Assembly (NCBI GenBank): GCA_965368975.1
Contig: CBDUPA010000003.1
Location: 288,001 to 352,000, forward strand
From: an uncultured bacterium
GTDB lineage: Bacteria; Acidobacteriota; Thermoanaerobaculia; Multivoradales; JAHZIX01
Length of the DNA: 64,000 bases
Direction of reading: 5' to 3'
The stretch's first letter is position 1, and the number at the start of each line of letters is the position of its first letter. Shown one piece after another: positions 1 to 64,000 of the stretch. The notes below the pieces were generated by a model. That model had not been told where the DNA came from. It did no database searches and saw only the letters and a program-made list of their open reading frames with translations. The position numbers and the translations under genes are program-made.

Positions 1-59
1 CGGCTTGCACTTGCCGCCGCTACCGGCGCCGAACAAGTCAGAAATCTCACTCCAGAGAC

Positions 60-1700
60 TCAGAGTTTGATGTCCTTGCACTTGCCGTGGCTACCAGCGG
101 CCCAAAGCGTCTGGATCTCGGTGGCGCTCAGCTCGCGGGAGAAGAACTCGATCTCTTCCATGGTCGCGTCGAGGTAGCTGCCGTTGGCCTGGCGGCCGAT
201 GTAGACGGGAGCGCTGTTGTCCAGGTTTCCCTGGCGGCTCGACGGGTTGCGGCGCGTGCCGACCTCGACGCCATCGATGTACCAGCGGATGCCTTGCGGA
301 TCGTCGCGGTCGACGGTGACCGCGGCAAGGTGCCACTCGCCATCGGCGACGAAGCCGGCGAAGTTGGTGCCGCCGGCGGTGCCCGCGACGTAGTTGGTCC
401 AACCGCCGTCGGCCAGCTGCAAGGCGAGGTAGCCCTTGTAGAGGAAGAAGAGGTAGCCGTAGTACTGGCCCGCCGAACTCGACCGCTTGTCGACGATGGT
501 CGTGACGTGGCCGGTGTCGGTGGTCTTGATCCACAGATCGATGGAGAAGTCGCCGGTGCCGGCGTCGAGGGTCCATGGGAACGAGACCTGGACGTAGTCG
601 TTGACACCGTCGAAGTCGAGGGCATTCCCCACGACGCCGGTGGTCCAGGAAGCGCCGTAGACGGTGCCGTTGTTACCGTTGAAAATGTCCGGGGCCGAGT
701 TGCCCGAGCTGTGGTCGAAAGGCCACCAGCCTTGTAGACCACCGGGTGGGCGAATGCAGCTGTCGGCTGCGAAGACGCAGGTTGTCAGGCCGGTGGCGCC
801 GTTCGGCAGGCCTGATGGGCCGACGTTGACGAACTGGCCATTCGCGGGGTTCAGGGTCCGCAAGTCCTTTGTACCGTCGCTGGCACCGTCGAGCACATAG
901 TGCGTGCCGGAGGCTGGGTCGATGTCGTAGCCGGCGACGGTGCCGGTAGACGCCGAGGTGACGATGCTGCTGAGCACCGAGGCGTTGAGCGGGTTCACCT
1001 CGTAGAGCGTTGGTGGCCCGGTGACGGTGCGGCCGTCCAAAACGTACAGCCTGCCGCTGGCGTCGAAAGCGATACCGTCGGTGTCCGGTTGGCCTTCTCC
1101 CACATTCAAGTTCATGGTTCCCACCAACGTGGCGGCACCCGTCGCTTTGTCGAGGGTGTACAGCTTATTGATGGCGGCGTAGTAGAGGGTGCCGGTGGTC
1201 GGATCGACCGAGATGTCGCCCTCCAGGATCGATAGACTGGTATCGCCGATGGCGGTGTAGACACCCGAGGTCGGGTGGATGCTGTACAGGTGGTTGGGGT
1301 AAGGCCCGGCAGAGTACCTGTTGACCCCCCACAGCTTGCCGGCCGCGGCGTCCCACTCGATTCCGATCAGGGTACGTACGCTGAGTGGACGTGGGTTGCT
1401 GGCCGTGCCGATGAGGTTGTTGATGTCCCAGAGCGAGATCGGCTGCGACGAGTTTCCCAAGTCGTTGGCCCAAAGGCAGGTCTGTTCCAGGATCGGTTCC
1501 GGTTCGATGGTCAGGTCGCCGACGCGTACCTCGCGCTGCGCGGTCAAGTGCGATGGCAGCACCAGGACCCAGAAAGACAAGAGCGCGACGAGAGCGCCGA
1601 GCGGTGAGGTCCGCCGGCTTTGGCCGGGATCGGAAACGTGTGAGCTGTACTGCTTCAAGGTCTTCCTCCTTCTAGCGGTGATTCTGGAGATGGAGTACAC
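60..1700 (-). CDS. Secreted protein: N-terminal beta-propeller plus C-terminal LamG/concanavalin A-like domain
   Basis: 546 aa ORF. Hydrophobic signal-like segment (LGALVALLSFWVLVL). Blade-like repeats (GIEWDAAAGKLWGV, DISVDPTTGTLYY, GIAFDASGRLYVL, GYDIDPASGTHYVL). LamG signatures WWPFD, ALDFDGVNDYV, FSIDLWIK, DGEWHLAAVT, WYIDG, EEIEFFSRELSATEI. Exact start uncertain. Confidence 0.8.
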   Translation of the reverse strand: MYSISRITARRRKTLKQYSSHVSDPGQSRRTSPLGALVALLSFWVLVLPSHLTAQREVRVGDLTIEPEPILEQTCLWANDLGNSSQPISLWDINNLIGTASNPRPLSVRTLIGIEWDAAAGKLWGVNRYSAGPYPNHLYSIHPTSGVYTAIGDTSLSILEGDISVDPTTGTLYYAAINKLYTLDKATGAATLVGTMNLNVGEGQPDTDGIAFDASGRLYVLDGRTVTGPPTLYEVNPLNASVLSSIVTSASTGTVAGYDIDPASGTHYVLDGASDGTKDLRTLNPANGQFVNVGPSGLPNGATGLTTCVFAADSCIRPPGGLQGWWPFDHSSGNSAPDIFNGNNGTVYGASWTTGVVGNALDFDGVNDYVQVSFPWTLDAGTGDFSIDLWIKTTDTGHVTTIVDKRSSSAGQYYGYLFFLYKGYLALQLADGGWTNYVAGTAGGTNFAGFVADGEWHLAAVTVDRDDPQGIRWYIDGVEVGTRRNPSSRQGNLDNSAPVYIGRQANGSYLDATMEEIEFFSRELSATEIQTLWAAGSHGKCKDIKL

Positions 1701-1786
1701 TTGCCGGGAAAGTTCTCCGCCACGCCTGCCAGCGTCGTTCAGCGTCTTCCCTCTCCCAGCTCCAAATCGACAAGTAACGAGCGGTT

Positions 1787-3046
1787 TTGCAAACTGGACG
1801 GAACCAGCAGTCCGGAACGGTCCTCAGCGACTATCTCCGCGCCCTGGACCCGGCCGATGCCGCGCCCGCACAGGCACCTCCGGACGCTCTCTTCGACGGC
1901 TTCTGGCGTGCCTTCCGGGCCGTGGTGCGGCAGGAGGTTCGGCGCCGGGGTTTGGGCGGCGCGCCACCGCGCTTCCTGGGGATCGACGGTGACCACTGGG
2001 ACCGCCACACCCTGGAGGAGCTGACCACCGACTGCTACGTCTACCTGCTGGCCCGCCTGCGTGCCCTCAAGGCACAGCTGCGTGTCAAGCCCCATGTCGA
2101 TGGCCTGGTGCGTCTCAACGTGCGCCACTGCCTGCACGAGCGGCAGAAGGCCGGCGATCCGCTGGGCTACCGCGTCTTCGAGGTGTTCCACGAGGCGGTG
2201 CGACTGGCGTTGGAGCAGGGATGGTTGGCCGGGCCTGGGGAGGAGGATGTTTTGGACAATGACAGCTGGTTGACCGTGGGCCCTGGTAGCGAGACCAGCG
2301 CCGGTGATGCGGGCGGAGGATTGGGGGCCATGGCGGTGCTCGACCAGGTCCAATTGAGCCGGGACCAGTTGAGCCCCACCCTGCGCCGCTGCTGCGATGA
2401 GTTGCTTCCCGAGCTGATCATCGCCCGTGGCGGCCGGCGGCGGCGTGTTGTCGAGGCACTGAGCCGGCAGTTTGCGCGGCTCGGGGCCGCTGATGAGGCT
2501 GCGTCGACCCCTGGAACCGTGTCGCGCTTCCGCTTCAAGGATCTTCTCGATGCCGCCAAGAGCGCGGTGCGCTGGCGCTGGCGCGAGCTGTGGTTGAACG
2601 AGCAAGGGGACGGCGCACGCAGGGGGGCGGTCGACGAGGACGCGGCCGAGCCCGTCGAGCGTCGAGCCGACCACCGAGCCGACCACCGAGCCGACCGTCG
2701 AGCCGAGCGTCGAGCCGTCGCAGCCTGGCTACCGATCCTCCACCCACGCTCCGACTACGAGGAGCGGCAAGCTTTCCTGCGCCTGACGGACTGCGTCGAC
2801 CGCGGCGTGCGCGCCGGCAGTGCCAGTGATGCGAACGGTCACTTGAGTACCCTTTGGCAGTTCCTGCGGCGCCAGGCGCCGGATGTCGAAGTGCTACCGT
2901 CGCGCCGCAAGGTCGCCGCCTTCCTGGGGCTGCCCCGCTACCGCCTTCCGGAACTCTACGACCGGCTGGCCGAGCTGGTCGAGGGCTGCCGGCGTGCGCT
3001 GGCGGGGGATCTGGGCGAGGCAGAAGCAGGAGAGGAGCGGTCATGA
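1787..3046 (+). CDS. Hypothetical protein, divergent ECF sigma factor-like / HTH protein
   Basis: 419 aa ORF with coding-like codon bias. N-terminal segment LEELTTDCYVYLLARL...GLVRLNVRHCLHERQK loosely resembles sigma region 2. C-terminal SRRKVAAFLGLPRYRLPELYDRL resembles a region-4 HTH. The functional call is inference. Confidence 0.5.
   Translation: MQTGRNQQSGTVLSDYLRALDPADAAPAQAPPDALFDGFWRAFRAVVRQEVRRRGLGGAPPRFLGIDGDHWDRHTLEELTTDCYVYLLARLRALKAQLRVKPHVDGLVRLNVRHCLHERQKAGDPLGYRVFEVFHEAVRLALEQGWLAGPGEEDVLDNDSWLTVGPGSETSAGDAGGGLGAMAVLDQVQLSRDQLSPTLRRCCDELLPELIIARGGRRRRVVEALSRQFARLGAADEAASTPGTVSRFRFKDLLDAAKSAVRWRWRELWLNEQGDGARRGAVDEDAAEPVERRADHRADHRADRRAERRAVAAWLPILHPRSDYEERQAFLRLTDCVDRGVRAGSASDANGHLSTLWQFLRRQAPDVEVLPSRRKVAAFLGLPRYRLPELYDRLAELVEGCRRALAGDLGEAEAGEERS
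2657..2716 (+). repeat. Five imperfect 12-bp tandem repeats, in frame (ERRA-DHRA-DHRA-DRRA-ERRA)
   Basis: gagcgtcgagcc/gaccaccgagcc/gaccaccgagcc/gaccgtcgagcc/gagcgtcgagcc read directly. Confidence 0.9.
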
Positions 3047-4098
3047 CAGATCGAGGTAGGACGGTCCAAGTGCGGCAGGCGGCCATCGGCGACCTGTACG
3101 TCCTGGCCGAGCTGAACGCGACGACCCACGGTGGCGATCACGATGCCGAGAGTGTTGCAGGCGCGCTGGAGTGGCTGCTGCTGGAACAGCCAAGCGCGGA
3201 GCGCTGGCTGGTCGTCCCGGCCGACACGCTGCCGCTGACCGGTAGCGGCGACGTCGAGGTGCCACCGCAGGCCGCCACCGGACCGCTCGGCTTGCGCTGC
3301 CGCTTCGCCGTCGAGCTACCAGCTTCTGCACTGCGGCCGGAGTTGTACAACGGTACCGTCGAGGGCCGCTGGGTCGCGGCGGCGCGTGCGCGTGTGCAGG
3401 GGGACGCGAGCCTCGAGGCGGCCCCGCTGGCCGAGGAGACGGACCTCGATCCGGAGTACCTGGAATGGCAACGCGGCGTGCTGCGGCCTGCCCGCGCGGC
3501 TGTGGAAGCTCTGAGCCGTCCGGCTCCCGTCGTCGCGCTGCGCCGGGCTAGCTCACCTCAGAGTTCAGGCGCTGGGGCGTCCTGGCGGGCGCGCCGAGGA
3601 GAACTCTTGCGTCTGGCGGCGACGGCCGTTCTGGCTGCCGGTCTCGGCCTCTGGGTCGGTCTCTGGAATGGCCTCTGGAATGGCACGGATCCGCGGCCAG
3701 AGCAGGCCGAGGTCAACCTGCGCCTCGAATGGCTACTGCCGGGGCAGGACGAAGTACGCGGCAGCCAGCGCGAACTGCGCTTTACCGAGTCCGCGATGCC
3801 CGGTGAGCGCGTAACCTTCGTGCTCGAGACCTGGCGACCGTGGGATGGCGAGCGGTATCGGCTTGAACTGTGGCGCCAGGATACCAGTGACCGCGCGGCC
3901 TACTGGAGCAGCGATGAGCTCCGCTTGCAGGGAGCCTCCGAGATTCGCTTCAGTCTGCCGCGCGCCTGGCTGCCAGCCGGTCGCTACCAGCTGCGCCTGT
4001 TTGGTCTGGAGACGGGGGCCGATGCAGCAGAGATCGGTGCGATCCCGGTAGCGTTGGAAACCTACGACGTGCGGATCGAGGTCGGGGGCGATGAGTAG
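3043..4098 (+). CDS. Single-pass membrane protein, putative anti-sigma-like partner
   Basis: ATG at 3043 overlaps the upstream stop (ATGA) and is preceded by GAGGAG. Central TM segment LAATAVLAAGLGLWVGLW. C-terminal beta-rich domain (YRLELW, RFSLP, LPAGRYQLRLFG). Confidence 0.65.
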   Translation: MTDRGRTVQVRQAAIGDLYVLAELNATTHGGDHDAESVAGALEWLLLEQPSAERWLVVPADTLPLTGSGDVEVPPQAATGPLGLRCRFAVELPASALRPELYNGTVEGRWVAAARARVQGDASLEAAPLAEETDLDPEYLEWQRGVLRPARAAVEALSRPAPVVALRRASSPQSSGAGASWRARRGELLRLAATAVLAAGLGLWVGLWNGLWNGTDPRPEQAEVNLRLEWLLPGQDEVRGSQRELRFTESAMPGERVTFVLETWRPWDGERYRLELWRQDTSDRAAYWSSDELRLQGASEIRFSLPRAWLPAGRYQLRLFGLETGADAAEIGAIPVALETYDVRIEVGGDE

Positions 4099-4100
4099 GC

Positions 4101-7100
4101 TCAGGGCCAGTCGTGGATCGCACGTGGGTCGCCGCTGAGCCGGAAGCCGGCCCAGAAGTACGGTGGATAGTGCTCGGCCAGGGCCAACTGCGCCCGCCGC
4201 AACGCTTCGTCCTTGGGCAGGCCATCGAGGAGCCCCTGGTAGAGCTGCAGCATCAGCACCTCCGTCGCCACATCCGCCACCGTCCACAGTGAGGCCAGTA
4301 CGGCACGGGCTCCAGCGACTTCGAAAGCCCGCGTCATGCCGACGAGGCCTTCGCCGCGCACGTGCTCGCCGAGCGCGGTCTGGCAGGCGGACAGGACGAC
4401 CAGATCCGCGTCCAGCTGCAGCTCTTCGAACACTTCCCAGACCTGGAGACCACCGTTGTTCCGGTAGTCGAGTCGATCAGCTGGGTCCGGAGCCAGGAGC
4501 AAGGCCGACTCGGCGGGTAGCGCTGGCTCCAGCACGGCGTGTGTCGCTAGGTGCAGGACGCGCGCCGAGGGCGCCCAGGTGCGCAGCTGCCGCTCGCTGG
4601 CCTCGGAGCCGAGCAGCGTCTGTGCACCGGGCAGCAACGTGGCCAGAGCCTCGACTTCGGAAGTTGCTCCTGGGAGTGGGGGGAGGTTGGTCGAAGACCG
4701 CAGATCCGGTGCCAGGGCGACCAGAGGCACGCGTCGACCTTCGTCGACGTCTTCAGCCTCGGAGCCGGAGCGGGTGGAGAGCTGCCGATGTTCTTGGTAG
4801 CTGGTCGCGGAGAGCGCGAAGTGCAGAGGTTTCCACTGCACCAAGGTCTCGGCAACCCTCTCCGTCGGTAGCTTCTTCGGCAGCGGAAGAGCCGCGAAGG
4901 GGAGCAAGTGGAGAGGACCGTCGGGAAGGAGCAAGAGCCGCTGAGCGGGCTCTAAGCTGGGTGCCGCGGCTGCCAGCAAGCGGTCGAACAGCCGATGGCC
5001 AAAGGCCTGAGCCGCGGCCAGGCGACGAGCCCCTCGTTCAGAGGTCTCGATCGCCAGCGCTTCCTGCAGTAGCTCTCGATAGCGTGCCACCTCGCGTGCC
5101 AGCTCCGCTTCGCCGATCCCGAGCCGAAAGACGGAGATCTCCTGCCGCGACTGCAGGAGGAACAGGAACGACTCGTGCTCTCCGACACTGAAGCTGAGCA
5201 GGGCTGTTCCCGCTTCCAGCTGTGCCAGGACCTCGCTGCTGGTCAGGGGCTGGCGCGCTAGCAGAGCGGGACCGGCTTCGCGTTCACCCAGCATTTCCAG
5301 CAGACTGCGCCCCAGCGAGCGCTCGTGGACATCGAACGCTGCTTCCGGCTCACCCAGCTCGATCAGCAGGCGCGTCCGTGCACGGTACATTTCCACGAAG
5401 TCGGCGCGAAAGCGGGCGCGCAAGCGGTGCGAGCCACCGAGGTGGTCGACCTGCCCCTCCAACGCCTGTAGACCTCGCCGTAAGGACTCGGCAGCCTCGG
5501 CACGGGCACCGCGCGCCAGCATCAAGCGGGCCAAGGCGTCGTACAGCTCAGCCGTCTGTGCGGTGGCTGGTTCCAGGCGCAGCTGCAGCTCCAGGGCTCG
5601 CCGGAAAGCTGCTTCCGCCAGCACAGGCTGGCCGGCGGCGGCGGCAGCGGTGCCGATCTGGAAATGGCTGAACACCACATCGAACCCCACGGCATCCTGG
5701 CGAGACGAGTCCACGGTCCCAGACTGTTCCCGTAAGCGCAACGCCTGCGTGTGCAGCCGCAAGGCCGTCTCCGGATCGCCGCCTTGCAGTGCCAGCAGTG
5801 CCAGGTTGTCGACCGCGACAGCTCGATCGAGAGGAGTTTCCTGAGACACGGCGTCGCGGTGGCGCCGGTACCAGGCGTGTGCCCCTTCGAGGTCGCCGTC
5901 CATGAGGGCCACGTCGCCGAGATTGAGCAGCGTCGTCGCGGACTCGGCCGGCTCGGTGGCGTGTGCCTGCTTGTGCTCCAAGGCTTCGAGCAGCAGCTCA
6001 CGCGCTCGCGGTAGGTCGCCGCGCTGGTACGCCACGCGTCCAAGGTTGTTGAGGGTCGAGCCGAGTTGGACATCGAAAGCAGAATCACGATCCACCAGGC
6101 GCCGCTCCAGTTCCAGGGCCCGCTGCAGGTAGTCCCAGGCCAGGCTGTAGTGCCCGCGGCTGATCGCCAGGCTGCTCAGGTTGTTGAAGGTACCCGCCAC
6201 GCCGGGACTTTCCGGTGCCAATTCCAGTCGTAGGCGAAGTGACGCGAGCAGATGGGCTTCCGCCTCGAGCGGAGCACCGCTCCGGATGGCGACATACGCC
6301 AGGCCATTGAGGGTGTTGGCGAGCGGCAGGCTGTGCGGCGCTCGCGCTTCCTGGATACGATGCGCGCGGCTGTAAGCGTCGCGGGCCGGTGCGGTCTCGC
6401 CACGCTGCATCGAGATGTGACCGAGGCTGTACCAGCGCAGGGCGACCAGCAGCGGCGTTTCGTTCTCGTCGAGTTCGGCCAGGTCCGCCTCGAAGGTCGT
6501 GCGGGCACCTTGCAGGTCTCCAAGACTGTATTGTGCTCTCGCCAGAGCATCGCGCAAGCAAGAGCGGGCCCGGGCCGCAGCGGCAGTGCCGACGAGCTGT
6601 TGTAGCCGCGTGATTCGCCTGTCCGGAGACAGCAAGCGCACACCTTGCCACTGTAGCCACAGCGCAGCATTCTCGTCGTGCACGCGGCCCGCCAAGCGTT
6701 GCCACGAGGAGGCCTCGGCATTGTTCGGGGGCAGTTCTGTCGCCGGCAGTTCGCTGGCTGGTACAGAGGGCCGCACCTTGACGCCCCAGGCTCCGGGGGC
6801 CACCGCCAGCGCGAGAGGCACCGTGCGCCCGTCCGTCTCGGTTCTTTCGCCGTGCAGAATTAGAGGGCCGCGCGCTGCCTGCTCGCTCTCCAGCCAGCAC
6901 CAGTCGAAGGGGCCCTTGAGATCTTCGGACACGGGCTCCGCGCCTGTAGCGCGAGACCAGCCGGTGAGCATGTCGCCGCGCTGGAGCCCGGCTGCCGCCG
7001 GTGCCGAGCCTGCCGGCACCTCCGTCACGATCACGCCCGGCAGCACGGTCAGTTGTGGCGGTACCTCGTCCGTCGCGGCAGGAGCACAAGCCCAGCCGAG

Positions 7101-7145
7101 GCACGTAGCGAGCGCGACGCCTGCGAGCGACCCACGAGGTTTCAT
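4101..7145 (-). CDS. PDZ-TPR-CHAT (caspase-like) protease, probable lipoprotein
   Basis: Signal peptide with lipobox-like LGWAC. PDZ-like GVIVTEVPAGSAPAAAGLQRGD. Multiple TPRs (ANTLNGLA, AGTFNNLS, STLNNLG, TTLLNLG). CHAT motifs LLPDGPLHLLPFAAL, VLHLATHA (catalytic His), VVLSACQT (catalytic Cys), ASLWTV, PYFWAGF. Confidence 0.92.
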   Translation of the reverse strand: MKPRGSLAGVALATCLGWACAPAATDEVPPQLTVLPGVIVTEVPAGSAPAAAGLQRGDMLTGWSRATGAEPVSEDLKGPFDWCWLESEQAARGPLILHGERTETDGRTVPLALAVAPGAWGVKVRPSVPASELPATELPPNNAEASSWQRLAGRVHDENAALWLQWQGVRLLSPDRRITRLQQLVGTAAAARARSCLRDALARAQYSLGDLQGARTTFEADLAELDENETPLLVALRWYSLGHISMQRGETAPARDAYSRAHRIQEARAPHSLPLANTLNGLAYVAIRSGAPLEAEAHLLASLRLRLELAPESPGVAGTFNNLSSLAISRGHYSLAWDYLQRALELERRLVDRDSAFDVQLGSTLNNLGRVAYQRGDLPRARELLLEALEHKQAHATEPAESATTLLNLGDVALMDGDLEGAHAWYRRHRDAVSQETPLDRAVAVDNLALLALQGGDPETALRLHTQALRLREQSGTVDSSRQDAVGFDVVFSHFQIGTAAAAAGQPVLAEAAFRRALELQLRLEPATAQTAELYDALARLMLARGARAEAAESLRRGLQALEGQVDHLGGSHRLRARFRADFVEMYRARTRLLIELGEPEAAFDVHERSLGRSLLEMLGEREAGPALLARQPLTSSEVLAQLEAGTALLSFSVGEHESFLFLLQSRQEISVFRLGIGEAELAREVARYRELLQEALAIETSERGARRLAAAQAFGHRLFDRLLAAAAPSLEPAQRLLLLPDGPLHLLPFAALPLPKKLPTERVAETLVQWKPLHFALSATSYQEHRQLSTRSGSEAEDVDEGRRVPLVALAPDLRSSTNLPPLPGATSEVEALATLLPGAQTLLGSEASERQLRTWAPSARVLHLATHAVLEPALPAESALLLAPDPADRLDYRNNGGLQVWEVFEELQLDADLVVLSACQTALGEHVRGEGLVGMTRAFEVAGARAVLASLWTVADVATEVLMLQLYQGLLDGLPKDEALRRAQLALAEHYPPYFWAGFRLSGDPRAIHDWP

Positions 7146-7559
7146 CGGAAGCGGCAGCTTACCACTGCCAGCGAGGCTTCGATCGACGTGGATCGGAGCT
7201 GCTAAGCTGGGCTGAAACCCAGGACAGTTGATTTCCAGAGGAGTTGAAGCCTTGCAGGAAAGAGTCGCGAGCGGTCTGGATCAGCTGATCCAGCAATGGA
7301 CCGGTAGCCAAAGCTGCTGGTGCAACTTGTCCTGTGCCACGCTTTCCTGCTCGACGACCTCTTGCTCCAGGGCATCCCCTGCGACCCCACGTGGCTACGT
7401 GCCGCCCTGCTCGACGACAGCCGTGGACCCATGGCTATCTTTTTCCTGGCTTTGGTCGCCGGAGCCCTGCCACCCACGCTGATCCTGGCACGAGAGTCTT
7501 TGGACGACGCTGGAGGAGGAGGGGAAGTGCGTTGACTGACGTGGAGCTGCTGCCTGTAG

Positions 7560-9056
7560 CTATTTCTTCTTCTTCCGCTTCGGCAGATACAGATCCGTCA
7601 AGGTCCCCGCGAACGCCTCCGCCGACATCGCGACGGTTTCGGACAGCGTCGGATGCGGGTGCACGGTCAGGCCGATGTCCTCGGCTTCGCAGTCCATCTC
7701 GATCGCCAGCGCCACCTCGGCGATCAGATCACCGGCATTCGGTCCGACGATACCGCCGCCGAGGACGCGCTTCGTCTCGGGATCGAAGAGCAGCTTGGTG
7801 CTGCCTTCGCTGCGGCCCAGCGCCAGCGATCTGCCGTTGGCCGCCCATGGGAAGGCCGCTCGCTCGTACTTCGTGCCGTCCGCCTTCGCCTGCGTTTCCG
7901 TCAGGCCGACCCAGGCGACTTCCGGGTCGGTGTAGGCGACGCTGGGGATGACACGGGCATCGAAGGCGGCGGGTTCGCCGGCGATGACTTCGGCGGCGGT
8001 CTTGCCTTCGTGCACGGCCTTGTGGGCGAGCATCGGTTGGCCGGTGAGGTCGCCGATGGCGAAGATGTTCGAGACGTTGGTGCGCAGCTGGCGGTCGACG
8101 GGAACGAAGCCGCGGTCGGTGACGTCGAGACTGGCGGCTTCGGCGTTCAGCTGGTCTCCGTTGGGCCGGCGGCCGACGGCGGAGAGGACTTTGTCGAAGG
8201 TTGCGGTCTTGGGGACTTTCGTATCGCCGTCCGGGCCTTCGAAGGTGACCTTCAAGCCCTGTTTCTGTTGCTCGACAGCAGTGACCTTGGTCTGCAGGTA
8301 GATGTTTTCGTACCGTGCGGCGATGCGCTTGTGTAGGGGGCGTACGAGGTCTTTGTCGCAGCCAGGGATCAGGCTGTCCATCAGTTCGACGACGGTGATC
8401 TTGGAGCCCAGTGCGTGGTAGACCGTTGCCATCTCGAGGCCGATGATGCCGCCGCCGAGGATCAGCAGGCGCTTGGGCACGTCGGTGAGTTCGAGGGCAC
8501 TCGTCGAGTCGAGGACGCGCGGGTCGTCGGGTAGGAAGGGCAGGCGCACGACCCTGGAGCCGGTAGCGAGGATGGCGGCGTCGAAGGCCACGGTCTTCGT
8601 CGAACCCTCGTGCTCGACTTCCAGCGTGTACTTCGACGTCAGGCGGCCGGTGCCCTGGACGACGGTCACTTTGCGGGCCTTGCTCATCGACGCGATACCG
8701 CCGGTCAGCTTGCTGACCACGCTGTCCTTCCAGCCGCGCAGGGCGTCGAGGTCGATCTTGGGCTTGCCGAAGCGGATGCCGTGCTCGGCGAAGTCGGCGG
8801 CTTCGTCGATTACCTTGGCGGCGTGCAGCAGCGCCTTGGACGGGATACAACCGACGTTGAGGCAGACGCCGCCAAGGTTGGGGTAGCGCTCGACGAGCAC
8901 GACCGTCTTGCCCAGGTCCGCGGCGCGGAAAGCGGCACTGTAGCCGCCGGGGCCGGAGCCGAGGACGAGTACTTCGGCGTGCAGGTCAGCGGCGTCGCGT
9001 ACGTTCTTAGGGGCGGGTTCGATAGCCGGTGGAGTCGCGTTCGAGAGTTCGCTCAT
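7560..9056 (-). CDS. lpdA: Dihydrolipoamide dehydrogenase (E3)
   Basis: GSGPGGY FAD motif, GGVCLNVGCIPSK redox disulfide, GGGIIGLE, HPHPTLSE. Start placed at the ATG of MSELS; the GTG at 9080 is an alternative. Confidence 0.96.
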   Translation of the reverse strand: MSELSNATPPAIEPAPKNVRDAADLHAEVLVLGSGPGGYSAAFRAADLGKTVVLVERYPNLGGVCLNVGCIPSKALLHAAKVIDEAADFAEHGIRFGKPKIDLDALRGWKDSVVSKLTGGIASMSKARKVTVVQGTGRLTSKYTLEVEHEGSTKTVAFDAAILATGSRVVRLPFLPDDPRVLDSTSALELTDVPKRLLILGGGIIGLEMATVYHALGSKITVVELMDSLIPGCDKDLVRPLHKRIAARYENIYLQTKVTAVEQQKQGLKVTFEGPDGDTKVPKTATFDKVLSAVGRRPNGDQLNAEAASLDVTDRGFVPVDRQLRTNVSNIFAIGDLTGQPMLAHKAVHEGKTAAEVIAGEPAAFDARVIPSVAYTDPEVAWVGLTETQAKADGTKYERAAFPWAANGRSLALGRSEGSTKLLFDPETKRVLGGGIVGPNAGDLIAEVALAIEMDCEAEDIGLTVHPHPTLSETVAMSAEAFAGTLTDLYLPKRKKKK

Positions 9057-9076
9057 GGTGCCTCGTCTCCCGGGGT

Positions 9077-10414
9077 TCACAGCAACAGCCGGCGCATGTC
9101 GGTCAGCAGGCTGCTCAGGTAGGTGATGAAGCGGGCACCAGCGGCGCCGTCGATCACTCGGTGATCGTAGGACAGAGCCAAGGGCATCATCAGGCGTGGC
9201 ACGAACTCACCCTTGTCGGTATCCCAGATCGGTTTCATGGCGTTGCGCGCGACGCCCAGGATGGCGACCTCGGGGGCGTTGACCAGCGGCGTGAAGTTGG
9301 TGCCACCGATGCCGCCGAGGCTGGAGATGGAGAAGCAGCCGCCCTGCAGGTCGCCGGGGGTGAGCTTCTTGTCTCGCGCCTTGACGCTGGCGGCGACGAC
9401 TTCTTCGGCTAGCTGGTAGAGGCCCTTCTGGTCGACGTCGCGGATCACCGGCACCACCAGGCCGTCAGGGGTATCGACCGCGACGCCGATGTGCACGTAC
9501 TTCTTGACGATCAGGTTCTCACCGTCAGGAGCCAGTGAGCTGTTGAAGTCCGGATACTCCTTGAGCGCGGCGGCACAGGCCTTGAGCAGGAAGGCGAGGG
9601 GCGTCAGCTTGTAACCCTTCTGCTTGGCCTCGGCGGCGTGGCCCTTGCGGAAGGCTTCCAGCTCGGTGACGTCGGCCTCGTCGTATTGGGTGACCAGGGG
9701 CACGTGCAGCCAGGCGCGGTGCAGGTGGGTCGCGGAGACCTTGCGGATGCGACTGAGCTTCTTGCTCTCGACTTCACCGAATTTGGAGAAGTCGATCGCG
9801 GGCATGGGCGGGATCCCCGCGCCAGCACTGGTGCCGCCGGTTTGCAGCTGGGCCAGCGTTGCCTTGACGTAGTTCTGCACGTCCTCGCGCAGGATGCGTC
9901 CCTTGCGCCCGCTGCCCTGGACGTCGCCGAGGCCGACGCCGAGTTCGCGCGCGAAGCGGCGGATCGCCGGGCTGGCGTGGGCGTCGCGGTGCGCCTCGTC
10001 GTCGATCGAGCGATCGGAGGAAGCCTGGGCAGGTGTGCTCGGGGGGGCAGCGGAGGCCCCGCTCGCGGGCTCCTGGGCGGCTGCCGTGTCGTCGCTGGTC
10101 TCATCTTTGCGTGCGGCTTCAGCTTGGGGCGCCTCGGCCTTGGCCTTGGCCTTGGCCGGGCTCGTACCGTCACCGGCCGCGGTTTCGACCAGCGCGATAA
10201 CCGAGCCCGTCTGGACTTTGTCGCCGACCTTTACCTTCACTTCGGTGATCTTGCCTGCTTCGCTGGAGGGGACCTCCATTGAGGCTTTGTCGCTTTCCAG
10301 CGCCAACAGGGAGTCGTCGACCGCGACCTCGTCGCCGACGGCGACCAGCACTTCGACCACGTCGACTTCGTCGCTGCCGATGTCTGGAACCTTGATTTCT
10401 CGAATCTCAGCCAC
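9077..10414 (-). CDS. aceF: Dihydrolipoamide acetyltransferase (E2), single lipoyl domain
   Basis: Lipoyl motif LESDKASMEVP, E3-binding HASPAIRRFARELG, catalytic YDHRVIDG. Confidence 0.96.
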   Translation of the reverse strand: MAEIREIKVPDIGSDEVDVVEVLVAVGDEVAVDDSLLALESDKASMEVPSSEAGKITEVKVKVGDKVQTGSVIALVETAAGDGTSPAKAKAKAEAPQAEAARKDETSDDTAAAQEPASGASAAPPSTPAQASSDRSIDDEAHRDAHASPAIRRFARELGVGLGDVQGSGRKGRILREDVQNYVKATLAQLQTGGTSAGAGIPPMPAIDFSKFGEVESKKLSRIRKVSATHLHRAWLHVPLVTQYDEADVTELEAFRKGHAAEAKQKGYKLTPLAFLLKACAAALKEYPDFNSSLAPDGENLIVKKYVHIGVAVDTPDGLVVPVIRDVDQKGLYQLAEEVVAASVKARDKKLTPGDLQGGCFSISSLGGIGGTNFTPLVNAPEVAILGVARNAMKPIWDTDKGEFVPRLMMPLALSYDHRVIDGAAGARFITYLSSLLTDMRRLLL

Positions 10415-10433
10415 TCGTCTGCCTCCACTCTGC

Positions 10434-13205
10434 TCAGGTCAACATGGGATTGGGACGATCCGGGTCGATGTCCAGGTCTTTCATTGCTTGGGTGACGTCG
10501 GCGGCGTTCAGCTGGCCGTCGTCGGCCAGGGCCTTGAGCGCGGCCTGCACGACGAAGCGACGGTCGACCTCGAAGAAGTCGCGCAGCGCCTCGCGCGTAT
10601 CACTACGGCCGAAGCCGTCGGTGCCCAGGGTGACGTAGCGCGTCGGTACCCAGGGGCGGATCTGTTCGGCGAACAGGCGTTGGTAGTCGGTGGAGGCGAT
10701 CACCGGACCCGGTGTCTCGGCCAACTGGGCGCCGAGCTGCTGCTCCACCCAGGTCTGGCGCGGCTCCTGCTCTGGATGCAGGCGGTTCCAGCGGTCGACG
10801 TCCTCGCCGTCGCGCCGCAGCTGGTTGAAGCTGGTGGCGCTCCACACGTCGGCTAGAACGCCATAGCGTTCCTCCAGGATCTCGGCGGCCGCCTGCACCT
10901 CGCGCAGGATCGTACCGCTGCCGAGGAGCTGGACGCGCGGGGCCTTCCGGGTCTTGATGCTCGGGCTCTTGCCCTTCTTGCTACCCTTGGCCGGCGCCGG
11001 CGTGGCGGTGCGCAGACGGTAGAGGCCGCGCAGGATGCCTTCCTCGGCACCCTCGGGCATCGCTGGCTGCGGGTAGTTCTCGTTCATCACCGTCAGGTAG
11101 TAGAAGCCGTCTTCCTGCTCGACCAGCATGCGGCGCAGGCCGTCCAGCAGGATGACCGCGACCTCGTAGGCGAAGGTGGGGTCATAGGCGCGGCAGGCGG
11201 GGTAGGTGGCGGCCAGCAGATGGCTATGTCCGTCCTCGTGCTGCAGCCCCTCGCCGTTCAGCGTCGTGCGGCCGGCCGTGGCGCCGAGCAAGAAGCCGCG
11301 GGCACGCTGGTCGCCGGCCAGCCAGGCCAGGTCGCCTATGCGCTGGAAGCCGAACATCGAGTAGTAGATGTAGAAGGGAATCATCGGCACGCCGTGGTTG
11401 GCGTAGGAGGTCGCGGCGGTGAGCCAGGAAGTGAATGCGCCGGCCTCGTTGATGCCTTCCTGCAGTAGCTGGCCGTCCTGGCTCTCTTTGTAGAACATCA
11501 GCTGGTCGGCGTCGACCGGCGTGTACTTCTGACCTTCCGGCGCATAGATGCCGATCTGACGGAACAGCCCTTCCATGCCGAAGGTGCGCGCTTCATCAGC
11601 GACGATCGGCACCAGGTGTTCCTTGAGCCGTTTGTCGCGCGCCAGGATGGTCAGCACACGCACGAAAGCCATGGTGGTCGACATCTCGCGGTCTTCGCCG
11701 GTGCCGTCGAGCAGGACCTGGAAGGTGTCTAGCTCGGGAACGGGCAGCTGCGGTGCCTGGTGGACGCGCGTCGGCAGGTAGCCGCCCAGCTCTTTGCGCC
11801 GGGCGTGGAGGTACTGCATCTCCGGGCTGTCGGCGTCCGGCACGAAGAACTCGAGATCGCGCACGTGCTCGCGCGTCAGCTGTAGCTGGAAGCGTTCGCG
11901 GAAGGCCTCGAGTTCCTCTTCCTTCATTTTCTTTTGCTGGTGGCTGATGTTGAGGCCTTCAGCGGCGGTCCCGAGGCCGAAACCCTTGACCGTGTGGGCC
12001 AGGATCACTGTGGGTTGGCCGCTGCCTCGTTCGCCGTGCCCGGCGCCGTGCTCAATGGCGGCCCGGTAGGCGGCGTAGATCTTACGTCGGTCGTGGCCGC
12101 CGGGAATCAGCTGCTGCTTGAGTTCCTCGTTGCTCAGGTGGGCGACAAGCTGGCGCAACTCGGGGGTGTTGAACAGGTGCTCGCGCATGTAGGCCCCATC
12201 CTTGGCCGAGACGTTCTGGTACTCGCCGTCGACGATGGCGTTGAGCCGCTCGAGCAACTGACCGCTGCTGTCGCGCGCCAGCAGGTCGTCCCAGGCGGAA
12301 CTCCATACGACCTTGAGCACGTTCCAGCCAGCGCCGCGGAAGATGCCTTCCATCTCCTGCAAGATCTTGCCGTTGCCGCGCACCGGGCCGTCGAGTCGCT
12401 GCAGGTTGCAGTTGAGCACGAAGACCAGGTTGTCGAGCTTCTCGTTGGCCGCCACGTTGAGGCAGCCGAGGGTTTCCGGCTCACTGCTTTCGCCATCGCC
12501 GATGAAGCACCAGACGCGACGCTGGGTGTTGTGCTCGGAGGCGAGCAGGCCGCGGTTCTGGAGGTACTTGAGGAAGCGGGCCTGGTAAATGGCGGCGAGG
12601 GGGCCGAGGCCCATCGAGACGGTGGCGAATTGCCAGAAGTCGGGCATCAGCCAGGGGTGCGGGTAGGACGACAGGCCGCTCGGCGTGTCGGCACCGGCAC
12701 CGGCTACCTCGCGCCGGAAGGCGAGCATCTGGTCGCGCGTCACGCGGCCTTCGAGGAAGGCGCGCGAGTAGACGCCGGGCGAGGAGTGCCCTTGCAGGTA
12801 GACGAGGTCGCCGCGATGCTCGTCGGTAGGAGCCTTCCAGAAGTGGTTGAAGCCCATCTCGAACAAGTGCGCGACGGAGGCATAGCTGGCGATGTGACCG
12901 CCGACGCCGCTGTAGTCACGGTTGGCGCGCACGACAGCGACGATGGCGTTCCAGCGCAGGATGGCCAGCAGCCGCTCTTCTAGCTCACCGTCACCGGGTG
13001 GCTGCGGCTCGCGGTCGGCAGCGATGGTGTTGATGTAGGGCGTGCCGATGCCTGTGGATGGCGCCGCGCCGATGCGTTCGGCTTGCCGGCGCAGGGCTTC
13101 GAGCAGAAAACGTGCCCGCTCCGGGCCGTCGTGCTCGAGCACCGAGGCCAAGGAGTCGAGCCATTCTTGGGTCTCGACGGGATCGATATCGTGAATCTGG
13201 CTCAT
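10434..13205 (-). CDS. aceE: Pyruvate dehydrogenase E1, homodimeric type
   Basis: DIDPVETQEWLDSL N-terminus, GGHIASYAS, GDGE TPP motif, NCNLQRLDGPVRGN, TTLNGEGLQH, GTDGFGRSD. Confidence 0.97.
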   Translation of the reverse strand: MSQIHDIDPVETQEWLDSLASVLEHDGPERARFLLEALRRQAERIGAAPSTGIGTPYINTIAADREPQPPGDGELEERLLAILRWNAIVAVVRANRDYSGVGGHIASYASVAHLFEMGFNHFWKAPTDEHRGDLVYLQGHSSPGVYSRAFLEGRVTRDQMLAFRREVAGAGADTPSGLSSYPHPWLMPDFWQFATVSMGLGPLAAIYQARFLKYLQNRGLLASEHNTQRRVWCFIGDGESSEPETLGCLNVAANEKLDNLVFVLNCNLQRLDGPVRGNGKILQEMEGIFRGAGWNVLKVVWSSAWDDLLARDSSGQLLERLNAIVDGEYQNVSAKDGAYMREHLFNTPELRQLVAHLSNEELKQQLIPGGHDRRKIYAAYRAAIEHGAGHGERGSGQPTVILAHTVKGFGLGTAAEGLNISHQQKKMKEEELEAFRERFQLQLTREHVRDLEFFVPDADSPEMQYLHARRKELGGYLPTRVHQAPQLPVPELDTFQVLLDGTGEDREMSTTMAFVRVLTILARDKRLKEHLVPIVADEARTFGMEGLFRQIGIYAPEGQKYTPVDADQLMFYKESQDGQLLQEGINEAGAFTSWLTAATSYANHGVPMIPFYIYYSMFGFQRIGDLAWLAGDQRARGFLLGATAGRTTLNGEGLQHEDGHSHLLAATYPACRAYDPTFAYEVAVILLDGLRRMLVEQEDGFYYLTVMNENYPQPAMPEGAEEGILRGLYRLRTATPAPAKGSKKGKSPSIKTRKAPRVQLLGSGTILREVQAAAEILEERYGVLADVWSATSFNQLRRDGEDVDRWNRLHPEQEPRQTWVEQQLGAQLAETPGPVIASTDYQRLFAEQIRPWVPTRYVTLGTDGFGRSDTREALRDFFEVDRRFVVQAALKALADDGQLNAADVTQAMKDLDIDPDRPNPMLT

Positions 13206-13558
13206 GAATTCCGGCTCAGGATCAAGGCTTCCGCGGAATCGGAGTGCGGAAGCGAAATGGGCTGTTCAACTGGCTGGGGCGCGTGAACTCGAAGCGAGGC
13301 ATGAACTGGCTGGGATCGGTGCTGCAGTGTGGAGCGCCAAGGTACTGTCGAGCGCCAAGGGCTGGCTTGAACAGTTGATGTCATGCGCCGTGAAGGTGGC
13401 AGATGTCGACCCTGCGTGTCAAGAAGATGTCACGGTCCGCTGAAGACATGGGGCGGAAAAAACGCAGCACGATCAGCGCTTTGCACTGCTGGCGATGCTA
13501 AACTACTTTGGTGGGCCGCTCGACGCCTGCTCGCCATCAAACACCCCAGTTGACCACT

Positions 13559-14401
13559 ATGCAGTCCCCGAAACTCAGCATCGTCATTCCTCTATTCAAC
13601 GAGGCAGACAATCTGCCCGTGCTCGACGAGCAGGTTCGAACCGCTCTGCAGGCACAGGAAATGACGTACGAGGTTCTCTACGTCGACGACGGCAGCTCGG
13701 ATGCCAGTCTGGACGTGTTGCGCGAGCTGGCACAGCACGATGGCCGCCTACGCCTGCTGCGGAACTTCTGCAACAGCGGCCAGTCGGCGGCCCTGGCGGC
13801 AGGTTTCGAGGCCGCACGTGGAGAGATTCTCGTCACCCTTGATGCGGACCTACAGAACGACCCGGCGGACATTCCGACGTTGCTCAGCGAATTGCAGCGT
13901 ACCGAGGCTGATTTGGTCGCCGGAGTGCGCCAACGACGCCAGGACAACTGGGTTCGGCGCCTGTCGTCGCGGCTGGCCAATGGCGTACGCCGGCGTGTCT
14001 TGCAGGATGACGCCACCGACACGGGTTGCTCGCTGAAGGCGTTTCGCGCTGAGCTTGTGCGTCAGTTGCCGCGTTTCAACGGTATGCATCGTTTCCTGCC
14101 CGCCCTGATCAAGATGGCCGGAGGCCGTGTGGTGCAGGTCCCCGTCCATCATCGGCCGCGCCTGCACGGCGAGCCAAAGTACAACATCAGTAACCGACTG
14201 TGGCGCGGTCTGGCGGACCTCTTCGGGGTCTTCTGGTTACAGCGGCGTTGGATCGATCCGCGCCAGGTCGGGGAGGTCAGAGTTTGGCCAGCAACGCAAT
14301 CGACCCCCTCTGGCTCGTCATCGGCTTCGGCGGCCAAGCCCTCTTCGGAGCCCGCTTTCTCATCCAGTGGATCGTCTCCGAGCGACGCAAGGAAAGTGTA
14401 G
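13559..14401 (+). CDS. Glycosyltransferase family 2 (ArnC/DPM1-like polyprenyl-phosphate glycosyltransferase)
   Basis: LSIVIPLFNE, VDDGSSD, TLDADLQNDP, DTGCSLK, HRFLP. Confidence 0.9.
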   Translation: MQSPKLSIVIPLFNEADNLPVLDEQVRTALQAQEMTYEVLYVDDGSSDASLDVLRELAQHDGRLRLLRNFCNSGQSAALAAGFEAARGEILVTLDADLQNDPADIPTLLSELQRTEADLVAGVRQRRQDNWVRRLSSRLANGVRRRVLQDDATDTGCSLKAFRAELVRQLPRFNGMHRFLPALIKMAGGRVVQVPVHHRPRLHGEPKYNISNRLWRGLADLFGVFWLQRRWIDPRQVGEVRVWPATQSTPSGSSSASAAKPSSEPAFSSSGSSPSDARKV

Positions 14402-14616
14402 TTCCACGGGTTTTCTGGTTCTTCAGTCTCTTCGGTGGCATGACGCTGCTGGCGTACGCCATCCACAAGCGTGATCCGGTGTTCATCACGGGGCAGTCCC
14501 TGGGACTGGTGATCTACTGCCGCAACCTGTGGTTCATCTATGGCCCCAAGAAGGCCGCGGACGAAGCGCAGTCGCCGGCCGCGGAAGCGTCGCTTCCTGG
14601 GGAGCCATCGGCGTGA
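14284..14616 (+). CDS. Lipid A biosynthesis N-terminal (LAB_N)-domain small membrane protein
   Basis: TTG at 14284 after GGGAGG. Sequence WLVIGFGGQALFGARFLIQWIVSERRKESVVPRVFWFFSLFGG...DPVFITGQ...IYCRNL is typical of this family. Confidence 0.85.
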   Translation: MASNAIDPLWLVIGFGGQALFGARFLIQWIVSERRKESVVPRVFWFFSLFGGMTLLAYAIHKRDPVFITGQSLGLVIYCRNLWFIYGPKKAADEAQSPAAEASLPGEPSA

Positions 14617-16394
14617 GTTCGGCGTTGTCGTTGCCAGGGGCGTGGTTCCAGCGGTATCCAGCCCTGTGGGCCGGGCTGCTGGGGGTGATCCTGTTCCTGC
14701 CTGGGCTGGGCAATCACGATCTGTGGAACCCGGATGAACCGCGCTACGCGCAGGTAGGCGCCGAGATGCTGGCGTCCGGCGAGTTCCTGGTCCCGCACCT
14801 CAACGGTGAGCTGTACAACCAGAAGCCACCGTTGCACTTCTGGTCCATCGCGGTTTTCGGTGCACTTCGAGGTGGAGTCGACGAAGTGGCGGCACGCTTG
14901 CCATCGGCGCTGGCTGGTATCGGCACCCTGGTGCTAGTGTTCCTGCTGGGTCGCCGTCTGTTCGACGACCGCACGGCCTGGTTGGCGGTCCTCGTCTTCG
15001 GCAGCTCGGCACGGCTGCTGTGGCAGGGCCGGACAGGCCAGATCGACATGCAGCTGGTGTTCTGGGTGACGCTGGCGATGTACTTCTTCGTACGCGGTCA
15101 TCTGGCCCAGGACCCTCGCTGGTACCCATGGTTCTTCGTCGCCTGTGGTTTCGGCGGCCTGGCGAAGGGACCGGTTGGTCTGCTGCCGCCGCTCCTATCG
15201 ATCATCGCCTACCTCTTGGCGACCGGCCAGCGGCATGAGCTGAAGAGGCTGCGCATTGGCCGTGGCCTGTGGATCTGGGTCGGCATCATGTGCCTGTGGC
15301 TGTTGCCGGCAGCGCTGACGGCCGGCTTCGATTACCTGCGGTACCTGGTGGTCGATCAGAACCTCGGCCGCTACGCACGGCCGAGCGGCCATCATCGTCC
15401 CTTCTACTACTTCCTGACCGTCATCCCGGGTGACTTCTTCCCGTGGTCCTTCTTTTTGCCCACGGCGTTGATTCTCGGCTGGCGCCGCGTGCGCTCGACG
15501 GCAGAGCGTGCCGTGCAGGGCGAGTTCTGGCTCGGTGGTTCGGCGCGACGTGGCTATCTGCTGTGTCTGTGCTGGATGGTCGTGACGGTCGTCTTCTTCA
15601 GTCTCTCCCCCGGCAAGCGCACCGTCTACGTGTTGACCATGTATCCGGGGATGTCTCTGCTGGTGGCCGCAGTGCTGCAGCGCCTGACGATCCAGTGGAC
15701 GGAGCTGTCGAGGAGCGGGAAGGACGCTACAGGAAGGGGAGAAGCCTTTCCCCGGGCGTGGATGCTGGTGCCGCTCGGCCTGCTCGCGCTGTTGGCTGGC
15801 ACAGCTGCTGCGTTGCTGCCGCTGCGCGTCGGGGAGCGACCGGAGCTGGCGCTGATGACGTCCTGGACGTTGCCGTTGGTCACTGCTGCCCTTGCGTTGC
15901 TGGCACTCTCCGCCCTCGTCGCGCTGGTGTTCGTCTGGCGAGGGCGCGCAGTCTGGGCGCCGAAGGTGCTGGCGGTGACGATGATGGCCATGGTCATGAC
16001 CCTCTTCCTTGCCGTGCTGCCCCAGGTCGATGCCTTCAAGTCACCACGGAGGCTGACCGAGCGACTGATGGCCGATCGGTTGCCGGACGAACCCTTCGCG
16101 GTCTTTCCGCGCAAAGACGAGTCGGTGATCTTCTATGCTGGCAAGCCAGTGTTGGATGTTCATTTCGACGAATTGGACGCCTTTCTGTCCTCGGCCCCGC
16201 GTGTCTGGCTGCTTGCCGAACGTGACGCGCTGGAGCGCGTCGAGCCGGCTCGCGAGTTGATCGAGATCGATCGCGACGCGGATGTGGAGGATGGCTACCT
16301 TCTGCTCACCAATCCACCATGGCCTCGACGCCCCGCGCTAGCGCAGGAAGTGCACGGCGAGCCGGATGGACCAGACGAGGAGGCTGTGCGATGA
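14613..16394 (+). CDS. ArnT-like GT-C (family 39/83) membrane glycosyltransferase
   Basis: LWNPDEPRYA, KPPLHFW, ARLPSAL, LAKGP, HHRPFYYF, multiple TM helices. GTG start overlaps the upstream stop. Confidence 0.9.
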   Translation: MSSALSLPGAWFQRYPALWAGLLGVILFLPGLGNHDLWNPDEPRYAQVGAEMLASGEFLVPHLNGELYNQKPPLHFWSIAVFGALRGGVDEVAARLPSALAGIGTLVLVFLLGRRLFDDRTAWLAVLVFGSSARLLWQGRTGQIDMQLVFWVTLAMYFFVRGHLAQDPRWYPWFFVACGFGGLAKGPVGLLPPLLSIIAYLLATGQRHELKRLRIGRGLWIWVGIMCLWLLPAALTAGFDYLRYLVVDQNLGRYARPSGHHRPFYYFLTVIPGDFFPWSFFLPTALILGWRRVRSTAERAVQGEFWLGGSARRGYLLCLCWMVVTVVFFSLSPGKRTVYVLTMYPGMSLLVAAVLQRLTIQWTELSRSGKDATGRGEAFPRAWMLVPLGLLALLAGTAAALLPLRVGERPELALMTSWTLPLVTAALALLALSALVALVFVWRGRAVWAPKVLAVTMMAMVMTLFLAVLPQVDAFKSPRRLTERLMADRLPDEPFAVFPRKDESVIFYAGKPVLDVHFDELDAFLSSAPRVWLLAERDALERVEPARELIEIDRDADVEDGYLLLTNPPWPRRPALAQEVHGEPDGPDEEAVR

Positions 16395-17113
16395 GCGAAT
16401 TGATCCTGGTGCGGCACGGCCAAGCGTCGTTCTTCGAAGACCACTACGACCGGCTGTCCGAACGCGGAGAAGAGCAGGCCTGGTGTCTCGGGCGCTACTG
16501 GGTCGAACGCGGCCTGCGGCCGGATGCGGTCTACGTCGGACCGCGCTCCAGGCATGTGGGCACCGCCGAGGCGGCGGGGCAGGAGTTGCAGGCGGCTGGA
16601 CTGCCGTGGCCGCAGCCGATCAACCTACCGGAGCTCGATGAGCACGGGGCCGTCGATGCACTGGTCGCTGCCAAGGAGCAGCTGGCGGAGCGCTTTCCCG
16701 ATCTGGCGGCGCTCGGTCTCGCCTTCAAGACGCAACAAGACCCCGCAGCTCGCACCCAGGCGTACGGCCGTCTGTTCGATGCGGCGATGCGGCTGTGGGT
16801 CGACGGTAGCCTGGACGACTTGCCGGGCATGGAGCCGTGGAGCGCCTTCCAGCAGCGAGTGTGCGCGGCCCTCGACCAGCTCACGTCGCACCCTGCAGGT
16901 GGCCGCACGTTGGTCGCTTTCACCTCGGGCGGTCCGTGTGCGGTCGCCGTGCAACATGCGCTCGGCTGCAACGACCAGACGGCAGTGACGCTGGCGTCAC
17001 GCGTACGCAACACGGCCCTGGTTCGCTTCGCCTTCAGTGGGGACCGTTTCAGTCTCGATGCCTTCAACGCCACGCCTCACTTGCGCGACCCGGAACTCGA
17101 GACGTTCCTCTAG
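16391..17113 (+). CDS. Histidine phosphatase (phosphoglycerate mutase) family protein
   Basis: LVRHGQAS motif, LSERGEEQA, FTSGG. ATGA overlap with the upstream gene. Confidence 0.88.
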   Translation: MSELILVRHGQASFFEDHYDRLSERGEEQAWCLGRYWVERGLRPDAVYVGPRSRHVGTAEAAGQELQAAGLPWPQPINLPELDEHGAVDALVAAKEQLAERFPDLAALGLAFKTQQDPAARTQAYGRLFDAAMRLWVDGSLDDLPGMEPWSAFQQRVCAALDQLTSHPAGGRTLVAFTSGGPCAVAVQHALGCNDQTAVTLASRVRNTALVRFAFSGDRFSLDAFNATPHLRDPELETFL

Positions 17114-17153
17114 AACCTGGGCGGCTAGCCGTCCCTCTGCCGACGGCGGTCGA

Positions 17154-17624
17154 TCAGTGCTGCTTGTGCTCGATGTCCAGGCGCTGGATCAGCACGCGTT
17201 CGTAGGTCGTGGCGATATCCAGGCGCAGGAGCAGGAGAGGGCGGAAGGTGCCGTTGCTGGGATCTTCGAGAATCAGCTGCTGCGCCAGTTCCTGTCGCCG
17301 ACGCAAGAAGCGCAGCTGTTCGGCGGCAGGTACTGACGGAAGATGGTCCCTGACGAAGTGAGAGTGTTCCTGCCGGATCCGAAGAGGGGCGCTATTCGGC
17401 GTGCTGCTGCGCGACAGCTCGAAGAAGCTGACCAAGGCGTCCAGCTCATGCTGCAAGAGCAACTGCACCACCTCCGTTGGCAGAGCTCGAAAGTGGGGTA
17501 GATCCTCGAGTTGGATCGCTTGTTCGAAGCTCGACAGCAATTGGCTCTGACGGTGCGTAAACCATTCGTGCGCTTGATGCCAAGCGTGATCGGGATCTTC
17601 GTTTTCGGAACTTACTGTCTGCAA
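17154..17624 (-). CDS. Hypothetical helical protein
   Basis: 156 aa ORF filling the gap between genes with plausible composition. No recognised motif. Confidence 0.55.
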   Translation of the reverse strand: MQTVSSENEDPDHAWHQAHEWFTHRQSQLLSSFEQAIQLEDLPHFRALPTEVVQLLLQHELDALVSFFELSRSSTPNSAPLRIRQEHSHFVRDHLPSVPAAEQLRFLRRRQELAQQLILEDPSNGTFRPLLLLRLDIATTYERVLIQRLDIEHKQH

Positions 17625-17796
17625 GATAGTTCCCTGCCAAGAGCGGTGGAGATCGTGGCGTGTCTACAGGGTCCACATAGGAATCATAGCAAAGAAAGGG
17701 GCGTGACCAGACGCGATGAGGACAGCCCCGAGGGCATGTGGATGCTATGCTAGTTTGGCAGTGGTTACGGAAGCTCGACGAAAGGAGAGAGCCACC

Positions 17797-18855
17797 ATGG
17801 CAAAGAAGACACGCAAGTTCGACCGTCGCGAGGCTCAGCCGCACAGAGCCGGGGCAGCCCAAGATGCCGAGCCTGCCCTATATGGAGTCCATCGAATGAT
17901 TCAGCCCAGTAGCGAAGCCACCGTTCGGTTCGCGGCCAGAAGCGCATCGCCCCACGGCTTGATCGTGGCCCTCGGCCTGGCACTGCTTCTGGCGTCCTCG
18001 CTGGTCGCCGCGGCGCAACGTGAAACTCGTGGTGAGCGCGAGCCAGCGCAGCAAACTCAGGAGCTCAAATTCGACGGCCAGCGCATGAGTGAGATCCGCA
18101 TCGCGGTGCAGGACGTGAATACCCGCGAGGATGTCGTCATTCTCCGCGATGGAGATGTCTTGGAGCTGAACGTCGGTGAGAAGGTGCGGCTGCGCCTGAT
18201 CGCTATTCCAGCGAGCCAGAATCATTCCCAGCGCTATCCCGCTGGCCGCTTTACGGGGCCGGAACGGAGCAACGCCGAGGTTGTCTTGAGTGATCCCAAG
18301 CCACACCTTGGCTCAGTGGTCCTCGAGGCGCGCCGCTTGGGTGATGGAGACTCGTTCTTCCGCTACCAGGTGACCGACAACGTCAACATGGACCGTCGCT
18401 TGTTCAAGGGCACCTTCGGGGTGCGCATCCGTCGCGGGGGTGCCGACCCTGGTGGTGGCGGCTACGACAGTGGCGAGCAGGGCTACGCCAGCAAGGTCGT
18501 CGATGCCCTGTACCGCGGCATCCTGATGCGGTCCCCGGATGCAGGGGCTCGGCCGCGTGTCGAGGACATCGCGAACAACGGTCATGCAGCCGCGGTCAAC
18601 CATGCGCGGGATATCGCCAAGAGCCGTGAGAGCACGATCGACATCTACGGTCGTGGTGTGACGCATGAAGAGCGCCTGCTATCGCTCTACGAGCACCTGA
18701 TGGGCTTGTCCGAGCGTGAGATCTCGGAAGTGGCTTGGCGCAACGACCTGCAGCGCCTGCGCAACGGGCAGCTGGAGATCGTGGTGATCAACATGTGCCA
18801 GTCGCGCGAGTTCGCGGATCGGTTCGGCCGTGGTCCGCGGCCACAGTATCGATAA
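17797..18855 (+). CDS. Hypothetical exported protein (beta-rich N-domain, DUF4214-like helical C-domain)
   Basis: AAAGGAG RBS before ATG 17797. Hydrophobic LIVALGLALLLASSLVAAA. C-terminal VDALYRGILMRSPD...LYEHLMG...SREF pattern resembles DUF4214 repeats. Confidence 0.7.
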   Translation: MAKKTRKFDRREAQPHRAGAAQDAEPALYGVHRMIQPSSEATVRFAARSASPHGLIVALGLALLLASSLVAAAQRETRGEREPAQQTQELKFDGQRMSEIRIAVQDVNTREDVVILRDGDVLELNVGEKVRLRLIAIPASQNHSQRYPAGRFTGPERSNAEVVLSDPKPHLGSVVLEARRLGDGDSFFRYQVTDNVNMDRRLFKGTFGVRIRRGGADPGGGGYDSGEQGYASKVVDALYRGILMRSPDAGARPRVEDIANNGHAAAVNHARDIAKSRESTIDIYGRGVTHEERLLSLYEHLMGLSEREISEVAWRNDLQRLRNGQLEIVVINMCQSREFADRFGRGPRPQYR

Positions 18856-18879
18856 CGGTCAAATCCGGAGTCTCTCTGG

Positions 18880-18983
18880 GTAGGGGCGGCCCCATGTGGC
18901 CGCCCTGCGGCGTCAGCCGCATCCGAATCCGGAGGAAGACCGCCGTTCCCCCGCCCAGGGCACCCACACGGGGGTGCCCCTAC
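18880..18983. repeat. Inverted REP pair (REPIN-like element, GTAG family)
   Basis: GTAGGGGCGGCCCCATGTGGCCGCCC at 18880-18905 and inverted GGGCACCCACACGGGGGTGCCCCTAC at 18958-18983. Each is a GTAG tetranucleotide plus an imperfect hairpin, located between convergent genes. Confidence 0.8.
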
Positions 18984-20167
18984 CCAGATTCGGATCCGTT
19001 GTTGGACTCCCGAGGCGGCAGAGGGCGTTCTTCCAGTTTCCACAGGAAGGCGCCCTCTTGCTGTTTGCGCACTTCCGGCGTCAGGCCCCGATAGCCGTAC
19101 GGGGGCCGGCGCAAGCGGCGGGTGAGAGCGAGCAGGAACCAGCCGAGCGGCAGGTAGAAGCCGATCAGGTCCCAGTCACGCAGCCAGCGGTGTAGCTTGT
19201 TCTTGGCCGGCTGGCGGCGACGGTCGCGGTAGTGGCGCACGAAAGTGACCGCCCAGGTCCACGGCATCGCCTTGTGCAGCAGGCCGCGACGTCGCGCGCG
19301 CGCCAGGCGCTGCTTGAGCAGGCGCCACTGGTAGGGGTGCTGACCGTAGCGCTCGACGTAGCGGTCCATCTCGGCCTGCATGCGCTGGCGCACTTGCTCG
19401 GCGACGGCCTGCAACTTGGCCCGGTCCGGGTTGTCCAGGTCGATACCGGCTTCTCGCACCATCGCCGCGACATCGAGTGGTTCGCCGATAACGAACACCA
19501 TGCGCGTGGGCAGCGCCAGGTACCAGGTCCAGGGCAGCAGCAGCGTGATCGGTGCTGCCGGCAGCGGTATGAAGGGCACGCCGAAGAGCTTTTGCACCAA
19601 CCAATCGACCGGCTTGAAGGTGTAGTTGAAGGGGATGATCCACTCGGCGTTGATGATGTAGGTTGGGTAGATGGGGGCCTGGTGGCGCGCTCCCAGCAGG
19701 ATAAAACTGGTGGAAAAGCGCTGCAGCTCGTAGCGGTGATTGAAGCCCTTGCCGATACCGGGTACGCCCTCCGGGTAGTACAGGATGCGCTCACCGCGCG
19801 CCAACAGCTGGTCGAAGTTGTCGAACGTCAGGTCGACACCGCCGCCGCGACGCCAGAAGTTGTCGATACCCCACGGGCGCATCCACCAGGTGGTCGTCAG
19901 CTCGCGCTCGAAGACCGAGCGGATCTTGGCCTCGCGCGTCCGCCCCTGGCGGCTCCATAGCAGGCCGTCGAGCACCATGGCGTCGTAGGGGAAGGCGTTG
20001 CCGCTGTGGTTGGGGGCCAGGATCAGCGGCCCCTTGTCTGGGAGACGGTGGGCGCCCAGCAGGCGAGGGCGGAAGTAGGCATCGACGAAGAGCGGAGCGA
20101 AGACCTCGTCGACCAGGTCGCGCATGTAGGCGGCGTCGAAGGGTTCGTAGTAGCGCGGCTCGCTCAT
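18980..20167 (-). CDS. PlsC/DGAT2-like (lyso)phospholipid acyltransferase family protein
   Basis: Start MSEPRYYEPF overlapping the upstream stop. Motifs LILAPNHSGNAFPYD and YYPEGVPG. Confidence 0.85.
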   Translation of the reverse strand: MSEPRYYEPFDAAYMRDLVDEVFAPLFVDAYFRPRLLGAHRLPDKGPLILAPNHSGNAFPYDAMVLDGLLWSRQGRTREAKIRSVFERELTTTWWMRPWGIDNFWRRGGGVDLTFDNFDQLLARGERILYYPEGVPGIGKGFNHRYELQRFSTSFILLGARHQAPIYPTYIINAEWIIPFNYTFKPVDWLVQKLFGVPFIPLPAAPITLLLPWTWYLALPTRMVFVIGEPLDVAAMVREAGIDLDNPDRAKLQAVAEQVRQRMQAEMDRYVERYGQHPYQWRLLKQRLARARRRGLLHKAMPWTWAVTFVRHYRDRRRQPAKNKLHRWLRDWDLIGFYLPLGWFLLALTRRLRRPPYGYRGLTPEVRKQQEGAFLWKLEERPLPPRESNNGSESG

Positions 20168-21873
20168 TCTCGCCCTCGCCGTAGGGGGATCAGAAACCCG
20201 AGCAAGAAGAGCACGATGGACACTGGCAGTGCCCACGGGGCGTCCGACGTCAACAGCACGGCACCGGCGAGCATGCAGAAACCGCCGAAGAGCGTGCCGC
20301 GCAAGCCGGCTAGCGGGTTCTCCTGGGGCTGTTGCGTCATTTGTTCGAGCACGCGCAGGCTCTCGGTGACCAGCATCGGAGACTTGACCACTGCGTCGAC
20401 CAGTTCGGGCGCGCCGCGCAGGCTCTGGCGCAGCAGGCGTATGGGCCCGAATTGATGGAGGAAGATCTTGTTGATGTGCTTCTGGCTCAGCTCGACGATG
20501 TCGAGGTCCGGTTGCAGGATGTAGCCGACGCCCTCGAAGGTCACCAGCGCCTTGACCATCAACACCATCTCGACGGGGAAGTAGACGCGGAACTGACCAC
20601 CCAGATTGACCGACTGCAGGATCAGCTGCGCCAGCGAGAAGCCTTCGAAGTTGGAGCTGCGGTGCCAGCGCTGTGCGATCTCGGTCAGCGCGCGGCGGAA
20701 GCCGACCGGATCCGAGCCGTAGCCGGTCGTGGCGACGGCGGCCAGGTAGCGCGACGCGTTGTCGGCGTCGCCCATGACCAGGCAGTAGTAGTAGTACATC
20801 AGCGTGCGCCGTAGGTCTTCGTCGAAGCGGCCGACCATGCCGAGGTCGATGAAGCCGGCCCGCGGCCCCTTGCCGTCGCGCCCGGGCAGGATGATCAAGT
20901 TGCCTGGGTGCAGGTCGGCGTGGAAGAAGCCGTCCTGGTACAACATGCGGATGATCGCCTCGGCCCCCAACTCGACGATGCGGTCGCGGTCTTCCTCGGG
21001 CAGGGCTCGTGCCTCCGGCGAGTCCGGCTTGATGCCGTCGAAGAACTCCATGCACATGACGTTCATCCCCGAGTACTCGCGGTAGATCTTGGGGAAGACG
21101 ATGTCGGGGTCGTCGACGAAGTTGGCCGCGAAGGTCTCGGCGTTGTCCGCCTCGCGGCGCAGGTCGATCTCCTTAGAGGTGTAGTCGACGAACTCGCGGA
21201 TGACCTGTCGCGGTCGGTAGGCCGGAATCAGCAGTTGTAGCAGACCGCCGAAGAGCTTGAGCAGACGCGCGTCGCGGGTCAGCAACTGGCGGATGCCGGG
21301 CTTGACCACCTTGAGGATCACCGAGTCGCCATGCACGGTAGTGGCCCGGTGGGTCTGGGCGATCGACGCCGAGCCGATCGGTCTCGGGTCGATCCAGCTG
21401 TACGCTTCGTCCAGCGGGCAGCGCAGGTCCGCGGCCACCAGCTCCACGTAGCGGTCAAAGGGCACTACGGGTAGGCGGTCGAGCAGGTTCTTCAGCTCGT
21501 CGGTGATCGAGTGCGGCAGAATGTCTTGGCGCAGCGATAGCACCTGCCCGAGCTTGATATACGTTGGACCGAGGATTTCGAGCCGGCGGCGCAGTTGCAC
21601 CGGGAACGGCTGGCGCCGCAGGTCGCCGCGCACGAACGGCACAGCGAAGAAAGCCGCGACCCGCAGCAGCCACCAGAGCAGGCCGCTGCGCAGCGCCTTC
21701 GGCCGATCGCGCACCGCCGCGACCATGCCGCCGAGGCCGAGGCCGAGCAGGTGGCGTTGCGTGGTGAGGAAGCGTCGGAGTAGCCCGGGTGGCGGCCGCT
21801 CGATCAGCAGCTCGAAGCCCTCGAGGGGATCTTCCGGCGCTTGCTCTTCGCTTGCGGAGGCTCCAGCCGTCAT
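20164..21873 (-). CDS. AarF/UbiB/ABC1 family atypical kinase
   Basis: LGPTYIKLGQ (KxGQ), GSASIAQTH, FFHADLHPGN, IDLGM, two C-terminal TM helices. GAGGAG RBS upstream of ATG 21873. Confidence 0.92.
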   Translation of the reverse strand: MTAGASASEEQAPEDPLEGFELLIERPPPGLLRRFLTTQRHLLGLGLGGMVAAVRDRPKALRSGLLWWLLRVAAFFAVPFVRGDLRRQPFPVQLRRRLEILGPTYIKLGQVLSLRQDILPHSITDELKNLLDRLPVVPFDRYVELVAADLRCPLDEAYSWIDPRPIGSASIAQTHRATTVHGDSVILKVVKPGIRQLLTRDARLLKLFGGLLQLLIPAYRPRQVIREFVDYTSKEIDLRREADNAETFAANFVDDPDIVFPKIYREYSGMNVMCMEFFDGIKPDSPEARALPEEDRDRIVELGAEAIIRMLYQDGFFHADLHPGNLIILPGRDGKGPRAGFIDLGMVGRFDEDLRRTLMYYYYCLVMGDADNASRYLAAVATTGYGSDPVGFRRALTEIAQRWHRSSNFEGFSLAQLILQSVNLGGQFRVYFPVEMVLMVKALVTFEGVGYILQPDLDIVELSQKHINKIFLHQFGPIRLLRQSLRGAPELVDAVVKSPMLVTESLRVLEQMTQQPQENPLAGLRGTLFGGFCMLAGAVLLTSDAPWALPVSIVLFLLGFLIPLRRGRE

Positions 21874-21892
21874 GGGAGGCTGGCTCCGCTCC

Positions 21893-23449
21893 TCAACGAT
21901 TCCGCCCGTACTGTTCGTGGCTCGACACCCAGTCGAGCGCCGAGATCGCCGAGCCGAGGGAGATCTCGCCCGCCAGCGCGACGCCAGCGACGATCTCGGC
22001 GAACTTGAGCACCTTGCCCTTGCCGTAGCAGTCCAGCACCTCCAGGCACTCGCGCTGCGTCGGCAGGCTGGTGCCGCCGCCATAGGTGGCGACGATCAGC
22101 GACGGAATGGTCAGCGAAATGTAGAAGTCGCCGTTCTTGTCGACCTCGGTGTAGAGGACTCCGGCCGACGACTCCGAGACGTTGGCGACATCCTGGCCGG
22201 TGGCGATGAACATGGCGGTGATGGCGTTGGGCGAGTGGCAGCCGTTGTTGTTGGCACCGGAGAGGAAGGCGCCGATGTTGGCGACGTTCGAGTGGTAGTG
22301 CAGCGTTTCCGGCTCGACGCGCATGTGCTGGATCAGCACGTCACGCGGGATCGTACACTCCGCCGTCACGCGCTTGCCGCGCGTGCGCATGACGTTGATC
22401 TGCGACGCCTTCTTGTCGGTAGCGAAGTTCGATTCCAGGTAGAAGTGGCGCACGTTGTCGAGCTGGTCGAGGATCCAGCTACAGGCGGCGAAGGTGGCGC
22501 GTCCAACCATGTTCTGTCCCGCCGCGTCCCCCGTCGAGTAGTTGAAGCGCAGGTAGGCGAACTTGTTCGAGAGGTAGGTGTCGATGTAGACCAGCTTGGC
22601 GACGCTCGAGGTTTCCTCCGCGGCCTGCCGAATGTGGTCCATGTTCTCTTGGATCCAGTCGCGGAAATCGCGTGCCTGGCGCGCCGAGTCGAAGACGAAC
22701 ACCGGTGCACGCTGCATGACGTCGCCGACCACCGTGCAGGTGACGCCGCCCGACAAATTGAGCACCTTGATGCCGCGGTTGTAGGACGCCACGAGCGTGC
22801 CTTCGGCGGTGGCCAAGGGGATCAGGAATTCGCCGATGGCGTGCTCGCCATTGACCTGCAACGGACCAGCGAAGCCGAGCGGTACTTGTGCTACACCGGT
22901 GAAGTTCTCGATGTTGCCCTGCGTTACCGCCGGGTCGAACGAATACTTGTTGACGTGTTGCAGCTGGACGCCGGTCTGCTGTTCGATGAACGCCTGCCGC
23001 GCGGCGACAATCTCGGGAGTGTAGTTGTCTTCCTTGTCGAGCGGCACGATGGTGCGCTCGACCTGTTCCTCGATCGCGTCCTCGACCTCGAAGTCGAGGC
23101 TACCAAAGGGCTTGGCCTCGAAAGCGATGTTGATCCTGTGCTTGCCCTCGGGCAGAGCCGCGCCGGTATTGCACAGCACCAAGAGCGCCTTGCGCAGCGG
23201 GAAGTCGATCGGCGACGTCTCACTGATCTCCGTCGCCGCGACTCTGTGGTCCCCGAGGTCGAGCTGGATGTGCGCCACGTCGATCTCTTGGCCGTTGATG
23301 CGAATGCTCTTGACGCCAGTCAGGGTGGCGTCGTTGAGGCGGTTCTTGATTCCGAAACGCACGCCCTTGTCTGTATTGAGCAAGCTGCTGTAGGTGTACA
23401 GCTGGCGCAGAACCATGGACGGAATCTTGAACAGGTTGGGAAATTTCAT
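21893..23449 (-). CDS. Hydroxymethylglutaryl-CoA reductase (class I-like) with ~130-aa N-terminal extra domain
   Basis: NIENFTG, PLATAEGTLVAS, TGDAAGQNM, ESNFATDKK, ATGQDVA, ATYGGGT, LAGEIS and terminal His (SSHEQYGR). Confidence 0.9.
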   Translation of the reverse strand: MKFPNLFKIPSMVLRQLYTYSSLLNTDKGVRFGIKNRLNDATLTGVKSIRINGQEIDVAHIQLDLGDHRVAATEISETSPIDFPLRKALLVLCNTGAALPEGKHRINIAFEAKPFGSLDFEVEDAIEEQVERTIVPLDKEDNYTPEIVAARQAFIEQQTGVQLQHVNKYSFDPAVTQGNIENFTGVAQVPLGFAGPLQVNGEHAIGEFLIPLATAEGTLVASYNRGIKVLNLSGGVTCTVVGDVMQRAPVFVFDSARQARDFRDWIQENMDHIRQAAEETSSVAKLVYIDTYLSNKFAYLRFNYSTGDAAGQNMVGRATFAACSWILDQLDNVRHFYLESNFATDKKASQINVMRTRGKRVTAECTIPRDVLIQHMRVEPETLHYHSNVANIGAFLSGANNNGCHSPNAITAMFIATGQDVANVSESSAGVLYTEVDKNGDFYISLTIPSLIVATYGGGTSLPTQRECLEVLDCYGKGKVLKFAEIVAGVALAGEISLGSAISALDWVSSHEQYGRNR

Positions 23450-23621
23450 CGCTCAGGCACCTCGTGGTGGTTCGTACGGGAGTTAGGACGGTTCCTAGCT
23501 TATCCGCTGAAGGAGAGCTTGAACAGCGGTCGTTGCCGGCCCCACATTGCGACCTGCGGATTGCCCGTGGGCGACAAAAGATGAGAGACTTCGTTGCTGT
23601 TTTGGCAACACGAACGCCCCA

Positions 23622-24140
23622 ATGATCGAACTCACGACCCACAGCCCTGAAGACACGCGAGCCCTTGGCCGTCGCCTCGGGGCCCAGCTACCCGCCGGTA
23701 CCGTCGTTGGTCTCGACGGCGACCTGGGAGCCGGCAAGACCTGGCTGTGCAAAGGCCTGGTCGAAGGCATCGGCACCTTCGATGCCGCTTCGGTCAAGAG
23801 CCCGGCCTACAACCTGGTGCACGAGTACCCGGTGTACAGGCCTGACGGCGCAACGCAGCTCGTCATCCACATCGACTTCTACCGCCTGGAAGAGCTCTCC
23901 GACACCGACGCCCTGCTCTTCGCCGAGTACTTCGAGCGCCGCGACACGATCGTCTTGGTGGAGTGGGCTCGCCGCTTTCTGGCTGAACTGGTACCGGGTT
24001 TTCTTGCCGTGGAGTTGCAAACGGTGCCCGGCGCCGACGAACAACGCCAGATCCGCCTCGACACCGTGGGCGACGGCTATGACGACCTCTTGGCGACCCT
24101 GACGGCCACCGTCTCCGCCCATGTCCGGAACCTTGCATGA
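23622..24140 (+). CDS. tsaE: t6A biosynthesis ATPase TsaE (divergent)
   Basis: GDLGAGKT Walker A, VKSPAYNLVHEY, HIDFYRL, LVEWA. Confidence 0.88.
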   Translation: MIELTTHSPEDTRALGRRLGAQLPAGTVVGLDGDLGAGKTWLCKGLVEGIGTFDAASVKSPAYNLVHEYPVYRPDGATQLVIHIDFYRLEELSDTDALLFAEYFERRDTIVLVEWARRFLAELVPGFLAVELQTVPGADEQRQIRLDTVGDGYDDLLATLTATVSAHVRNLA

Positions 24141-24898
24141 AGACGCTGATCCTCGATACTTCCAGCTCGCGCACAACTGTCGCCCTGGCTGAGATCCCGT
24201 TGCCCGGCGGCGGCGAGTCCCGGCTGTCTGACAGCCGCAGCCTCGACGTTCAGCCGCTGACCCACCTGCACGAAATGGCGCGCGACCTGCTGGCCGGACT
24301 CGACCTGTCGATGCGCGACCTCGACGCGGTCGCCGTCGTCGCCGGCCCTGGTTCCTGGACCGGACTCAACATCGGCGTCACCGCGGCCAAGACCCTGGCG
24401 CAGGTACTCGAGATCCCCGTGATCCCCCTCGGCAGCCTCGACTGCCTGGTGGCGGCGATCGATCCAACGGCAGGCGGATCCTCGGTGCCGCCCGCCACCC
24501 CCGTGTACGCCCTGCTCGACGCCAAGCGTCGCAAGGCCTACTGCGGCGTCTACACGATGGGGGAGCAAGGGGTCGTCGACCTGACAGACATCGAGGGCGT
24601 CGCCGGTCAGCGAGACCGCCAGCTACAGGTGCTACCGATCGACGAAGTGTGCCAGCGACTGCGCGTCGATGCCCAGACGAGCCGGCCCCTGGTCGTCGAA
24701 TACGGCAACGTCCTCTCCGCACAGATGGCGCGCGAGGTCGGGGAAGCGGAGGTGCGAAGCGTCGCCCACCTCGACCCCCACGGCCTGCTGCGCGCGCTAG
24801 GTGCGGCCCGAGGTCGAGCCCTTAGTGGTGAAGCCGCGCTGACCTTCTCACCGCACTATCTGCAAGATGCCTTGGCTGGCCAGGGATCGGGTAGCTGA
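24137..24898 (+). CDS. tsaB: t6A biosynthesis protein TsaB (divergent)
   Basis: LILDTSS, GPGSWTGLNIG, LDAKRRKAY. ATGA coupling to tsaE. Confidence 0.85.
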   Translation: MKTLILDTSSSRTTVALAEIPLPGGGESRLSDSRSLDVQPLTHLHEMARDLLAGLDLSMRDLDAVAVVAGPGSWTGLNIGVTAAKTLAQVLEIPVIPLGSLDCLVAAIDPTAGGSSVPPATPVYALLDAKRRKAYCGVYTMGEQGVVDLTDIEGVAGQRDRQLQVLPIDEVCQRLRVDAQTSRPLVVEYGNVLSAQMAREVGEAEVRSVAHLDPHGLLRALGAARGRALSGEAALTFSPHYLQDALAGQGSGS

Positions 24899-24902
24899 GA
24901 CG

Positions 24903-25961
24903 ATGAGCCAACTGATCCTGGGCATCGACACCACCTGCGACGACACCGGCGTTGGCGTCGTCGAGGACGGCGTCCACATCCGCGCCAACGTCATCGCGTC
25001 GCAACACGCGGCGCACGAGCGCTACGGCGGCATCGTACCGATGATCGCGGCGCGCCAGCACGTGCGCAACGTCAACGTGATCCTGCAGGCAGCGCTCGAA
25101 GAAGCCGGCGTCGGCTTCGCGGATCTCGATGCGGTCGCCGTGTCCAATGACCAGGGGCTGCTGCTGTCGCTCGTCGTCGGTGTCGCGGCGGCCAAATCGA
25201 TCGCCTTGGCGCAGGGCATCCCGCTCATCGGTATCCACCACCTCGAAGGACACATCTACTCGCCCCTGATGGACCATCCCGACGAGCTCGAGTTCCCGTT
25301 CGTCCTGCTCACCGTCGCCGGCGGTCACACGCTCCTGCTCGAAGTCACCGACCACGGCCACTACCACCTGCTCGGCCACACCCGCGACGACGCCGCCGGC
25401 GAAGCCTACGACAAGATCGCCCGCCGTCTCGATCTCGGCTATCCCGGCGGCCCCGTCATCGACCGCCTGGCGGCCGAGGGCGACCCCAAGGCTTTTGACT
25501 TTCCGCGTCCGATGATCGACAAGCCGCACGCAGAGGTCAGCTTCAGTGGCCTCAAGTCGTCCGTCATCCGCACGATTGACCGTCTGGAAGAAGCAGGGGA
25601 AGACCTACCCGTTGCCGACCTGTGCGCCAGCTTCCAACAAGCCGTGGTCGACGTGCTGGTGAGCAAGACCCTGCGCCTGGCCGAGCGCAAGAAGCTCGAA
25701 CGCATCGCCCTGGCCGGTGGCGTCGCCATGAATCGCCAACTGCGCGCCGCGTTGACAGCCGGCGCGACGGAGCGAGGTTTCCGTACGTTTCTGCCGCAGC
25801 CCAAGTTGTGCGTCGACAACGGTGCCATGGTCGCTGGTGCCGCCTACTTCCTCTGGCGCCAGCGCGGTGAGGCCAGCTCGCTCTCGATCGACGCGCGGGC
25901 CAATGCTCCGCTGGGTGAGCTAGAGGCGAAGTACAAGCACGCGACGAAGTACCAGGACTAG
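24903..25961 (+). CDS. tsaD: tRNA N6-adenosine threonylcarbamoyltransferase TsaD (divergent)
   Basis: LGIDTTCDDT, HHLEGH metal motif, GGHT, DDAAGEAYDK, YPGGP, SFSGLK, DNGAM. Confidence 0.9.
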   Translation: MSQLILGIDTTCDDTGVGVVEDGVHIRANVIASQHAAHERYGGIVPMIAARQHVRNVNVILQAALEEAGVGFADLDAVAVSNDQGLLLSLVVGVAAAKSIALAQGIPLIGIHHLEGHIYSPLMDHPDELEFPFVLLTVAGGHTLLLEVTDHGHYHLLGHTRDDAAGEAYDKIARRLDLGYPGGPVIDRLAAEGDPKAFDFPRPMIDKPHAEVSFSGLKSSVIRTIDRLEEAGEDLPVADLCASFQQAVVDVLVSKTLRLAERKKLERIALAGGVAMNRQLRAALTAGATERGFRTFLPQPKLCVDNGAMVAGAAYFLWRQRGEASSLSIDARANAPLGELEAKYKHATKYQD

Positions 25962-25971
25962 CCGATGGACT

Positions 25972-26736
25972 TCAAGCGCTGGACGCTTGATGTTCCAAGG
26001 CGCTCTCTGGTTCCTGGTAGGTCTTGACCCCGGCCCGCCGCAACTCCTTCGACGTCACCGGTCCGATCGACCACGCCTTCAGCTCCCCAAGACGCTCCAT
26101 CCCCCCAGGCACCTCGGCCAGCACGTCCAGGAAATGCCGCACGATCCTTGGACTGGTGAAGGTGACCCAGCCGATCTCGTGGCGGAAGATCTCGCGCGCC
26201 CGCTCGATGGTTCCTGCTGGCAACACCTTGTCGTAAGCGACGGCCGCCTTCACCTCGACGCCCGCGTTTCGTAGTCCGTCGACCAGATCCGGACGTGCGT
26301 CCGCCGCCTGCGGTACCAGGACCTTGGCGCCGACTCCCACGACGTTCACCAGCTCCCGCGCCAGGTCAGCCGCCGTACCTTGTCCCACGAGCCGCGGCTC
26401 GATGCCGCGACGCTGCAGGGCTGCCGCGGTGGCTTTCCCGACGCTGGCAGCTCGCACGGTTTCCCAACGAGTCCCTGCCGGCATCCGATCGCACAGGGGA
26501 TCTACCGCATTGGCCGACGTCACGGCCAGCCATACGTCTTGGCCCGCACCGGCCGCCGTTGTCGCCGCCGCAAGCTCGGCCGCCATCGCGCGTAGCGGCC
26601 GATCGTCCTTGACCTCGACGACCTCGAGCAGCGGCAGCAGCACCACCTCGAAGCCGTCCTCCTCGAATTTCCTGACCCAGCTGTCGGCCTGGTGTGTCGG
26701 CCGGGTGATGACGATGCGGGGGCGCTTCGGGCTCAT
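25972..26736 (-). CDS. hemD: Uroporphyrinogen-III synthase
   Basis: IVITRP, TSANAV, VGKATA, FTSPRIV, IGPVTS. Follows hemC with an overlap. Confidence 0.88.
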   Translation of the reverse strand: MSPKRPRIVITRPTHQADSWVRKFEEDGFEVVLLPLLEVVEVKDDRPLRAMAAELAAATTAAGAGQDVWLAVTSANAVDPLCDRMPAGTRWETVRAASVGKATAAALQRRGIEPRLVGQGTAADLARELVNVVGVGAKVLVPQAADARPDLVDGLRNAGVEVKAAVAYDKVLPAGTIERAREIFRHEIGWVTFTSPRIVRHFLDVLAEVPGGMERLGELKAWSIGPVTSKELRRAGVKTYQEPESALEHQASSA

Positions 26737-27662
26737 CGAGCCGAGCGGCGGATGCGCTTGAGGACGTCTGCGGCACCGTTGTCGCGCATCGCTTGGATGC
26801 ACGTGCTGGTGGCTATTCTAGGGTCCGCGTCGACTCCGTAGCCGCGCGCGGTGTGCTGACCATCGGGGGTGAGGAGGATGGCGTCGAGGGCGAAGCGGCC
26901 GTCGTCCAATCTACGGCCCCAGGCGCCGAGGGGCAGCGTGCAGTTGCCACCGAAGCTGCGTGAGATCTGGCGCTCGGCATGCGCAGCGTCGCTGGCATCC
27001 GTGTCATTCAAGCGGCTGCAGATCTCGTGGGCGACGGAATCGCGTTTGGCTTGCAGGACCAGGGTACCTTGACCCGGTGCAGGGACCATGGCGGCATCGC
27101 CGGAGGCAGCGATGGGGTGGGCGGGAAAGCCGCTGAGATCCAGGCGACGCAGGCCGGCGGCAGCGAGGATGACGGCTTGCCCGCCGCCTCCACGCCACTT
27201 CTCGATGCGCGTGTCGATGTTGCCGCGGATCGGCTTGACGCGGAGGTCGGGACGCAGGCGGAGGAGCTGAGCCTGGCGGCGCATGGAGCCGGTCAGGACG
27301 GAGGCGCCGGTCGGAAGGGCACCGAGGGTCGAGGCCACGTTGCTGATCAGGACATCGCGCGGGTCTTCGCGCGGCGGGAAGGCGGCCAGGGTCAGTTCCG
27401 GTGGCACCAAGGCCGGCATGTCCTTGAGACTGTGGACCGCCAGGTCGATCGAGCCGCTGAGCAATCCGGCTTCCAGCTCCTCGGTGAAGAGGCCCTTGCC
27501 GCCGATCTCGGCCAGCTGGCCGGAGAATCGATCACCGCGGGTGACGATGGTCTCCAGCTCGACCTGCAGGCCCGGTTCGAGCGCTTCTAGCTGGCGGGCG
27601 ACCCACGAGCTTTGTGCCACGGCGAGCTTGCTGCGGCGGGTTCCCAACTTCAAGACAGTCAC
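26733..27662 (-). CDS. hemC: Hydroxymethylbilane synthase
   Basis: GTRRSKLAVAQ, GGKGLFTEELE, AVHSLKD, IRGNIDTR, GGNCTLP. Confidence 0.96.
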   Translation of the reverse strand: MTVLKLGTRRSKLAVAQSSWVARQLEALEPGLQVELETIVTRGDRFSGQLAEIGGKGLFTEELEAGLLSGSIDLAVHSLKDMPALVPPELTLAAFPPREDPRDVLISNVASTLGALPTGASVLTGSMRRQAQLLRLRPDLRVKPIRGNIDTRIEKWRGGGGQAVILAAAGLRRLDLSGFPAHPIAASGDAAMVPAPGQGTLVLQAKRDSVAHEICSRLNDTDASDAAHAERQISRSFGGNCTLPLGAWGRRLDDGRFALDAILLTPDGQHTARGYGVDADPRIATSTCIQAMRDNGAADVLKRIRRSAR

Positions 27663-28942
27663 TTTTCCTCCTCGTCGAGCTGAAACAATTCGCGGACCAG
27701 CGCCAGGTGGGGCAGACCGTCTCCTTCAGGGCGGCGCAGGCGGGTGCTGGGGTGATGCAAGATCTTTCGCACCAGCGAGCGGGTGAGTTGCTCGAGTTGC
27801 GGGTGCGTTTCGTCAGGGAATTCGCGCAACACGCGCTCGACCTCGCGACGCCGGATGGTTTCCGCGCGGCGTTGCAGGCTGGCGACCAGGGGCTCGGCTT
27901 CGAGGCTCCGGAACCAGCTGTAGAAACGGGTCAGTTCGTGATCGATGATTTCACGGCACTGCGGGACGGCCTCTCGGCGGCGCTTGAGGTTGTGGCTGAT
28001 CAGCGTTTCGAGGGCGTCGATGTCGTGGAGGAAGACGTTGTCGAGACGGCCGACTGTCGGTTCGACATTGCGCGGTACGCCCAGGTCGACGATCAGCAAG
28101 GGACCGCGTCGACGGCCGAGGGCGGCGTCGAGATCGGCGCGCAGCAGGACGGGCTCGTCGGCGCCCGTGGTGGAGATCACCAGGTCGGACTGGGCTGCGA
28201 TGGTGTGACGGTCGTCGAAATCGACGACGTGGGTTTCCGGAAACTCCTCACGGAAGGCGTCGGCACGGGCTCGTGTGCGGTTGGCGATGCTCAGGTGCTG
28301 AACGCCGCGCTCCTTGAGGTTGCGCGCGACCTGATAGGCGATCTCGCCGGCACCGAGCAGCAGCACGCGGCTTTCTTCGAGGTGCGAGAAGATGTTGCGC
28401 GCGAGTTCCAGCACGGCGTAGCCAAAGGAGACCGCGCCGGCGGACAGGCCGGTCTCGGAGCGAGCGCGCTTCCCAGCGCTAGCGGCGGTGCGCAGCAATT
28501 GGCGCAAGACGGCACCAGCGGCTCCGACGGCGTCGGCAGCGGCGGTGGCCTGTTTTACCTGGCCTAGGATCTCGGGTTCACCAAGGACCATCGATTCCAG
28601 GCCGCAGGCGACGGCGAGCAGGTGTTCGGCGGCGTCCTGGCGCCACTTGACATAAAGCCGGCCTTGGCTCTCGATGTCGGGAGCGCGCGGCAGGAAGACC
28701 TCTTCCAGTGCGCTGCGGAAGGCGTTCTCTTCGTGTTCGCGCGGTCGCACGTAGACTTCGGTGCGATTGCAGGTCGAGAGCAGACAAGCCTCGGCGATCT
28801 CGGGGCGGGCGAGCAAGTGGACCAGGATCTCGGTGGTCTGTTCCGGGCCATAGCTGACCTGTTCGCGGAGCTCCAGAGAGGCGCGCCGGAAGTCGGTTCC
28901 GACGAGGACGATCGAGGGGGTACTGTTGGCGGTCCGGCTCAT
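27659..28942 (-). CDS. hemA: Glutamyl-tRNA reductase
   Basis: LSTCNRTE, GLESMVLGEPEILGQ, GAGEI, DLGVPRNVE. Confidence 0.96.
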   Translation of the reverse strand: MSRTANSTPSIVLVGTDFRRASLELREQVSYGPEQTTEILVHLLARPEIAEACLLSTCNRTEVYVRPREHEENAFRSALEEVFLPRAPDIESQGRLYVKWRQDAAEHLLAVACGLESMVLGEPEILGQVKQATAAADAVGAAGAVLRQLLRTAASAGKRARSETGLSAGAVSFGYAVLELARNIFSHLEESRVLLLGAGEIAYQVARNLKERGVQHLSIANRTRARADAFREEFPETHVVDFDDRHTIAAQSDLVISTTGADEPVLLRADLDAALGRRRGPLLIVDLGVPRNVEPTVGRLDNVFLHDIDALETLISHNLKRRREAVPQCREIIDHELTRFYSWFRSLEAEPLVASLQRRAETIRRREVERVLREFPDETHPQLEQLTRSLVRKILHHPSTRLRRPEGDGLPHLALVRELFQLDEEEK

Positions 28943-28983
28943 GACGTCTTGCTCATGATAGGGCGGGGCCTGCGGTCGAAGCT

Positions 28984-29808
28984 TCAGGAGGCATGAAAGC
29001 TACCGGTGAAGACGAAGTTGATGACCATCAGCGACACGAGGATGACGGCGAGGCCGGCGAGGCTGGCGATGGCCGTCTGCGGCCCCTGCCAGCGCCGCAA
29101 CCGGCGCATCCCCAGAGCCAGCCCGTAGAGCAACCAGGTGGCGAGGGTGAACACGATCTTGGTGTCCTGCAGCCAGGTCTCGTAGCCGATGGCGTAGGTC
29201 CAGTAGAGACCGGCGGCGACCGCACCGGTGAGCGCTACGAAACCGACGCCGAGGGCGCCGCTGAGCATCCGGTCGAGCACTTCGAGCGGCGGCAGGCGTC
29301 CGTAGAACAGGCGGAAATGGGCTGATTTCAGTTCTCGGTACAGCTCCAGGTAGAGGAAGCCGTAGACACCAGCCAGGACGAAGGCGGAATAGCCGATCAG
29401 GGCCAGGAACACGTGAATTGTGAACAGCGGGCTCTTGAACAGGTCGAGGGATGGTGGTTCCGGCCGGTGCAGGAGTGAGGAGAGCAGTTGCAGCAGGAAG
29501 ACCAGGGCGAGCATCCACAGGCCGGTCGAGCGCTCGCGACCTTGCCACTCCACCAGGGTGTAGACCAAGGCCACGGCGAAGGCGATGATCGACAGGGCTT
29601 GCGGCACGGTGGCGGCGGGAAACTGCCCCCACTTGAAGGTCAGCACGACCAGGTACGCGAAGTGGAAGAGCAGGGTAGCTCGCAGAGCAGGTGCGGCGGT
29701 GCGCTCGGCGACCGGGTGGCGCTGGAAGAAGAGCAGGCCGTAGGTCAGCGTCACCAGCAGGTAGACCAGAGGCAAGAGGAGGAGCGCGGCGCTGAGGAAG
29801 GTGTCCAC
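28984..29808 (-). CDS. Cytochrome c assembly (CcsA/HemX-like) membrane protein
   Basis: About eight TM helices, HVFLALIGY, LPPLEVLDR, W-rich WLQDTK segment, terminal FH. Typical position upstream of hemA. Confidence 0.82.
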   Translation of the reverse strand: MDTFLSAALLLLPLVYLLVTLTYGLLFFQRHPVAERTAAPALRATLLFHFAYLVVLTFKWGQFPAATVPQALSIIAFAVALVYTLVEWQGRERSTGLWMLALVFLLQLLSSLLHRPEPPSLDLFKSPLFTIHVFLALIGYSAFVLAGVYGFLYLELYRELKSAHFRLFYGRLPPLEVLDRMLSGALGVGFVALTGAVAAGLYWTYAIGYETWLQDTKIVFTLATWLLYGLALGMRRLRRWQGPQTAIASLAGLAVILVSLMVINFVFTGSFHAS

Positions 29809-29865
29809 GATACGTCAGTATAGTTCGGTTCGACGATCTGAGGGGAGGATAGGTCGGTTGGTCTT

Positions 29866-31638
29866 TCAGCCCGTGACGCGCACGACTTCTTCGAAGGTGG
29901 TGACGCCCTCGGCCATCTTGCGGAGTGCGCTCTGGCGCAGCGTGCGCATGCCGTTCTTGACCGCCTCGCGCTTGATCTTGGTCGCGTCCGCTCCTTCGAT
30001 GATCAGGTCCTTGATGGCGTCTTTCATCGGCAGGATCTCGAACACGCCGGTGCGGCCCAGATAGCCGGTGCCACGACACTCGAAGCAGCCTTCCCCCTCG
30101 TGCACCTTGACGCGCCGGTTGGGGGGAATCGACAGGTGCAGCGTGTGCACTTCGTCGTCGCTGAGGTAGCGCTCGATGACGCAGTGCGGGCACACCTTGC
30201 GCACCAGGCGTTGCGCCATGGCACCGACCAGCGTCGAGGTGATCAGGAAGCGCTCGACGTCGAGGTCCGCCAGGCGGCTGATGGCGGCGGCAGCGTCGTT
30301 GGTGTGCAGGGTGGAGAAGACCTGGTGGCCTGTGAGGGCCGCCTGCGTCGCATAGTGGGCCGTCTCGCCATCGCGGATCTCACCCACCATGATGATGTCC
30401 GGGTCCTGGCGCAGGATGTGCCGCAGCGCGCCGGCGAAGGTGATGCCGACCTTGGGCTGCACGGCCGTCTGGTTGAACGGCTCGTGGATCATTTCGATCG
30501 GATCTTCGATGGTAGTGATGTTGACTTCGGGATTGGCCAGGACGTTGAGGGCCGAGTAGAGCGTGGTCGTCTTGCCCGAACCGGTCGGTCCAGTGACCAG
30601 GATGATGCCGTGCGGGCGGCCGATGAAGTCTTGGAAGACGGAGAGCTCGTCGTCGTAGAAGCCGAGGCCGTCGAGGTCCTTGAGCATCACGTCCGGGTCG
30701 AAGATACGCATGACGATCTTCTCGCCGAAGGCCACCGGCAGCGTCGACACACGCAGCTCGATCTCGCGACCATCGCGCGTGGTCTTGACACGCCCGTCCT
30801 GCGGTCGTCGCTTCTCGGCGATATCGAGCCGCGACATGGTCTTGAGGCGGCTGATCACTGCCTTGTGCACCACCTTGGGCATGGTCTGGATGTCGTGGAG
30901 TACGCCATCGATGCGGAAGCGGATCAGGCTTGCCTCGCGCTTGGGCTCGACGTGGATGTCGCTGGCGCGGCTATCGTAGGCGTGTTGCAGCATGTACTCG
31001 ACGGCATTGACGACGTGCTGGTCGCTGGACTCGATCTCGGTCTCGCTCTTCATGCGCACGAGCTGTTCGAGATTGCCCAGGTCGATGCCGCCGTCGAGGT
31101 CCCGCTCGGCACGCTTGACGGAGTGGCGTAGACCGTAGAATTCAGTGATCGCGCGCAGCAGATCCGGCTCGGACGCTACGACGAGTTCGAGCTCCAGGTC
31201 GGCAATGCGCTTGAAAGAGTCGATCGCCTCGATGTCGAAGGGGTTGGCGCAGGCGACGCGCAGCCGGCCATCGGCCATCTCGAGCGGCAGCATGCGGTGG
31301 CGCTTGGCGAACGGGCGTGAGATCTTGGACTCGATGAGATCAGCGTTCAGCCCCAGCGGGTCGATGCGCACGTGCGCCAGCTTGGCGTCCGTGGCGATCA
31401 CTTGCGCGATCACGTGTTCGTCGACGACGGGGTTGTCGCCGTTCGCGGACAGGGTGCCCGACTGGATGGGAAGGTTGAGCCCGCAGATCAGCTCGTAAGC
31501 CACGGCACGCTGCTCGAAGGCGCGTGACGAGGCCGCTCGCGTGTGGCGAGCCTCCTTCTTGACCAACTCGACCTGCTGCGGCGAGATCACCTTGTGGCGG
31601 TGCAACAGGTCAGCGACCATGTGTGGTGTCAGGCTCAT
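29866..31638 (-). CDS. GspE/PilB family secretion/pilus assembly ATPase
   Basis: ASDIHVEP, RFRIDG, PQDGR, GPTGSGKTT, TIEDPIE, LRQDPDIIMVGEIRD, STLHTN, tetracysteine CPHC/CFEC. Confidence 0.95.
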   Translation of the reverse strand: MSLTPHMVADLLHRHKVISPQQVELVKKEARHTRAASSRAFEQRAVAYELICGLNLPIQSGTLSANGDNPVVDEHVIAQVIATDAKLAHVRIDPLGLNADLIESKISRPFAKRHRMLPLEMADGRLRVACANPFDIEAIDSFKRIADLELELVVASEPDLLRAITEFYGLRHSVKRAERDLDGGIDLGNLEQLVRMKSETEIESSDQHVVNAVEYMLQHAYDSRASDIHVEPKREASLIRFRIDGVLHDIQTMPKVVHKAVISRLKTMSRLDIAEKRRPQDGRVKTTRDGREIELRVSTLPVAFGEKIVMRIFDPDVMLKDLDGLGFYDDELSVFQDFIGRPHGIILVTGPTGSGKTTTLYSALNVLANPEVNITTIEDPIEMIHEPFNQTAVQPKVGITFAGALRHILRQDPDIIMVGEIRDGETAHYATQAALTGHQVFSTLHTNDAAAAISRLADLDVERFLITSTLVGAMAQRLVRKVCPHCVIERYLSDDEVHTLHLSIPPNRRVKVHEGEGCFECRGTGYLGRTGVFEILPMKDAIKDLIIEGADATKIKREAVKNGMRTLRQSALRKMAEGVTTFEEVVRVTG

Positions 31639-31735
31639 TGAGGACTCCTCCGGTCGGGAAGCCTATCGCACTGCAGGCTCGGCTGGGGTCTGCGGTGAGG
31701 GTACCGCTCGCTGGGGGGCCCCACACTGTGGCAGG

Positions 31736-32740
31736 CTAGCGCAGCGAGGCCACCACTCGATCGACCACCTGCTCCATGGTCGATCGGGGCGCATAGGCGA
31801 AGTCGCGGCGAGCGGCCGAGATGTCGTAGAAATGATCACGCGCCAAGACGCCGGCCAGGAAGCGGGTCAGGCGTGGTTCGCCGGGCAGGCGCAGGGTCCG
31901 GTGGAAGGTCTCGAGCACGCCGGCGAGTCGGCGCGCCGTGGTCTCGGAGATGCGGCGGCGTACCGGGGGGATGTTGAGGCGGTTGAGCAGTCCGTTGATC
32001 CACGGCCAGAGCACGACGGGCTCACCCTGGCTCAGGAAGTAGGTCTTGCCGCCCACGGGTGCGCCGTCTGCGCGCTGCAGCACGTCGGCGGCCTGCAGGT
32101 GCGCACGGGCCGCGTCCTCGACAAAGGTCATGTCGACACGGTTTCGCCCCTCGCCGACCTGGATGAGCTTGCCGGCACGGGCACGTGCCACCAGGCGCGG
32201 CACCAGGTGCGGATCCCCGGGGCCCAGAATCAAGTGCGGTCGCAGTGCGACGGTGCGCAGCGTGTCGCTATGTCCCTGCAACACCAGGCGTTCGGCGATC
32301 GCCTTGGTGGCTGAGTAGCGATTCTCGTGCCGCTCGGGGTAGGGCAGCGATTCGTCGTGGCCTTGGTGGTCGCTGCCGTCGAAGACCACGCTCGGTGAGC
32401 TGGTGAAGACCAGGTGGCGAATACCATGGGTGCGGCAGGCGGTGATGACGTTCTGCGTGCCGACCACGTTGGGCTGATAGAAGCTGTCCCAAGAGCCCCA
32501 GACGCCGGCCTTGGCGGCCGTGTGGAAGACCGCGTCGAGGCTCTTGCCGTCGAGAGGCTTGCAGGCGTCGAGGACCGTCCGGGTGTCGGCCAGGTCGCCG
32601 CGCACCAAGCTGGCGCCGGCTTGGGTGAGTTCCGGATAGTCGCCGCGCGCGAAGATGGTGACCTCGTCGCCGCGGTCGAGGAGCTGGCGTACGATGTGGC
32701 TTCCCAGGAAGCCGCCACCGCCGGTGACCAGGGCTCTCAT
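31736..32740 (-). CDS. oleD: OleD-like 2-alkyl-3-oxoalkanoate reductase (extended SDR)
   Basis: TGGGGFLG, HTAAKAGVWG, FTSSPSVVF, YSATK, LRPHLI. Follows the oleB/oleC-like genes. Confidence 0.85.
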   Translation of the reverse strand: MRALVTGGGGFLGSHIVRQLLDRGDEVTIFARGDYPELTQAGASLVRGDLADTRTVLDACKPLDGKSLDAVFHTAAKAGVWGSWDSFYQPNVVGTQNVITACRTHGIRHLVFTSSPSVVFDGSDHQGHDESLPYPERHENRYSATKAIAERLVLQGHSDTLRTVALRPHLILGPGDPHLVPRLVARARAGKLIQVGEGRNRVDMTFVEDAARAHLQAADVLQRADGAPVGGKTYFLSQGEPVVLWPWINGLLNRLNIPPVRRRISETTARRLAGVLETFHRTLRLPGEPRLTRFLAGVLARDHFYDISAARRDFAYAPRSTMEQVVDRVVASLR

Positions 32741-34443
32741 GTCGCGGGTCCTCCCGGGGTCGTTCGACGCACCCGTGGTGCTGCCCAGGCCGCCAGCGCC
32801 TCGCGCACGATCTTGGCATTGTGCCGTACATCGACGGGAAACTCGGGGTGGAACAGGAAGTCGTGAATCTTGGCGGCTCGAGGGTGGTCATCGCCGAGGG
32901 CCAGGAGTTCGCGGCGTAGGCGCTCCGCCTCGGCACCGCTGGGTGTGCGCCCGTCGAGCAGCTCGACGACCAGCACCGGTCGTTGCCGACCCCGTGGTCC
33001 GGCACCGACCAAGGCGGTACGTCGGACCGCGGGATGCTGGTCGAAGATCGCTTCCAGGGCCGATAGCAGGAGGGCGCCATCTGCCGTCTCGACGCGGTGC
33101 GACTTGCGGCCACAGACCCACAGCCTGCCGTGTGTGTCGACGTAGCCGAGGTCCCCCATACGATGCCACAGGCTACCGTCGGTGGCACGGATCTTGGCGA
33201 GCGCCGTCTGCTGCGGACGATGGAGATACTCGCGCGTGACGATCGAGCCGCGGACCACGATTTCGCCCAGTTCCCCCGCGGGCAGCTCCTCGACTTCGTT
33301 CCAGGTCTCGAGGACGTCGTCGCTGAGGCGGATGATGCGGATGTCGACGTCTCCTAGCGGCCGTCCGACGCAGACCCCACGCCCGGCTTCTGTGGCGCCG
33401 CGTACGTCTGGATCGAGCACCGTAGCGTGATCGACCAGTGTCAGCGGCAGAGCCTCGGTGGCGCCGAAGGGCGTCGCGACCCGACAATCAACCGGCACGA
33501 TACGGCGTAGATCCTCGACCAAGCGTGGGTCGACCGAAGCACCGAAGAGGAAGAGGTGCTGGAGGTAGGACAGGTGGATGTCGCGCGCCAGGCAGTGGTC
33601 CGCCAGTTTGCGCCACACCACCGGTGAGCCGAGGCTGAGCGTCACACCGTGGGTCTCGATGGCCTCCACCAGGCGTGCCGGGTCGACCTTCGCCGGCTGC
33701 CGTGGGTCCATGTCCGGGATCACCGTCGAGACGCCGAGCGCCGGATTGAACAGCGCGAAGATGGGCAGGATGGCGAGGTGGATGTCGCCCTCGCGGATCC
33801 CCATGTCGCCGTGCATCGCCGCCAGCTGAGCTCGAAAGATACCCTGCAGGTAGACGACACCCTTCGGCATGCCGGTCGAACCGGAGGTGAAGGCGACCGC
33901 CGCTTCATCGTCGCTGTCGGTGTCGGCGATGGAGAAGGGGCCCGCCGAGACACCGCTGGCGAGCAACTCCGTCAGCGTGACCCCGCCCCCGAAGAGCCGG
34001 CTGAGCCCCATACCGGCGTGCGTAGCGCGTCGCCGGACCGAGCGAAACGCGGCAGGGAACAGCCGGCTCAGCACGTGCGCCAGTGGAATGCCGATCATCG
34101 ACGTGGGCTCCGTCTCGCGTACGCACTGCAAGAACGCCTTGCGACCCATGCCGGGATCGATCAGCACCGGCACCGCGCCGGCCTTGAGGAGCGCGAAGAT
34201 CACCGCGATCAGCTCGATCCCGGGTCGGAGCATGACCAAGACGCGCTGCCCGCGGTCGAAACCGCGGTGCACCAGGCCGTGGGCATAGGCGTCGGAGAGC
34301 TGGTGCAGCTGCGCGAAGCTCAGCTGTACGAAGCGCGGCCGGTCGTCGCGCGTGCGGCCAGCGGGGAAGAGAACCGCTGGACGGTGGGGCGCCCGCTCGG
34401 CCTGGCGGGCGAAGTCGCGGGCGATGTTGTAGCGGTCGGACAT
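32737..34443 (-). CDS. oleC: OleC-like AMP-dependent ligase (beta-lactone synthetase)
   Basis: LIDPGMG, FTSGSTGMPKGV, FGATEALP, WHRMGDLG, FPVDVRHNAKI. Confidence 0.87.
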   Translation of the reverse strand: MSDRYNIARDFARQAERAPHRPAVLFPAGRTRDDRPRFVQLSFAQLHQLSDAYAHGLVHRGFDRGQRVLVMLRPGIELIAVIFALLKAGAVPVLIDPGMGRKAFLQCVRETEPTSMIGIPLAHVLSRLFPAAFRSVRRRATHAGMGLSRLFGGGVTLTELLASGVSAGPFSIADTDSDDEAAVAFTSGSTGMPKGVVYLQGIFRAQLAAMHGDMGIREGDIHLAILPIFALFNPALGVSTVIPDMDPRQPAKVDPARLVEAIETHGVTLSLGSPVVWRKLADHCLARDIHLSYLQHLFLFGASVDPRLVEDLRRIVPVDCRVATPFGATEALPLTLVDHATVLDPDVRGATEAGRGVCVGRPLGDVDIRIIRLSDDVLETWNEVEELPAGELGEIVVRGSIVTREYLHRPQQTALAKIRATDGSLWHRMGDLGYVDTHGRLWVCGRKSHRVETADGALLLSALEAIFDQHPAVRRTALVGAGPRGRQRPVLVVELLDGRTPSGAEAERLRRELLALGDDHPRAAKIHDFLFHPEFPVDVRHNAKIVREALAAWAAPRVRRTTPGGPAT

Positions 34444-34471
34444 CGTTACTTCAAGAGGCTGTTGCAGAAGG

Positions 34472-35383
34472 CTACTTCAGGAACGGTACCAGCGAGGGCA
34501 CGATCCGTTCGTGGGCGTCTTCGAAGATGTAGTGCCCGGCGTCGGTGAAGACTTCGACCTCCGCGTGCGGGAAGCGCTGCTGCCATTCGGGTAGGAAGTG
34601 CCGGGTGGTGAAGCAGAAGTCCTGATCTCCCCAGTAGATCCGCATCGGCCGCTGCGCCAGCTGGCCCAGGCCGGCGTCGATGGCGTCGAGGGTACGGCGG
34701 GTTGGATGATGCGGCTCGAGCGGGATGTCGCGCACGAAACGATGGACGGCGACGCGGTCCTGCCAGCTGTCATACGGGGCGAGGTACCCGGCACGCACGT
34801 CCTCGGGCAGGTGCTGCGACGTGGCGAAGAGCTGGGCGGCGCGGGCGAAGCCATTGAGCCCACGCACCAGGAAGGCACCGACGGCAGGGTAGCGGCAGAC
34901 ACGGATACGCCAGGGGCAGAAGTCGACGTGGAAGGCGGCGGTGTTGCCGACGACGAGACGGTCGACGCGCTCGGGGTGGCGCGTGGCCCAGCCCATTCCG
35001 ATGGCGCCGCCCCAGTCGTGGACGATCAAGGACGCCCGCTCGACCTCGAGGTGGTCGAGCAGCGCTTCGAGACGCTGGATGTGCAGTTCCAGCGTGTACG
35101 GCGTGCCCTCGGCAGCCGCTGGTGGCTTGTCCGACAGGCCGCAACCCAGGTGGTCCGGAACGATCACGCGGTGATCGGGGGCCAGCGCTGGGATCAGGTG
35201 ACGGAAGTAGAACGACCAGGTCGGGTTGCCGTGCACCAGGACAACGGGCGGCGCTTGGGGGTCGCCTTCGTCGAGATAGTGCAGGCGCCACGGCGGGTGC
35301 GGCGATGCGCCGGGCTCGTCGAGCTGGAAGAAGTGACTCTGAAACGGATAGTGGACACGCCACGGTGCGTTGGGGGAATTCAT
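34472..35383 (-). CDS. oleB: OleB-like haloalkane-dehalogenase-fold hydrolase (beta-lactone decarboxylase)
   Basis: HGNPTWSFY, PDHLGCGLSDKP, VHDWGG (Asp nucleophile), NTAAF, DAGHY. Confidence 0.85.
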   Translation of the reverse strand: MNSPNAPWRVHYPFQSHFFQLDEPGASPHPPWRLHYLDEGDPQAPPVVLVHGNPTWSFYFRHLIPALAPDHRVIVPDHLGCGLSDKPPAAAEGTPYTLELHIQRLEALLDHLEVERASLIVHDWGGAIGMGWATRHPERVDRLVVGNTAAFHVDFCPWRIRVCRYPAVGAFLVRGLNGFARAAQLFATSQHLPEDVRAGYLAPYDSWQDRVAVHRFVRDIPLEPHHPTRRTLDAIDAGLGQLAQRPMRIYWGDQDFCFTTRHFLPEWQQRFPHAEVEVFTDAGHYIFEDAHERIVPSLVPFLK

Positions 35384-35441
35384 GGCGGCGGCAGCGTATC
35401 ACCGCTACCGCCGCTCAGAGCTGGCGTCGCTCAGGATCGGA

Positions 35442-36536
35442 TCACGGTGTCACCACCTCGGTGGCCGGTCGGTTCATGCTCCAGTTGAACCAGAAGGTGT
35501 CGACGCCTGGCAAGCGCTGCACGGTCGATGCGCCCTCGCCGACGAAGCTTGCGGAGGCGGGGTCGAGTCGGGAACCCGACGCGCGGTGCACCCAGGTGCC
35601 GCTGTGCGCTTCGAAGGCGTCGCCTTCGGCCGGCTTCGGTGCCACGAAGGCGGCTGAGCTGCGGTAGATCGCGGCGCCTGCGGGGCGCTGGAGCAGGATC
35701 TGGTGGTCTCCCAGCTGCAACAATACCCCCGATCCGGTGAAGTGCTCGGAGGCTACAGCGTACGGAGTGCCCTCGAGTTCGAAGGCGAAGATGTGGGCTT
35801 TGGCTGACAGGCGAGTGTCCGCCAGCTGGCCATCTCGGAACACTCGATCGGAGGACAGGTAGTTGTCATAGGGATTGCTGTCCGCGTGCTCCTGCCCGCC
35901 GACGGAGAGCACGAGCGTGTGGGGGTAGCGACCCTTCCAGTCGGCCCACTGTGCCTTCTCGCCAATCGTGAGCTCGTCGAGCAGAGTGCCATCGAGATCG
36001 CCGGCGATGGCTTCCCCGTTGAGGATCGGCCAGTAGCTGTCGGTCTCGCGGTCCTGCATCACCAGCGTGGCGTGGATGAGACCGCCGGAGGGTTCGAAGT
36101 GAAGAGTCTTGCCCGCGTAGTTGCGGCCGTACACGACGGCCGTGTTGGCGAGCGGTCACCAGACTGCCGCGATCGGCAGCTCTCCCAGGCGATCGTTGAC
36201 TACTTCGTGCTGGTTCAGCAGGTTCAACGAGTAGGCGCGCGCCTCTCCGTCGAGCGCGATACCGAGGACCCAGGCATCCTCCGGCACGTCGGCTTCGTCA
36301 GCCGTCACGAAGTCGGGAGCGTGGATCGCCGGAATGCCGCCACGCGGTAGCAGCTGCTGGAAGCTGTCCGGCAGATCCGGATGCACTTCGGCACCGCGCA
36401 TTCCTGGCTCAGGAGGCTTGTCACGCACACCTTCGGTCGCGGCGCTCAGAGCACTCGGGCCGAGTGTCAGCAGCAGAGCTGGGAGCAGGGATCGCAGGAC
36501 GTGGCCGAGCGACACTGGGGTGTTTCGTCTGGGCAT
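35442..36536 (-). CDS. DUF3179-family exported protein, probable selenoprotein (in-frame TGA at 36156-36158)
   Basis: The 126 aa and 230 aa ORFs are in the same frame and joined by TGG TGA CCG CTC GCC (W-U-P-L-A). Family motifs GIPAI, ARAYSL..L..HEVVND, LVMQDRETDSYW, W..WK..YP.T and FWFNW span both halves. Confidence 0.85.
36124..36142 (-). promoter_or_regulatory. Candidate bacterial SECIS hairpin
   Basis: mRNA CGGCCGU-CGUGU-ACGGCCG: perfect 7-bp stem and 5-nt loop with G at position 2. The loop begins 20 nt after the UGA. Confidence 0.65.
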
Positions 36537-36893
36537 GGATACCTCCGAGGGGATGAGTCAGGTCCTTGGGGAGTGGCTGGCCACGGCTTGGTGCACGAGC
36601 AGTACGGTGGTGCCAGGGCGGATGGATTCTCTGTGGAGGCCTATGCTACATTTCTCGCGCTCCTTTCGCTTTCTTTGCTTTTCTGGCAGCGACGACCGAC
36701 TCCGAACCCGCGCTTCTGACGCCTGTGCGGTCAGGACTTTCCGTCGCTCCTGTCCACTCGCTTTCAAACACTACAGTCCGAAGATGTAGGCCGGAATCGT
36801 CCGGATGGCTGGGGCGCTGTCCGCGCTGCGTGAAGCGACTCCGCCTTGCCTGCATCTCAACCCTAGGCCTTTGGAACCAACAAGGAGGAGAGC

Positions 36894-37766
36894 ATGAGGC
36901 CGAATTCATCCGCGATCCGCGTCGTGGGTCTGTTGACGTTGTGTGGTCTGCTGGCGCTGCCGGCGCTGGCCAACACCGGTGTGGCATTCGTCCATGGCAC
37001 CGGCAATCAGACAGATGCCCTGAACGACTACTGGAAGAGTGACTTCGTCAACTCTGTACGCCAGGGATTGTCCAACAGTGCGAACTACACGGTGATCAAC
37101 TGTCAGTTCGAGGAGTACATGTGGGACTCCCAGGCCGCCGGATGCCTGGCGGGCTATCTCTACAACTTCATCACCAGCAAGAACATCGACGACTTGGTGG
37201 TCATCACGCACTCAAATGGTGGCAACGTGATGCGCTGGATCCTGTCCAACCCGACCTGGGACAGCCGCTATCCGACGATCATCAACAACACCCGCTGGGT
37301 CAACGCGCTGGCACCATCGAGCTTGGGCACGCCGCTCGCCGATGCCGTGATGAGTGGCTCGATCTTCGAAGCGGCGGTCGGCTGGTTGCTTGGTTATCAG
37401 AGCGACGCTGTGCGCATGCAGCAGACGTCGTGGATGGCCTACTACAACTCGACCTACCTGCTCGGTACGTCCGGCCGTCCCGCTCTACCGAAGGGTTTCT
37501 GGAACGTTGTTGGTACCGACGTCGAGACCGCGATTTGGGATGGGGACAGCTACTGCGGTGGTTACGACCTGAACCTTGGGCTCGAAGTGACGCAGGCCTG
37601 GCTCGCCAGCTGCTCGGATGGGTTCCTCGAGTGCACTAGCCAGGCGGGAGCCGGCTCGGTCTGGTTCTATGACACCAGCGTGACGGCTGGTGGCGAGCCG
37701 CTGAGCCACAACCAGAGCCGGCGCAAGTGCTTCAACCTCGACGTCATTCTGCGCAACGACCTGTGA
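36894..37766 (+). CDS. Secreted alpha/beta hydrolase (lipase-like)
   Basis: AGGAGGAG RBS, signal peptide ending ALA, AFVHGTG oxyanion motif, ITHSNGG nucleophile elbow, GTPLAD, SDG, SH. Confidence 0.8.
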   Translation: MRPNSSAIRVVGLLTLCGLLALPALANTGVAFVHGTGNQTDALNDYWKSDFVNSVRQGLSNSANYTVINCQFEEYMWDSQAAGCLAGYLYNFITSKNIDDLVVITHSNGGNVMRWILSNPTWDSRYPTIINNTRWVNALAPSSLGTPLADAVMSGSIFEAAVGWLLGYQSDAVRMQQTSWMAYYNSTYLLGTSGRPALPKGFWNVVGTDVETAIWDGDSYCGGYDLNLGLEVTQAWLASCSDGFLECTSQAGAGSVWFYDTSVTAGGEPLSHNQSRRKCFNLDVILRNDL

Positions 37767-37780
37767 GAAGGAGAGTAGAG

Positions 37781-39067
37781 ATGTCACGCAACTTCGTCTG
37801 GACCTTACCTGTTCTGCTTCTTGCCCTGCTTCTTGGGCTGGCCGTCCTGCCGGCTTCCGCGCAGCGCGAGACTCACGCCTCCCGGACCACCCCTGGTGAT
37901 CTGATCGATCCCGCGGAGATCGCTGTTCCTGCCAATCGCCCCGATGTCAGCCGCGAGGCGGTGACCTTCACCTGGGCGCTCGATCCGGCGCACGAGATCG
38001 GCAAGGACGAGCCGACGTATCCGGTGGCGTATAGCCGGCAATATTGGCTGCGCGTCACGCCCGAAGAGCTGCGTGCAGGTGTGGCTCTACCGACCACCTC
38101 GGCCGGCGCGCTAGTGCGCGTGCAGAGTTTCGACGTCGATGGCGATGCCCGTCCAGTCGACATCGACGCCCTGCGCGTCGCCACCCCCGCCGGCGAGCTC
38201 TTGGTACGTGGCGCGGCGATGGACCTGCTGATCGACGCCGAGAAGATGGACGCCGCGAGCACGCCGTTCGCTACCGGTACCGCAGCCTTCCGGCTGCGCG
38301 GTGACCTGGGAGCGGGGGAGTTCGTGGTCAGCGGTGAGGTTTTCGACGCTGAGAGCCAGCGGGAAGATCCGGGTGCCGACATCGACAGCATCCTGTTCCA
38401 CGTCTTCGAGCCAAACAGTGACGCGGTGCTGGCCCTGGCTGCCAACCAGGGCCACTTTCTGCACAACAGCGTGGCTCGCTTCACGGTCGAGTTGCAAGCT
38501 GAGGACGTCACTTCCGTTGCCCAGATCGACGGCTTTCTCGCCGCGCCTTCCGGCCAGGCCTGGCCGGTGACCTTCACGCCTGCTGCTGACGGTGCCTACG
38601 TGGCGCGCGTGCCGCTGAACGCCAGTGGCGAAGCGGGCTACCGAGGGTTGTGGCAGGTCGAAGCCGTGGTCGAGGGAGACGCGAATGGCCAGCGCGTACG
38701 GCGCGCGGTGCACACGGCCTTCGCCGTCGCACTGCCGACTGCTCGTGTGACGGATGTCGCACGCCAGCGTCAGGACGGTGTCCGCACCGTGGATGTCGGC
38801 GTAGAGGTTGCCGTCGAAGGTCGCTACGAGGTGCGCGCGGTAGTCTATGGCACGAACACCGAAGGGCAGCTACGGCCGCTGGCAGCGGCGCACAGCGCGG
38901 CATGGCTGGAGCCGGGCGAAGGAACCCTGAGCCTGGGCTTCGATGCCCAGGCCCTGGCGCGCGAGGGCTTCGGAGCGCCGTTCGAAGTACGAGATCTGCG
39001 CCTGATCGACCAGGGTCGTATGAGCCTGCTGCAGGAGCAAGCGCGCGGTCCGCGTTTCGATAGCTGA
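37781..39067 (+). CDS. Secreted DUF4785-like beta-rich protein
   Basis: AAGGAG RBS and signal peptide. SRQYW, L..GVALPTT..GALVR, HVFEPNS, GRYEVR..VYGT, APFEVRDLRLIDQ resemble DUF4785. Confidence 0.72.
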   Translation: MSRNFVWTLPVLLLALLLGLAVLPASAQRETHASRTTPGDLIDPAEIAVPANRPDVSREAVTFTWALDPAHEIGKDEPTYPVAYSRQYWLRVTPEELRAGVALPTTSAGALVRVQSFDVDGDARPVDIDALRVATPAGELLVRGAAMDLLIDAEKMDAASTPFATGTAAFRLRGDLGAGEFVVSGEVFDAESQREDPGADIDSILFHVFEPNSDAVLALAANQGHFLHNSVARFTVELQAEDVTSVAQIDGFLAAPSGQAWPVTFTPAADGAYVARVPLNASGEAGYRGLWQVEAVVEGDANGQRVRRAVHTAFAVALPTARVTDVARQRQDGVRTVDVGVEVAVEGRYEVRAVVYGTNTEGQLRPLAAAHSAAWLEPGEGTLSLGFDAQALAREGFGAPFEVRDLRLIDQGRMSLLQEQARGPRFDS

Positions 39068-39114
39068 TTCGCCACGAGGTCGCTGTTTCCCGCAGCGGAA
39101 AGCGAGCTATCAGT

Positions 39115-39147
39115 AAGACCCGGGGAGGTTTCTCCCCGGGTCTTTTT
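39115..39147 (+). terminator. Rho-independent terminator
   Basis: AAGACCCGGGGAG-GTTT-CTCCCCGGGTCTT hairpin followed by a T run, 48 nt after the stop. Confidence 0.88.
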
Positions 39148-39402
39148 GCATCTAACCGGATCTGAGCTGTCCAGAAATACAAGATTCAAATATTGTCCAG
39201 GCGCTTCATCGAGCGCTGAGACTGTGCTATCTTCCAGCGCATTGTAGGTTTCGGCAAGAGCGGCGACGGAGTGACTCCCGCCGATGCACTCGCCGCAACT
39301 GATCCTCATCTCCATTAGCGCTGGTCCCTATCTGTTTCGGTATATAACTTGTGGTTCTTCTTGGGTCCAAAGCCGTTCCCCTTCCACATGTAAGGAGACA
39401 TC

Positions 39403-39903
39403 ATGCGTCATTCTCTGCAGGGAAGCGCCGCCTGGCTATTGTGTGCCACCGCGGTCCTCCTCCTCTGTGCTGTCCCGGCGATCGCCGCGGACACCACTTC
39501 TGAAGCAGTTCCCACACCCAACAGTCATGTATCCGAGACCGCGGTCGAAGCCGCGCAGATCCCGGTGCTCGACCTGAGCGGGTTCCTGGCCTTCATCGAC
39601 CCCGAGACCGGTGAGTTCCGGGCGCCGAACGAGCAGGAAGCCGCCGCGCTGGCGCAGGCTCTGCGCTTGCCGCAGCAGGCCCTACAGGCTCGTTCGCTAC
39701 AGGCCCCGACCGTCGAGTCCGTTACGCTCGACAACGGTGTCGCTGCCGAAAGTGTGCTGCTCGATCTGAGCAGCGTCAGCTTCAGCGTCGCCCGTGTGCA
39801 AGCCGATGGCAGCGTTGCGTTCGACTGTGGCATCGACCACGATCACAGCGCGCACACGGCCACCGCGACAGACACCAACACCGCCCAGCCGGGTGAAATG
39901 TGA
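39403..39903 (+). CDS. Small secreted protein with IDPETGExRAP motif and C-terminal CGxDHDH (copy 1)
   Basis: TAAGGAG RBS, signal peptide ending AIA, FIDPETGEFRAP, FDCGIDHDHS. Paralog at 41811. Confidence 0.85.
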   Translation: MRHSLQGSAAWLLCATAVLLLCAVPAIAADTTSEAVPTPNSHVSETAVEAAQIPVLDLSGFLAFIDPETGEFRAPNEQEAAALAQALRLPQQALQARSLQAPTVESVTLDNGVAAESVLLDLSSVSFSVARVQADGSVAFDCGIDHDHSAHTATATDTNTAQPGEM

Positions 39904-39920
39904 GACCGGGAGCCAAGACC

Positions 39921-41615
39921 ATGAAAAAGCACTTCGCTCTCGCGCTCCCTCTCGCCCTCCTCGCTCTGCTGACGGTGCCGGCCACGCCGGCTGCCGCTAG
40001 CGCGACGATCTTCGTCAACAACCTGGACGCCCCGGGCGTCGGTTTCAATGATCCCACGCCGGTGGCGCCGATCGGCGGCAACCCCGGTACCACCCTCGGT
40101 GAGCAGCGGCTCAACGTCTTCCAGTTCGCGGCAGACGCTTGGGGTTCGGTGCTGGACAGCGACGCCACGATCACCGTGGGTGCTGTCTTCGTGCCGCTGG
40201 GTTGCAGCCCGTTCGCCGCGACCCTCGGCTCGGCCGGTACCTTGCAGGTATTCTCGTTCAACTCGGCCTTCCAGCCGAACATCATTCCCAACGTTTGGTA
40301 CCACGTGGCTCTGGTCAACGCACTGATCGGTTTCGACGCCACGCCGGGTCCGCCGGACCCGTTCCTGGGGTTCGGTAACGACGAGATCTTCGCTTTCTTC
40401 AACAGCGCGATCGACAACAACCCCAACTGCCTGCCGGGTAACTGGTACTACGGCCTGGACCACGACAACGAGCTGATCGACGTCGACCTGCTGAGCGTCG
40501 TCATGCACGAGTTCGGCCACGGACTGGGCTTCGCCAACTTCACCAACGAGAGCACCGGTGCACCGCTGGGTGGCCGCACGGACATCTTCTCGGTGTACAC
40601 CTACGACAAGACCCTGGGCAAGACCTGGGCGCAGATGACCAACGCCGAGCGCCAGTTCTCGGCTGTCAACACCGGTAACGTGGTGTGGGTCGGCCCGAAC
40701 GTCACGGCCAACGCCTCGCGCTATCTTGCGCCGGGCACGGAAGTTGTGAGCAGCGTCGGCACCTTCGAGGCGCAGGGCGCCTTCTTCGGTCCGACTCTGG
40801 ACTTGACCGGCGTCAGTGGCAGCATCGAGCTGGCCGATGACGGCATCGGTGTGGCGACGGATGCTTGCGAGCCGCTGAACAACAGCTTCGCCGGCAACAT
40901 CGCGCTGGTCGACCGTGGCGGCTGCTCCTTCGTCCTGAAGGTGCAGAACGCCGAGGCGGCGGGTGCCAGTGGTGTCATCGTGGCCAACAATCAGCCGACC
41001 GGCCTGCCGCCGATGGGTGGTTCGACGGCGGTAGGTATTCCTTCCGTCGGCATCTCGTTCGACGACGGCAGTCTGGTCAAGGCCAACCTGCCGGGTGTCA
41101 GCGCGACGCTGCGTCAGAGCACCACCGGTCGCACGGGTACCGACATCAACGGCCTGGTGCGGTTGTACGCACCGCCGAGCGTCGCTTCTGGCTCGTCGCT
41201 GTCGCACTGGGATACCTCGGCGACGCCGAACCTGCTGATGGAGCCCTTCATCAGTGACGACCTGACGCCGGCTGTCGATGTCGACCTGACCCGCCACCTG
41301 TTCCAGGACCTCGGTTGGGAGCTGTGTGACAGCGACGGTGACGGCGTGCCGAACGCGGACGACGCCTGCCCGGCTTCTGATCTGGGTGCCACGGTCGTGA
41401 TCGACGGCTGCGACAGCGGCGTCGGCAACCTGCTGTTCGCCGATGGCTGCACGATCACCGACCTGGTGCTCGGCTGTGCCGACGGTGCCGGCAACCATGG
41501 GCAGTTCGTCAGCTGCGCGACCCAGACCGGCAATGGCCTGGTCGCCGCCGGTGTGATCAGCGGTTCCGACAAGGGCGCGATCACCAGTTGCGCTGCGCAG
41601 TCGAGCCTCCCCTGA
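39921..41615 (+). CDS. Secreted PA-domain zinc metallopeptidase (copy 1)
   Basis: Signal peptide, HEFGHGLGF, PA domain (DACEPL, IALVDRGGCSFVLKVQNAEAAGA), distal SHWD and LLMEP, DSDGDGVPNADDACP Ca-binding-like repeat, Cys-rich NHGQFVSC tail. Confidence 0.9.
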   Translation: MKKHFALALPLALLALLTVPATPAAASATIFVNNLDAPGVGFNDPTPVAPIGGNPGTTLGEQRLNVFQFAADAWGSVLDSDATITVGAVFVPLGCSPFAATLGSAGTLQVFSFNSAFQPNIIPNVWYHVALVNALIGFDATPGPPDPFLGFGNDEIFAFFNSAIDNNPNCLPGNWYYGLDHDNELIDVDLLSVVMHEFGHGLGFANFTNESTGAPLGGRTDIFSVYTYDKTLGKTWAQMTNAERQFSAVNTGNVVWVGPNVTANASRYLAPGTEVVSSVGTFEAQGAFFGPTLDLTGVSGSIELADDGIGVATDACEPLNNSFAGNIALVDRGGCSFVLKVQNAEAAGASGVIVANNQPTGLPPMGGSTAVGIPSVGISFDDGSLVKANLPGVSATLRQSTTGRTGTDINGLVRLYAPPSVASGSSLSHWDTSATPNLLMEPFISDDLTPAVDVDLTRHLFQDLGWELCDSDGDGVPNADDACPASDLGATVVIDGCDSGVGNLLFADGCTITDLVLGCADGAGNHGQFVSCATQTGNGLVAAGVISGSDKGAITSCAAQSSLP

Positions 41616-41670
41616 GCCTTCCATCCAGCGGCTAGTCGACCCTGACTTGGGGTAGACTGCCGATGAAGTG

Positions 41671-41695
41671 AAGGGCGGTCCTCGTGGCCGCCCTT
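41671..41695. terminator. GC-rich hairpin after peptidase copy 1
   Basis: AAGGGCGGTCC-TCG-TGGCCGCCCTT followed by a pyrimidine-rich tract. Confidence 0.5.
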
Positions 41696-41810
41696 CCTTG
41701 CCTCCGATCTGTTCCCTTGTCCCTCCAGCCGGTTCTCTCAAAGTTGCTCGTGGTTGCGATGTGTTTCCCTTTGGGTCCACCCAACTCACTTCCGATGTAA
41801 GGAGAGAACC

Positions 41811-42365
41811 ATGCGTCATTGCATGCAGGGACGTGCCGCTTCGTGGTCGCTTTGGACCGCGGCGGTACTACTGACGCTCGGTGTGACGTCGGCCCGTGCC
41901 GACGAGGCACTAGCAGCCACGAGCGCCGACGAGGCACTAGTAGCCACAAGCGCCGACGAGGCACTAGCAGCCACGAGCGCTGACGAGGCCACCCCAGTAG
42001 CCGAGGTCGCACCAGCGACCCTCGATTTGGGGGGCTTCCTGGCCTTCGCCGATCCCGAGACCGGCGAAGTGCGCGCGCCCAACGCTGAAGAAGCTGCCGC
42101 GCTCGCCCAGGCGCTGGGGAAGCGCGGTGTGCAACTGCACGCCCGCTCCGTCCAGCCGATCCAGGTCCGGACCTTGCCCAACGGCATGGAGGCGGCACTG
42201 CTGGGTCTGGAGTCGGTGAACTTCAGCTTTGCCCAGATCCAGGCGGACGGTTCCGTCGCGTTCACCTGTGGTCTGGATCACGACCACAGCGAAGATGTGT
42301 CCGCCCCTCGGACGGACAACCGCCAGGTCCATCAGCAACGCCGCGCCACGCGGCCCGTGATGTGA
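41811..42365 (+). CDS. Small secreted protein with DPETGExRAP motif and C-terminal CGxDHDH (copy 2)
   Basis: TAAGGAG RBS, signal peptide, FADPETGEVRAP, FTCGLDHDHS. Confidence 0.85.
   Translation: MRHCMQGRAASWSLWTAAVLLTLGVTSARADEALAATSADEALVATSADEALAATSADEATPVAEVAPATLDLGGFLAFADPETGEVRAPNAEEAAALAQALGKRGVQLHARSVQPIQVRTLPNGMEAALLGLESVNFSFAQIQADGSVAFTCGLDHDHSEDVSAPRTDNRQVHQQRRATRPVM
41898..41990 (+). repeat. 27-bp in-frame tandem repeat x3.4 (ADEALAATS)
   Basis: gccgacgaggcactagcagccacgagc repeated three times with 0-2 mismatches, plus a partial unit. Confidence 0.92.
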
Positions 42366-42376
42366 GGAGCCACGCC

Positions 42377-44170
42377 ATGAAGAATCTACGCTTCCTCCTC
42401 ACAGCCCTTGTCCTCGTCGCTCTGCTCGCGGCTCCGTCGGCTCCGGCCTTCGGCGACGCGACCTTCATCATCAACAACCTGGATCCACCGGGTGCAGGTT
42501 TCAACGATCCGACACCGGTGGCACCGGTGGGCGGCAACCCGGGGGTGACCTTGGGCGAACAGCGCTTGAACGTCTTCGAGTACGCTGCGGCCGCTTGGGG
42601 ACAGGTGATCGACAGCGACGTTGACATCGTCGTCGGTGCCGTCTTCGTGCCTCTGGGTTGCAGCCCCTTCGCGGCGACCTTGGGTTCGGCCGGCTCGCTG
42701 CAGGTCTTCGCCTTTCCGCCGGGCTTCCTGCCCAACGTCGTGCCGGAAGTCTGGTACCACTCGGCTCTGACCAATGCTCTGGCTGGCTTCGATGCCACTC
42801 CCGGTCCGCCGGACCCGTTCCTTGGCTTCGGCAACGACGAGATCTTCGCCTTCTTCAACAGCGCGATCGACAACAATCCCGACTGCTTGCCCGGCAACTG
42901 GTACTACGGTTTGGATCACAACAACGACCCCGTGGACGTCGACCTGCTGTCGGTGGTGATGCACGAGTTTGCGCATGGCCTTGGTTTTGCCAACTTCACC
43001 AACGAGACGACCGGTGCCCCGCTGGGCGGCCGTACCGATATCTTCTCCGTATTCACTCTCGATACGACGCAGAACAAGACCTGGGCCGAGATGACCGACG
43101 CCGAGCGTCAAGCTTCGGCGATCAATGATGGCAACGTGGTGTGGAACGGCGCCAACGTGACCGACAACGCACCTCGTTACTTGAACGCGCGGCCGCAGCT
43201 GGTGGTCAACAAGCCGTCAGCGTACCGGGCCACCTACCCAGCGCAGGACGCTGAGTTCGGGCCCGCGCTGTCGGACTTCGGCAAGCTCGGCAAGCTGGTG
43301 CTGGCGGACGACGGAGTCGGCGAGGCCGCCGATGCCTGTGAGCCGCTGACCAACAACGTCAATCGTCGCATCGTCCTGGTCGATCGTGGTTCCTGCTCCT
43401 TCGTGCAGAAGGTGCTGAACGCGCAGGCCGGCGGCGCGCGCGCGGTGGTCGTCGCCAACAACCTGCCGGACGGTCTTCCGCCGATGGGCGGCGCCGATCC
43501 GACGGTCACCATCCCGTCCATCGGCGTCTCGCAGGCGGCGGGTGACGATCTCAAGGCGGCACTGGCGTCACTCGACGATCTACGTGTCACGGCAACTGAT
43601 GACGAGAGCGCAGATGCCGACGAGGCGGACAAGTTCTTCTTCGGCGGTAGCGTCGTGGTGACCTTGAACCGCAACCAGGATCTGCGGATCGGTGCCAACG
43701 ATGCCGGGCAGGTGTTGATCTACGCGCCGCCGGTCGTGCAGTCGGGCTCGTCGCTGTCGCACTGGGACACGTCGGCGACGCCGAACCTACTGATGGAGCC
43801 CTTCATCAGTGATGACCTGACACCGGCTGTCGATGTCGATCTGACGCGGCACCTGTTCCAGGACATCGGCTGGCTCCTGGCCGACAGTGATGCTGACGGT
43901 GTGCCCAACGCCGACGACATGTGCTCGGCATCGGACCTGACGCCGACGGTGGTGATTGATGGCTGCGACAGCGGTGCCGCCAACGTGCTCCTGGACGATG
44001 GCTGCAGCGTCAGTGACGAGTTGCAGCAGTGTGCGGACGAAGCCAACAACCACGGTCAGTACGTGCTGTGCGTGGCGGCGAAGACCACGACCTTGTGGCT
44101 GTTCCACATCATCAGCGGCTCGGACGCACTAGCGATCAACGCTTGTGCGCTGCAGTCGAGCCTGCCCTGA
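42377..44170 (+). CDS. Secreted PA-domain zinc metallopeptidase (copy 2)
   Basis: GAGGAG RBS. HEFAHGLGF, PA domain (VLVDRGSCSFVQKVLNAQAGGA), SHWD, LLMEP. Clear paralog of 39921-41615. Confidence 0.9.
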   Translation: MKNLRFLLTALVLVALLAAPSAPAFGDATFIINNLDPPGAGFNDPTPVAPVGGNPGVTLGEQRLNVFEYAAAAWGQVIDSDVDIVVGAVFVPLGCSPFAATLGSAGSLQVFAFPPGFLPNVVPEVWYHSALTNALAGFDATPGPPDPFLGFGNDEIFAFFNSAIDNNPDCLPGNWYYGLDHNNDPVDVDLLSVVMHEFAHGLGFANFTNETTGAPLGGRTDIFSVFTLDTTQNKTWAEMTDAERQASAINDGNVVWNGANVTDNAPRYLNARPQLVVNKPSAYRATYPAQDAEFGPALSDFGKLGKLVLADDGVGEAADACEPLTNNVNRRIVLVDRGSCSFVQKVLNAQAGGARAVVVANNLPDGLPPMGGADPTVTIPSIGVSQAAGDDLKAALASLDDLRVTATDDESADADEADKFFFGGSVVVTLNRNQDLRIGANDAGQVLIYAPPVVQSGSSLSHWDTSATPNLLMEPFISDDLTPAVDVDLTRHLFQDIGWLLADSDADGVPNADDMCSASDLTPTVVIDGCDSGAANVLLDDGCSVSDELQQCADEANNHGQYVLCVAAKTTTLWLFHIISGSDALAINACALQSSLP

Positions 44171-44237
44171 GCCTCAGCTCAGGACCAGCCCTCGACGTGA
44201 ACGCTACTTCCAGGCTCTAAAGGCCTGGGCGTGGAGA

Positions 44238-44261
44238 AGGGCGGCCCACCGGGGCCGCCCT
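44238..44261. terminator. GC-rich hairpin between convergent genes
   Basis: AGGGCGGCCC-ACCG-GGGCCGCCCT perfect 10-bp stem. Confidence 0.55.
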
Positions 44262-44310
44262 GGAACTGCTCACAGAGTCCGAGACGCTCTCGGCCTGGGG
44301 GGAGGTGGTT

Positions 44311-45519
44311 TCAGCCGGCACCCTTGCGCGCCATGCAGTCTTCCATGCTCGGTGGAATCGCCCCGCGGTTGAGTTCCGCCGTGATCTCCTGGCGGCACGC
44401 CTGCTCGACCCGTTGGCGTCGTTCCTCGGCGTCGAGGCGAGCGTTGTCTCGAAAGATCTGCTCGTTCTTCTCGACTCGCGCCAGCGCGTCGGTATCGCCG
44501 GCCTGCGTATAGGCCTCCTTGGCCTCGTCGAAGTAGTCCGGCTCCGGCAGCTTCTCGTAGATGCTGCCCAGCTGCCGCCAGATCCGTGTCTGCGAGTCTG
44601 CGGGCGCCAGGCCTTGGGCGCGCTTGAGTTCGCTTTCGGCGGTCCTGTAGTCCTGCCTGCCGAGCAGGATCTGGCCGCGGTAGAACGCGGGCTCCCAGGC
44701 CGCCGGATCGGCCTCGGCGGCCTTGCCGAAGGTGCTGAAGGCGGCGTCCTCACGGCCCGCTTGCAACTGCAGGTTGCCGAGTAGGGAGAGCGTCTCGCCG
44801 CTGGCATCGAGGCGGGCTAGTCCCTCGCCGACCGCTGCCGCCCGGCTGTAGGCCGCGGCCTTGCCGGTTTCGGGAGCCTGACGCGCGTCACGGACCAGGG
44901 CGGAGAGATAGAGCCGCTGCGCGTCGGCATCGTCGGGGTCCAACTCGGCGCTGCGTTGCAGAGCTGGCAAAGCCCGCTCCAGATCGCCGTGCCTGAGTTC
45001 CAGCGAGCCATAGGTCCGCTGCAGCTTGGCGTTATCCGGCTCCAGGCGGACGGCGTGGGCCAGATCCGAGAGTGCCTCGGAGGGGTGTCCCGCTTGTAGC
45101 AAGGCTTGGCCCCGAAGCTGATACAGGGTGCCGCGATTGGCTTCGGGCAGCGAACGCGCATCGACCTTGCCCAGGATGGTCGCAGCCTGGTTGGCCTGAC
45201 CGAGTTCGAGGTAGGTGCGCCCGAGCGTCAGCACCGTTGTGCCGTCGTCGGGCTTGAGCTCGTGCGCCCGACTCAGGTGCGCGACGGCATCTTGCTTGCG
45301 GTTCAGGGCGAGCAGCGAACGGCCGAGCATCAGGTGTCCACCGGGCCAGTCTGGTTGCAGGTCGACGACGTGCTGGAAATTCTGTGCGGCGGTGGTGTAG
45401 TCGCCACCACGGAAAGCGGTGACCCCGGTCTGCCAGTCGGCCGCGGCAGGCAAGGCGGTGAGGGCGAGCAGCGCCAGCAGTGGCGCCAGAGTGCGCAGGA
45501 AGTTGGGGGAACGCAGCAT
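44311..45519 (-). CDS. Secreted tetratricopeptide repeat protein
   Basis: AAGGAGG RBS before MLRSPNF, signal peptide ending AAA, successive TPRs (LQPDWPGGHLMLG, LKPDD..LTLG, LEPDN..YG, LDPDD). Confidence 0.85.
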   Translation of the reverse strand: MLRSPNFLRTLAPLLALLALTALPAAADWQTGVTAFRGGDYTTAAQNFQHVVDLQPDWPGGHLMLGRSLLALNRKQDAVAHLSRAHELKPDDGTTVLTLGRTYLELGQANQAATILGKVDARSLPEANRGTLYQLRGQALLQAGHPSEALSDLAHAVRLEPDNAKLQRTYGSLELRHGDLERALPALQRSAELDPDDADAQRLYLSALVRDARQAPETGKAAAYSRAAAVGEGLARLDASGETLSLLGNLQLQAGREDAAFSTFGKAAEADPAAWEPAFYRGQILLGRQDYRTAESELKRAQGLAPADSQTRIWRQLGSIYEKLPEPDYFDEAKEAYTQAGDTDALARVEKNEQIFRDNARLDAEERRQRVEQACRQEITAELNRGAIPPSMEDCMARKGAG

Positions 45520-45776
45520 GAGAGACCTCCTTCGGGGGATCCGCGGAGCCGGAAGCGGCTCCCTGTACTGGTTATGACAACGGAGGCGGACTGATTTGTT
45601 CCGATTCGCCGCAGAAAGAGACATTTCATGATTGTCGTGTGAGCTGTTGCACTTCGGTCTGAGGGTCTCAGCACCAGGGGAGAGTGCGGGGTGGTTGATA
45701 GATTCATAGCTACTTTGGTATATTCGGCGAAGTTGCTTTGTGACGAGTCCTCCCCCAAGGACGAGCAGGCAGGGAG

Positions 45777-47477
45777 ATGAAGATGAGCGAGGTTTCGACA
45801 CGCCCGCGTGAGGCGGGTTTCAGCCGGCGTTCCTTGTGGGGAGGTCGGCAACGGCCCAAGAGCCACGAGACGCGCCGCCAGGTACAGCCGCTGCGCTCGG
45901 CAGAGCGGCACCGGCAGCGGGTACGAGCGACAGAGAAGAGCAACGCCGGCAGTGTGCCACCGCTGGCGGTCATCGCCCTCAACCGCATGGGCTTTGGCCC
46001 GCGCCCCGGCGATCTCGAAGCTTTCGACACTCTTGGTGCAACGGACGAGGCGCGCTTGCAGGCCTACGTCGACCAGCAACTCGACCCGGCGTCGATCGAC
46101 GACAGCGCCCTCGACACTCGCTTGGCTGCCGCCGGCTACACCACGCTCGGCAAAGGTGCCGCGCAGCTGTGGGCCGACCACGTGACGCCGGATCCGCCGT
46201 GGGAGGTGCGCATGCGACCGGTGGCTGAGAGTGAGCGGGCGGTCTTCCTACGCGCCGTTCACAGCCGCCGGCAACTGGTCGAAGTTCTGGCGGACTTCTG
46301 GCACAACCACTTCAACGTCTATGCCTGGGAGTATTCGACCGGGCCGCTGTGGGTGAGCTACGACCGCGACGTCATTCGCGGCCACATGCTGGGCAACTTT
46401 CGCGCCTTCCTGGAAGCCGTGGCGACCAGCGTGCCGATGCTCTACTACTTGGACAATTACACCAACAGCAACGGCGGTCCGAATGAGAACTACGCCCGTG
46501 AGCTGTGTGAACTGCACGGCTTCGGCGCCGAGAACTACCTCGGAGTCCTGCGTCAGAATCTGGTGCCCGAGGAGAATGGAGTACCGGTCGGCTACGTCGA
46601 CGACGACGTCTACGAAGCAACGCGCGCGTTCACCGGTTGGACGATCGACTGGGATACCGGCCAGTTCATGTATCGCGTTGACTGGCACGACCGTTTCCAG
46701 AAGAACGTGCTCGGGGTCTTCCTGCCCGCAGATCAACCGGATCTGCGCGACGGTCGCGACGTGCTCGACGCCATCGCCGCTCACCCGGGCACCGCGCGCT
46801 TCATCGCGCGCAAGCTGTGCCGACGCCTGATCGCCGACGAGCCGCCGCAGAGCGTCGTCGACGCGGCGGCGGCCGTGTTCTCGGCACAACAGGCCGCGCC
46901 CGATCAGCTGGCACAGGTGGTGCGCACGATCTTGCTGTCCCCGGAACTCGCCACGACCTGGGGCGAAAAGGTCAAGCGGCCGTTCGAGCTGGCGGTCAGT
47001 GCTCTGCGGGCCACCGGTGCCGAACTCGACCTGCGTCTCGGCCACGGTACCTCGGACACCTTCATGTGGCTCTATGGGCAAACGGGCCAATTGCCGTTCC
47101 GCTGGCGTCCGCCCAATGGCTATCCAGACTTCAAGGAGGACTGGCTGAGCACGACGCCGCTACTGATGAGCTGGCGCTTGATCAACTGGCTGGTCGACGA
47201 GACAGACGGATCCGTCACCGGTAATCCCCACATCATCGATGCCGTCGGACAGACGCCAGTGCACGTGCGCACGGCCACCGAGTTGGTCGACTTCTGGAGC
47301 CAGCGCCTGCTCGGTCGGGCTCTGTGTGCCGCAGAGCGGCAAGAAGTGCTCGATTTCATGGCCGCAGGTCGCAATCCCGATCTCGACCTGCCTGTGACGA
47401 CCGACGAGGACGTCCAGGAGCGCCTGCGCTCGATGCTCGGCCTGTTGCTCATTTCCCCCGAGTTCCTGCTGCGTTGA
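45777..47477 (+). CDS. DUF1800 family protein
   Basis: LNRMGFGPRPG, FWHNHFNV, MLYYLDN, PNENYARELCELH, TARFIARKL, KVKRPFE, PPNGY, SPEFLLR. Start at 45777 or 45783. Confidence 0.9.
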   Translation: MKMSEVSTRPREAGFSRRSLWGGRQRPKSHETRRQVQPLRSAERHRQRVRATEKSNAGSVPPLAVIALNRMGFGPRPGDLEAFDTLGATDEARLQAYVDQQLDPASIDDSALDTRLAAAGYTTLGKGAAQLWADHVTPDPPWEVRMRPVAESERAVFLRAVHSRRQLVEVLADFWHNHFNVYAWEYSTGPLWVSYDRDVIRGHMLGNFRAFLEAVATSVPMLYYLDNYTNSNGGPNENYARELCELHGFGAENYLGVLRQNLVPEENGVPVGYVDDDVYEATRAFTGWTIDWDTGQFMYRVDWHDRFQKNVLGVFLPADQPDLRDGRDVLDAIAAHPGTARFIARKLCRRLIADEPPQSVVDAAAAVFSAQQAAPDQLAQVVRTILLSPELATTWGEKVKRPFELAVSALRATGAELDLRLGHGTSDTFMWLYGQTGQLPFRWRPPNGYPDFKEDWLSTTPLLMSWRLINWLVDETDGSVTGNPHIIDAVGQTPVHVRTATELVDFWSQRLLGRALCAAERQEVLDFMAAGRNPDLDLPVTTDEDVQERLRSMLGLLLISPEFLLR

Positions 47478-47497
47478 GCCGCGAGAGGAGATTTACG

Positions 47498-48907
47498 ATG
47501 TGTCATGACAAGAACAACCACCGGCGAACCGCCGGGACTCCTCTGACCCGGCGCTCCTTCCTCGGGGGCACGCTCATGGGCTGCTCGGCAGCGATCGCCG
47601 GCATGGCCGGCGCGCGTCTCAGCTTTGCCTCGTTTCAGGACCCGGCGAAGATGGCGGGTGGTGAGGAAGTGCTAGTCGTCGTCTTCTTGCGCGGTGGTGC
47701 CGATGGTCTCAGCATCGTGCCGCCGATCGACGGTGTCGACCGCGCCTTCTACGAGGCTGCCCGGCCCGAGCTGCAGATTCCGCTGACCGGCCCCAACGCG
47801 GCCTTGCCGCTGACCAGCAACTTTGGCTTGCATCCGGCGGCGGCGCCGCTGCACGAGCTGTACCAGGACGGCTACCTGGCGGTCGTGCAGGCGGTGGGCA
47901 TGAACGTCGACACGCGTAGCCACTTCGACGCCATGGAGTTCCTCGAACTCGGCACACCGGGCTCGAAGAGCAGCACCGAGGGTTGGCTGACCCGGCACCT
48001 GGCGAGCGCCAGCAACCTGCCGGCCGACATCTTGATGCCGTCGCTGGCGGTGGGGGAGTTGCAGCCAACCTCGTTGGTGGGCGACCGCGACACCTTGGCC
48101 ATGGACGATCCCGGCAACTTCAACCTCAATACGGGTCCGTGGTTGTGGCGCTATCCGCAGCGAACGGCCCTACGCCGTCTCTATGCCAGCGGCGCGTCGC
48201 TGTTCCACGATGCCGGTCTGCAGGCGCTCAACGCGGCGGACTTGATCGAGGCCTTCGTCCATGACGATTACGTGCCGAGCCACGGAGCCAGCTATCCCAG
48301 CAACAGCTTCGGCGACCAGCTACGCATCGTCGCGCAGATGATCAAGCTCGACGTCGGTCTCCGTGTCGTCACCGTCGACCTCGGCGGCTGGGATACACAC
48401 GAGAACCAGGGCACGCAAGGCGGTGGCTACTTCGCCGGCCTGGTGGGCACCCTGGCGCAAGGGCTGCACGCCCTGTTCACCGATCTCGACGGCGCTGGCG
48501 CCGGCAACTACACGCAACGTCTCACCGCGGTGGTGCAGAGTGAGTTCGGGCGCCGCTTGCGCAGCAATGCCGACGACGGCCTCGACCACGGCCACGGCAA
48601 CGCCATGCTGGTGCTCAGCGGCAATGCCATCGGTGGTGTCCACGGCACGTTCCCGGGTCTGGCCACCGAGCAGCTCTACGACAACGCGGACCTCGCCGTC
48701 ACGACTGACTTCCGGCGCGTGCTGAGCGAGATCCTGATCCGACGCATGGGAAACTCCAATCTCGGTGCGGTGTTCCCTGGCTACAGCAGCTACGCCCCGC
48801 TGGGCATCGTGCAAGGTGTCGACGTGACGCCGATCACCGGGGAGACTCTGTTCACAGACAGTTTCGAGAGCGGCAACATGGATCAGTGGACGGTCGCCCA
48901 GCCGTAG
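47498..48907 (+). CDS. DUF1501 family Tat-exported protein
   Basis: GAGGAG RBS, Tat motif TRRSFLG, FLRGGADGL, RSHFDA, GGWDTH, SEFGR, DHGHG, DFRRV. Confidence 0.92.
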   Translation: MCHDKNNHRRTAGTPLTRRSFLGGTLMGCSAAIAGMAGARLSFASFQDPAKMAGGEEVLVVVFLRGGADGLSIVPPIDGVDRAFYEAARPELQIPLTGPNAALPLTSNFGLHPAAAPLHELYQDGYLAVVQAVGMNVDTRSHFDAMEFLELGTPGSKSSTEGWLTRHLASASNLPADILMPSLAVGELQPTSLVGDRDTLAMDDPGNFNLNTGPWLWRYPQRTALRRLYASGASLFHDAGLQALNAADLIEAFVHDDYVPSHGASYPSNSFGDQLRIVAQMIKLDVGLRVVTVDLGGWDTHENQGTQGGGYFAGLVGTLAQGLHALFTDLDGAGAGNYTQRLTAVVQSEFGRRLRSNADDGLDHGHGNAMLVLSGNAIGGVHGTFPGLATEQLYDNADLAVTTDFRRVLSEILIRRMGNSNLGAVFPGYSSYAPLGIVQGVDVTPITGETLFTDSFESGNMDQWTVAQP

Positions 48908-49012
48908 AGGGGCCCGGAGCCCGTGCCGGGTCCCCTCGCGGTGGGCGGCCGTCCGGATTTCGGGCGCAAGACCCCAGCTCGCGACCGAGGAGGGTGCGAT
49001 AGACTGCCGTCC

Positions 49013-52000
49013 ATGTCCCAGTTCGCGCATCTCCATCTGCACAGCCAGTTCAGTTTGCTCGACGGTGCCAACCGTCTCGACGATGTCGTCCAGACCGTGG
49101 CCGGTCACGGCATGCCCGCGGTGGCACTCACGGATCACGGCAACATGTTTGGCGCCATCGATTTCTTCAAGAAGGCGAAGAAGGCCGGCGTCAAGCCGAT
49201 CCTCGGCATCGAGGCCTACACCACGGTAGGCAGCCGCAAGGATCGCAAGCGGCAGAGCAACAATCACCTGGTGTTGTTGGCCAAGAACGAGGCCGGCTAC
49301 CGGAACTTGCTGCAGCTGAGCTCGATCGCCTACCTGGAAGGCTTCTACTACAAGCCACGCATGGACAAGGAGCTCCTGCGCAAGCACAGCGAAGGCATCA
49401 TCGCTTTGTCCGCGTGTCTCAAGGGCGAGGTCAACGAGACGTTGTTCCAGCAGGGTGCCGACCAAGCCGAGGTGGTGGCACGCGAGTACTTGGACATCTT
49501 CGGTCCGGGCAACTACTACCTGGAGTTGCAGGATCACGGCATCCGCGAGCAACAGCAGGCCAACGAGGTACTGCGACGCATCTCCAAGAGGCTCGGCGTA
49601 CCCATGGTGGTGAGCAACGATTGCCACTACCTGCACAAGGATGACGCCGACGCCCACGATGCGCTTCTGTGTATCGGCACGCAGAAGATGAAGGCCGACC
49701 AGGACCGGCTGAAGTACGCATCAGACCAGTTCTATCTCAAGACCGCGGACGAGATGCACAGCCTGTTCCCGCGGGACGGTGACGCGGTCGAGCGCACCGT
49801 CGAAGTGGCGGAGATGTGCGACCTCGACATCGACTTCGGCACCTTCCATCTGCCGAAGTTCCCGGTACCCGAGGGCGAGACGCTGGACAGCTATTTCGCC
49901 CGGGTAGCGCGGGAAGGGCTCGAAGAGCGCCTCCAAGAACTGCGCCGCCGGGGTGCGAGTCGCTTGCACCGCATCACCGAGGACGATTACCACCAGCGCC
50001 TGGAAACCGAGATCGAGATCATCCGCAAGATGGGCTTCCCGGGCTATTTCCTGGTGGTCTGGGATTTCATCCGCTACTCGCGCGAGCAGGACATCCCGGT
50101 CGGCCCGGGCCGCGGCTCGGCCGCGGGTTCGCTTGTGTCCTACGCCCTGCGCATCACCAACATCGACCCGCTGCAGTACGACCTGCTGTTCGAGCGCTTC
50201 CTCAACCCCGACCGCATCAGCATGCCGGATATCGATATCGATTTCTGCATGCGTCGGCGCGCCGAGGTGATCGACTACGTGGCCCACAAGTACGGGCGCG
50301 ATCACGTGGCCCAGATCATCACCTTCGGAACGCTCGCCGCCAAGGCTGCCGTACGCGACGTCGGCCGCGTGCTCGGTGTGCCCTACACCAAGATCAACCA
50401 AGTCGCCAAGCTGATTCCCGACATGACGCGCTCGCTGGCCCAAGTGGCCAAGGAGAACGACGCGCTCAAGGCCGAGGCGCGCAAGGATCCGCAGATCGCC
50501 GAAGTGATCAAGATCGGCAGCCGCCTGGAAGGGTTGACGCGCCACGCCTCGATCCACGCTGCCGGTGTCGTCATCACGCCCAACCCGACACAAGAGCTCG
50601 TGCCGCTCTACCGGGTAAAGAAGGGCGAGGACGAGAACATTGTCACGCAGTGGGACAAGGACATCGTCGAAGAGTTGGGCCTGCTCAAGATGGACTTCCT
50701 GGGCCTGCGGACCCTCACCGTCATCGACGATACCCTGCGCATCCTGGCGCAGCAGGGCATCGAACTCGACATCGACGAACTCGGTTTGGACGACCCCGAG
50801 ACCTACCGCCTGTTCTGCGAAGGGCGCACCAGCGGTGTGTTTCAGTTCGAATCCTCGGGCATGAAAGATCTGCTGCGGCGTGCCCAGCCGTCGAAGTTCG
50901 AGGACCTGGCGGCGTTCAATGCGCTCTATCGTCCAGGCGCGCTGTCCGTCGGCATGGTCGACGAATACATCAAGCGCAAGCTGGGCCGCAAGCGCATCAG
51001 CTACATCATTCCCGAGACCAAGGATATCCTGGAAGAGACCTACGGCATCATCGTCTACCAGGAGCAGGTCATGCTCATCGCCGTGTTGATTGCCGGCTTC
51101 ACCATGGCCGAAGCGGATGTGCTGCGCAAGGCGATGGGCAAGAAGAAGCTCGACATGATGGAGGAGCAGAAGGCGAAGTTCCTCGATGGTGCCGAGAGCC
51201 GTGGCTTCGATCGCCGCAAGGCGCAGGAACTCTGGGATTACATCGAACCCTTCGCCGGCTACGGCTTCAACAAGAGTCACAGTGTCGCCTACGCGCTACT
51301 GGCGTACCAGACGGCCTTCCTCAAGGCGCACTATCCGAGCGCTTTCATGGCGGCCATGCTGAACTCGGAAATGTCCTCGGCCGACAACGTCGCCAAGTAC
51401 ATCCAGGAATGCCGCGAGATGGGTATCGAGGTGCTGCCGCCGGACATCAATACCTCGGTGTGGTTGTTCACCGTCGACGGCGACGCTGCCAGCGGCGACG
51501 TGCGCTACGGCCTGGGTGGTGTCAAGGGTGTCGGGGAGGGGGCGGTCGAAGCGATCTTGCAGGGGCGCGGGCAAGCCGGACGCTTTACTAGCCTCACGCA
51601 CATGGCCACCAAGGTCGATCTCAAGGCGCTCAACCGCAAGGTCTTCGAATGCCTGATCAAGGTCGGTTGCTTCGACGAGTTGGAGGCCAATCGGCGTGCA
51701 CTCCTGGAATCACTTGCGGTGATTCTCGTGTACGCTCAAGGAGAGAAGGAAGATCAGATCCAGGGTCAGGGCTCGATTTTTGATGTAGCAGGAGCTGGCC
51801 GCGCTCCTGAACCGAAGATCCCCACGGATCTTCAACCCTGGCCCCTGCGTGAGCGCCTGCGCTATGAGAAGGAAATGCTCGGTCTGTACCTGACCGGTCA
51901 CCCTCTATCCGAGTACAAGCAGGAGCTGGAGCAGCTCGGCGGTCAGAGCATCGCGCACGTCAAGGAACTCTACGGCGAGGACAGCGAGGCGATCGGGGGG

Positions 52001-52546
52001 CCGTCCAAGATCGGCGGCCTGGTCACTCGCGTTGCGCGGACCAAGATCAAGAGCGGCCCCAGCGAGGGCAAGTTCATGGCGCGCTTTCAACTGGAAGACA
52101 AGACCGGCAGCTTACCGGCGGTCGTCTTTGCCAACCAGCTGGCGCAGTTCGGTCATCTGCTCGAAGAAGACGCGGTGGTGCTGGCGACCGGCATCGTGCG
52201 CGAGCGAGGGAGCGATCTGGAGATGACGGTCGACGACCTCAGGCGCGTCGAGCGTCGCGGTGACCGAATCCTCGGTGTCGACCTGTTTCTCAAGCCGGAA
52301 CTCGCCGGTGAGACGCTGCAACGCCTGCGCGACATGGTGCTCGAGAACCCCGGCCCAGTGCCGGTTCGGCTGCAGGTTCACATCCCGGAGCACACCGTCC
52401 GCATCGCGCCGGCGCAGGGCTTCAGTATCCGTTTCGACGCCTCGTTCAAGGAAACCCTGGAGAGCCTTCTCGGCCCCGGTGCGGTGGTCGAGCGCCGGCC
52501 GCAAGAATCGCCGACCTCCGCCGCGCTGGAGTCCTCGGCCGCCTGA
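49013..52546 (+). CDS. dnaE: DNA polymerase III alpha subunit
   Basis: HLHLHSQFSLLDG PHP domain, GPGRGSAAGS, MPDIDIDF, HAAGVV, KMDFLGL, YGFNKSH, C-terminal OB fold. Confidence 0.98.
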   Translation: MSQFAHLHLHSQFSLLDGANRLDDVVQTVAGHGMPAVALTDHGNMFGAIDFFKKAKKAGVKPILGIEAYTTVGSRKDRKRQSNNHLVLLAKNEAGYRNLLQLSSIAYLEGFYYKPRMDKELLRKHSEGIIALSACLKGEVNETLFQQGADQAEVVAREYLDIFGPGNYYLELQDHGIREQQQANEVLRRISKRLGVPMVVSNDCHYLHKDDADAHDALLCIGTQKMKADQDRLKYASDQFYLKTADEMHSLFPRDGDAVERTVEVAEMCDLDIDFGTFHLPKFPVPEGETLDSYFARVAREGLEERLQELRRRGASRLHRITEDDYHQRLETEIEIIRKMGFPGYFLVVWDFIRYSREQDIPVGPGRGSAAGSLVSYALRITNIDPLQYDLLFERFLNPDRISMPDIDIDFCMRRRAEVIDYVAHKYGRDHVAQIITFGTLAAKAAVRDVGRVLGVPYTKINQVAKLIPDMTRSLAQVAKENDALKAEARKDPQIAEVIKIGSRLEGLTRHASIHAAGVVITPNPTQELVPLYRVKKGEDENIVTQWDKDIVEELGLLKMDFLGLRTLTVIDDTLRILAQQGIELDIDELGLDDPETYRLFCEGRTSGVFQFESSGMKDLLRRAQPSKFEDLAAFNALYRPGALSVGMVDEYIKRKLGRKRISYIIPETKDILEETYGIIVYQEQVMLIAVLIAGFTMAEADVLRKAMGKKKLDMMEEQKAKFLDGAESRGFDRRKAQELWDYIEPFAGYGFNKSHSVAYALLAYQTAFLKAHYPSAFMAAMLNSEMSSADNVAKYIQECREMGIEVLPPDINTSVWLFTVDGDAASGDVRYGLGGVKGVGEGAVEAILQGRGQAGRFTSLTHMATKVDLKALNRKVFECLIKVGCFDELEANRRALLESLAVILVYAQGEKEDQIQGQGSIFDVAGAGRAPEPKIPTDLQPWPLRERLRYEKEMLGLYLTGHPLSEYKQELEQLGGQSIAHVKELYGEDSEAIGGPSKIGGLVTRVARTKIKSGPSEGKFMARFQLEDKTGSLPAVVFANQLAQFGHLLEEDAVVLATGIVRERGSDLEMTVDDLRRVERRGDRILGVDLFLKPELAGETLQRLRDMVLENPGPVPVRLQVHIPEHTVRIAPAQGFSIRFDASFKETLESLLGPGAVVERRPQESPTSAALESSAA

Positions 52547-52569
52547 GGCGACCCCCCCGAGGCACCATC

Positions 52570-53523
52570 ATGTCCTTGCACGCTCGAGGTCTGACCAACC
52601 GCCCCCGCTCCCTACCAGGCACTACGCTCGTGCTGGCCACGGTGCTGCTGTGCACCGTCTGTGTCTTGGCTGTCTGTGTCTTGGCTGTGGCACAGCGAGC
52701 TCTGGCGCAGGAGGAAGACGTGCCGAGCGTGCCGATCGAGTCGCTGCCCGAGGGCTCGCTGGAAACCGATCTCGTCTACATCGAAGGTGTGCCGGTCGAG
52801 CGCGTACCGGCCAGCGAGCCAGACGACGTGCTGAGCGTCGACGGCAACGAATGGGGCCCCCTGGCGGACCGCCGCAGCATCGAAGTCGTCAACCTCGACT
52901 GTGCCAGCGAACTCGGTCGCGAGCGCCTGACCTTGTTCGCTAACGGCACCGTGCGCCTGCGCCGCGACCCTCCGTCGACCACCGGCGTCAGCCTGACCAC
53001 GGGCTTGGGCGTCGAGCCGAGGGTGATCGAGACCGAGGTGTTTCTGGGCGAGATGGGTCCCGACGAACTCGATATCTACCTCGACCGCCTGCGCGTCATC
53101 GACCTGTCCAAAGTCCGCGAAGAAGGCCTGGGAGCCGGCGTGCGTGGCGACTGGGTCGAGCGTTGCGAGCTGCTGCTGGAGTTCCCACGCTACCTGCCGC
53201 GGCGCTTCGAATTCGGTCGCCGTGACACCCTGCCTCTCGACCTCAGCCGAGTGTTGCACATCGTCGAAGAGCTGGAGGACCGCGTCATCCAGCACAAGGT
53301 CGAACGTTCCGGTCTGCCAGCCAACTATCAGCCCGAGATCGGCGATCAGCTACGCCGCCGCGACGGGCACATTTTCGAGATCCGTGCCCGCACCGTCGAT
53401 GGCCGGGGTTTCGAAATGCGCGGTTTGCACCAACCAGTGACCCTCTATGTAGACGCCGGTGACTTGGTCGGGGAGTTCCCGATCTTGGTGTCCCGCCGCG
53501 ACGACTCGAGGCGAGGCCGGTGA
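52570..53523 (+). CDS. Hypothetical exported protein
   Basis: 317 aa ORF in the dnaE-rsmD run. Signal peptide ending ALA-Q, containing a duplicated 15-mer (gtctgtgtcttggct x2, 52657-52686). Confidence 0.7.
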   Translation: MSLHARGLTNRPRSLPGTTLVLATVLLCTVCVLAVCVLAVAQRALAQEEDVPSVPIESLPEGSLETDLVYIEGVPVERVPASEPDDVLSVDGNEWGPLADRRSIEVVNLDCASELGRERLTLFANGTVRLRRDPPSTTGVSLTTGLGVEPRVIETEVFLGEMGPDELDIYLDRLRVIDLSKVREEGLGAGVRGDWVERCELLLEFPRYLPRRFEFGRRDTLPLDLSRVLHIVEELEDRVIQHKVERSGLPANYQPEIGDQLRRRDGHIFEIRARTVDGRGFEMRGLHQPVTLYVDAGDLVGEFPILVSRRDDSRRGR

Positions 53524-53530
53524 GCGCACC

Positions 53531-54109
53531 ATGAGCGGACGCGGGGTGCGCCTGGCGGGAGGGCGTCACGGCGGTCGCGTGCTGCGCGTGCCGCAGGGAG
53601 TACGTCCGACCGAGGGGCGGGTCAGGGAAGCCTTGTTCAACATCTGGCAGGACCAACTCCCTGGCGCCCATTTGCTCGACCTCTTCGCCGGTACTGGTGC
53701 GGTCTCCTTGGAAGCCCTCGGCCGCGACGCCGCCAGTGCCGTGTGCATCGAGCGCAGCGGCCCCGTCCTGCGTGACCTCACCGCCGCTTGTGTCGCCTTG
53801 GGAGAGACTGAGGTCGTGCGCCTGAAGCTGACCCTGCCCGCGGGTCTCAGCACTGATACCGTGCGGCAAGCCGCGCCCTACGATCTTGTCTTCGCCGATC
53901 CACCGTACGCCTTCGAGGACTACGAAGCCTTGCTTGCGGGAATCGCGCCCCTGCTGACTCCAGACGCCCAGGTCGCGATCGAACATGGCAGTCGTGGTGA
54001 TCTGCCGGAGCGCGTCGAGGGACCGCAGGGCCAGGTTCTAGAGCGCGTAGAAGAGCGCAAATACGGAGATTGCCTACTCAGCTTCTATCGGCGCATCGTG
54101 GAAGGTTGA
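53531..54109 (+). CDS. rsmD: 16S rRNA m2G966 methyltransferase
   Basis: VRPTEGRVREALFN, LDLFAGTGAVSLEAL, FADPPY, RKYG. Confidence 0.93.
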   Translation: MSGRGVRLAGGRHGGRVLRVPQGVRPTEGRVREALFNIWQDQLPGAHLLDLFAGTGAVSLEALGRDAASAVCIERSGPVLRDLTAACVALGETEVVRLKLTLPAGLSTDTVRQAAPYDLVFADPPYAFEDYEALLAGIAPLLTPDAQVAIEHGSRGDLPERVEGPQGQVLERVEERKYGDCLLSFYRRIVEG

Positions 54110-54151
54110 TCCGGTGCGAATGGACGACGAGATCGTGGCACAATACGCGCC

Positions 54152-55534
54152 ATGCAGCCCCAGACCTTCACGCTCACCGACGCCGACCTCAGCTTCGCCA
54201 CCGATCTCTACCAGCTGACCATGGCCGCTGCCTACCAGCGGTTCGACGAGATGCCGGATGCCAGTTTCGAGCTGTTCGTGCGGCGGCTGCCCAAGGACCG
54301 GAACTTCTTGGTGCTGGCAGGCCTCGAACAGGCCCTGGCGACGGTCAGCAAGCTGCGCTTCAGCCACCGGCAGCTCGACTATTTGCGCGACCTGCCGCAG
54401 TTCGCCGACGTCGGCGAGGGCTTCTGGCGGGAACTGGCGGACTTCCGATTCTCTGGCGACATCGAAGCGATGCCCGAAGGCACAGTGTTCTTTCCCAACG
54501 AGCCCGTGCTGCGCGTCACCGGCACGCTGTTCGAGGCACAGTTGCTCGAGACGGTGCTGTTGTCGATCCTCAACTTCCAGACGGCGGTGGCGTCGAAGGC
54601 GGCACGGGTGCGGCTGGCAGCGGGGCCGGAGGCCTTGTTGGCGGAGTTCGGCAGTCGGCGGGCGCATGGACCCCAGGCAGCGGCGTGGGCGGCGCGTGCG
54701 GCTTACCTGGCGGGCTTCGATGCGACATCGAACGTGCTGGCAGGGCAGCAGCTGGGCATCCCGATCACCGGTACGATGGCGCACAGCTTCGTCATGGCCT
54801 TCGAGGACGAGGCGGATGCGTTCCAACGCTACCAGGCGACCTTCCCCCAACACACGATCCATCTGGTCGACACCTACGACAGCTTGCGCGGGGTGCGGCG
54901 GGCGCTCGAAGTCGGGGGCGATGGGTTCCTCGGTGTGCGGTTGGACAGCGGCGACCTGTGTGCCCTGGCCCAGGCGGCGCGCCAGCTGCTCGACGAGGGC
55001 GGGCGCCCGGACGCCAAGATCTTTGCTTCCAACAACATCGACGAGTGGCGCATCGCGGAGCTGCGCGCAGGCGGAGCGCCGATCGATGCCTATGGAGTCG
55101 GTACCCGAGTCGCAGTGCCGGCCGATGCCCCGACGCTGGATGGCGTCTACAAGTTGGTGCAGTCCGTGCACGCGGGGCAGACGCGCCTGCACTTCAAAGC
55201 CAGCGCGCACAAGGTTTCGTACCCGGGCTGCAAGCAAGTGCTGCGACGCTTCGATGAGCAGGGCAAGCTGGCGAGTGATCTCGTGCTGCTGCGCGACGAT
55301 CTGCGTGACGGCAGCCCCGGTGAAGCGCTGCTGCAGCCGGTCATGCGCCAGGGGGAACTCTTGCCGCTCCCGGAACTCGGTACCAGCAAGCTGTACTGCC
55401 AGAACCAGCTGGCGGCCCTGCCGGAACGCCTGCGTCAGCTCGAAGAGAGTGCCGAGCCCTATGCCGTGCGCATCGACGAGGGGTTGGAGCAGCTACTGGC
55501 AGAGTTGAAGCAGAGCCGCGACGCCGGTCGCTGA
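54152..55534 (+). CDS. pncB: Nicotinate phosphoribosyltransferase
   Basis: TDLYQLTM, EFGSRRAHG, GTMAHSFV, LVDTYD, VRLDSGD, YGVGT, VYKLV. Confidence 0.95.
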   Translation: MQPQTFTLTDADLSFATDLYQLTMAAAYQRFDEMPDASFELFVRRLPKDRNFLVLAGLEQALATVSKLRFSHRQLDYLRDLPQFADVGEGFWRELADFRFSGDIEAMPEGTVFFPNEPVLRVTGTLFEAQLLETVLLSILNFQTAVASKAARVRLAAGPEALLAEFGSRRAHGPQAAAWAARAAYLAGFDATSNVLAGQQLGIPITGTMAHSFVMAFEDEADAFQRYQATFPQHTIHLVDTYDSLRGVRRALEVGGDGFLGVRLDSGDLCALAQAARQLLDEGGRPDAKIFASNNIDEWRIAELRAGGAPIDAYGVGTRVAVPADAPTLDGVYKLVQSVHAGQTRLHFKASAHKVSYPGCKQVLRRFDEQGKLASDLVLLRDDLRDGSPGEALLQPVMRQGELLPLPELGTSKLYCQNQLAALPERLRQLEESAEPYAVRIDEGLEQLLAELKQSRDAGR

Positions 55535-55568
55535 GACTGGTGCCCGGTTCCTGGAGCTCTGGTGGTGG

Positions 55569-57107
55569 CTAGGGTTGTACCGTGCGCAGCTCGAGCTGAC
55601 GGCCGAAGGCGCTTTCGAATAGGGAACTCTGGTTGCGGGTCTCCCAGAGTTCGACGGAGGGCTCCTCGCGTGCAGCCAACTCGAGCGTCACGGTCTTGTC
55701 GTCGATCTGGGCGCGCACGTCACGCACACGGCCGGCACGCGAGCGTTCGAGCGTTTCCGCCAGCCGCAGGCAGGTGGTGAGCATACGTAGCAGACGCTTG
55801 TCACCGGCGTGCATCAGGCTCTGAAGAGAGCCCATGCGCGGAGAGCCCTTGTGGTGGTAGCGCACCATGAGCAGGATCAGCGTCTGCTCGCGGTGGTCGA
55901 AGCCGACCAGAGGCGCCGAGCCGAGCAGGTAAGCGCCGTGCTTGTGGTGGCGGTAGTAGTCGATCGTCGAGCCCAGGTCGTGTAGCTCGGCGGCAGTGTC
56001 CAGCAGTTCCGCAGCGTCCTCGCCCAGCTCGTGCAACGGCTGCAGACACTCGAACAGGCGGCGGGCCAGATGACGTACGTGGAGCGTGTGTCCCGGGTAT
56101 TGATCCTGGCGATCCGGATGCAACCCGGAGAGCTGACGGTAGTAGGCCGAGACATTGCGACGCGCGAAGGCGCGGACGTCGGGCACCAGGTGGTGCGGTG
56201 CTGGCAGGAAGCGCCCGTAGAAGGCGCCCTCGCGGAGGCCCTGGCCGGAAATCCACAAGCCGTCCCGGCCGCTGGCGTGGAGCAGCCATTGGAATACCAG
56301 AGCACCGGCGAGGATGATGTCGGCACGATCGCGGTGGATGCCCGGCACGGTGCCGCGCTGCGCCGCCTTCAAGCTGCACAGCTCGGAGATCAGTTCGTCG
56401 AGTTCGCGCAGCGGCAGGAAGTACCCATGCAACAGGCTCAGCGGGTACTTGCACTCCTTCTGTACCGCACGGGCCAAGTTGCGGATGGTGCCCCCCATGG
56501 CGATCAGCGGTACGTCGTCGGCGGCAATGCGCTGGGCGACGTGGCCCAGGTGCTGTTCGACACTGGCCTTCAGGCGCTTGAGTTCGCTGTTCTTGGGTGG
56601 ATCGTGCCCGAGGAAGGTCTCGGTCAGGCGCACGGCCCCGAGTGGGTAGGCCTGGCCGTCGACGTACTGACGTCCCTCCATGCGGGACACCTGCGCGCTG
56701 CCGCCACCGAGATCCATCACCCAGGCGTTGCTCTGCGCGAAGCTGTTGGCGACGGCACGTACGCCGCATTGGGCTTCCTCCTCGCCGGAGAGCACGCGCA
56801 GGTGCAATCCGTCCGGGACGCGCAGGCGCTCGCGGTCGCCGGCGTCGCGCAGAGCGCTGGTGCCGAAGACGTCGAAAGGAGCGAGCTCGAGGTCGCTACC
56901 GGTGCGGTAGTCAGCGAACAGTTGCAGAGCCGCCTCGGCACGGCCGATGGCGGCGTCGCTCAGGCGACCGTGGCGGATCAGGCCTTCCGCCAACCGGATC
57001 GGTTCGCGGATTTCGTCCTCGAGCCGGAACCAGGTACCGGGTTCGTAGGCATAGACCACCAGGCGGGCTGTATTGGACCCGAGATCGACCAGGCCGAGAC
57101 GGTGCAT
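55569..57107 (-). CDS. ppx: Ppx/GppA exopolyphosphatase with C-terminal HD domain
   Basis: VDLGSNT, TSALRDA, LSGEEEA, DLGGGS, GLREG, LHDLG. Confidence 0.92.
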   Translation of the reverse strand: MHRLGLVDLGSNTARLVVYAYEPGTWFRLEDEIREPIRLAEGLIRHGRLSDAAIGRAEAALQLFADYRTGSDLELAPFDVFGTSALRDAGDRERLRVPDGLHLRVLSGEEEAQCGVRAVANSFAQSNAWVMDLGGGSAQVSRMEGRQYVDGQAYPLGAVRLTETFLGHDPPKNSELKRLKASVEQHLGHVAQRIAADDVPLIAMGGTIRNLARAVQKECKYPLSLLHGYFLPLRELDELISELCSLKAAQRGTVPGIHRDRADIILAGALVFQWLLHASGRDGLWISGQGLREGAFYGRFLPAPHHLVPDVRAFARRNVSAYYRQLSGLHPDRQDQYPGHTLHVRHLARRLFECLQPLHELGEDAAELLDTAAELHDLGSTIDYYRHHKHGAYLLGSAPLVGFDHREQTLILLMVRYHHKGSPRMGSLQSLMHAGDKRLLRMLTTCLRLAETLERSRAGRVRDVRAQIDDKTVTLELAAREEPSVELWETRNQSSLFESAFGRQLELRTVQP

Positions 57108-57127
57108 CACAGACTCCTTGCCACAGC

Positions 57128-57493
57128 TCAGAATTCCCTGCCGTCCGAGGAGTGCTCGGGCTCGCCGTGTTGGCCCCACTCGTCGCGCGTCTCGGGCAGT
57201 AGGCGGATACCGGTCAAGTAGGCGGCACGGCCAATGATATGACCGGCGACGGGGGCCGTGAGGAGGAAAAACGTGATCACTAGCCCTGCTGTGATCGTCG
57301 TCTCTGCGTCCCGGAAGTGAGCTGCCGCGCCCAGGGCCGTGCAGGCGATGCCCAGGGTCGAGGCCTTGGTGCCGGCCTGGAGACGCAGCATCAGGTCGGG
57401 CATGCGCAGGACGCCGAGGGCCGCGATGAGCATGAAGCCGGCGCCGATCAGCAGGAGGAATGCGGCCGCGGTGGTCCAGATCAGCTCGCTCAT
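57128..57493 (-). CDS. mrpG: Mrp Na+/H+ antiporter subunit G
   Basis: GVLRMPD...RLQAGTKASTLG, LTAPVAGH. Confidence 0.92.
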   Translation of the reverse strand: MSELIWTTAAAFLLLIGAGFMLIAALGVLRMPDLMLRLQAGTKASTLGIACTALGAAAHFRDAETTITAGLVITFFLLTAPVAGHIIGRAAYLTGIRLLPETRDEWGQHGEPEHSSDGREF

Positions 57494-57798
57494 GCACTCT
57501 CCTTGGGGGTCTCTCGCTGGGTGGGCCGACGGTCGGGCTGGTGACCACGCCGCTTGAGGTGGTACGCGAATGCGACCGTGGCCAGGAACCCGACCAGGCC
57601 GAGCAGCAGGGCAGGGCGCAAGTAGGGCGCCTGGTCGCTACGCACGGCGTCGACCAGGATCAGGCCGACCGTGATCACCGCGATCAGGTCGAGCGCCACG
57701 ACGCGGTCCGCGAGGGTCGGACCGAGGCTGAGACGCAGCAGGCTCAGCAACAGCGCGAGGAGTAGCAGGCCGGCTGCCAAGTCGAAGGCCCAGCTCAT
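57490..57798 (-). CDS. mrpF: Mrp antiporter subunit F
   Basis: GPTLADRVVALD, GFLATVAFA. Confidence 0.92.
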   Translation of the reverse strand: MSWAFDLAAGLLLLALLLSLLRLSLGPTLADRVVALDLIAVITVGLILVDAVRSDQAPYLRPALLLGLVGFLATVAFAYHLKRRGHQPDRRPTQRETPKESA

Positions 57799-58370
57799 CG
57801 TAGGAGCTCCAGCAGCGGGGTTTCGAAGGTGTCTCGGATTTCACGCCGGACGCGGTCCGGATCGCTCGCGAACATGGCATGGACATAGAGAACGCGACGC
57901 CCGCCGGTGAAGCAGACGTCGAGGCTCAGCGTGCCGGGTGTCAGTGTGACGAGGTTGGCGAGCAGCGTCAGCTCGAGTTCCGTCTCGGCACGCAAGGAGA
58001 TCGCTAGCACGCCGGGGTTGGCGTAGCGATGACGCGTCAGCACGTCGTGGGCAACCTGCAGGTTGGCGCGCACGAGGGCACCCGCAAAGCGCAGGGCGAA
58101 GAGCAGGAGCTTGGGTACCTTGGCGGTGTAGCTCAGTCCCTGTGGTTGGCTACCCTGAGCTGCTCGCGCGGAAGGTCCGCTGTTGCCGCTGTGCTTACCG
58201 GCGTGGGGGGCTCTGCTGCCCGGGCGCGAAGTGCGGCTCAGTCGCTCAGCGCAAGCCAGCAGAGGGTAGCCGAGCAGGAAACCGACAAACAGCTGCGGCA
58301 GCGTCACTTCGCCGACGAGCAGCGTCCAAGTGAAGGCGAGAAGTACGTTCAGCGCGAGGCCGGCTCTCAT
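57795..58370 (-). CDS. mrpE: Mrp antiporter subunit E
   Basis: ANLQVA, LLANLVTLTPGTLSLD, LYVHAM. Contains a low-complexity insert. Confidence 0.9.
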   Translation of the reverse strand: MRAGLALNVLLAFTWTLLVGEVTLPQLFVGFLLGYPLLACAERLSRTSRPGSRAPHAGKHSGNSGPSARAAQGSQPQGLSYTAKVPKLLLFALRFAGALVRANLQVAHDVLTRHRYANPGVLAISLRAETELELTLLANLVTLTPGTLSLDVCFTGGRRVLYVHAMFASDPDRVRREIRDTFETPLLELLR

Positions 58371-59986
58371 GGAACCTCTCCCAGCGAACCGCCCAGCGCC
58401 GGATCCCCCGGCAGGGGTGCTCCCGGCAGGGCTGCTTCCAGGGCAGCGTCTCCCAACACCGCCCGGATGTAGGCGTCCCGGTCGAGGAGTTGCGCGCCGG
58501 CTTCCTGTGACAGTTCGAGCAGTGGGCCAGCGAAGACGGCGATCCCCAGACTGACGGCGGTCAGCAGTAGGACCGGCAGCAGCAGGGCGCCGAGGACCGG
58601 CATTGGTGGTCGGCTGCCCGTGCCGCTGAGTTCCTGTTCGACACGCGTGTCGACGCCCCAGTAGACCTCGCTCCAGATCTTGGTCATTGACAGCAGCGTC
58701 AGCAAGCCGACCCCGAGGGCACACGCGGCAATGACGTACTGCTCGGCCCGCAGGCTGGCCTGGATCAGCACGAGCTTGGCCCAGAAGCCGGAGAAAGGTG
58801 GCAGCCCGGCGAGCGAGAGTGCCGAGATGGCGAACAGCACAGCGACGCCTGGCCGACTGTGGAGCAGGCCACCCAGTTGCGCCAAGCGACCGGTGGTGCG
58901 CAGGCGGTAGATCAGGCCGGCGATCAAGAAGAGGTTCGTCTTCACCACGATGTGGTGGACGATGTAGAAAATCGAGCCGGCGAGCGCCAGCGGTGTCAGC
59001 AGCGCCAGCCCGAGCAACATGTAGCCGATCTGGCTGACAATATGAAACGACAGGATCTGTCGGACCTCATTCTGCGCCACGGCTCCGAGCACGCCGAAGA
59101 CCATGGTCAAACCTGCCAACCAGAGCAGGAGCAAGTGCGTCAGGCCGAGATCTTCGACGAAGAGTGTCGCGAAGATGCGCACGATGGCGTAGACGCCGAC
59201 CTTGGTCAGCAAGCCGGCGAACAACGCTGAGATCACGGGCGGTGGAGTCGGGTAGGAGGCCGGGAGCCAGAAGTAGAGCGGGAAGATCGCCGCCTTGAGC
59301 CCAAAGGCGAGCAGGAAGAGGAGCGCGATCGGTGTTAGTCGCTCGGGTTCGCTCATGCTGCTCAGGCGCAGCGCCAGATCTGCTAGGTTGAGCGTCCCGA
59401 CGCTGCCGTAGAGCAGACCGAGCGCGGCCAGGAAGAAGGTGCTCGAGAGCATGTTGAGCACGAAGTAGCGAATGGCTCCTTCCATCTGTCGCTTCTCGCC
59501 GCCCAGCGCCAGCAGGACGAAGGAACTGAGCAGCAGGACCTCGAACCAGACGTACAGGTTGAACAGGTCACCGGTCAGGAAAGCGCCGGTGACACCGAGC
59601 AGCAAGAACAGGAAGAGAGGATAGAAGCCGAAGCCTTCACGCTTGCGATCCTGGGCCGAGATGTCGAAGGTGGCAAACGCGTAGAGCAGCACAGCCAGCC
59701 CGGCGATCGAGGCCACCACCAGCAGCATGGCGGAGAAGAGATCCGCCGCCAGGGTGATACCGAACGGGGCCGGCCAGCCGCCGGCCTGCGCGCTCAGGAT
59801 GCCGCGCTCCTGCACCGCGCGCAGAAGCACGACGGCACTGCACAGGAGACCTACGGCACCGATCAGGGCCAGTGCCCGCTGGCGTCGAGGGTGACGCCAG
59901 GCGAGCAGTGACAGCGCGGCGGTGGCCAGCGGCCAGAGCAACGGTAAGGCGAGCAGCAAGTCGGCGCGCGCGTGCGGCGAGAACAC
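58367..59986 (-). CDS. mrpD: Mrp antiporter subunit D
   Basis: GGWPAPFGI, GDLFNLYVWFE, FWLPASY, LLTKVGVY, GLPPFSGFWAK. Confidence 0.95.
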   Translation of the reverse strand: MFSPHARADLLLALPLLWPLATAALSLLAWRHPRRQRALALIGAVGLLCSAVVLLRAVQERGILSAQAGGWPAPFGITLAADLFSAMLLVVASIAGLAVLLYAFATFDISAQDRKREGFGFYPLFLFLLLGVTGAFLTGDLFNLYVWFEVLLLSSFVLLALGGEKRQMEGAIRYFVLNMLSSTFFLAALGLLYGSVGTLNLADLALRLSSMSEPERLTPIALLFLLAFGLKAAIFPLYFWLPASYPTPPPVISALFAGLLTKVGVYAIVRIFATLFVEDLGLTHLLLLWLAGLTMVFGVLGAVAQNEVRQILSFHIVSQIGYMLLGLALLTPLALAGSIFYIVHHIVVKTNLFLIAGLIYRLRTTGRLAQLGGLLHSRPGVAVLFAISALSLAGLPPFSGFWAKLVLIQASLRAEQYVIAACALGVGLLTLLSMTKIWSEVYWGVDTRVEQELSGTGSRPPMPVLGALLLPVLLLTAVSLGIAVFAGPLLELSQEAGAQLLDRDAYIRAVLGDAALEAALPGAPLPGDPALGGSLGEVP

Positions 59987-59989
59987 TGG

Positions 59990-60337
59990 TCAGCCCTCCG
60001 GTGATCCCAGGCGGTCCAGGTCGTCGTGGCCGACGGCGTCGTGCGCTCGGTAGAAGAGCACCACGGCGAAGGCAATGATGGCGAAGCCGATGACCAGTGC
60101 GGTAAGAACGAGCGCCTGGGGTAAGGGATCGGCGTACGGCAGTGTCAACGCCTCGGCGCCTTCGGGTATCAGAGGCGGTCGGCCGCGCGTCAAGCGGGCA
60201 CTGACGAAGAGCAGCAGGTGTGCGGCATGTCCGAGAAAGATCAGTCCCAGGATGACCCTGACCGGTGTGCGCCGCAGGATCAAGTAGAAGCCAGCGGCGT
60301 AGAGAGCGCCGATGACGACGGCGAAGAGAACGTGCAT
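59990..60337 (-). CDS. mrpC: Mrp antiporter subunit C
   Basis: ADPLPQALVLTALVIGFA. Confidence 0.93.
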   Translation of the reverse strand: MHVLFAVVIGALYAAGFYLILRRTPVRVILGLIFLGHAAHLLLFVSARLTRGRPPLIPEGAEALTLPYADPLPQALVLTALVIGFAIIAFAVVLFYRAHDAVGHDDLDRLGSPEG

Positions 60338-60339
60338 CT

Positions 60340-60765
60340 TCAGTCTTCCTCCGCCAGTGCGAAGACCACCCACAGGGTGACGCCGAGAACGAGCAGGTAG
60401 ACGCCGAGGTCGAAGAGCAGCGGGGTACCCAGCTTCAGCGGCCCGAGAGACGGGAGGGTTACCGTGGTCCAGGCAGGAGCCAGCAGCGGTCGGCCCAGCA
60501 GCAATTGCCAGCTGCCGCTGGCCAACGCAGTGAGTAGACCGATCGCGGACAGGGTTCTCGGCTCGACTCCCAGGCTGGCCCGCGCGCGCAGCGGGCCGTG
60601 CGAGAAGATCAGCAGTGCGAACGCTGCGGCAGCCGTCAGCGCACCGATGAAGCCACCGCCCGGTTGGTTGTGGCCGGTCAGTAACAAGAAGATCGAGAAC
60701 AGCAGCAACAGGGGCTGGAGCAGTCGCGCTGCGGTGCGCAGCACCAGCGAGCCCATGACCTCCAT
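60340..60765 (-). CDS. mrpB: Mrp antiporter subunit B
   Basis: [18 protein letters not shown]. Confidence 0.93.
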
Positions 60766-63290
60766 CAGTGACGTCCTCCGCTCTTGCGCGCGCCCAGCGA
60801 TGAGCCTCCCGGCGGCTTCAGACGCAGCAGGGCATAGACACCCAAGCCCGCCAGCGCGACGACGGTGAGTTCTCCCAGCGTGTCGAGAGCCCGAAAGTCG
60901 ACCAGGATCACATTGACCACATTGCGTCCATGGCCGGCGGGCACGCTCTGCTCGGCGAAGAAGGCGGAGATCGCAGCATCGGTCCCGGCGGCTCCTGGCC
61001 CCGTCACGGCTAGCGAGTGGAGGTCGAGCGCCAGCAGCACCAGGGTAGTCATCAAGACTCCGGCGCCCGAGGCCAGCAGGGCGTCGCGTCGGCGACGCGA
61101 CGGGGAGGAGAAGCGTTCAAAGTGCGGCAAGTGGTAGAAGGCGAGGACCAGGAGCACCACTGTCAAGGTCTCGGTCACCATCAAGGTCATCGCGAGGTCG
61201 GGAGCCCCGAAAAGCAGGAAGAGGGCAGCCACGGCGAAGCCGACGACGCCGAGAGCAGTGACCGCTGCCAGGCGATGTGTCGCTGTCACCGCGACGCCGG
61301 CAGCACCGAGAAGGATTCCTGCCAGCGCGACAGCAGAGAAGAGGAGAGGCGTGTCGGCCAGCTGCTGCAGCCCTGCCGTCGGCGATTCTGGAACTGCACG
61401 CAAGAGCAGACCGGTTCCGAGCAGGACGACGGTACTGGTGATCACCAGGCGCAAGTGCCAGCCAAGCGTTCCGCCTTGTAGCTTGCGGCTCTGCCAGCTC
61501 GCAAAGCGCAGCACACCCGAAACGCCGGCTTGCCAGGTACGCACCGGCAGCTCACCGAGCCCCTGCTGCAGCCAGCCGAGGTGCCCACGGCTGCGCTCAC
61601 GCCAGCGCTGGCCGGCGGTGGAGACGTGGAAGAGATAGAGCAAGACGCCGCTGGCCAGGACCGTCATCTTGAGCACGAAGGCAAGGCTGCCGTAGCCGGC
61701 GGGATCGTCAGCCAGCATCACGGCTCGACCCTGGACGTTCGATGTCGCGGGTTCGACCCACCACTGACCGGGCCAGCTCTTGACCGTGCCGAAGACGAAG
61801 CCGATGACGCCCAGCAGCACCGGTGCCAACCACAGCTCGGTCGGTAGAGGCCTGCGCACCGGCGTCGGCGGTCTGCCGTCGGCGGCCAGGAACGGGCGCA
61901 CCCCGGAGAGGCCGGCGGCGACCACGGTCCACACGCTGACCAGCAAGACCAGGGCGACGATCCAGACTGGACAGCGCGTGCTCTCCAACGTCGCCTGCAG
62001 CAGGGTCTCCTTGCCCAGAAAACCGTAGAAGAGCGGCGCACCTGCCATCGACAGTGCGGCTAGTATCGCGGCGACAGCGAGCCCTGGGAACTGCCGGCCG
62101 GCTTGCGACAGTTCTTCCACGTCGCGGGTGCCAGTGGCGTAGTCGAGCGCACCGGTGGTCAGGAACAGGGTGCTCTTGTACAGTGCGTGAGCCAGGATCA
62201 GCACCACGACTGCCTTTTCCGCGGTGTCGGCGTCGAGAGCGAGCAGGAAGAACAGTGTCCCGAGCACGCTCACCGTGGAGTAGGCCAGCACGCGCTTGAG
62301 ATCGCGATGGCGCAGGGCCAGCCAGGCGCCGACCAGCATCGTCGTGATGCCGAGGCTCGCCAGCAGCGTGAACCATTCGGAGGTACCGCCAAGGACCGGA
62401 TGCAGGCGCGCCAAGAGGTAGACACCTGCTTTCACCATGGTGGAGGAGTGTAGGTAAGCGCTGGCAGGCGCCGGTGCGGACATGGCTCCGGGCAACCAGA
62501 AGTGAAAGGGGAACTGCGCCGACTTGGTGGCCGCACCGAGGACGATCAGCAGGAGCAGTGGCAGGTACAGTGGATGGCTGTGCAACTGCTGCCGCCAGGC
62601 AGGATCGGTGGCTGCCTGCAGCAATTCCGAGATCGAGCCGGTGCCGCTCGCGAGTACCAGCAGGAGCAAGCCAGCGAGCAGACCCAGACCACCGAGCGCG
62701 GTGACCAGCAAGGCCTGGAGGGCAGCCTTGCGCGCTGCCTCGCGACGATGACCGAAGCCGATCAGCAAGTAGGAACTGATGCTGGTCAATTCCCAGAACA
62801 GGAACAGCAGCAGCAGATCGTCGGCCAGCACCAGGCCCAGCATGGACGCCATGAAGGCGAACAGTGGACCGAGGAAGCGTCCACGATCGCGGCTGTTGTC
62901 AAAGTAGGCACCGGCATAGAGCACCACCAAGCCGCCAATAGCGCACACCAGCAGCGCGAAGAGCAGGCTCAGGCCATCGAGCCGGAACGCCAGGTCGATG
63001 CGCGGCAGGCCGAGATTACTGCCCGCGATCCACGGGTGCTGCCAGTGTTCGAAGGCGCCCTCGGTCACACTCGCGGTGCGGCGGGCGAACTCGGCCGCCC
63101 AGGCGAGGGGGACCAAGGCCAGGAGCCTGGGCGCCCAGGTTCCGGCCGTGCCTGGAGTCTTGCCACCGGGCCGCTCGGGGCCGCTGCCCGCATCCCGAGT
63201 GCCGCCGTGTGATTCCAGCGAGGCAGCCCAGCGGCAGAAAGGCGCCGCAAGCAGCGCGAGTAAGAAGAGCGACAGGATAGCGGCGAGCAC
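60765..63290 (-). CDS. mrpA: Mrp antiporter subunit A
   Basis: [73 protein letters not shown]. Confidence 0.96.
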
Positions 63291-63312
63291 GATGCTGGTC
63301 AGGCCATCTCTG

Positions 63313-64000
63313 TCAGGTCATTTCGACGACGATCTTGCCCAGGGCTCCACCCCCGGCCATCGCCGCGTACGCGTCGGCGATGTCGCTGAAGGGCAGGACG
63401 CGGTCGATCGTCGGTTTCAAACGTCCGTCCGCGAGGCGCGGTAGTCCGAAGTCGCGAAACGAAGCGACCAGCTCACTCTTCTCAGCGCGCGAGCGTCCCC
63501 GCAGTACCGAGCCCACCAGGTGTAGGCGCTTGCGCAGGATCAGGCCGAGGTCGAGCTCCGCCCGTCGACCGGCAAGCAGGCCCAGCAGCACCAGGCGACC
63601 GCGCGGTGCCAGCACCTCCAGCGACCGAGCCAAGTGTTCTCCGCCAACCAGGTCGAGCACCAGTTGGATGCCGGCATCGCCCTCGGCGCCGGTCACCCGG
63701 TGCACTTGCTCGACGAAGTTCTCACCGAGCAGGATCAGCTCGTCCGCCCCCAGAGCCAGCAGCGGCTCCAGTCGGTGGCGGTTGCGGCCGGCCGCCAGGG
63801 TGCGAGCGCCCAGCTCGCGAGCCAGCTGCACCGCGAAGGTCCCCATGCCGGACGAGGCGCCGAGAATGAGCACCGTCTCGCCGCGTTGCAGCTTGCCCTC
63901 GGCGACCAGATTGGTCCAACCGGTCAGCGCCGCTTCCGGCACTGCCGCGGCCTGGGCCCAGGTGAAATTCTCGGGGACTGGTAGCAACTGGCCGGACGGC
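63313..64000 (-). CDS. NAD(P)H-quinone oxidoreductase, MDR/PIG3-like (5'-truncated by the window edge)
   Basis: AAAVPEAALTGW, GETVLILGASSGMG, LDLVGG, GSVLRGRS, GKIV. Confidence 0.88.
   Translation of the reverse strand, partial: PSGQLLPVPENFTWAQAAAVPEAALTGWTNLVAEGKLQRGETVLILGASSGMGTFAVQLARELGARTLAAGRNRHRLEPLLALGADELILLGENFVEQVHRVTGAEGDAGIQLVLDLVGGEHLARSLEVLAPRGRLVLLGLLAGRRAELDLGLILRKRLHLVGSVLRGRSRAEKSELVASFRDFGLPRLADGRLKPTIDRVLPFSDIADAYAAMAGGGALGKIVVEMT

Follow-up and report, generated by a model that had tools for sequence, protein, structure and literature searches.

A conserved TPR-CHAT protease, membrane partner and putative DNA-binding regulator in Acidobacteriota: a probable trans-envelope signalling module

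In the control of sigma E of Escherichia coli by RseA, DegS and RseP, a periplasmic protease with a PDZ-type sensor cuts a single-pass membrane tether, which frees a cytoplasmic factor. In Myxococcus xanthus, the ECF sigma factor DdvS is paired with DdvA, a transmembrane anti-sigma factor carrying a periplasmic TPR-CHAT domain; CHAT has been proposed as the site-1 protease of DdvA, acting before an RseP-type cleavage, and the proposed self-cleavage awaits an activating signal (PMC11506125). A further TPR-CHAT protease, Csx29, cleaves Csx30 in the type III-E Craspase, where it is combined with Cas7-11 (PMC10028731; mentioned in PMC11506125). Among ECF sigma factors, those of group ECF54 have a gene context of carboxypeptidase, subtilase and CHAT proteins, for which proteolytic control has been proposed, while ECF43 and five further groups are linked to kinases (PMC8999054).

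The window analysed here is a stretch of 64,000 nt of contig CBDUPA010000003.1 (GCA_965368975.1; positions 288,001-352,000, forward strand). It contains a group of three genes: sigL (1787..3046, + strand; 419 aa), a working name for a member of an unnamed family whose sigma identity is unproven; a partner gene (3043..4098, +), which lies inside a longer frame (2854-4098) and encodes a single-pass membrane protein of 351 aa, also called the tether below; and the gene of a predicted exported TPR-CHAT protein of 1014 aa (4101..7145, -). A gene for a 546-aa protein (60..1700, -) diverges from sigL. An earlier note on this DNA had placed all four genes at these positions, and its account of their arrangement holds. 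The TGA stop of sigL and the ATG of the partner overlap as ATGA (3043-3046), the convergent stops of the partner and CHAT genes are 2 nt apart (the partner ends at 4098, the CHAT stop starts at 4101), and sigL is separated from its divergent neighbour by an 86-bp gap (1701-1786). The pyruvate dehydrogenase genes lpd, aceF and aceE adjoin at 7560-13205 (-), as had been described, and the reported absence of CRISPR genes agrees with a Pfam scan of 47 window ORFs, in which no Cas family appeared. The GC content of the block (0.64-0.71) is not distinct from that of its flanks.

The designation of the largest protein as TPR-CHAT is borne out by Pfam. Its CHAT peptidase domain (4128..5009, -; residues 713-1006) matches PF12770 over profile positions 1-289 of 289 with an E-value of 1.3e-59 (202.5 bits), and its TPR region (5451..6443, -; residues about 235-565) matches TPR_12, TPR_1, TPR_2 and TPR_10; a phmmer search against PDB returned kinesin-light-chain-type TPR proteins only. 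The His/Cys dyad described earlier is indeed intact, and both catalytic residues, His869 (codon 4539-4541, -) and Cys921 (codon 4383-4385, -), are the same in all 40 aligned CHAT domains. Export is suggested by residues 1-22 (7080..7145, -), which by sequence resemble a signal peptide, and, in a crude hydrophobicity test, by an N-terminal hydrophobic segment in 34 of 41 CHAT-homolog ORFs of at least 1000 aa. The usual lipobox at the end of a signal peptide follows the consensus [LVI][ASTVI][GAS]C. Of the lipobox claimed for the window protein, the signal-peptide-like N-terminus stands, but the Cys contexts found there, LATC and GWAC, are both non-canonical; several CHAT homologs have boxes of the L-A-G-C type, and the closest subtype has signal-peptidase-I-like ends. 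The claimed PDZ-like domain is likewise retained in part: a 27-residue match (6963..7043, -; residues 35-61; profile positions 24-50 of 81) recurs weakly in this position in 6 of the 9 N-termini examined (that of the window and those of 5 of 8 homologs), but in the window protein it reaches only 17.8 bits (E 0.0046), under the Pfam PDZ cut-off of 23.2. As far as sequence can tell, a protease that is exported and has its catalytic residues intact across homologs is thus supported.

The partner matched no Pfam or NCBIfam family, and its description is drawn from an alignment of 32 sequences and an AF2 model (pLDDT 79.6). Its N-terminal domain (3043..3552, +; residues 1-170), which would be cytoplasmic, is beta-rich and then helical, with predicted strands at 17-105 and helices at 108-158, and the conserved residues in the alignment are D61, R85, C86, G104, W142 and A150. 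One hydrophobic stretch (3604..3672, +; about residues 188-210), preceded by Arg residues and contained in a long model helix (180-213), forms the predicted transmembrane segment, so that the positive-inside rule suggests an N-in topology. Beyond it, seven strands at residues 226-341 (3718..4065, +) build a predicted extracytoplasmic Ig-like beta-sandwich, and the single transmembrane segment ascribed to the partner by the earlier note therewith finds its place. The best Foldseek matches in PDB are phage baseplate proteins and Ig-V-like sandwiches (E 1e-5 to 1e-3); because the result table lacks query ranges, we infer their placement on the outer domain. Class I anti-sigma factors possess a helical N-terminal anti-sigma domain, often with a zinc-binding H-x3-C-x2-C motif. 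The partner shares features of their layout, being a predicted single-pass, N-in protein whose gene is coupled to sigL by the ATGA overlap. By domain, however, assignment to this class (ASD/ZAS) was rejected: there is no family match, the N-terminal domain is beta-rich, no anti-sigma factor is among the best 50 Foldseek matches listed, and the conserved residues of the 32-sequence alignment form no motif of the H-x3-C-x2-C type.

No Pfam or NCBIfam family matched sigL either, yet it is by no means an isolated protein: a word search gave 48 homologs, and the family comprises at least 845 representative clusters (50% identity; E <= 1e-3). Both sigL and the tether, whose cytoplasmic domain is beta-rich, each represent a sizeable protein family without a family model. 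The AF2 model of sigL (pLDDT 82.2) is mostly helical, in three helical blocks. Conservation is strongest in a C-terminal helix-turn-helix-like segment (2891..2986, +; residues about 369-400) with the core IPRxRLP; S372, L380 and R384 are invariant and R374, P383 and R386 nearly so. The segment aligns in register, below threshold, with region 4.2 of PF07638 ECF sigma factors (P 0.058), and weak helix-turn-helix Pfam matches occur in 5 of 44 family members.

The sigma2 and sigma4 domains that the name sigma-like had implied were not recovered by these searches. Sigma70_r2 matched none of the 44 family members and Sigma70_r4 a single one (E 0.05), and an hmmsearch of the sigL profile against PDB sequences gave unrelated proteins, with a best E-value of 0.1. 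In hhalign, the comparison with 29 PF07638 ECFs scored 23.9 (P 0.021), against up to 23.4 in 8 column-shuffled controls, and that with a FliA family alignment scored 19.6 (P 0.099), exceeded by one of 8 shuffles; the two top-scoring segments follow the same order as sigma2 and region 4.2 in the ECF profile, which amounts to a hint only. Foldseek, which had been suggested as a check, returned no match to the sigL model at E <= 1e-3 in PDB (best 0.27) or BFVD (best 0.084), and all matches had E >= 0.08 and TM < 0.3. Sigma factors recur as a family among these sub-threshold matches, as weak hints: approximately 13 of the best 50 PDB rows are RNA polymerase-sigma entries in which the matched chain, presumably the sigma subunit, has the length of a sigma factor, and 6 of the best 50 BFVD matches are named sigma factors. 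The identity of sigL as a sigma factor could therefore not be shown by any family model, profile or fold search run. Most likely, sigL is a cytoplasmic regulator that binds specific DNA sequences and ends in a helix-turn-helix; it could be a sigma-type factor that has diverged very far. None of the searches tied it significantly to a sigma or DNA-binding family.

The gene neighbourhood was surveyed in 79 related loci, mapped by HMM; the constancy of sigL among them is by construction, because the loci were fetched with it. The partner lies within 1.5 kb in 62 of them, 47 have a CHAT domain within 6 kb, and 64 have either a CHAT gene or a Ser/Thr kinase. Where at least 8 kb is available on both flanks (38 loci), the corresponding numbers are 34, 27 and 37, and the co-occurrence of sigL homologs with CHAT genes on which the earlier note depended is thereby confirmed. 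Most CHAT genes identified by tblastn lie downstream of sigL on the same strand (33/47); 6 of the 47 are convergent as in the window, and convergent and upstream arrangements together, the window included, account for 14, in which CHAT and sigL do not share one transcript. The genes of sigL and the partner are linked as well. Both are joined in one polypeptide, with the full partner, in 46 of 191 family members examined, in-frame fusions are present in loci L011, L028, L045 and L076, and start and stop overlap by 4 nt in 22 of the 61 loci listed. This gene arrangement is far beyond chance expectation, and sigL, partner and CHAT protein are a conserved unit in many Acidobacteriota.

Many related loci also contain an ECF sigma factor (PF07638), a membrane Ser/Thr kinase or both, which the earlier note had overlooked; ECF and kinase pairs often adjoin the module, and the membrane kinases beside sigL carry outer TPR or PD40 repeats. 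The tether is present in 46 of 48 sigL rows with CHAT, that is, with a protease outside the cell, and a sigL clade without tether stands beside membrane kinases whose catalytic domain is inside (10 rows); this clade mostly lacks an ECF as well. The presence of the tether thus seems to follow the location of the catalytic domain, an argument from context and tree that counts few independent events.

A bipartite DNA motif of the type TAAC-N16/17-TGG[CA][GTC]G precedes sigL in this family. In a regular-expression search of the 300 nt upstream of sigL it turned up in 40 of the 79 loci, approximately 110-fold over the background of 0.0045 per 300 nt, and 70 of 86 motif matches fall into four position classes around sigL or kinase genes; none of the 86 is upstream of an ECF gene. 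The window copy, TAACGA-N14-TGGACG (1775..1800, +), is a variant whose TGGACG half is common to the window, L001 and L045; it has three mismatches to TAACGG-N14-TGGCGG and is therefore missing from lists that allow at most two. The motif is compatible with promoter recognition by sigL. In the window, this interpretation is awkward, because TTG 1787, the one canonical start in frame with the sigL ORF, falls within the motif, and the leader of approximately 100 nt seen in L001 and L045 is missing. The motif is oriented towards sigL and not towards the divergent gene, which bears on the claim that the latter is the output of the module. Its product is, as had been noted, a LamG-type protein with signs of secretion (DUF4394, E 1.3e-8; Laminin_G_3, E 1.8e-20; a hydrophobic N-terminal segment), but tblastn detected a relative in only one of the 79 loci (L066), several kb away and on the other strand. 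Conservation of the module does not extend to the LamG gene, whose proposed role as output is not upheld.

Since the genes form a conserved unit, the protease appears exported and intact, the partner has a predicted membrane-spanning topology, and sigL and partner are fused or coupled, a trans-envelope signalling module is the best reading of the locus, one that probably couples an extracellular signal to gene expression. Adjacency by itself would also fit with the CHAT protein as a regulated product. We further propose, with a confidence somewhat short of even, that the exported CHAT protease acts on a membrane tether that holds the helix-turn-helix regulator sigL. In such a process, the cytoplasmic N-domain of the partner would tie sigL to the inner membrane, and the Ig-like domain of the partner would face the periplasm. 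A signal would be sensed via the TPR part, and perhaps the PDZ-like part, of the exported TPR-CHAT protein, and its caspase-like domain would then cut the outer domain or linker of the partner. What is left of the tether would then be cleared, presumably by a site-2 protease and by proteases of the cytoplasm, in the manner of classical regulated intramembrane proteolysis, and the freed sigL would act at the bipartite motif (TAAC-N16/17-TGGCGG type) that precedes its own operon.

In its logic, the module is best read as a split relative of DdvA/DdvS. As described for that pair, a TPR-CHAT protein with a His/Cys dyad would be located outside the cytoplasmic membrane and coupled to a single-pass protein that holds a cytoplasmic regulator. 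Here, however, the TPR-CHAT protein is separate, and nothing but a signal peptide precedes its PDZ-like, TPR and CHAT parts; the outer domain of the tether is small and Ig-like and its cytoplasmic domain beta-rich, whereas DdvA has a zinc-binding three-helix anti-sigma domain (PMC11506125); the protein held, unlike DdvS, is of approximately 400 aa, belongs to a family without a name and cannot be recognised as an ECF sigma; and the window contains no CBASS or CRISPR island. A DdvA-type fused anti-sigma factor (zinc domain, transmembrane segment and TPR-CHAT, beside an ECF) was itself rejected, the tether being a separate gene in a window without ECF match. The likeness to ECF54 consists in a CHAT gene conserved beside a transcription factor gene with proteolysis as the proposed control, but ECF54 members are described in that review as recognisable ECF sigmas that have no anti-sigma factor, whereas the present locus has a membrane tether and a regulator that matches no sigma model (PMC8999054). 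Similarly, sigL resembles the kinase-linked ECFs by its position beside membrane Ser/Thr kinases in related loci (PMC8999054). The window, in contrast, contains neither kinase nor ECF, and sigL is no ECF by the models tested. The cut of a single-pass tether from outside, followed by its removal and the release of a factor, would follow the same logic as RseA/DegS/RseP, but with a caspase-like CHAT instead of an HtrA-type serine protease, with tether and factor unrelated in sequence, and with a PDZ match below threshold. Craspase also ties a TPR-CHAT protease to transcription factor control, but it is cytoplasmic and RNA-guided, whereas the protease here has an export signal; with no Cas family in the window, a type III-E Craspase was rejected.

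PF07638 ECFs lie within 8 kb of sigL in 26 of the 38 fully flanked loci and 39 of the 79 overall, in many cases as immediate divergent neighbours of sigL or as the next gene behind the partner or CHAT gene, and this proximity is the basis of an alternative that we consider improbable: sigL and partner would form a large unconventional membrane anti-sigma factor or co-regulator of a kinase-linked ECF, with the CHAT protein or kinase as inactivating sensor and, in the present case, the ECF outside the window. A fused sigL-partner does have the general anti-sigma layout of cytoplasmic domain, transmembrane helix and outer domain, and in L076 one open frame, followed by a kinase gene, comprises sigL, the partner N-domain and an ECF; this is, however, a single case on one metagenome-assembled contig, and none of the 191 family members examined is fused to an ECF. 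Against such a role also stand the 12 of 38 full loci without ECF, the absence of any ECF or kinase HMM match at E <= 10 across the 64-kb window, and the tetherless sigL clade beside kinases. Moreover, the motif is never upstream of ECF genes, the helix-turn-helix-like segment of sigL is strongly conserved, and both sigL and the partner are unlike known anti-sigma domains.

Quite unlikely, in our view, is that the partner senses the signal through its Ig-like domain, with sigL as its regulator, and that the TPR-CHAT protein, exported to act as a protease on other envelope or foreign proteins, is the operon's regulated output. The action of CHAT on the partner is indeed deduced, and the CHAT gene most often closes a co-directional row behind sigL and the partner, with the conserved motif in front of the row, but this does not account for the convergent or upstream CHAT genes, as in the window, nor for the membrane Ser/Thr kinases that replace CHAT elsewhere and are signalling enzymes, not effectors; in the closest known system, TPR-CHAT resides on the anti-sigma factor itself (PMC11506125). 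That the module serves in conflict or defence, or that the window copy is decaying and non-working, appears highly improbable. CHAT proteases are found in defence systems, with Craspase and the DdvA regulon mentioned in PMC11506125, and the window sigL, a long branch in the tree, has its only start, TTG, inside the motif without the usual leader; yet PADLOC recognised the CHAT protein by a generic TPR model only and the other three proteins not at all, all three module ORFs are intact, with a high third-position GC of 0.76-0.80 for the two scored, the catalytic residues are retained, and the surroundings in the window are housekeeping genes by Pfam.

Returning to the signalling reading, it can be extended to a joint one, rather doubtful as a whole, in which sigL is the founding member of a large family without a name, made up of sigma-like or helix-turn-helix regulators (the clusters counted above, mainly of Thermoanaerobaculia, Acidobacteriota) that reads TAACGG-N14/15-TGGCGG. 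Copies of the motif would bracket the regulated gene in sense and antisense, and two interchangeable trans-envelope inputs would operate, either an exported caspase-like protease cutting a dedicated tether or membrane Ser/Thr kinases acting directly. If so, the module would be a natural split version of DdvA in which the site-1 protease role of CHAT is testable in trans. Protease and tether are separate here and one protein in DdvA, the one case studied, and cleavage can therefore be assayed between two proteins. Should the signalling reading hold, the locus would be a second and much more widespread setting for extracytoplasmic CHAT control of gene expression via a membrane tether, the sigL and tether families would be connected with the kinase-coupled ECF systems of Acidobacteriota, which are poorly understood, and the bipartite motif would be a candidate DNA target open to binding or transcription assays. 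Among the related loci, L010 is the best or near-best match for all three window proteins (CHAT domain, 1e-73; partner, 3e-26; sigL, 1e-60).

The first part of the window holds four genes, which encode a LamG-type protein of 546 aa (60-1700, minus strand), the 419-aa protein sigL (1787-3046, plus strand; a working name), a 351-aa single-pass membrane protein, here called the partner or tether (3043-4098, plus strand), and a 1014-aa TPR-CHAT protein (4101-7145, minus strand). The ORF list and the translations reproduce the coordinates that the earlier note had assigned to these genes, and its further description of the layout holds as well: the stop codon of sigL and the start codon of the partner share an ATGA, the partner and CHAT genes are convergent with 2 nt between their stops, an 86-bp gap separates sigL from the divergent 546-aa gene, and the PDH genes lpd, aceF and aceE are found past 7560. 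According to Pfam, the 40 further ORFs of the window include ordinary chromosomal genes around the module (heme synthesis, tsaBDE, dnaE, Mrp antiporter) and no sigma factor, kinase or Cas gene, which agrees with the claimed absence of CRISPR genes. The GC content of the block is not distinct from the rest of the window, in which Rfam at gathering thresholds gives no match.

The observed gene arrangement is real and non-random. One genome per species was used to fetch 79 loci related to sigL (L001-L079), almost all of which belong to Thermoanaerobaculia or other Acidobacteriota, and 38 of these, the full loci, extend at least 8 kb on both flanks. In the gene-neighbourhood survey suggested earlier, for which neighbours were counted by tblastn with the window proteins and by HMMs built from the loci, the partner lies just downstream of sigL in 62 of 79 loci (34 of 38 full loci), and a CHAT gene is present within 6 kb of sigL in 47 of 79 (27 of 38). 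Of the 47 CHAT matches, 33 follow sigL on its own strand, 6 have the convergent layout of the window, and 8 lie upstream. L010 is the best or near-best tblastn match for all three window proteins, indicating that sigL, partner and CHAT genes travel together. The LamG-type gene, proposed earlier as the divergent output, does not share this association, since a relative occurs by tblastn in one of 79 loci and is not adjacent there; no other recurrent neighbour family is found in more than 9 of 79 loci. At L006 and L051, two sigL-partner-CHAT modules share a contig at a distance of about 10 kb or less, and one of them has the convergent layout of the window.

Loci that lack a tblastn CHAT match encode membrane Ser/Thr kinases whose repeats are of the TPR or PD40 type and often also, as seen with Pfam, a PF07638-type ECF sigma factor. 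Either a CHAT protein or a Ser/Thr kinase is encoded near sigL in 64 of 79 loci and in 37 of the 38 full loci; within 8 kb of sigL, the full loci contain an ECF gene in 26 cases and a kinase gene in 24. In all 11 kinases checked, one hydrophobic segment separates the kinase domain from the repeats, which places the repeats outside the cell and the catalytic domain inside. In L068 (11077-12680) and L069 (11144-12747, plus strand), the kinase-TPR protein encoded beside sigL has an N-terminal region of about 180 aa that is recognised by the ECF profile but, at E <= 1e-6, by no Pfam sigma model, and that could be an ECF-like domain joined to the kinase.

The CHAT protein matches the Pfam CHAT family across the whole model (E 1.3e-59), in addition to several TPR families, and it retrieves TPR proteins only when compared with PDB by phmmer and a generic TPR model, nothing more specific, with PADLOC. 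The His/Cys dyad described as intact corresponds to His869 and Cys921, both of which are invariant in an alignment of the window CHAT domain with 39 homologous domains from the related loci. The translated N-terminus is a signal-peptide-like segment; neither of its Cys contexts fits the usual lipobox consensus. Several long CHAT homologs carry L-A-G-C type boxes, and, by a crude hydrophobicity test, 34 of 41 homologous CHAT ORFs of at least 1000 aa have a hydrophobic segment at the N-terminus, from which export is predicted to be a family trait. The PDZ-like domain of the earlier description remains below the Pfam cut-off (17.8 against 23.2 bits); 6 of the 9 N-termini scanned show the sub-threshold match, each at the corresponding position.

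For the partner, the family was assembled from the related loci, the word search having given only one relative. A 32-sequence alignment and an AF2 model (pLDDT 79.6) describe an N-domain rich in beta strands with helices after it, then arginines leading into one long hydrophobic helix, and a C-terminus modeled as a seven-strand sandwich. Within PDB, Foldseek aligns the model best with Ig-like and phage baseplate sandwiches, and no anti-sigma domain is seen by family models, in the AF2 model or among the PDB structure matches. The 4-nt overlap of the window recurs in 22 of 61 listed loci, several loci contain in-frame sigL-partner fusions, and in 46 of 191 sigL family members the complete partner is part of the sigL polypeptide.

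No model of Pfam, NCBIfam or PADLOC matches sigL or the partner. The word search yields 48 homologs of sigL, all unnamed or hypothetical, with the named ones from Acidobacteriota, and a profile search of 1.84 billion representatives yields 845 clusters at E <= 1e-3, of which 522 also pass E <= 1e-30. Sigma70_r2 is found in none of 44 family members and Sigma70_r4 in one (E 0.05), and the family profile finds nothing among PDB sequences. With hhalign, a 191-sequence sigL alignment scores 23.9 against 29 true ECFs of the related loci, where eight column-shuffled controls reach 23.4, and 19.6 against a FliA alignment, where one of eight shuffles is higher and which is shallow, as every sequence listed by the FliA word search shares at least 81% identity with its query. 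Sigma homology by sequence was therefore rejected. Foldseek with the AF2 model of sigL (pLDDT 82.2, mostly helical, in three blocks) likewise gives no match at E <= 1e-3 in PDB or BFVD, and the sigma2/sigma4 fold that the earlier note set as a test for the 419-aa protein thus finds nothing beyond controls or thresholds in any of these searches. Among the sub-threshold rows, about 13 of the PDB rows to rank 50, including the first five, are RNA polymerase-sigma entries, whose matched chains would be the sigma subunits to judge from chain lengths, and six named sigma factors are among the best 50 BFVD rows. The two best hhalign segments are co-linear with sigma2 and region 4.2, and, together with the Foldseek entries and the bipartite motif before the gene described below, they are hints of a sigma-like protein. 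Look-ups in a protein atlas, which serve as leads only, place unnamed clusters nearest, with HTH_psq in 24% of one cluster, and point to a phage cluster (score 0.88) with Sigma70_r2 in 19% of members. Conservation in sigL peaks near the C-terminus, in a helix-turn-helix-like segment whose core, IPRxRLP, is almost invariant. We consider sigL probably a sequence-specific DNA-binding regulator of some kind; that it is a sigma factor is possible, if somewhat doubtful. The window copy has a low-complexity Arg/Ala/Asp/His repeat insertion at residues ~285-305 (about 2640-2700), which is absent in homologs and lies where the model has low confidence.

In 40 of 79 loci, the 300 nt before sigL contain a bipartite motif, TAAC-N16/17-TGG[CA][GTC]G, compared with 37 matches elsewhere in 2.46 Mb. 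Its ends are constant and its spacer varies by subfamily. By position, 41 of 86 matches lie in sense upstream of sigL, 11 at the 3' end of sigL on the opposite strand, 9 in sense upstream of a neighbouring kinase gene, 9 in antisense at the 3' end of a kinase gene, and 16 elsewhere. With this sense/antisense pairing, motifs of the TAAC-N16/17-TGGCGG type bracket the module genes, for example in L009 (9846), L018 (9873), L012 (11094, minus strand) and L062 (9864, minus strand, and 6901, plus strand). The motif may be a promoter or an operator. As the obvious candidate, sigL could read it, bearing in mind that the loci were chosen by sigL; co-variation of motif variants with the helix-turn-helix segment is not evident beyond subfamily signatures. 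The window copy (1775-1800, plus strand) is the TGGACG variant common to L001 and L045 and is directed towards sigL; one further match, at 14191, can be accounted for by chance. The putative start codon of sigL, TTG 1787, is the one canonical start in its frame and falls between the two motif boxes, which it overlaps as a whole motif, and this part of the window (1778-1826) lacks the leader of about 100 nt found in L001 and L045. A sigma-70 promoter scan finds nothing at 1500-2000. A sigma-54 promoter was rejected as an identity for the motif, because the order of its GG/GC elements and their spacing do not fit the consensus, and the idea that sigL sits in an IS element bounded by terminal inverted repeats was rejected because the copies are only 30-45% identical at the protein level and the partner is translationally coupled.

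The conserved gene unit, the sigL-partner fusions, the export signal and dyad of the CHAT protein, the topology of the partner and the motif suggest that sigL, partner and CHAT protein quite possibly constitute a trans-envelope signaling module. The exported TPR-CHAT protease would act on the outer part of the membrane tether by cleaving it, and the tether would until then bind sigL, a cytoplasmic helix-turn-helix regulator; once released, sigL would act at the motif before its own operon, its presumed target. This retains the trans-envelope logic of the earlier interpretation, for which unit, fusions, export and topology speak, and drops the sigma identity and the LamG output.

The maximum-likelihood tree of 80 sigL sequences bears on this model. 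Partner-less, kinase-adjoining copies group together, the label needing only 2 changes in a careful tree; in the quick tree, in which alone clade membership was viewed, all ten partner-less copies fall in one 11-row clade (SH-aLRT 99). The 46 copies with partner and CHAT are scattered over the remaining tree, and the window sigL forms a long branch with L001 and L010. It follows from this distribution that a tether goes with an outside catalytic domain and none with an inside one, a pattern of few independent events that fits the proposed model. The partner-less copies (L044, L046, L049, L055, L056, L060, L062, L068, L069, L077) are divergent from membrane kinases with PD40 propellers, and their motif faces the kinase gene, not sigL.

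The main rival, that sigL and the partner regulate a kinase-type ECF sigma factor, draws on the ECF neighbours of related loci and on L076, where a single frame (8585-10777, plus strand) joins sigL to the partner N-domain and to a PF07638-type ECF, has no membrane segment, and is followed by a kinase-TPR gene. This fusion is a single case from one assembled contig, with no counterpart among the 191 family members examined. As the window has no ECF within 64 kb, ECF-free loci exist, and none of the 86 motif matches lies upstream of an ECF gene, we regard this rival as unlikely. A complex prediction for L018 with sigL, partner N-domain (1-170) and ECF as the scored chain gave 0.00 in two runs, with controls that were not folded, and speaks neither for nor against binding. 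It is rather improbable that the CHAT protein is a product of the system and not its sensor, and a defence system or a decaying copy is very unlikely.

The trans-envelope model has its closest known relative in DdvS/DdvA of Myxococcus xanthus, with which it shares the signaling logic. In that system, a periplasmic TPR-CHAT region is contained within the anti-sigma factor, and self-cleavage before RseP is proposed (PMC11506125). DdvA differs in its fused polypeptide, its zinc anti-sigma domain and its adjacent ECF (PMC11506125). A review reports CHAT proteins in the gene context of ECF54 and the existence of kinase-linked ECF groups (PMC8999054). No published account of the sigL-partner-CHAT module was found in the main text of openly accessible full-text papers.

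Elsewhere in the window, a tandemly duplicated gene pair (39403-44170, plus strand) encodes a small protein (166 and 203 aa, no Pfam match) and, downstream of it, a PA-domain protein (571 and 602 aa). The adjacent ORFs 35442-36134 and 36156-36536 (minus strand) correspond to positions 74-291 (C-terminal) and 2-61 (N-terminal) of the DUF3179 profile, and may represent one split or frameshifted gene.

Follow-up and report, generated by a model that had tools for sequence, protein, structure and literature searches.

The window analysed here, a 64-kb stretch of DNA from a bacterium of the Acidobacteriota (Thermoanaerobaculia-like), carries three co-oriented open reading frames on its minus strand. 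The first, at 21893..23449, is designated fcrA and codes for a predicted FcrA-type fatty acyl-CoA reductase of 518 aa (P0001) with the class I HMG-CoA reductase (HMGR) fold, recognized by Pfam PF00368 and PF25653. It is followed at 20164..21873 by the gene of a UbiB/ABC1-family atypical kinase-like protein of 569 aa (P0002, PF03109), and at 18980..20167 by that of a PlsC/GPAT-superfamily acyltransferase of 395 aa (P0003), identified by PF01553 and a fold match. The stop codon of fcrA (TGA, 21895-21893) and the ATG of the UbiB-like gene at 21873 are separated by a minus-strand spacer of 19 nt (21874..21892), and the acyltransferase begins within an ATGA at 20164-20167, its ATG (20167) overlapping the TGA of the UbiB-like gene. 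Direct reading of the letters thus confirmed the layout described in an earlier, sequence-only reading of this DNA. That these are gene products is well beyond chance expectation, and a promoter and terminator scan with E. coli-type models returned nothing exceeding shuffled sequence. The sequence-only reading had also noted the lack of mevalonate (MVA) genes nearby, and a Pfam scan of the 46 further ORFs across the 64 kb agrees, finding no HMG-CoA synthase, GHMP kinase, diphosphomevalonate decarboxylase or IDI. MEP genes were not found among these 46 ORFs either, so that the isoprenoid route of the host is not readable from the window alone. Nor did the same scan find patatin, phasin, PhaR or WS/DGAT in the window itself, and the lipid-granule context discussed below is therefore borrowed from relatives.

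The catalytic domain of the reductase (residues 148-516; 21902..23008, minus strand) matches PF00368, HMG-CoA_red, over its full length with an E-value of 1.7e-126. Residues E216, K346, D420 and H511, the equivalents of Glu559, Lys691, Asp767 and His866, are invariant in the alignments, and N408 and R247, the latter at the position of human Arg590, are conserved as well. The closest solved structure by sequence match is 6hr7 (E 4.6e-87), and the named database relatives carry the annotation hydroxymethylglutaryl-CoA reductase. The full-length match, the conserved tetrad with R247 and the names of the relatives would all suit an ordinary class I HMGR making mevalonate, which would then either feed an MVA pathway whose genes lie outside the window or end up in a mevalonate ester, and mevalonate was indeed one of the products considered in the sequence-only reading. 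Against this, the protein scores 352 bits with the NCBIfam HMGR equivalog TIGR00533, below its cut-off of 441.8, and three residues that bind HMG in the canonical enzyme are replaced. Ser684 has become E339, seven residues ahead of K346 and either E or D in all 13 of the Lad-bearing locus rows shown; Lys735, aligned to a Lys of 6hr7, has become A390; and Leu862 has become W507, four residues ahead of the catalytic H511, within a signature reading ERAQEKANDWH vs ERMMSKKNDLH in three canonical rows. The usual DAMGxN is likewise replaced by DAAGQN (residues 308-313; 22511..22528, minus strand), a substitution already pointed out in the sequence-only reading and a mark of the clade.

These replacements coincide with the features that discriminate FcrA, an offshoot of class I HMGR that acts as a fatty acyl-CoA reductase (Grossi et al., ISME J 2025, PMC11948995), in which Ser684 is acidic (Glu360 in N. 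pharaonis), Lys735 (which appears in print as Lys795) is small and Leu862 is a bulky Trp. The characterised FcrA is NADPH-dependent and converts acyl-CoA of C14 and longer to the alcohol; the assayed enzyme neither reduces HMG-CoA nor is inhibited by simvastatin, and the MVA pathway is missing from genomes whose sole homologue is of the FcrA type (PMC11948995). No MVA gene was found in the 64-kb window or among the recurrent neighbours of related loci. Mevalonate production by an ordinary HMGR appears extremely improbable, and mevalonate as the product of the operon was set aside on account of the three changed residues and the inactivity of the assayed family member on HMG-CoA (PMC11948995).

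The N-terminus of the reductase points in the same direction. Residues 13-126 (23072..23413, minus strand) match PF25653, HMG-CoA_red_N, at E 9.6e-40 over profile positions 1-114 of 115, and in an AlphaFold2 model residues 18-126 fold into nine strands of at least three residues and one 2-residue strand, the block having a pLDDT of 81-94, followed by a linker (127-144) devoid of regular secondary structure. The Lad (long-chain alkyl carrier) domain found in part of the FcrA family has been described as 10 beta strands with an unstructured linker (PMC11948995), a description that the modelled N-terminus fits. Identity to 80 Lad-bearing relatives is 63-78%, these being the best 80 of at least 594 and thus skewed towards the kin of the window. 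In a FastTree phylogeny of 85 rows, containing the Lad-bearing relatives and the canonical HMGRs P0244, P0252 and P0270, and for which the tool flagged long outgroup branches, the Lad-bearing rows form a single clade (support 99) with the reductase of the window inside it, and the canonical enzymes separate with a support of 100. The clade includes a Promineifilaceae homologue (L038) with 66% identity to the reductase, through which the comparison with the assayed Pb-FcrA is made, at the family level. Because of the Lad domain, the kept catalytic E/K/D/H, the three pocket changes and the placement in the clade, the protein can with high confidence be assigned to the FcrA family, whose members turn fatty acyl-CoA into fatty alcohol; its substrate and product are predicted by homology to one characterised enzyme. 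The sequence-only reading had proposed an HMGR fold working outside the MVA pathway and supplying an acyl-CoA-derived alcohol for a lipid, and the reductase does match FcrA on every sequence feature tested, although the pathway it called unknown, the repurposing of HMGR for fatty alcohols, had been published in 2025 (PMC11948995).

The second protein matches PF03109, ABC1, at E 9e-59 (199 bits vs a cut-off of 22.9) and misses the NCBIfam cut-offs of the UbiB equivalogs, with 308.1 vs 487.55 bits for TIGR01982 and 238.6 vs 667 for NF003404. K107, G109 and Q110 of the KxGQ motif, together with K188, E241, D320, N325 and D343, do not vary across 18 sequences, and hydrophobic segments lie at residues 63-81 and 538-567. 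It falls into a subgroup of its own at 48-64% identity, vs 24-31% to the non-linked UbiB genes of three loci (L039, L047, L050). In 27 of the 80 loci of the relatives, again the best among at least 594, the gene immediately downstream of fcrA codes for a close UbiB homologue; 24 of these come from the 69 loci whose downstream sequence extends for 1.8 kb or more, and 3 further loci have the homologue within 8 kb. The UbiB-adjacent loci of this sample are from Acidobacteriota, Gemmatimonadota or contigs labelled otherwise, with no adjacency in its Chloroflexota or Bacteroidota, and the fcrA-UbiB pair stays intact while the flanking genes vary between loci. Mapped onto the FcrA tree, linkage to UbiB requires 7 changes vs a shuffled mean of 21.8, none of 500 shuffles being as low in this test, which ignores relatedness. 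The linkage is found mainly in one FcrA subclade, in 24 of its 32 rows, and might go back to a single ancient arrangement inherited there. That the UbiB protein serves FcrA in a dedicated role seems probable. The words UbiB, ABC1, kinase and phosphotransferase do not occur in the main text of the FcrA paper (PMC11948995), and we have not found UbiB and acyltransferase partners of FcrA described in print.

Separately, a C-terminal kinase-like domain, PF01636 or PF02958 (APH/EcKL), is fused to 35 of 58 long FcrA/HMGR-like representatives (16/28 and 19/30 in two sets), the fused-kinase clusters being bacterial. It might be supposed, then, that the UbiB protein, in the manner of these fused domains, adds a phosphate to the fatty alcohol or to a hydroxy-lipid derived from it, the product being an alkyl-phosphate-derived lipid rather than a plain wax ester; such coupling would fit the frequent adjacency of UbiB, the retention of every kinase-fold catalytic residue and the phosphorylated acceptors usually taken by PlsC-type enzymes. 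We nevertheless consider it very unlikely. The likeness between the UbiB and APH/EcKL types is remote (hhalign probability of 24% over 95 columns), so that the parallel is one of analogy and not of shared ancestry, and an alkyl phosphate offers no hydroxyl to an acyltransferase. UbiB/COQ8 proteins have been shown to act as ATPases and, weakly, as protein kinases, whereas lipid kinase activity is to our knowledge not established for UbiB proteins, and we know of no alkyl-phosphate lipid of this kind. AtABC1K6 is reported as a protein kinase (PMC8956952).

The third protein matches PF01553, Acyltransferase, at E 6.6e-09 (36.1 bits vs a cut-off of 23), with no match to an NCBIfam family, PlsC models included, and no sequence match in the PDB. 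The best fold match of its structure model (pLDDT 76, pTM 0.79) in Foldseek is PlsC 5kym (E 5.3e-4, TM 0.54 on target), and PatA and GPAT match as well. Two motifs, NHSGxxxPxD and PEGVPGIGKGF, do not vary across 14 sequences. In N53-H54-S55-G56 ... P60 ... D62 the Asp stands at +8, not at +5 as in HX4D, so that the protein, in which H54 goes with D62, lacks the canonical PlsC HX4D. The label of DGAT2/PlsC fold given in the sequence-only reading stands in its PlsC/GPAT half, the fold alone being supported; the DGAT2 half fell, as there is no PF03982 match at E <= 0.01. In the ESM Atlas, PF03982 is carried only by a look-alike cluster at rank 7. The WS/DGAT domains PF03007 and PF06974, with their HHxxxDG active site, have no match in the protein by Pfam or NCBIfam, and any equivalence to WS/DGAT is positional only; the acceptor is not readable from fold or sequence.

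The positional argument comes from the 80 loci, the best of at least 594. Genes that recur around fcrA in them are patatin (16 loci), PhaR (13), WS/DGAT (11) and phasin (10), with a GMC oxidoreductase in 9 loci and an AMP-binding ligase in 8, and the WS/DGAT of the sister loci reaches 369 bits with TIGR02946 (cut-off 310); this richness in neutral-lipid and lipid-granule genes bears out the lipid destination proposed in the sequence-only reading. A homologue of the acyltransferase is found close to fcrA in 5 of the 80 loci, none of which has a WS/DGAT, and in L041, L045 and L070 a WS/DGAT occupies the slot held elsewhere by this homologue. In L056 and L075 the UbiB gene is followed by the homologue and then by patatin and phasin, and in L048 the order is FcrA, acyl-CoA ligase, UbiB, acyltransferase. 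The exact order of the trio is seen in only one of the 80 loci, L056; it is the FcrA-UbiB pair that is conserved, in 27 loci, and not the trio as such. The six FcrA rows linked to an acyltransferase require 6 changes on the tree, and the association is thus not one inherited block. We put the chance of an ester-forming role for the acyltransferase at slightly short of even.

A PlsC-like partner could also indicate that the alcohol made by FcrA enters alkyl-glycerol membrane lipids, the acyltransferase making acyl-DHAP or acylating 1-alkyl-glycerol-3-phosphate. Acidobacteria are known for ether-linked lipids, and the PlsC/GPAT fold and the name given to this protein type by database sources, 1-acyl-sn-glycerol-3-phosphate acyltransferase, would agree with such a route. 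Grossi et al. suggested ether-lipid synthesis, analogous to a proposal for ElbD-type systems, and they found the co-occurrence of FcrA with WS/DGAT to be less strict than that of AcrB, and a PlsC-like gene to be present in several FcrA-bearing taxa, beside fcrA in Coxiella burnetii (PMC11948995). However, no AGPS-type FAD oxidase (PF01565/PF02913) is present among the 46 ORFs of the window or the 44 ORFs of four acyltransferase loci (L012, L048, L056, L075), and in those four loci the acyltransferase accompanies patatin and phasin, in L012 also PhaR, a company of lipid-granule and not membrane-lipid genes. Its occurrence in the WS/DGAT slot, its lack of an NCBIfam PlsC match and of HX4D and, as weak evidence, the absence of an ElbD-like fused relative among the longer proteins likewise make the ether-lipid route unlikely.

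Taken together, we consider that the operon makes a fatty-alcohol-derived neutral lipid, with a probability of roughly 0.55. By close homology, FcrA would reduce long-chain acyl-CoA (about C14 and longer) with NADPH to the fatty alcohol, a four-electron reaction, the alkyl chain being held by its N-terminal Lad beta domain. Gene position suggests that the PlsC-fold acyltransferase, substituting for WS/DGAT, may then join the alcohol with acyl-CoA into a wax-ester-type storage lipid. The membrane-anchored UbiB/ABC1 protein might use ATP to shuttle the hydrophobic substrate or product among the membrane, the enzyme and the lipid body or, alternatively, exert phospho-regulation on the process, in analogy to the ABC1 kinases on plastoglobules and cyanobacterial lipid droplets. 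A bolder version, which we regard as improbable, would have fatty alcohol synthesis by FcrA depend on an obligatory, so far overlooked kinase-fold partner. Acidobacteriota and Gemmatimonadota would encode it separately, as a membrane-anchored UbiB/ABC1 protein, and many FcrA-like proteins of proteobacteria and actinobacteria would carry it as a fused domain of the APH/EcKL type. It would phosphorylate the alcohol or power its ATP-dependent transfer off the Lad domain, and the acyltransferase family would be a new class of alcohol acyltransferases replacing WS/DGAT in the lipid-body gene clusters of bacteria.

Fatty alcohol synthesis by an HMGR fold is already known, in print since 2025, and the window adds an acidobacterial member and a correction to the routine annotation of its named relatives as hydroxymethylglutaryl-CoA reductase. 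UbiB/ABC1 proteins are ancient and widespread, with a biochemistry that is still unclear, and their conserved pairing with an enzyme whose substrate and product are known provides a simple, testable setting for their action on lipids. If the acyltransferase forms esters, surveys based on WS/DGAT only underestimate wax-type lipid storage among soil and sediment bacteria, and if the bolder version holds, a UbiB-family protein gains a defined non-quinone lipid substrate.

Among known systems, the closest is FcrA itself (Pb-FcrA of Ca. Promineifilum breve and the FcrA of Natronomonas pharaonis), with which the reductase shares the Lad and HMGR fold, the tetrad, the Glu/small/Trp pocket, the DAAGQN-type motif, the lack of MVA genes nearby and, in some relatives, an adjoining WS/DGAT gene; as a difference, fcrA here leads an operon with a UbiB/ABC1 gene and one for a PlsC-fold acyltransferase. 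Canonical class I HMGRs (human HMGCR, archaeal 6hr7) have the same fold and catalytic Glu/Lys/Asp/His, but the present enzyme has the extra N-terminal Lad and has replaced the HMG-binding residues and DAMGxN. ElbD of Myxococcus, a multidomain ether-lipid enzyme of FadD-ACP-FAR-PlsC-like organization, likewise unites a reductase that forms alcohols with a PlsC-like acyltransferase, to which L048 adds an acyl-CoA ligase; here, in contrast, the proteins are separate, the reductase has another fold, and no AGPS or elb-type genes were found among the ORFs scanned from the window and the four acyltransferase loci. The UbiB-like protein resembles UbiB/COQ8 in its ABC1 domain, KxGQ, catalytic Lys, Glu, Asp and Asn, DxG and hydrophobic anchor segments, and differs from the UbiB of ubiquinone synthesis in scoring below the equivalog cut-offs, forming its own subgroup and having a fatty alcohol enzyme, rather than quinone genes, as its linked partner. 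An ABC1-family protein and an acyltransferase tied to a neutral-lipid body recall plastoglobules and cyanobacterial lipid droplets, the latter containing three ABC1Ks and a DGAT2-like acyltransferase (slr2103), although prenyl lipids predominate in those bodies (PMC12223511). Finally, the operon would share with the FarA/AcrB and WS/DGAT wax-ester pathway of Marinobacter and Acinetobacter the logic leading from acyl-CoA over fatty alcohol to ester, and its sister loci have WS/DGAT itself with patatin, phasin and PhaR; it differs in employing an HMGR-fold reductase instead of an SDR and a PlsC-fold candidate esterifier instead of WS/DGAT, and in the addition of a UbiB protein.

The operon is read from the minus strand, where fcrA (23449..21893) encodes P0001, a protein of 518 aa with Pfam matches to HMG-CoA_red (E 1.7e-126) and HMG-CoA_red_N (E 9.6e-40). 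It is followed after a spacer of 19 nt by the gene of the UbiB/ABC1-family protein P0002 (21873..20164, minus strand, 569 aa, Pfam ABC1 E 9e-59) and, through an ATGA overlap, by the gene of the PlsC-fold acyltransferase (AT) P0003 (20167..18980, minus strand, 395 aa), whose Pfam Acyltransferase match is weak but above threshold (36.1 bits, cut-off 23). This arrangement, with its gap and overlap, is just as the sequence-only reading had described it, and the remark that mevalonate (MVA) genes are missing nearby also held, as a scan of 46 other ORFs throughout the window detected no MVA-pathway gene; no MEP gene was found among them either.

FcrA has been described, in the text of Grossi et al. 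(ISME J 2025, PMC11948995), as a fatty acyl-CoA reductase derived from class I HMG-CoA reductase (HMGR). With NADPH, the Ca. Promineifilum breve enzyme reduces acyl-CoA of at least 14 carbons to the alcohol, and it is neither active on HMG-CoA nor sensitive to simvastatin (PMC11948995). The family retains the catalytic Glu559, Lys691, Asp767 and His866, differs from HMGR by Ser684 to Glu, Lys735 (printed Lys795) to a small residue and Leu862 to Trp, and carries in many members Lad, an N-terminal alkyl-carrier domain of 10 strands (PMC11948995). Each of these published marks of sequence and architecture is found in P0001, which has the catalytic residues E216, K346, D420 and H511, a pocket formed by E339, A390 and W507 (from the alignment of relatives and that with 6hr7) and an extra N-terminal domain, PF25653 spanning residues 13-126. 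An AlphaFold2 model places nine strands and one short strand in residues 18-126 (pLDDT 81-94); the linker after them has no regular structure. P0001 scores 352 bits against the NCBI curated HMGR model, below its cut-off of 441.8, and its signature is ERAQEKANDWH instead of the canonical ERMMSKKNDLH. The motif DAAGQN, correctly noted before in the reductase, lies at residues 308-313 and also occurs in the Lad-less relatives P0131 and P0137; since the canonical signature is limited to three of 133 aligned relatives (P0244, P0252 and P0270), DAAGQN marks the FcrA-like clade. In a FastTree of 85 rows, for which the tool warned of long outgroup branches, the Lad-bearing proteins make up a single clade (support 99) and the canonical rows stand apart (support 100). 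A Promineifilaceae homologue (L038), compared in place of the assayed enzyme itself, is 66% identical to P0001. On these sequence grounds we estimate a probability of about 0.9 that P0001 is an FcrA, and its activity is most likely the reduction of acyl-CoA outside the MVA pathway. The earlier proposal that the reductase works outside this pathway and supplies an alcohol for esterification is thus retained, with a fatty alcohol, indicated by the FcrA marks, as the most likely product in place of mevalonate; the suggestion of an unknown pathway has to be given up, because the repurposing of HMGR toward fatty alcohols is already published (PMC11948995).

The relatives of FcrA were collected in a genome-contig scan, in which the best 80 of at least 594 were retained (63-78% identity), and these belong to Acidobacteriota, Chloroflexota, Gemmatimonadota, Bacteroidota, Rhodothermota, Balneolota, KSB1 and others. 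In 27 of the 80 loci, the gene immediately downstream of fcrA encodes a close homologue of P0002 (48-64% identity). Of these, 24 are among the 69 loci whose downstream sequence extends for at least 1.8 kb, and the others are L034, L037 and L057, which have a shorter flank with the UbiB start visible; three further loci (L035, L048, L075) have it within 8 kb. The adjacent UbiB gene was found in 13 of 16 loci of the Thermoanaerobaculia type, nine of 20 from other Acidobacteriota, three of five from Gemmatimonadota and two of 11 with other or doubtful labels, and in none from Chloroflexota (17 loci) or Bacteroidota/Rhodothermota/Balneolota (11 loci). On the FcrA tree, nearly all UbiB-linked rows fall in one subclade, where they make up 24 of 32 rows, and the UbiB label requires 7 changes, compared with 21.8 on average after shuffling. 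The FcrA-UbiB pair is old and well kept, as this clustering in one subclade with 7 changes shows, and the linkage may reflect few independent events; the genes flanking the pair vary between loci. In five loci belonging to one subclade (L017, L020, L021, L022, L028), an enoyl-CoA hydratase gene is located immediately upstream of the pair, and two loci carry two FcrA paralogues within about 3 kb (L035, 9941-11536 and 13407-14432; L060, 6993-8585 and 10001-11542). Loci L020 and L021, with near-identical FcrA (branch lengths 0.005) and the same neighbourhoods, are labelled Thermoanaerobaculia and Chondromyces, respectively, probably through a conflict in binning or labelling, and the same may hold for the labels Planctomycetota (L010), Thalassovita (L023) and Gammaproteobacteria (L033).

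The recurrent neighbours of fcrA point to neutral-lipid storage. Among the 80 loci they include a patatin-like lipase (16 loci), PhaR (13), WS/DGAT (11, TIGR02946 above cut-off), phasin (10), a GMC oxidoreductase (9) and an acyl-CoA ligase (8), together with rarer ArsA/BagAB-like ATPases, aldehyde dehydrogenases, enoyl-CoA hydratase and SCP2, and no MVA gene occurs among the neighbour clusters present in at least three loci. ATPases of the ArsA/Get3 fold recur in these lipid-granule clusters; those of L064 (17824-18765) and L070 (16878-18035) match M. tuberculosis BagA/BagB below cut-off (94 and 234 bits), and those of L056 (11340-12254) and L048 (7952-9118) have Pfam ArsA_ATPase matches only. 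In L013, L014 and L018, the gene after WS/DGAT encodes an SCP2 lipid-transfer protein.

The complete trio, whose conservation was surveyed by synteny in these best 80 of at least 594 relatives, did not prove to be a general arrangement: the three-gene order is rare, and AT is near fcrA in only five of the 80 loci. The orders are FcrA > UbiB > AT in L056, with patatin and phasin within two genes and then an ArsA-like gene, UbiB > AT > patatin < phasin < in L075, and FcrA > acyl-CoA ligase > UbiB > AT in L048, while L045 and L070 show FcrA > UbiB > WS/DGAT > patatin < phasin < PhaR, then ArsA-like genes. No locus of the 80 has both WS/DGAT (11 loci) and AT (five loci). The six AT-linked rows require six changes on the FcrA tree, which means that this linkage was gained or retained in separate lineages. 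The P0003 family itself, generically named LPA acyltransferase, is common in Thermoanaerobaculia and Gemmatimonadota (722 matches), with the invariant motifs NHSGxxxPxD, not HX4D, and PEGVPGIGKGF and a conserved C-terminal extension that is basic and hydrophobic. The model of P0003 (pLDDT 76, pTM 0.79) matches the fold of PlsC, PatA and GPAT; searches returned no NCBIfam match, no PDB sequence relative at E <= 1 and, as weak evidence, no relative at E <= 0.001 among proteins of 693-2000 aa. A role in ether-lipid synthesis has been suggested for PlsC-like neighbours of fcrA (PMC11948995), and P0003 could serve the same purpose; a gene of the AGPS type, the ether-lipid FAD oxidase, was found neither in the four acyltransferase loci scanned nor in the window. 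Judged by position, AT appears to displace WS/DGAT, an unrelated acyltransferase, and on account of this displacement P0003 is regarded as a candidate alcohol acyltransferase.

The window is rich in GC (62-70%), and its proteins are similar, according to the source names of their relatives, to ones from Acidobacteriota, class Thermoanaerobaculia. Upstream, the operon is bordered by a divergent tsaE-tsaB-tsaD group, and the downstream ORFs at 17154-17624 (minus) and 17716-18855 (plus) gave no family match. Scanning of 18600-23800 revealed no promoter-like site with E. coli-type patterns and three terminator-like sites against 2.7 expected from shuffles; hairpins past the P0003 stop (18925-18985; z -0.51) are not better than shuffles and support no terminator. 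At 31736-35383 (minus), 8 kb from the fcrA operon, three adjacent genes look like a long-chain olefin cluster. They match OleD (2-alkyl-3-oxoalkanoate reductase) at 370 bits and OleC (olefin beta-lactone synthetase) at 569 bits, below the respective cut-offs of 580 and 900, and an alpha/beta hydrolase resembling OleB; the OleC-like gene also matches the fatty acid CoA ligase PRK09274 above cut-off, and the Pfam scan of the window found no OleA-type thiolase. A DUF3179 gene at 35442-36536 (minus) is one reading frame with a single in-frame TGA (36156-36158), at a position where the family presumably has Cys, and 16 nt downstream lies a hairpin with a 7-bp stem and a 5-nt loop (z -1.86; 5/200 shuffles as good); selenocysteine read-through would explain the TGA, and so would a nonsense mutation or an error in sequencing. 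At 13508-16394 (plus), two genes that score below equivalog cut-offs, for a GT2 glycosyltransferase resembling ArnC and a membrane glycosyltransferase resembling ArnT (PMT family), precede a gene of the histidine-phosphatase family; together they may form a set for lipid A or polyprenyl-sugar modification.

P0002 retains KxGQ and the catalytic residues of the kinase fold, has a hydrophobic segment at each end and scores below the ubiquinone-UbiB equivalog cut-offs. Kinase-like domains also occur within FcrA/HMGR-like proteins, as 35 of the 58 long representatives (P0168, P0169, P0171, P0173, P0175 and 30 others) carry a C-terminal domain resembling APH/EcKL small-molecule kinases, and in the ESM Atlas such clusters are from Bacteria, most often Pseudomonadota and Actinomycetota. 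Orthology of the fused kinases with UbiB was rejected on the low hhalign probability (24%), and because the resemblance is remote, the parallel is one of function class and not of descent. Among further fusions, eight proteins (P0146, P0153, P0159, P0160, P0205, P0209, P0218, P0222) join the HMGR fold to an N-terminal PilZ (c-di-GMP-binding) domain, with a pocket neither canonical nor FcrA-like, e.g., Ile/Leu at the Arg590 position, and represent an uncharacterised branch of the fold. An acyl-CoA ligase (AMP-binding), with or without ACP, is fused to an FcrA-like domain in P0151, whose cluster holds Enterobacter kobei proteins named 'AMP-binding protein', and in P0163, P0191, P0196, P0202, P0208, P0216 and P0263; other partners are ACBP (P0226), an AfsA hotdog domain (P0166) and DUF3419 (P0242, P0265).

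A speculative and rather unlikely reading combines two ideas: FcrA systems would have a kinase-fold partner as an integral part, and P0003 would represent a new class of wax-type ester synthase. The literature searched describes no link between FcrA/HMGR and UbiB, and searches on orphan bacterial HMGR yielded nothing of use; the main text of PMC11948995 mentions neither this link nor the APH/EcKL fusion, and its supplement may list such fusions or gene neighbourhoods. Compared with the published family, the novelty here lies in the conserved FcrA-UbiB pair and in a WS/DGAT slot taken by a PlsC-fold acyltransferase. A UbiB-type protein at a neutral-lipid body has a precedent in cyanobacteria, as their lipid droplets are reported to contain ABC1 kinases together with a DGAT2-like acyltransferase (PMC12223511).

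Follow-up and report, generated by a model that had tools for sequence, protein, structure and literature searches.

Two open reading frames that follow each other on the minus strand of the window (the whole stretch of 64,000 nucleotides that was analyzed) are parted by a TGA codon in their common frame. This raises the question whether the codon ends translation or is read as selenocysteine (Sec) within one longer gene and, in the latter case, which chemistry a selenol at this position would serve. An initial annotation had described the locus as one gene split by ORF calling and as a hidden selenoprotein.

One domain across an in-frame TGA

ORF 36536..36156 (126 aa) and ORF 36134..35442 (230 aa) share a single frame on the minus strand, and reading through the TGA as U gives a product of 364 residues plus the terminal TGA, with the junction ...IAAVW-U-PLANTAVVY.... 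The Pfam profile PF11376 (DUF3179) matched this product once, spanning the TGA from residue 66 to residue 358 and covering profile positions 2–291 of 292 (E 3.8e-56). With 191.1 bits, where 27 is the cut-off, the protein is assigned to DUF3179; no NCBIfam family matched the read-through protein. Based on the common frame and the single domain across the TGA, the two ORFs are one gene for one domain, as had been proposed. A check of the translation likewise bore out the description of a 364-aa product devoid of Cys, the only C characters in it (127 and 365) standing for the two TGA codons. The coordinates of all features are collected in Table 1.

Table 1. Features of the DUF3179 locus in positions of the window
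Feature	Position	Strand	Details
Predicted DUF3179 selenoprotein gene, complete	36536..35442	minus	start ATG 36536, Sec at codon 127, genuine stop TGA 35444..35442, 364 residues
GGAGG ribosome-binding site	36542..36546	minus	5 nt upstream of the ATG, read from the sequence
Probable Sec-type signal peptide	36438..36536	minus	residues 1 to ~33; hydropathy scan, low pLDDT
In-frame UGA, residue 127	36156..36158	minus	motif W-U-P-L-A-N, aligns with the family Cys
SECIS-type hairpin	36124..36142	minus	stem 36142..36136 with 36130..36124, loop CGUGU 36135..36131
Spurious "C-terminal ORF"	35442..36134	minus	GTG start, MYGRNYAG..., called by gene finders instead of the full gene

The protein-collection entry for this gene (P0002) contains the 230-aa C-terminal piece only. 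The same truncation recurs among its relatives: 28 of the 115 database matches, P0002 included, are C-terminal fragments; these comprise all 28 matches of 240 aa or less, and 21 of them begin at the same x-Y-G/D/S-R. Annotation by read-through restores the full domain to this gene and would concern at least 27 relatives truncated in the same way.

Structure prediction by AlphaFold2 (mean pLDDT 88.8) returned one compact, mostly-beta domain starting at about residue 55, with a pLDDT of 97 around residue 127, so that a single domain is modeled across the TGA position. Residue 127 is the last residue of the beta-strand 120–127 and is followed by a tight turn formed by P-L-A-N; this strand and the next one constitute one hairpin of the domain. 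Four residues located approximately 15 positions before Sec, H110, E111, N114, and D115, are nearly invariant in the alignment. Searching the PDB by sequence profile yielded no relative (best E 0.12), and a Foldseek search of the model against the PDB gave 0 matches at E ≤0.001; the kelch, propeller, and toxin-domain matches listed there were rejected as noise (best E 0.018, TM ≤0.17). The protein does not conform to a thioredoxin-fold oxidoreductase either, considering its mostly-beta model, a motif of the UxxA type, the position of Sec before the turn, and the lack of any match to a thioredoxin-type Pfam family.

Residues 1–46 were modeled with a pLDDT below 50. A hydropathy scan of the N-terminus depicted the arrangement of a signal peptide, with R3, R4, and R15, a hydrophobic core at about residues 13–27, and the sequence ALSAA/TE. 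Relatives carry hydrophobic leaders too, and distant ones show a lipobox-like L-x-A-C. Judged by these N-terminal features, the protein is probably exported.

The hairpin downstream of the UGA

A spacer of 13 nt, CCGCUCGCCAACA, separates the TGA from a hairpin with a perfect 7-bp stem and a 5-nt loop (CGGCCGU / CGUGU / ACGGCCG). According to the legend of Fig. 2 in PMC13188914, a bacterial SECIS (bSECIS) element is expected to have a loop of 3–9 nt, a stem of 4–16 bp, a distance of 16–37 nt between UGA and loop, and a minimum free energy limit of −7.5, together with a G at loop position 1 or 2 and a U after it. Compared with this consensus of the bSECISearch model, the element agrees on all four criteria set out in that legend: its 5-nt loop has G at position 2 and U next, its stem counts 7 bp, the loop begins 20 nt past the UGA, and the predicted folding energy amounts to −12.4 kcal/mol. 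In contrast to that consensus, a C-A mismatch interrupts the stem centrally in about half of the DUF3179 family, the central pair (columns 26–38) being unpaired in 39 of 75 sequences. The SECIS of E. coli fdhF carries a bulged U, which is absent here.

Stability of the single sequence did not differ significantly from that of shuffled sequences, either over 69 nt (z −1.35, 20 of 200 shuffles folding equally well) or over 43 nt (z −0.30, 76 of 200). In this G+C-rich sequence, folding energy by itself does not rise above chance, and the significance of the hairpin rests only on comparison with relatives. Within 75 distinct sequences, 91.0% of the 525 stem cells were paired, versus 22–55% once the partners were slid, and compensatory changes were found at three of the seven stem pairs. 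Neither the number of cells changed on both sides (16) nor the stem covariation score (0.112) was reached by any of 500 shuffles. In particular, the synonymous change GCC to GCU (Ala) always occurred together with GGC to AGC (Gly to Ser), resulting in seven U-A pairs. Two of the five covariation measures were weak, with 43 of 500 shuffles reaching the observed value for both-side-changed pairs and 45 of 500 for further pair types; RNAalifold dropped the central pair and assigned a covariation term of just −0.25 kcal/mol.

The stem is largely dictated by the conserved peptide A-V-V-Y. Codon usage at its synonymous sites was invariant: all 77 sequences use TAC for the Tyr of the stem and have C at the following third position, versus a mixture outside the stem (Asn AAC 40 and AAT 37; next Tyr column TAC 25 and TAT 23). 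The loop reads N-G-U-N-U in 77/77 sequences, and the folding energy of the 19-nt hairpin is −7.5 kcal/mol or below in 32/77 only. All three Cys-form loci still retain 5 to 7 of the 7 pairs, as assessed by eye. A covariance model (R1) was built from 76 relatives with the sequence of the window left out; a subsequent search of the window returned the site at 81.6 bits (E 6.2e-22), the runner-up scoring 9.1 bits (E 0.34). Conservation, covariation, and the frozen synonymous sites show the hairpin to be constrained at the RNA level. The SECIS-like hairpin 13 nt after the UGA was hence correctly recognized in the initial annotation, considering the bSECIS criteria, the covariation, and the model search. 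No Rfam family reached its gathering score anywhere in the window; matches to IRE_I (E 2.5) and to an sRNA (E 8.7) near the site were at chance level, on the opposite strand, and were discarded.

Sec/Cys pairing and the U-P-L-A clade

At least 90% of 36 aligned family members have Cys in the column of the TGA, in line with the proposal that the UGA occupies the conserved Cys position of the family. Analysis of genome relatives, which did not include the genome of the window itself and the closest of which was 56% identical, revealed the Cys/TGA pairing that had been anticipated: among the best 80 of 214 confirmed relatives, the codon is TGA in 76, TGC or TGT in three, and TGG in one. Two characteristics of bacterial selenoprotein genes were thereby found, a Sec/Cys pair and a UGA conserved in orthologs of other genomes. 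Sec and Cys forms are interleaved in a tree of 110 rows built with FastTree, where well-supported branches force at least five switches between them. In four of the 80 loci, a tRNA-SeC gene is found no more than 3 kb away from the DUF3179 gene. It is reportedly an established principle, associated with Fomenko and colleagues in 2007, that Sec/Cys pairs mark catalytic redox Cys.

Taken from the established bacterial Sec pathway, the proposed decoding runs as follows: the hairpin, located inside the sequence coding for T-A-V-V-Y-G-R, would serve as the bacterial SECIS, bind SelB with Sec-tRNA(Sec), and bring the latter to the UGA, so that codon 127 would be recoded to selenocysteine in translation. 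Comparison with relatives lends this reading strong support, and we regard it as likely that the in-frame UGA encodes selenocysteine in a DUF3179 selenoprotein of 364 residues.

A regular-expression scan of 261 proteins found the motif forms C..C in 93, C..A in 43, and C..T in 5, making the CPLC type the commonest, as had been stated. The missing second Cys and the Cys-free product had been highlighted as special to this gene. This view did not hold: x-P-L-A-N is present in 80/80 loci (best 80 of 214 confirmed relatives), and 56 of the 76 TGA genes encode no further Cys between 70 residues before Sec and the stop. UxxA without another Cys is, as far as these sequences tell, a trait of the whole clade and not peculiar to this gene. 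The U-P-L-A clade is represented in marine Gammaproteobacteria as well as in Acidobacteriota, KSB1, Calditrichota, Krumholzibacteriota, Latescibacterota, and Gemmatimonadota; the closest relatives of the present gene predominantly carry Sec (76 of the best 80 of 214).

Tables in two reviews, PMC9312934 and PMC13188914, include DUF3179 among the prokaryotic selenoprotein families predicted by computation, give its motif as UxxC/T, and credit the prediction to Zhang & Gladyshev 2007 (NAR 35:4952); the name DUF3179 is not used in the available part of that article. The NCBI name of members is "DUF3179 domain-containing (seleno)protein," and these sources agree with the earlier remark that some members are annotated as selenoproteins. 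The present protein shares with the published ones the Pfam domain, Sec at the same Cys column, and a SECIS directly 3' of the UGA, but differs in having U-P-L-A where both tables give UxxC/T, the Ala form occurring in 80/80 loci. Literature naming DUF3179 or PF11376 yielded neither a function nor the UxxA form. The selenoprotein is accordingly "hidden" to gene callers only, the family itself being part of published prokaryotic selenoprotein inventories. As DUF3179 is already listed there, the find is an annotation fix within a known selenoprotein family, no new kind, and unsurprising to selenoprotein specialists. It adds a well-documented covarying SECIS to a family hitherto backed by prediction alone, and it shows that the published UxxC/T motif misses a large UxxA clade.

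Candidate redox role and competing readings

Evidence on the chemistry comes from relatives. A thioredoxin-fold domain (AhpC-TSA/Redoxin/Thioredoxin or DsbA-like) is fused to DUF3179 in 12 of the 30 long representatives scanned, in one of them together with DsbD_TM. In all 12, the DUF3179 portion has CPLC and the thioredoxin portion retains an intact CxxC; they belong to the CPLC branch only, with none in the U/C-P-L-A clade. Congruently, an ESM Atlas search with a natural Cys-form relative as query led, with a TM of 0.80, to a 598-aa cluster, all members of which carry thioredoxin-type Pfam families. These thioredoxin/DsbD fusions suggest a function for DUF3179, a domain with more than 8000 cluster representatives. 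Gene neighborhoods were less informative. No thioredoxin-like gene was found adjoining this gene, and no conserved partner gene emerged from 79 loci and the window: the commonest non-self neighbor family, an ECF sigma factor, appeared in 12 of 80 regions, and the neighbors in the window (an alpha/beta hydrolase, an AMP-binding enzyme, and an NAD epimerase-like protein) are not widely shared.

Mono-selenol chemistry had initially been put forward as either metal binding or a redox relay. The fusions in 12 of 30 long relatives lend support to the relay and favor it over metal binding. On this family evidence, we give roughly even chances to Sec127 acting in a redox relay with an external reductant. 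Sec127 would be the sole selenol or thiol of the mature protein and, most likely, the redox-active nucleophile in an extracytoplasmic enzyme that is a reductase or peroxidase-like. Its oxidized selenium (a selenenic acid or selenenyl-sulfide) would be resolved by an external thiol, most plausibly from a thioredoxin-fold protein of the TlpA/ResA type that receives electrons from a membrane carrier of the CcdA/DsbD type.

Reductases fed by TlpA/ResA-type proteins and CcdA/DsbD resemble the family in two respects: relatives have CxxC thioredoxin fusions (one with DsbD_TM), an architecture like that of a reductase linked to the donor of its electrons, and the present protein is probably exported. 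A fused Trx-MsrA-MsrB arrangement is exemplified by the extracytoplasmic reductase PilB of Neisseria. In contrast to such systems, the protein of the window stands alone with no thioredoxin-like neighbor, and the fold of its catalytic domain differs from theirs and has no PDB relative. Sec glutathione peroxidase and 1-Cys peroxiredoxin also operate with one selenol or thiol and need an external resolving thiol. The present protein is like them in its single Sec/Cys without a resolving Cys in the chain; unlike them, it lacks the thioredoxin fold and has no GSHPx or AhpC-TSA Pfam match. Peroxidase activity of this protein is purely conjectural. Extending the redox reading to the U-P-L-A clade, we tentatively picture widespread exported single-selenol enzymes that could act as terminal acceptors of a TlpA/DsbD-type envelope reducing pathway and reduce some substrate, a picture we hold to be possible but short of probable. 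If true, the clade would represent a new class of extracytoplasmic reductase with a fold that has no solved relative.

The strongest competitor accepts a true selenoprotein and sees Sec127 as a ligand of a metal (e.g., Cu, Zn, Hg, or Fe) in a protein that binds or transfers it. The ancestral C-P-L-C-G/N resembles the rubredoxin/zinc-ribbon knuckle CPxCG, and the motif sits in a modeled beta-hairpin turn, as is also typical of metal-binding knuckles. In comparison with such knuckles, which in pairs provide four ligands, a single chalcogen ligand is available here; the conserved His, Glu, and Asp (H110, E111, and D115, along with N114) are nearby in the sequence and could be extra ligands. One relative (P0164) is fused to an ArsP-type permease, and several of the predicted selenoprotein families tabulated alongside DUF3179 handle metals (MerT-like, P-type ATPase, CobW-like, and YHS). 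Against this, the whole clade lost the second Cys and kept the first or replaced it by Sec, and loss from CxxC to CxxS/T/A is usual for redox families, not for structural metal sites. The thioredoxin-fold fusions with intact CxxC are likewise hard to explain by metal binding alone, although TlpA-type proteins also reduce copper chaperones. We consider a metal ligand unlikely and retain the redox relay as the preferred reading.

Far less probable is a real stop at the TGA, leaving either a relic gene after loss of Sec decoding or two polypeptides of 126 and 230 residues. None of selA, selB, selD, or tRNA-Sec was found within the 64-kb window, gene callers use a GTG start 8 codons past the TGA, and TGA is an ordinary stop in the window, as it terminates 29 of the 37 Pfam-supported ORFs. 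However, third-position G+C is of coding type on both sides of the codon (0.80 before, 0.86 after), and both halves fit the family profile with no frameshift and no additional stop. The hairpin is perfect and, at −11.3 kcal/mol versus a family median of −5.6, among the most stable in the family, and two separate chains would cut through one modeled beta-hairpin. That the TGA stems from faulty sequencing or assembly, or from a recent nonsense mutation creating a pseudogene, is scarcely credible: TGA is one base from TGC, TGT, and TGG, and one relative (L011) has TGG at the Sec codon, but TGA recurs at the same codon in 76 of 80 relatives (best 80 of 214) that belong to several phyla and were assembled independently, the corresponding C-terminal fragments make up 28 of 115 database matches, and the downstream hairpin is constrained at the RNA level.

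The only further in-frame TGA of the window with coding signal on both flanks, at 59992 on the minus strand, was rejected as a recoding candidate, as it marks where two neighboring Mrp antiporter genes meet.

Reading frame, product and decoding context

The two minus-strand ORFs of the DUF3179 gene share one frame, and with the TGA between them read as selenocysteine (Sec127, U), 36536..35442 translates into an unbroken 364-residue product terminated by a second TGA and including the stretch ...GELPIAAVW-U-PLANTAVVYGRNYAG.... A GGAGG lies 5 nt upstream of the ATG. One DUF3179 domain (PF11376) at residues 66-358 spans the TGA (Pfam, 191 bits, E 3.8e-56), and an NCBIfam search with the read-through protein returned no model. 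The product contains no Cys, since the letter C in the stored copy marks the two TGA codons only. The sequence observations of the initial annotation, i.e., one frame, an in-frame TGA, a 7-bp hairpin and absence of Cys, were thus correct throughout. The region 36894-39067 (+) reads divergently from this gene: it opens with an ORF of 290 aa that is hydrophobic at its N-terminus, rich in Cys and without a Pfam match, behind which lies a DUF4785 protein with three domains.

Since TGA is the usual stop in the window (29 TGA and 8 TAG stops in 37 Pfam-matched ORFs), a global reassignment of this codon is excluded. Only one further in-frame TGA has coding signal on either side, that at 59990-59992 (-), and it was rejected: there, the stop of an MnhC-like gene shares its frame with the MnhD-like gene that comes next and mimics read-through, and we judged this site to be an ordinary junction of two Mrp genes. 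Within the 64-kb window, no tRNA gene was found, nor selA, selB or selD among the 47 ORFs scanned. The nearest named relatives of the window's DnaE (residues 1-500) are Acidobacteriota/Thermoanaerobaculia MAGs (70-74% identity). Among the 80 related genome loci analyzed (L numbers), four carry a tRNA-SeC gene with anticodon TCA at most 3 kb downstream of the DUF3179 gene on the opposite strand, in L020 only ~90 nt away from it, so that at least those genomes decode Sec.

Coordinates and identifiers of features discussed (L, related genome loci; P, database proteins)
Feature	Position or identifier	Strand	Remark
ORF, 126 aa	36536..36156	-	ATG start; same frame as 230-aa ORF
ORF, 230 aa	36134..35442	-	GTG start; same frame as 126-aa ORF
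Internal TGA of DUF3179 gene	36158..36156	-	
SECIS-type hairpin	36142..36124	-	7-bp stem, 5-nt loop
tRNA-SeC genes	L014:9089-9185, L020:6867-6961, L022:8522-8618, L027:2810-2904	opposite to DUF3179	
ECF sigma/zf-HC2/PDZ operons	L014:2157-5627, L020:1729-5667, L022:3168-5583, L027:272-1562		divergent from DUF3179
Thioredoxin-fold fusions	P0121, P0174, P0177, P0192, P0196, P0218, P0231, P0234, P0246, P0249, P0258, P0261		

Conservation of the TGA codon and Sec/Cys pairing

A homologue search of a 5.8-billion-protein collection yielded 115 matches. Full-length relatives (292-349 aa, 40-52% identity) show W-C-P-L-A-N versus W-U-P-L-A-N in the window, and distant relatives (~30% identity, mostly named Acidimicrobiia) have Y-C-P-L-C-N at the motif. 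The Cys/TGA pairing expected by the initial annotation is seen in the alignment, where at least 90% of 36 sequences have Cys in the column aligned with Sec. Of the matches, 28 are at most 240 aa long, including the window's own entry, and all of these represent C-terminal pieces of the DUF3179 protein; 21 of them begin eight residues past the TGA at a shared x-Y-(G/D/S)-R, a signature of gene callers halting at a conserved TGA.

Scanning genome contigs with the clade alignment as query confirmed 214 relatives, of which the best 80 were analyzed; these do not include the window's own genome (closest locus 56% identical). Within this set, P-L-A-N follows the Sec codon position in all 80 loci and the aligned codon is TGA in 76 (75 by pattern and L020 read directly), TGC or TGT in L051, L058 and L062, and TGG in L011 only. 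In the latter, an Acidobacteriota relative (L011:6364-6366), Trp replaces Sec/Cys in an otherwise intact gene; the active residue may truly have been lost, or a TGA may have been misassembled. By name, loci originate from MAGs of Acidobacteriota (Vicinamibacteria, Thermoanaerobaculia, Holophagae, 'Multivoradales') as well as KSB1, Calditrichota, Krumholzibacteriota, Latescibacterota, Gemmatimonadota, Myxococcota, and Gammaproteobacteria. A quick FastTree tree without bootstraps, in which the window's own position is not resolved (110 rows: 77 Sec, 26 ingroup Cys, 1 Trp, 6 CPLC outgroups; Sec column masked as X), set the x-P-L-A clade apart from its CPLC outgroup with support 100 and required seven Sec/Cys changes, at least five of them forced by well-supported branches.

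Taken with the Cys column and the conserved hairpin described below, the TGA conservation supports the proposal of a split selenoprotein, and 36536..35442 is well supported by sequence comparison as a predicted selenoprotein gene divided by ORF calling. DUF3179 already has a place among catalogued selenoprotein families: PMC9312934 and PMC13188914 (Table 1), in the parts available to us, both count the DUF3179 domain-containing protein (PF11376) as a computationally predicted selenoprotein family of prokaryotes with the motif UxxC/T, and attribute it to Zhang & Gladyshev 2007, in whose available text (PMC1976440) the new families appear under other names. A further mention is, in the excerpt available, a plain table entry, and the accessible portions of the literature on DUF3179/PF11376 give neither a function nor a UxxA form. 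Three of the 115 matches bear the NCBI name 'DUF3179 domain-containing (seleno)protein'. The window gene belongs to a UxxA clade lying outside the published UxxC/T motif; our modest additions are a documented SECIS with covariation for this clade and a fusion-based hypothesis on DUF3179 function.

The downstream hairpin as a probable SECIS element

The hairpin begins 13 nt after the TGA and consists of CGGCCGU, the loop CGUGU and ACGGCCG, forming a perfect stem. Its stability alone does not exceed chance (-23.6 kcal/mol over 69 nt, z = -1.35, 20 of 200 shuffles as stable; -12.4 kcal/mol over 43 nt, z = -0.30, 76 of 200), and an Rfam search gave no match for it; G+C-rich coding sequence readily makes such stems. 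The SECIS case depends on the comparison of relatives. According to the Fig. 2 legend of PMC13188914, the bSECIS consensus has 3-9 nt in its loop, 4-16 bp in its stem and 16-37 nt between UGA and loop, with G within loop positions 1-2, mostly preceding G or U, and an MFE no higher than -7.5 kcal/mol; the window hairpin agrees with every quoted item (5 nt, 7 bp, 20 nt, C-G-U, -12.4 kcal/mol).

In an ungapped alignment of 69 nt around the TGA (A3; window and 75 TGA loci), 91.0% of 525 helix cells are paired versus 22-55% with the 3' partners slid by 1-3 columns, and three of seven pairs show changes on both sides (16 cells). Paired fraction, double-change cells and covariation score were each matched by 0 of 500 shuffles; weaker measures were the number of pairs changed on both sides (43 of 500) and further pair types (45 of 500). 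RNAalifold retained six pairs with a covariation term of just -0.25, 39 of 75 sequences lack pairing at the centre of the helix (mostly C-A), and the 19-nt hairpin reaches -7.5 kcal/mol or lower in 32 of 77 (window -11.3, median -5.6). On the 5' arm, the synonymous change GCC to GCU occurs solely alongside GGC to AGC (Gly to Ser) on the 3' arm, giving seven U-A pairs. Tyr on the 3' arm is encoded by TAC in all 77 sequences, which also share C at the third position that comes next, with genomic G+C going as low as 45%; beyond the stem, Asn codons divide into 40 AAC and 37 AAT, and a later column is TAC 25 and TAT 23 times. Five loop variants (CGUGU 55, GGUCU 11, AGUCU 8, AGUUU 2, AGUGU 1) yield N-G-U-N-U in all 77.

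A covariance model built from 76 TGA loci without the window (R1, alignment A4) recovered the site in the 64-kb window at 81.6 bits (E 6.2e-22), a score that partly reflects coding conservation; the best of seven other matches reached 9.1 bits (E 0.34). The peptide A-V-V-Y by itself dictates much of the stem, and of the three Cys-form loci, read by eye, two still form five of the seven pairs and one forms them all. The Cys form with all pairs intact (TGT; L062:1028-1096, also protein P0025) is nested beside the Sec form L075 in the FastTree tree and looks like a recent Sec-to-Cys replacement that retains the SECIS.

UxxA motif, structure and possible function

The initial annotation had singled out UxxA with Sec as the only chalcogen residue. 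The trait is real and not peculiar to the window gene: x-P-L-A occurs in 80 of 80 loci (best 80 of 214), and 56 of 76 TGA-bearing genes (75 loci and the window, L020 left out; counted from 70 residues upstream of Sec through the stop) have no other Cys. On these sequences, UxxA without other Cys is the usual state of a large clade. A single Cys is found in one gene and one Cys pair, 11 to 19 residues apart and 176 to 208 residues after Sec, in 19 (e.g., L005, L012, L014-L016, L068, L073), the window protein lacking the pair; situated in a variable C-terminal loop, it probably forms a local disulfide. Among 261 proteins, the motif pattern gave C..C in 93, C..A in 43 and C..T in 5 and missed 109, many of them C-terminal fragments.

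An AlphaFold2 model (36-sequence alignment; mean pLDDT 88.8, pTM 0.83; residues 1-46 disordered) depicts a mostly-beta single domain in which Sec127 closes strand 120-127, the turn is made by P-L-A-N, and the strand after it is T-A-V-V-Y-G. Solved structures included no relative by sequence profile (best E 0.12) or by Foldseek of the model (best E 0.018, TM 0.17 or less). As a lead only, the Cys-form relative P0003 matched a 598-aa ESM Atlas cluster structurally (TM 0.80), all members of which have thioredoxin-type domains.

A representative search gave 8034 proteins at E <=0.001; of the best 150, 30 longer than about 440 aa were scanned for fusions. Twelve carry a fused thioredoxin-fold domain (11 of AhpC-TSA/Redoxin/Thioredoxin type, one DsbA-like), P0258 additionally DsbD_TM, a DsbD/CcdA-type membrane domain, and in each of the 12, CPLC occurs in the DUF3179 portion alongside an intact CxxC in the thioredoxin portion. 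Such architectures are classically read as a domain fused to its own electron donor. The fusions thus point to the conserved Cys/Sec of DUF3179 as a redox centre, which would be fed by an envelope reducing pathway; a role as metal ligand is a fair rival. Carrying the redox reading from these CPLC-branch fusions to the single-selenol clade is our own extension, which we infer. Other fusions among the 30 involve fn3, NHL, VWA, ArsP permease, SnoaL and a Por secretion tail; P0121 has two DUF3179 domains and P0118 five, with fn3 repeats.

Compared over 80 regions, the genes around DUF3179 show no conserved arrangement, with an ECF sigma factor gene nearby in 12 of them. In a KSB1/Calditrichota-like subgroup that includes the four loci with tRNA-SeC, a conserved operon runs divergently from DUF3179 and encodes an ECF sigma factor, a zf-HC2 anti-sigma factor, an unknown protein and a PDZ protein. 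These neighbours hint at envelope-stress control. Unrelated to DUF3179, the window also encodes an HMG-CoA reductase with N-terminal domain (21893-23449, -) beside an ABC1 kinase-like gene and, at 4101-7145 (-), a TPR-CHAT protein of 1014 aa.
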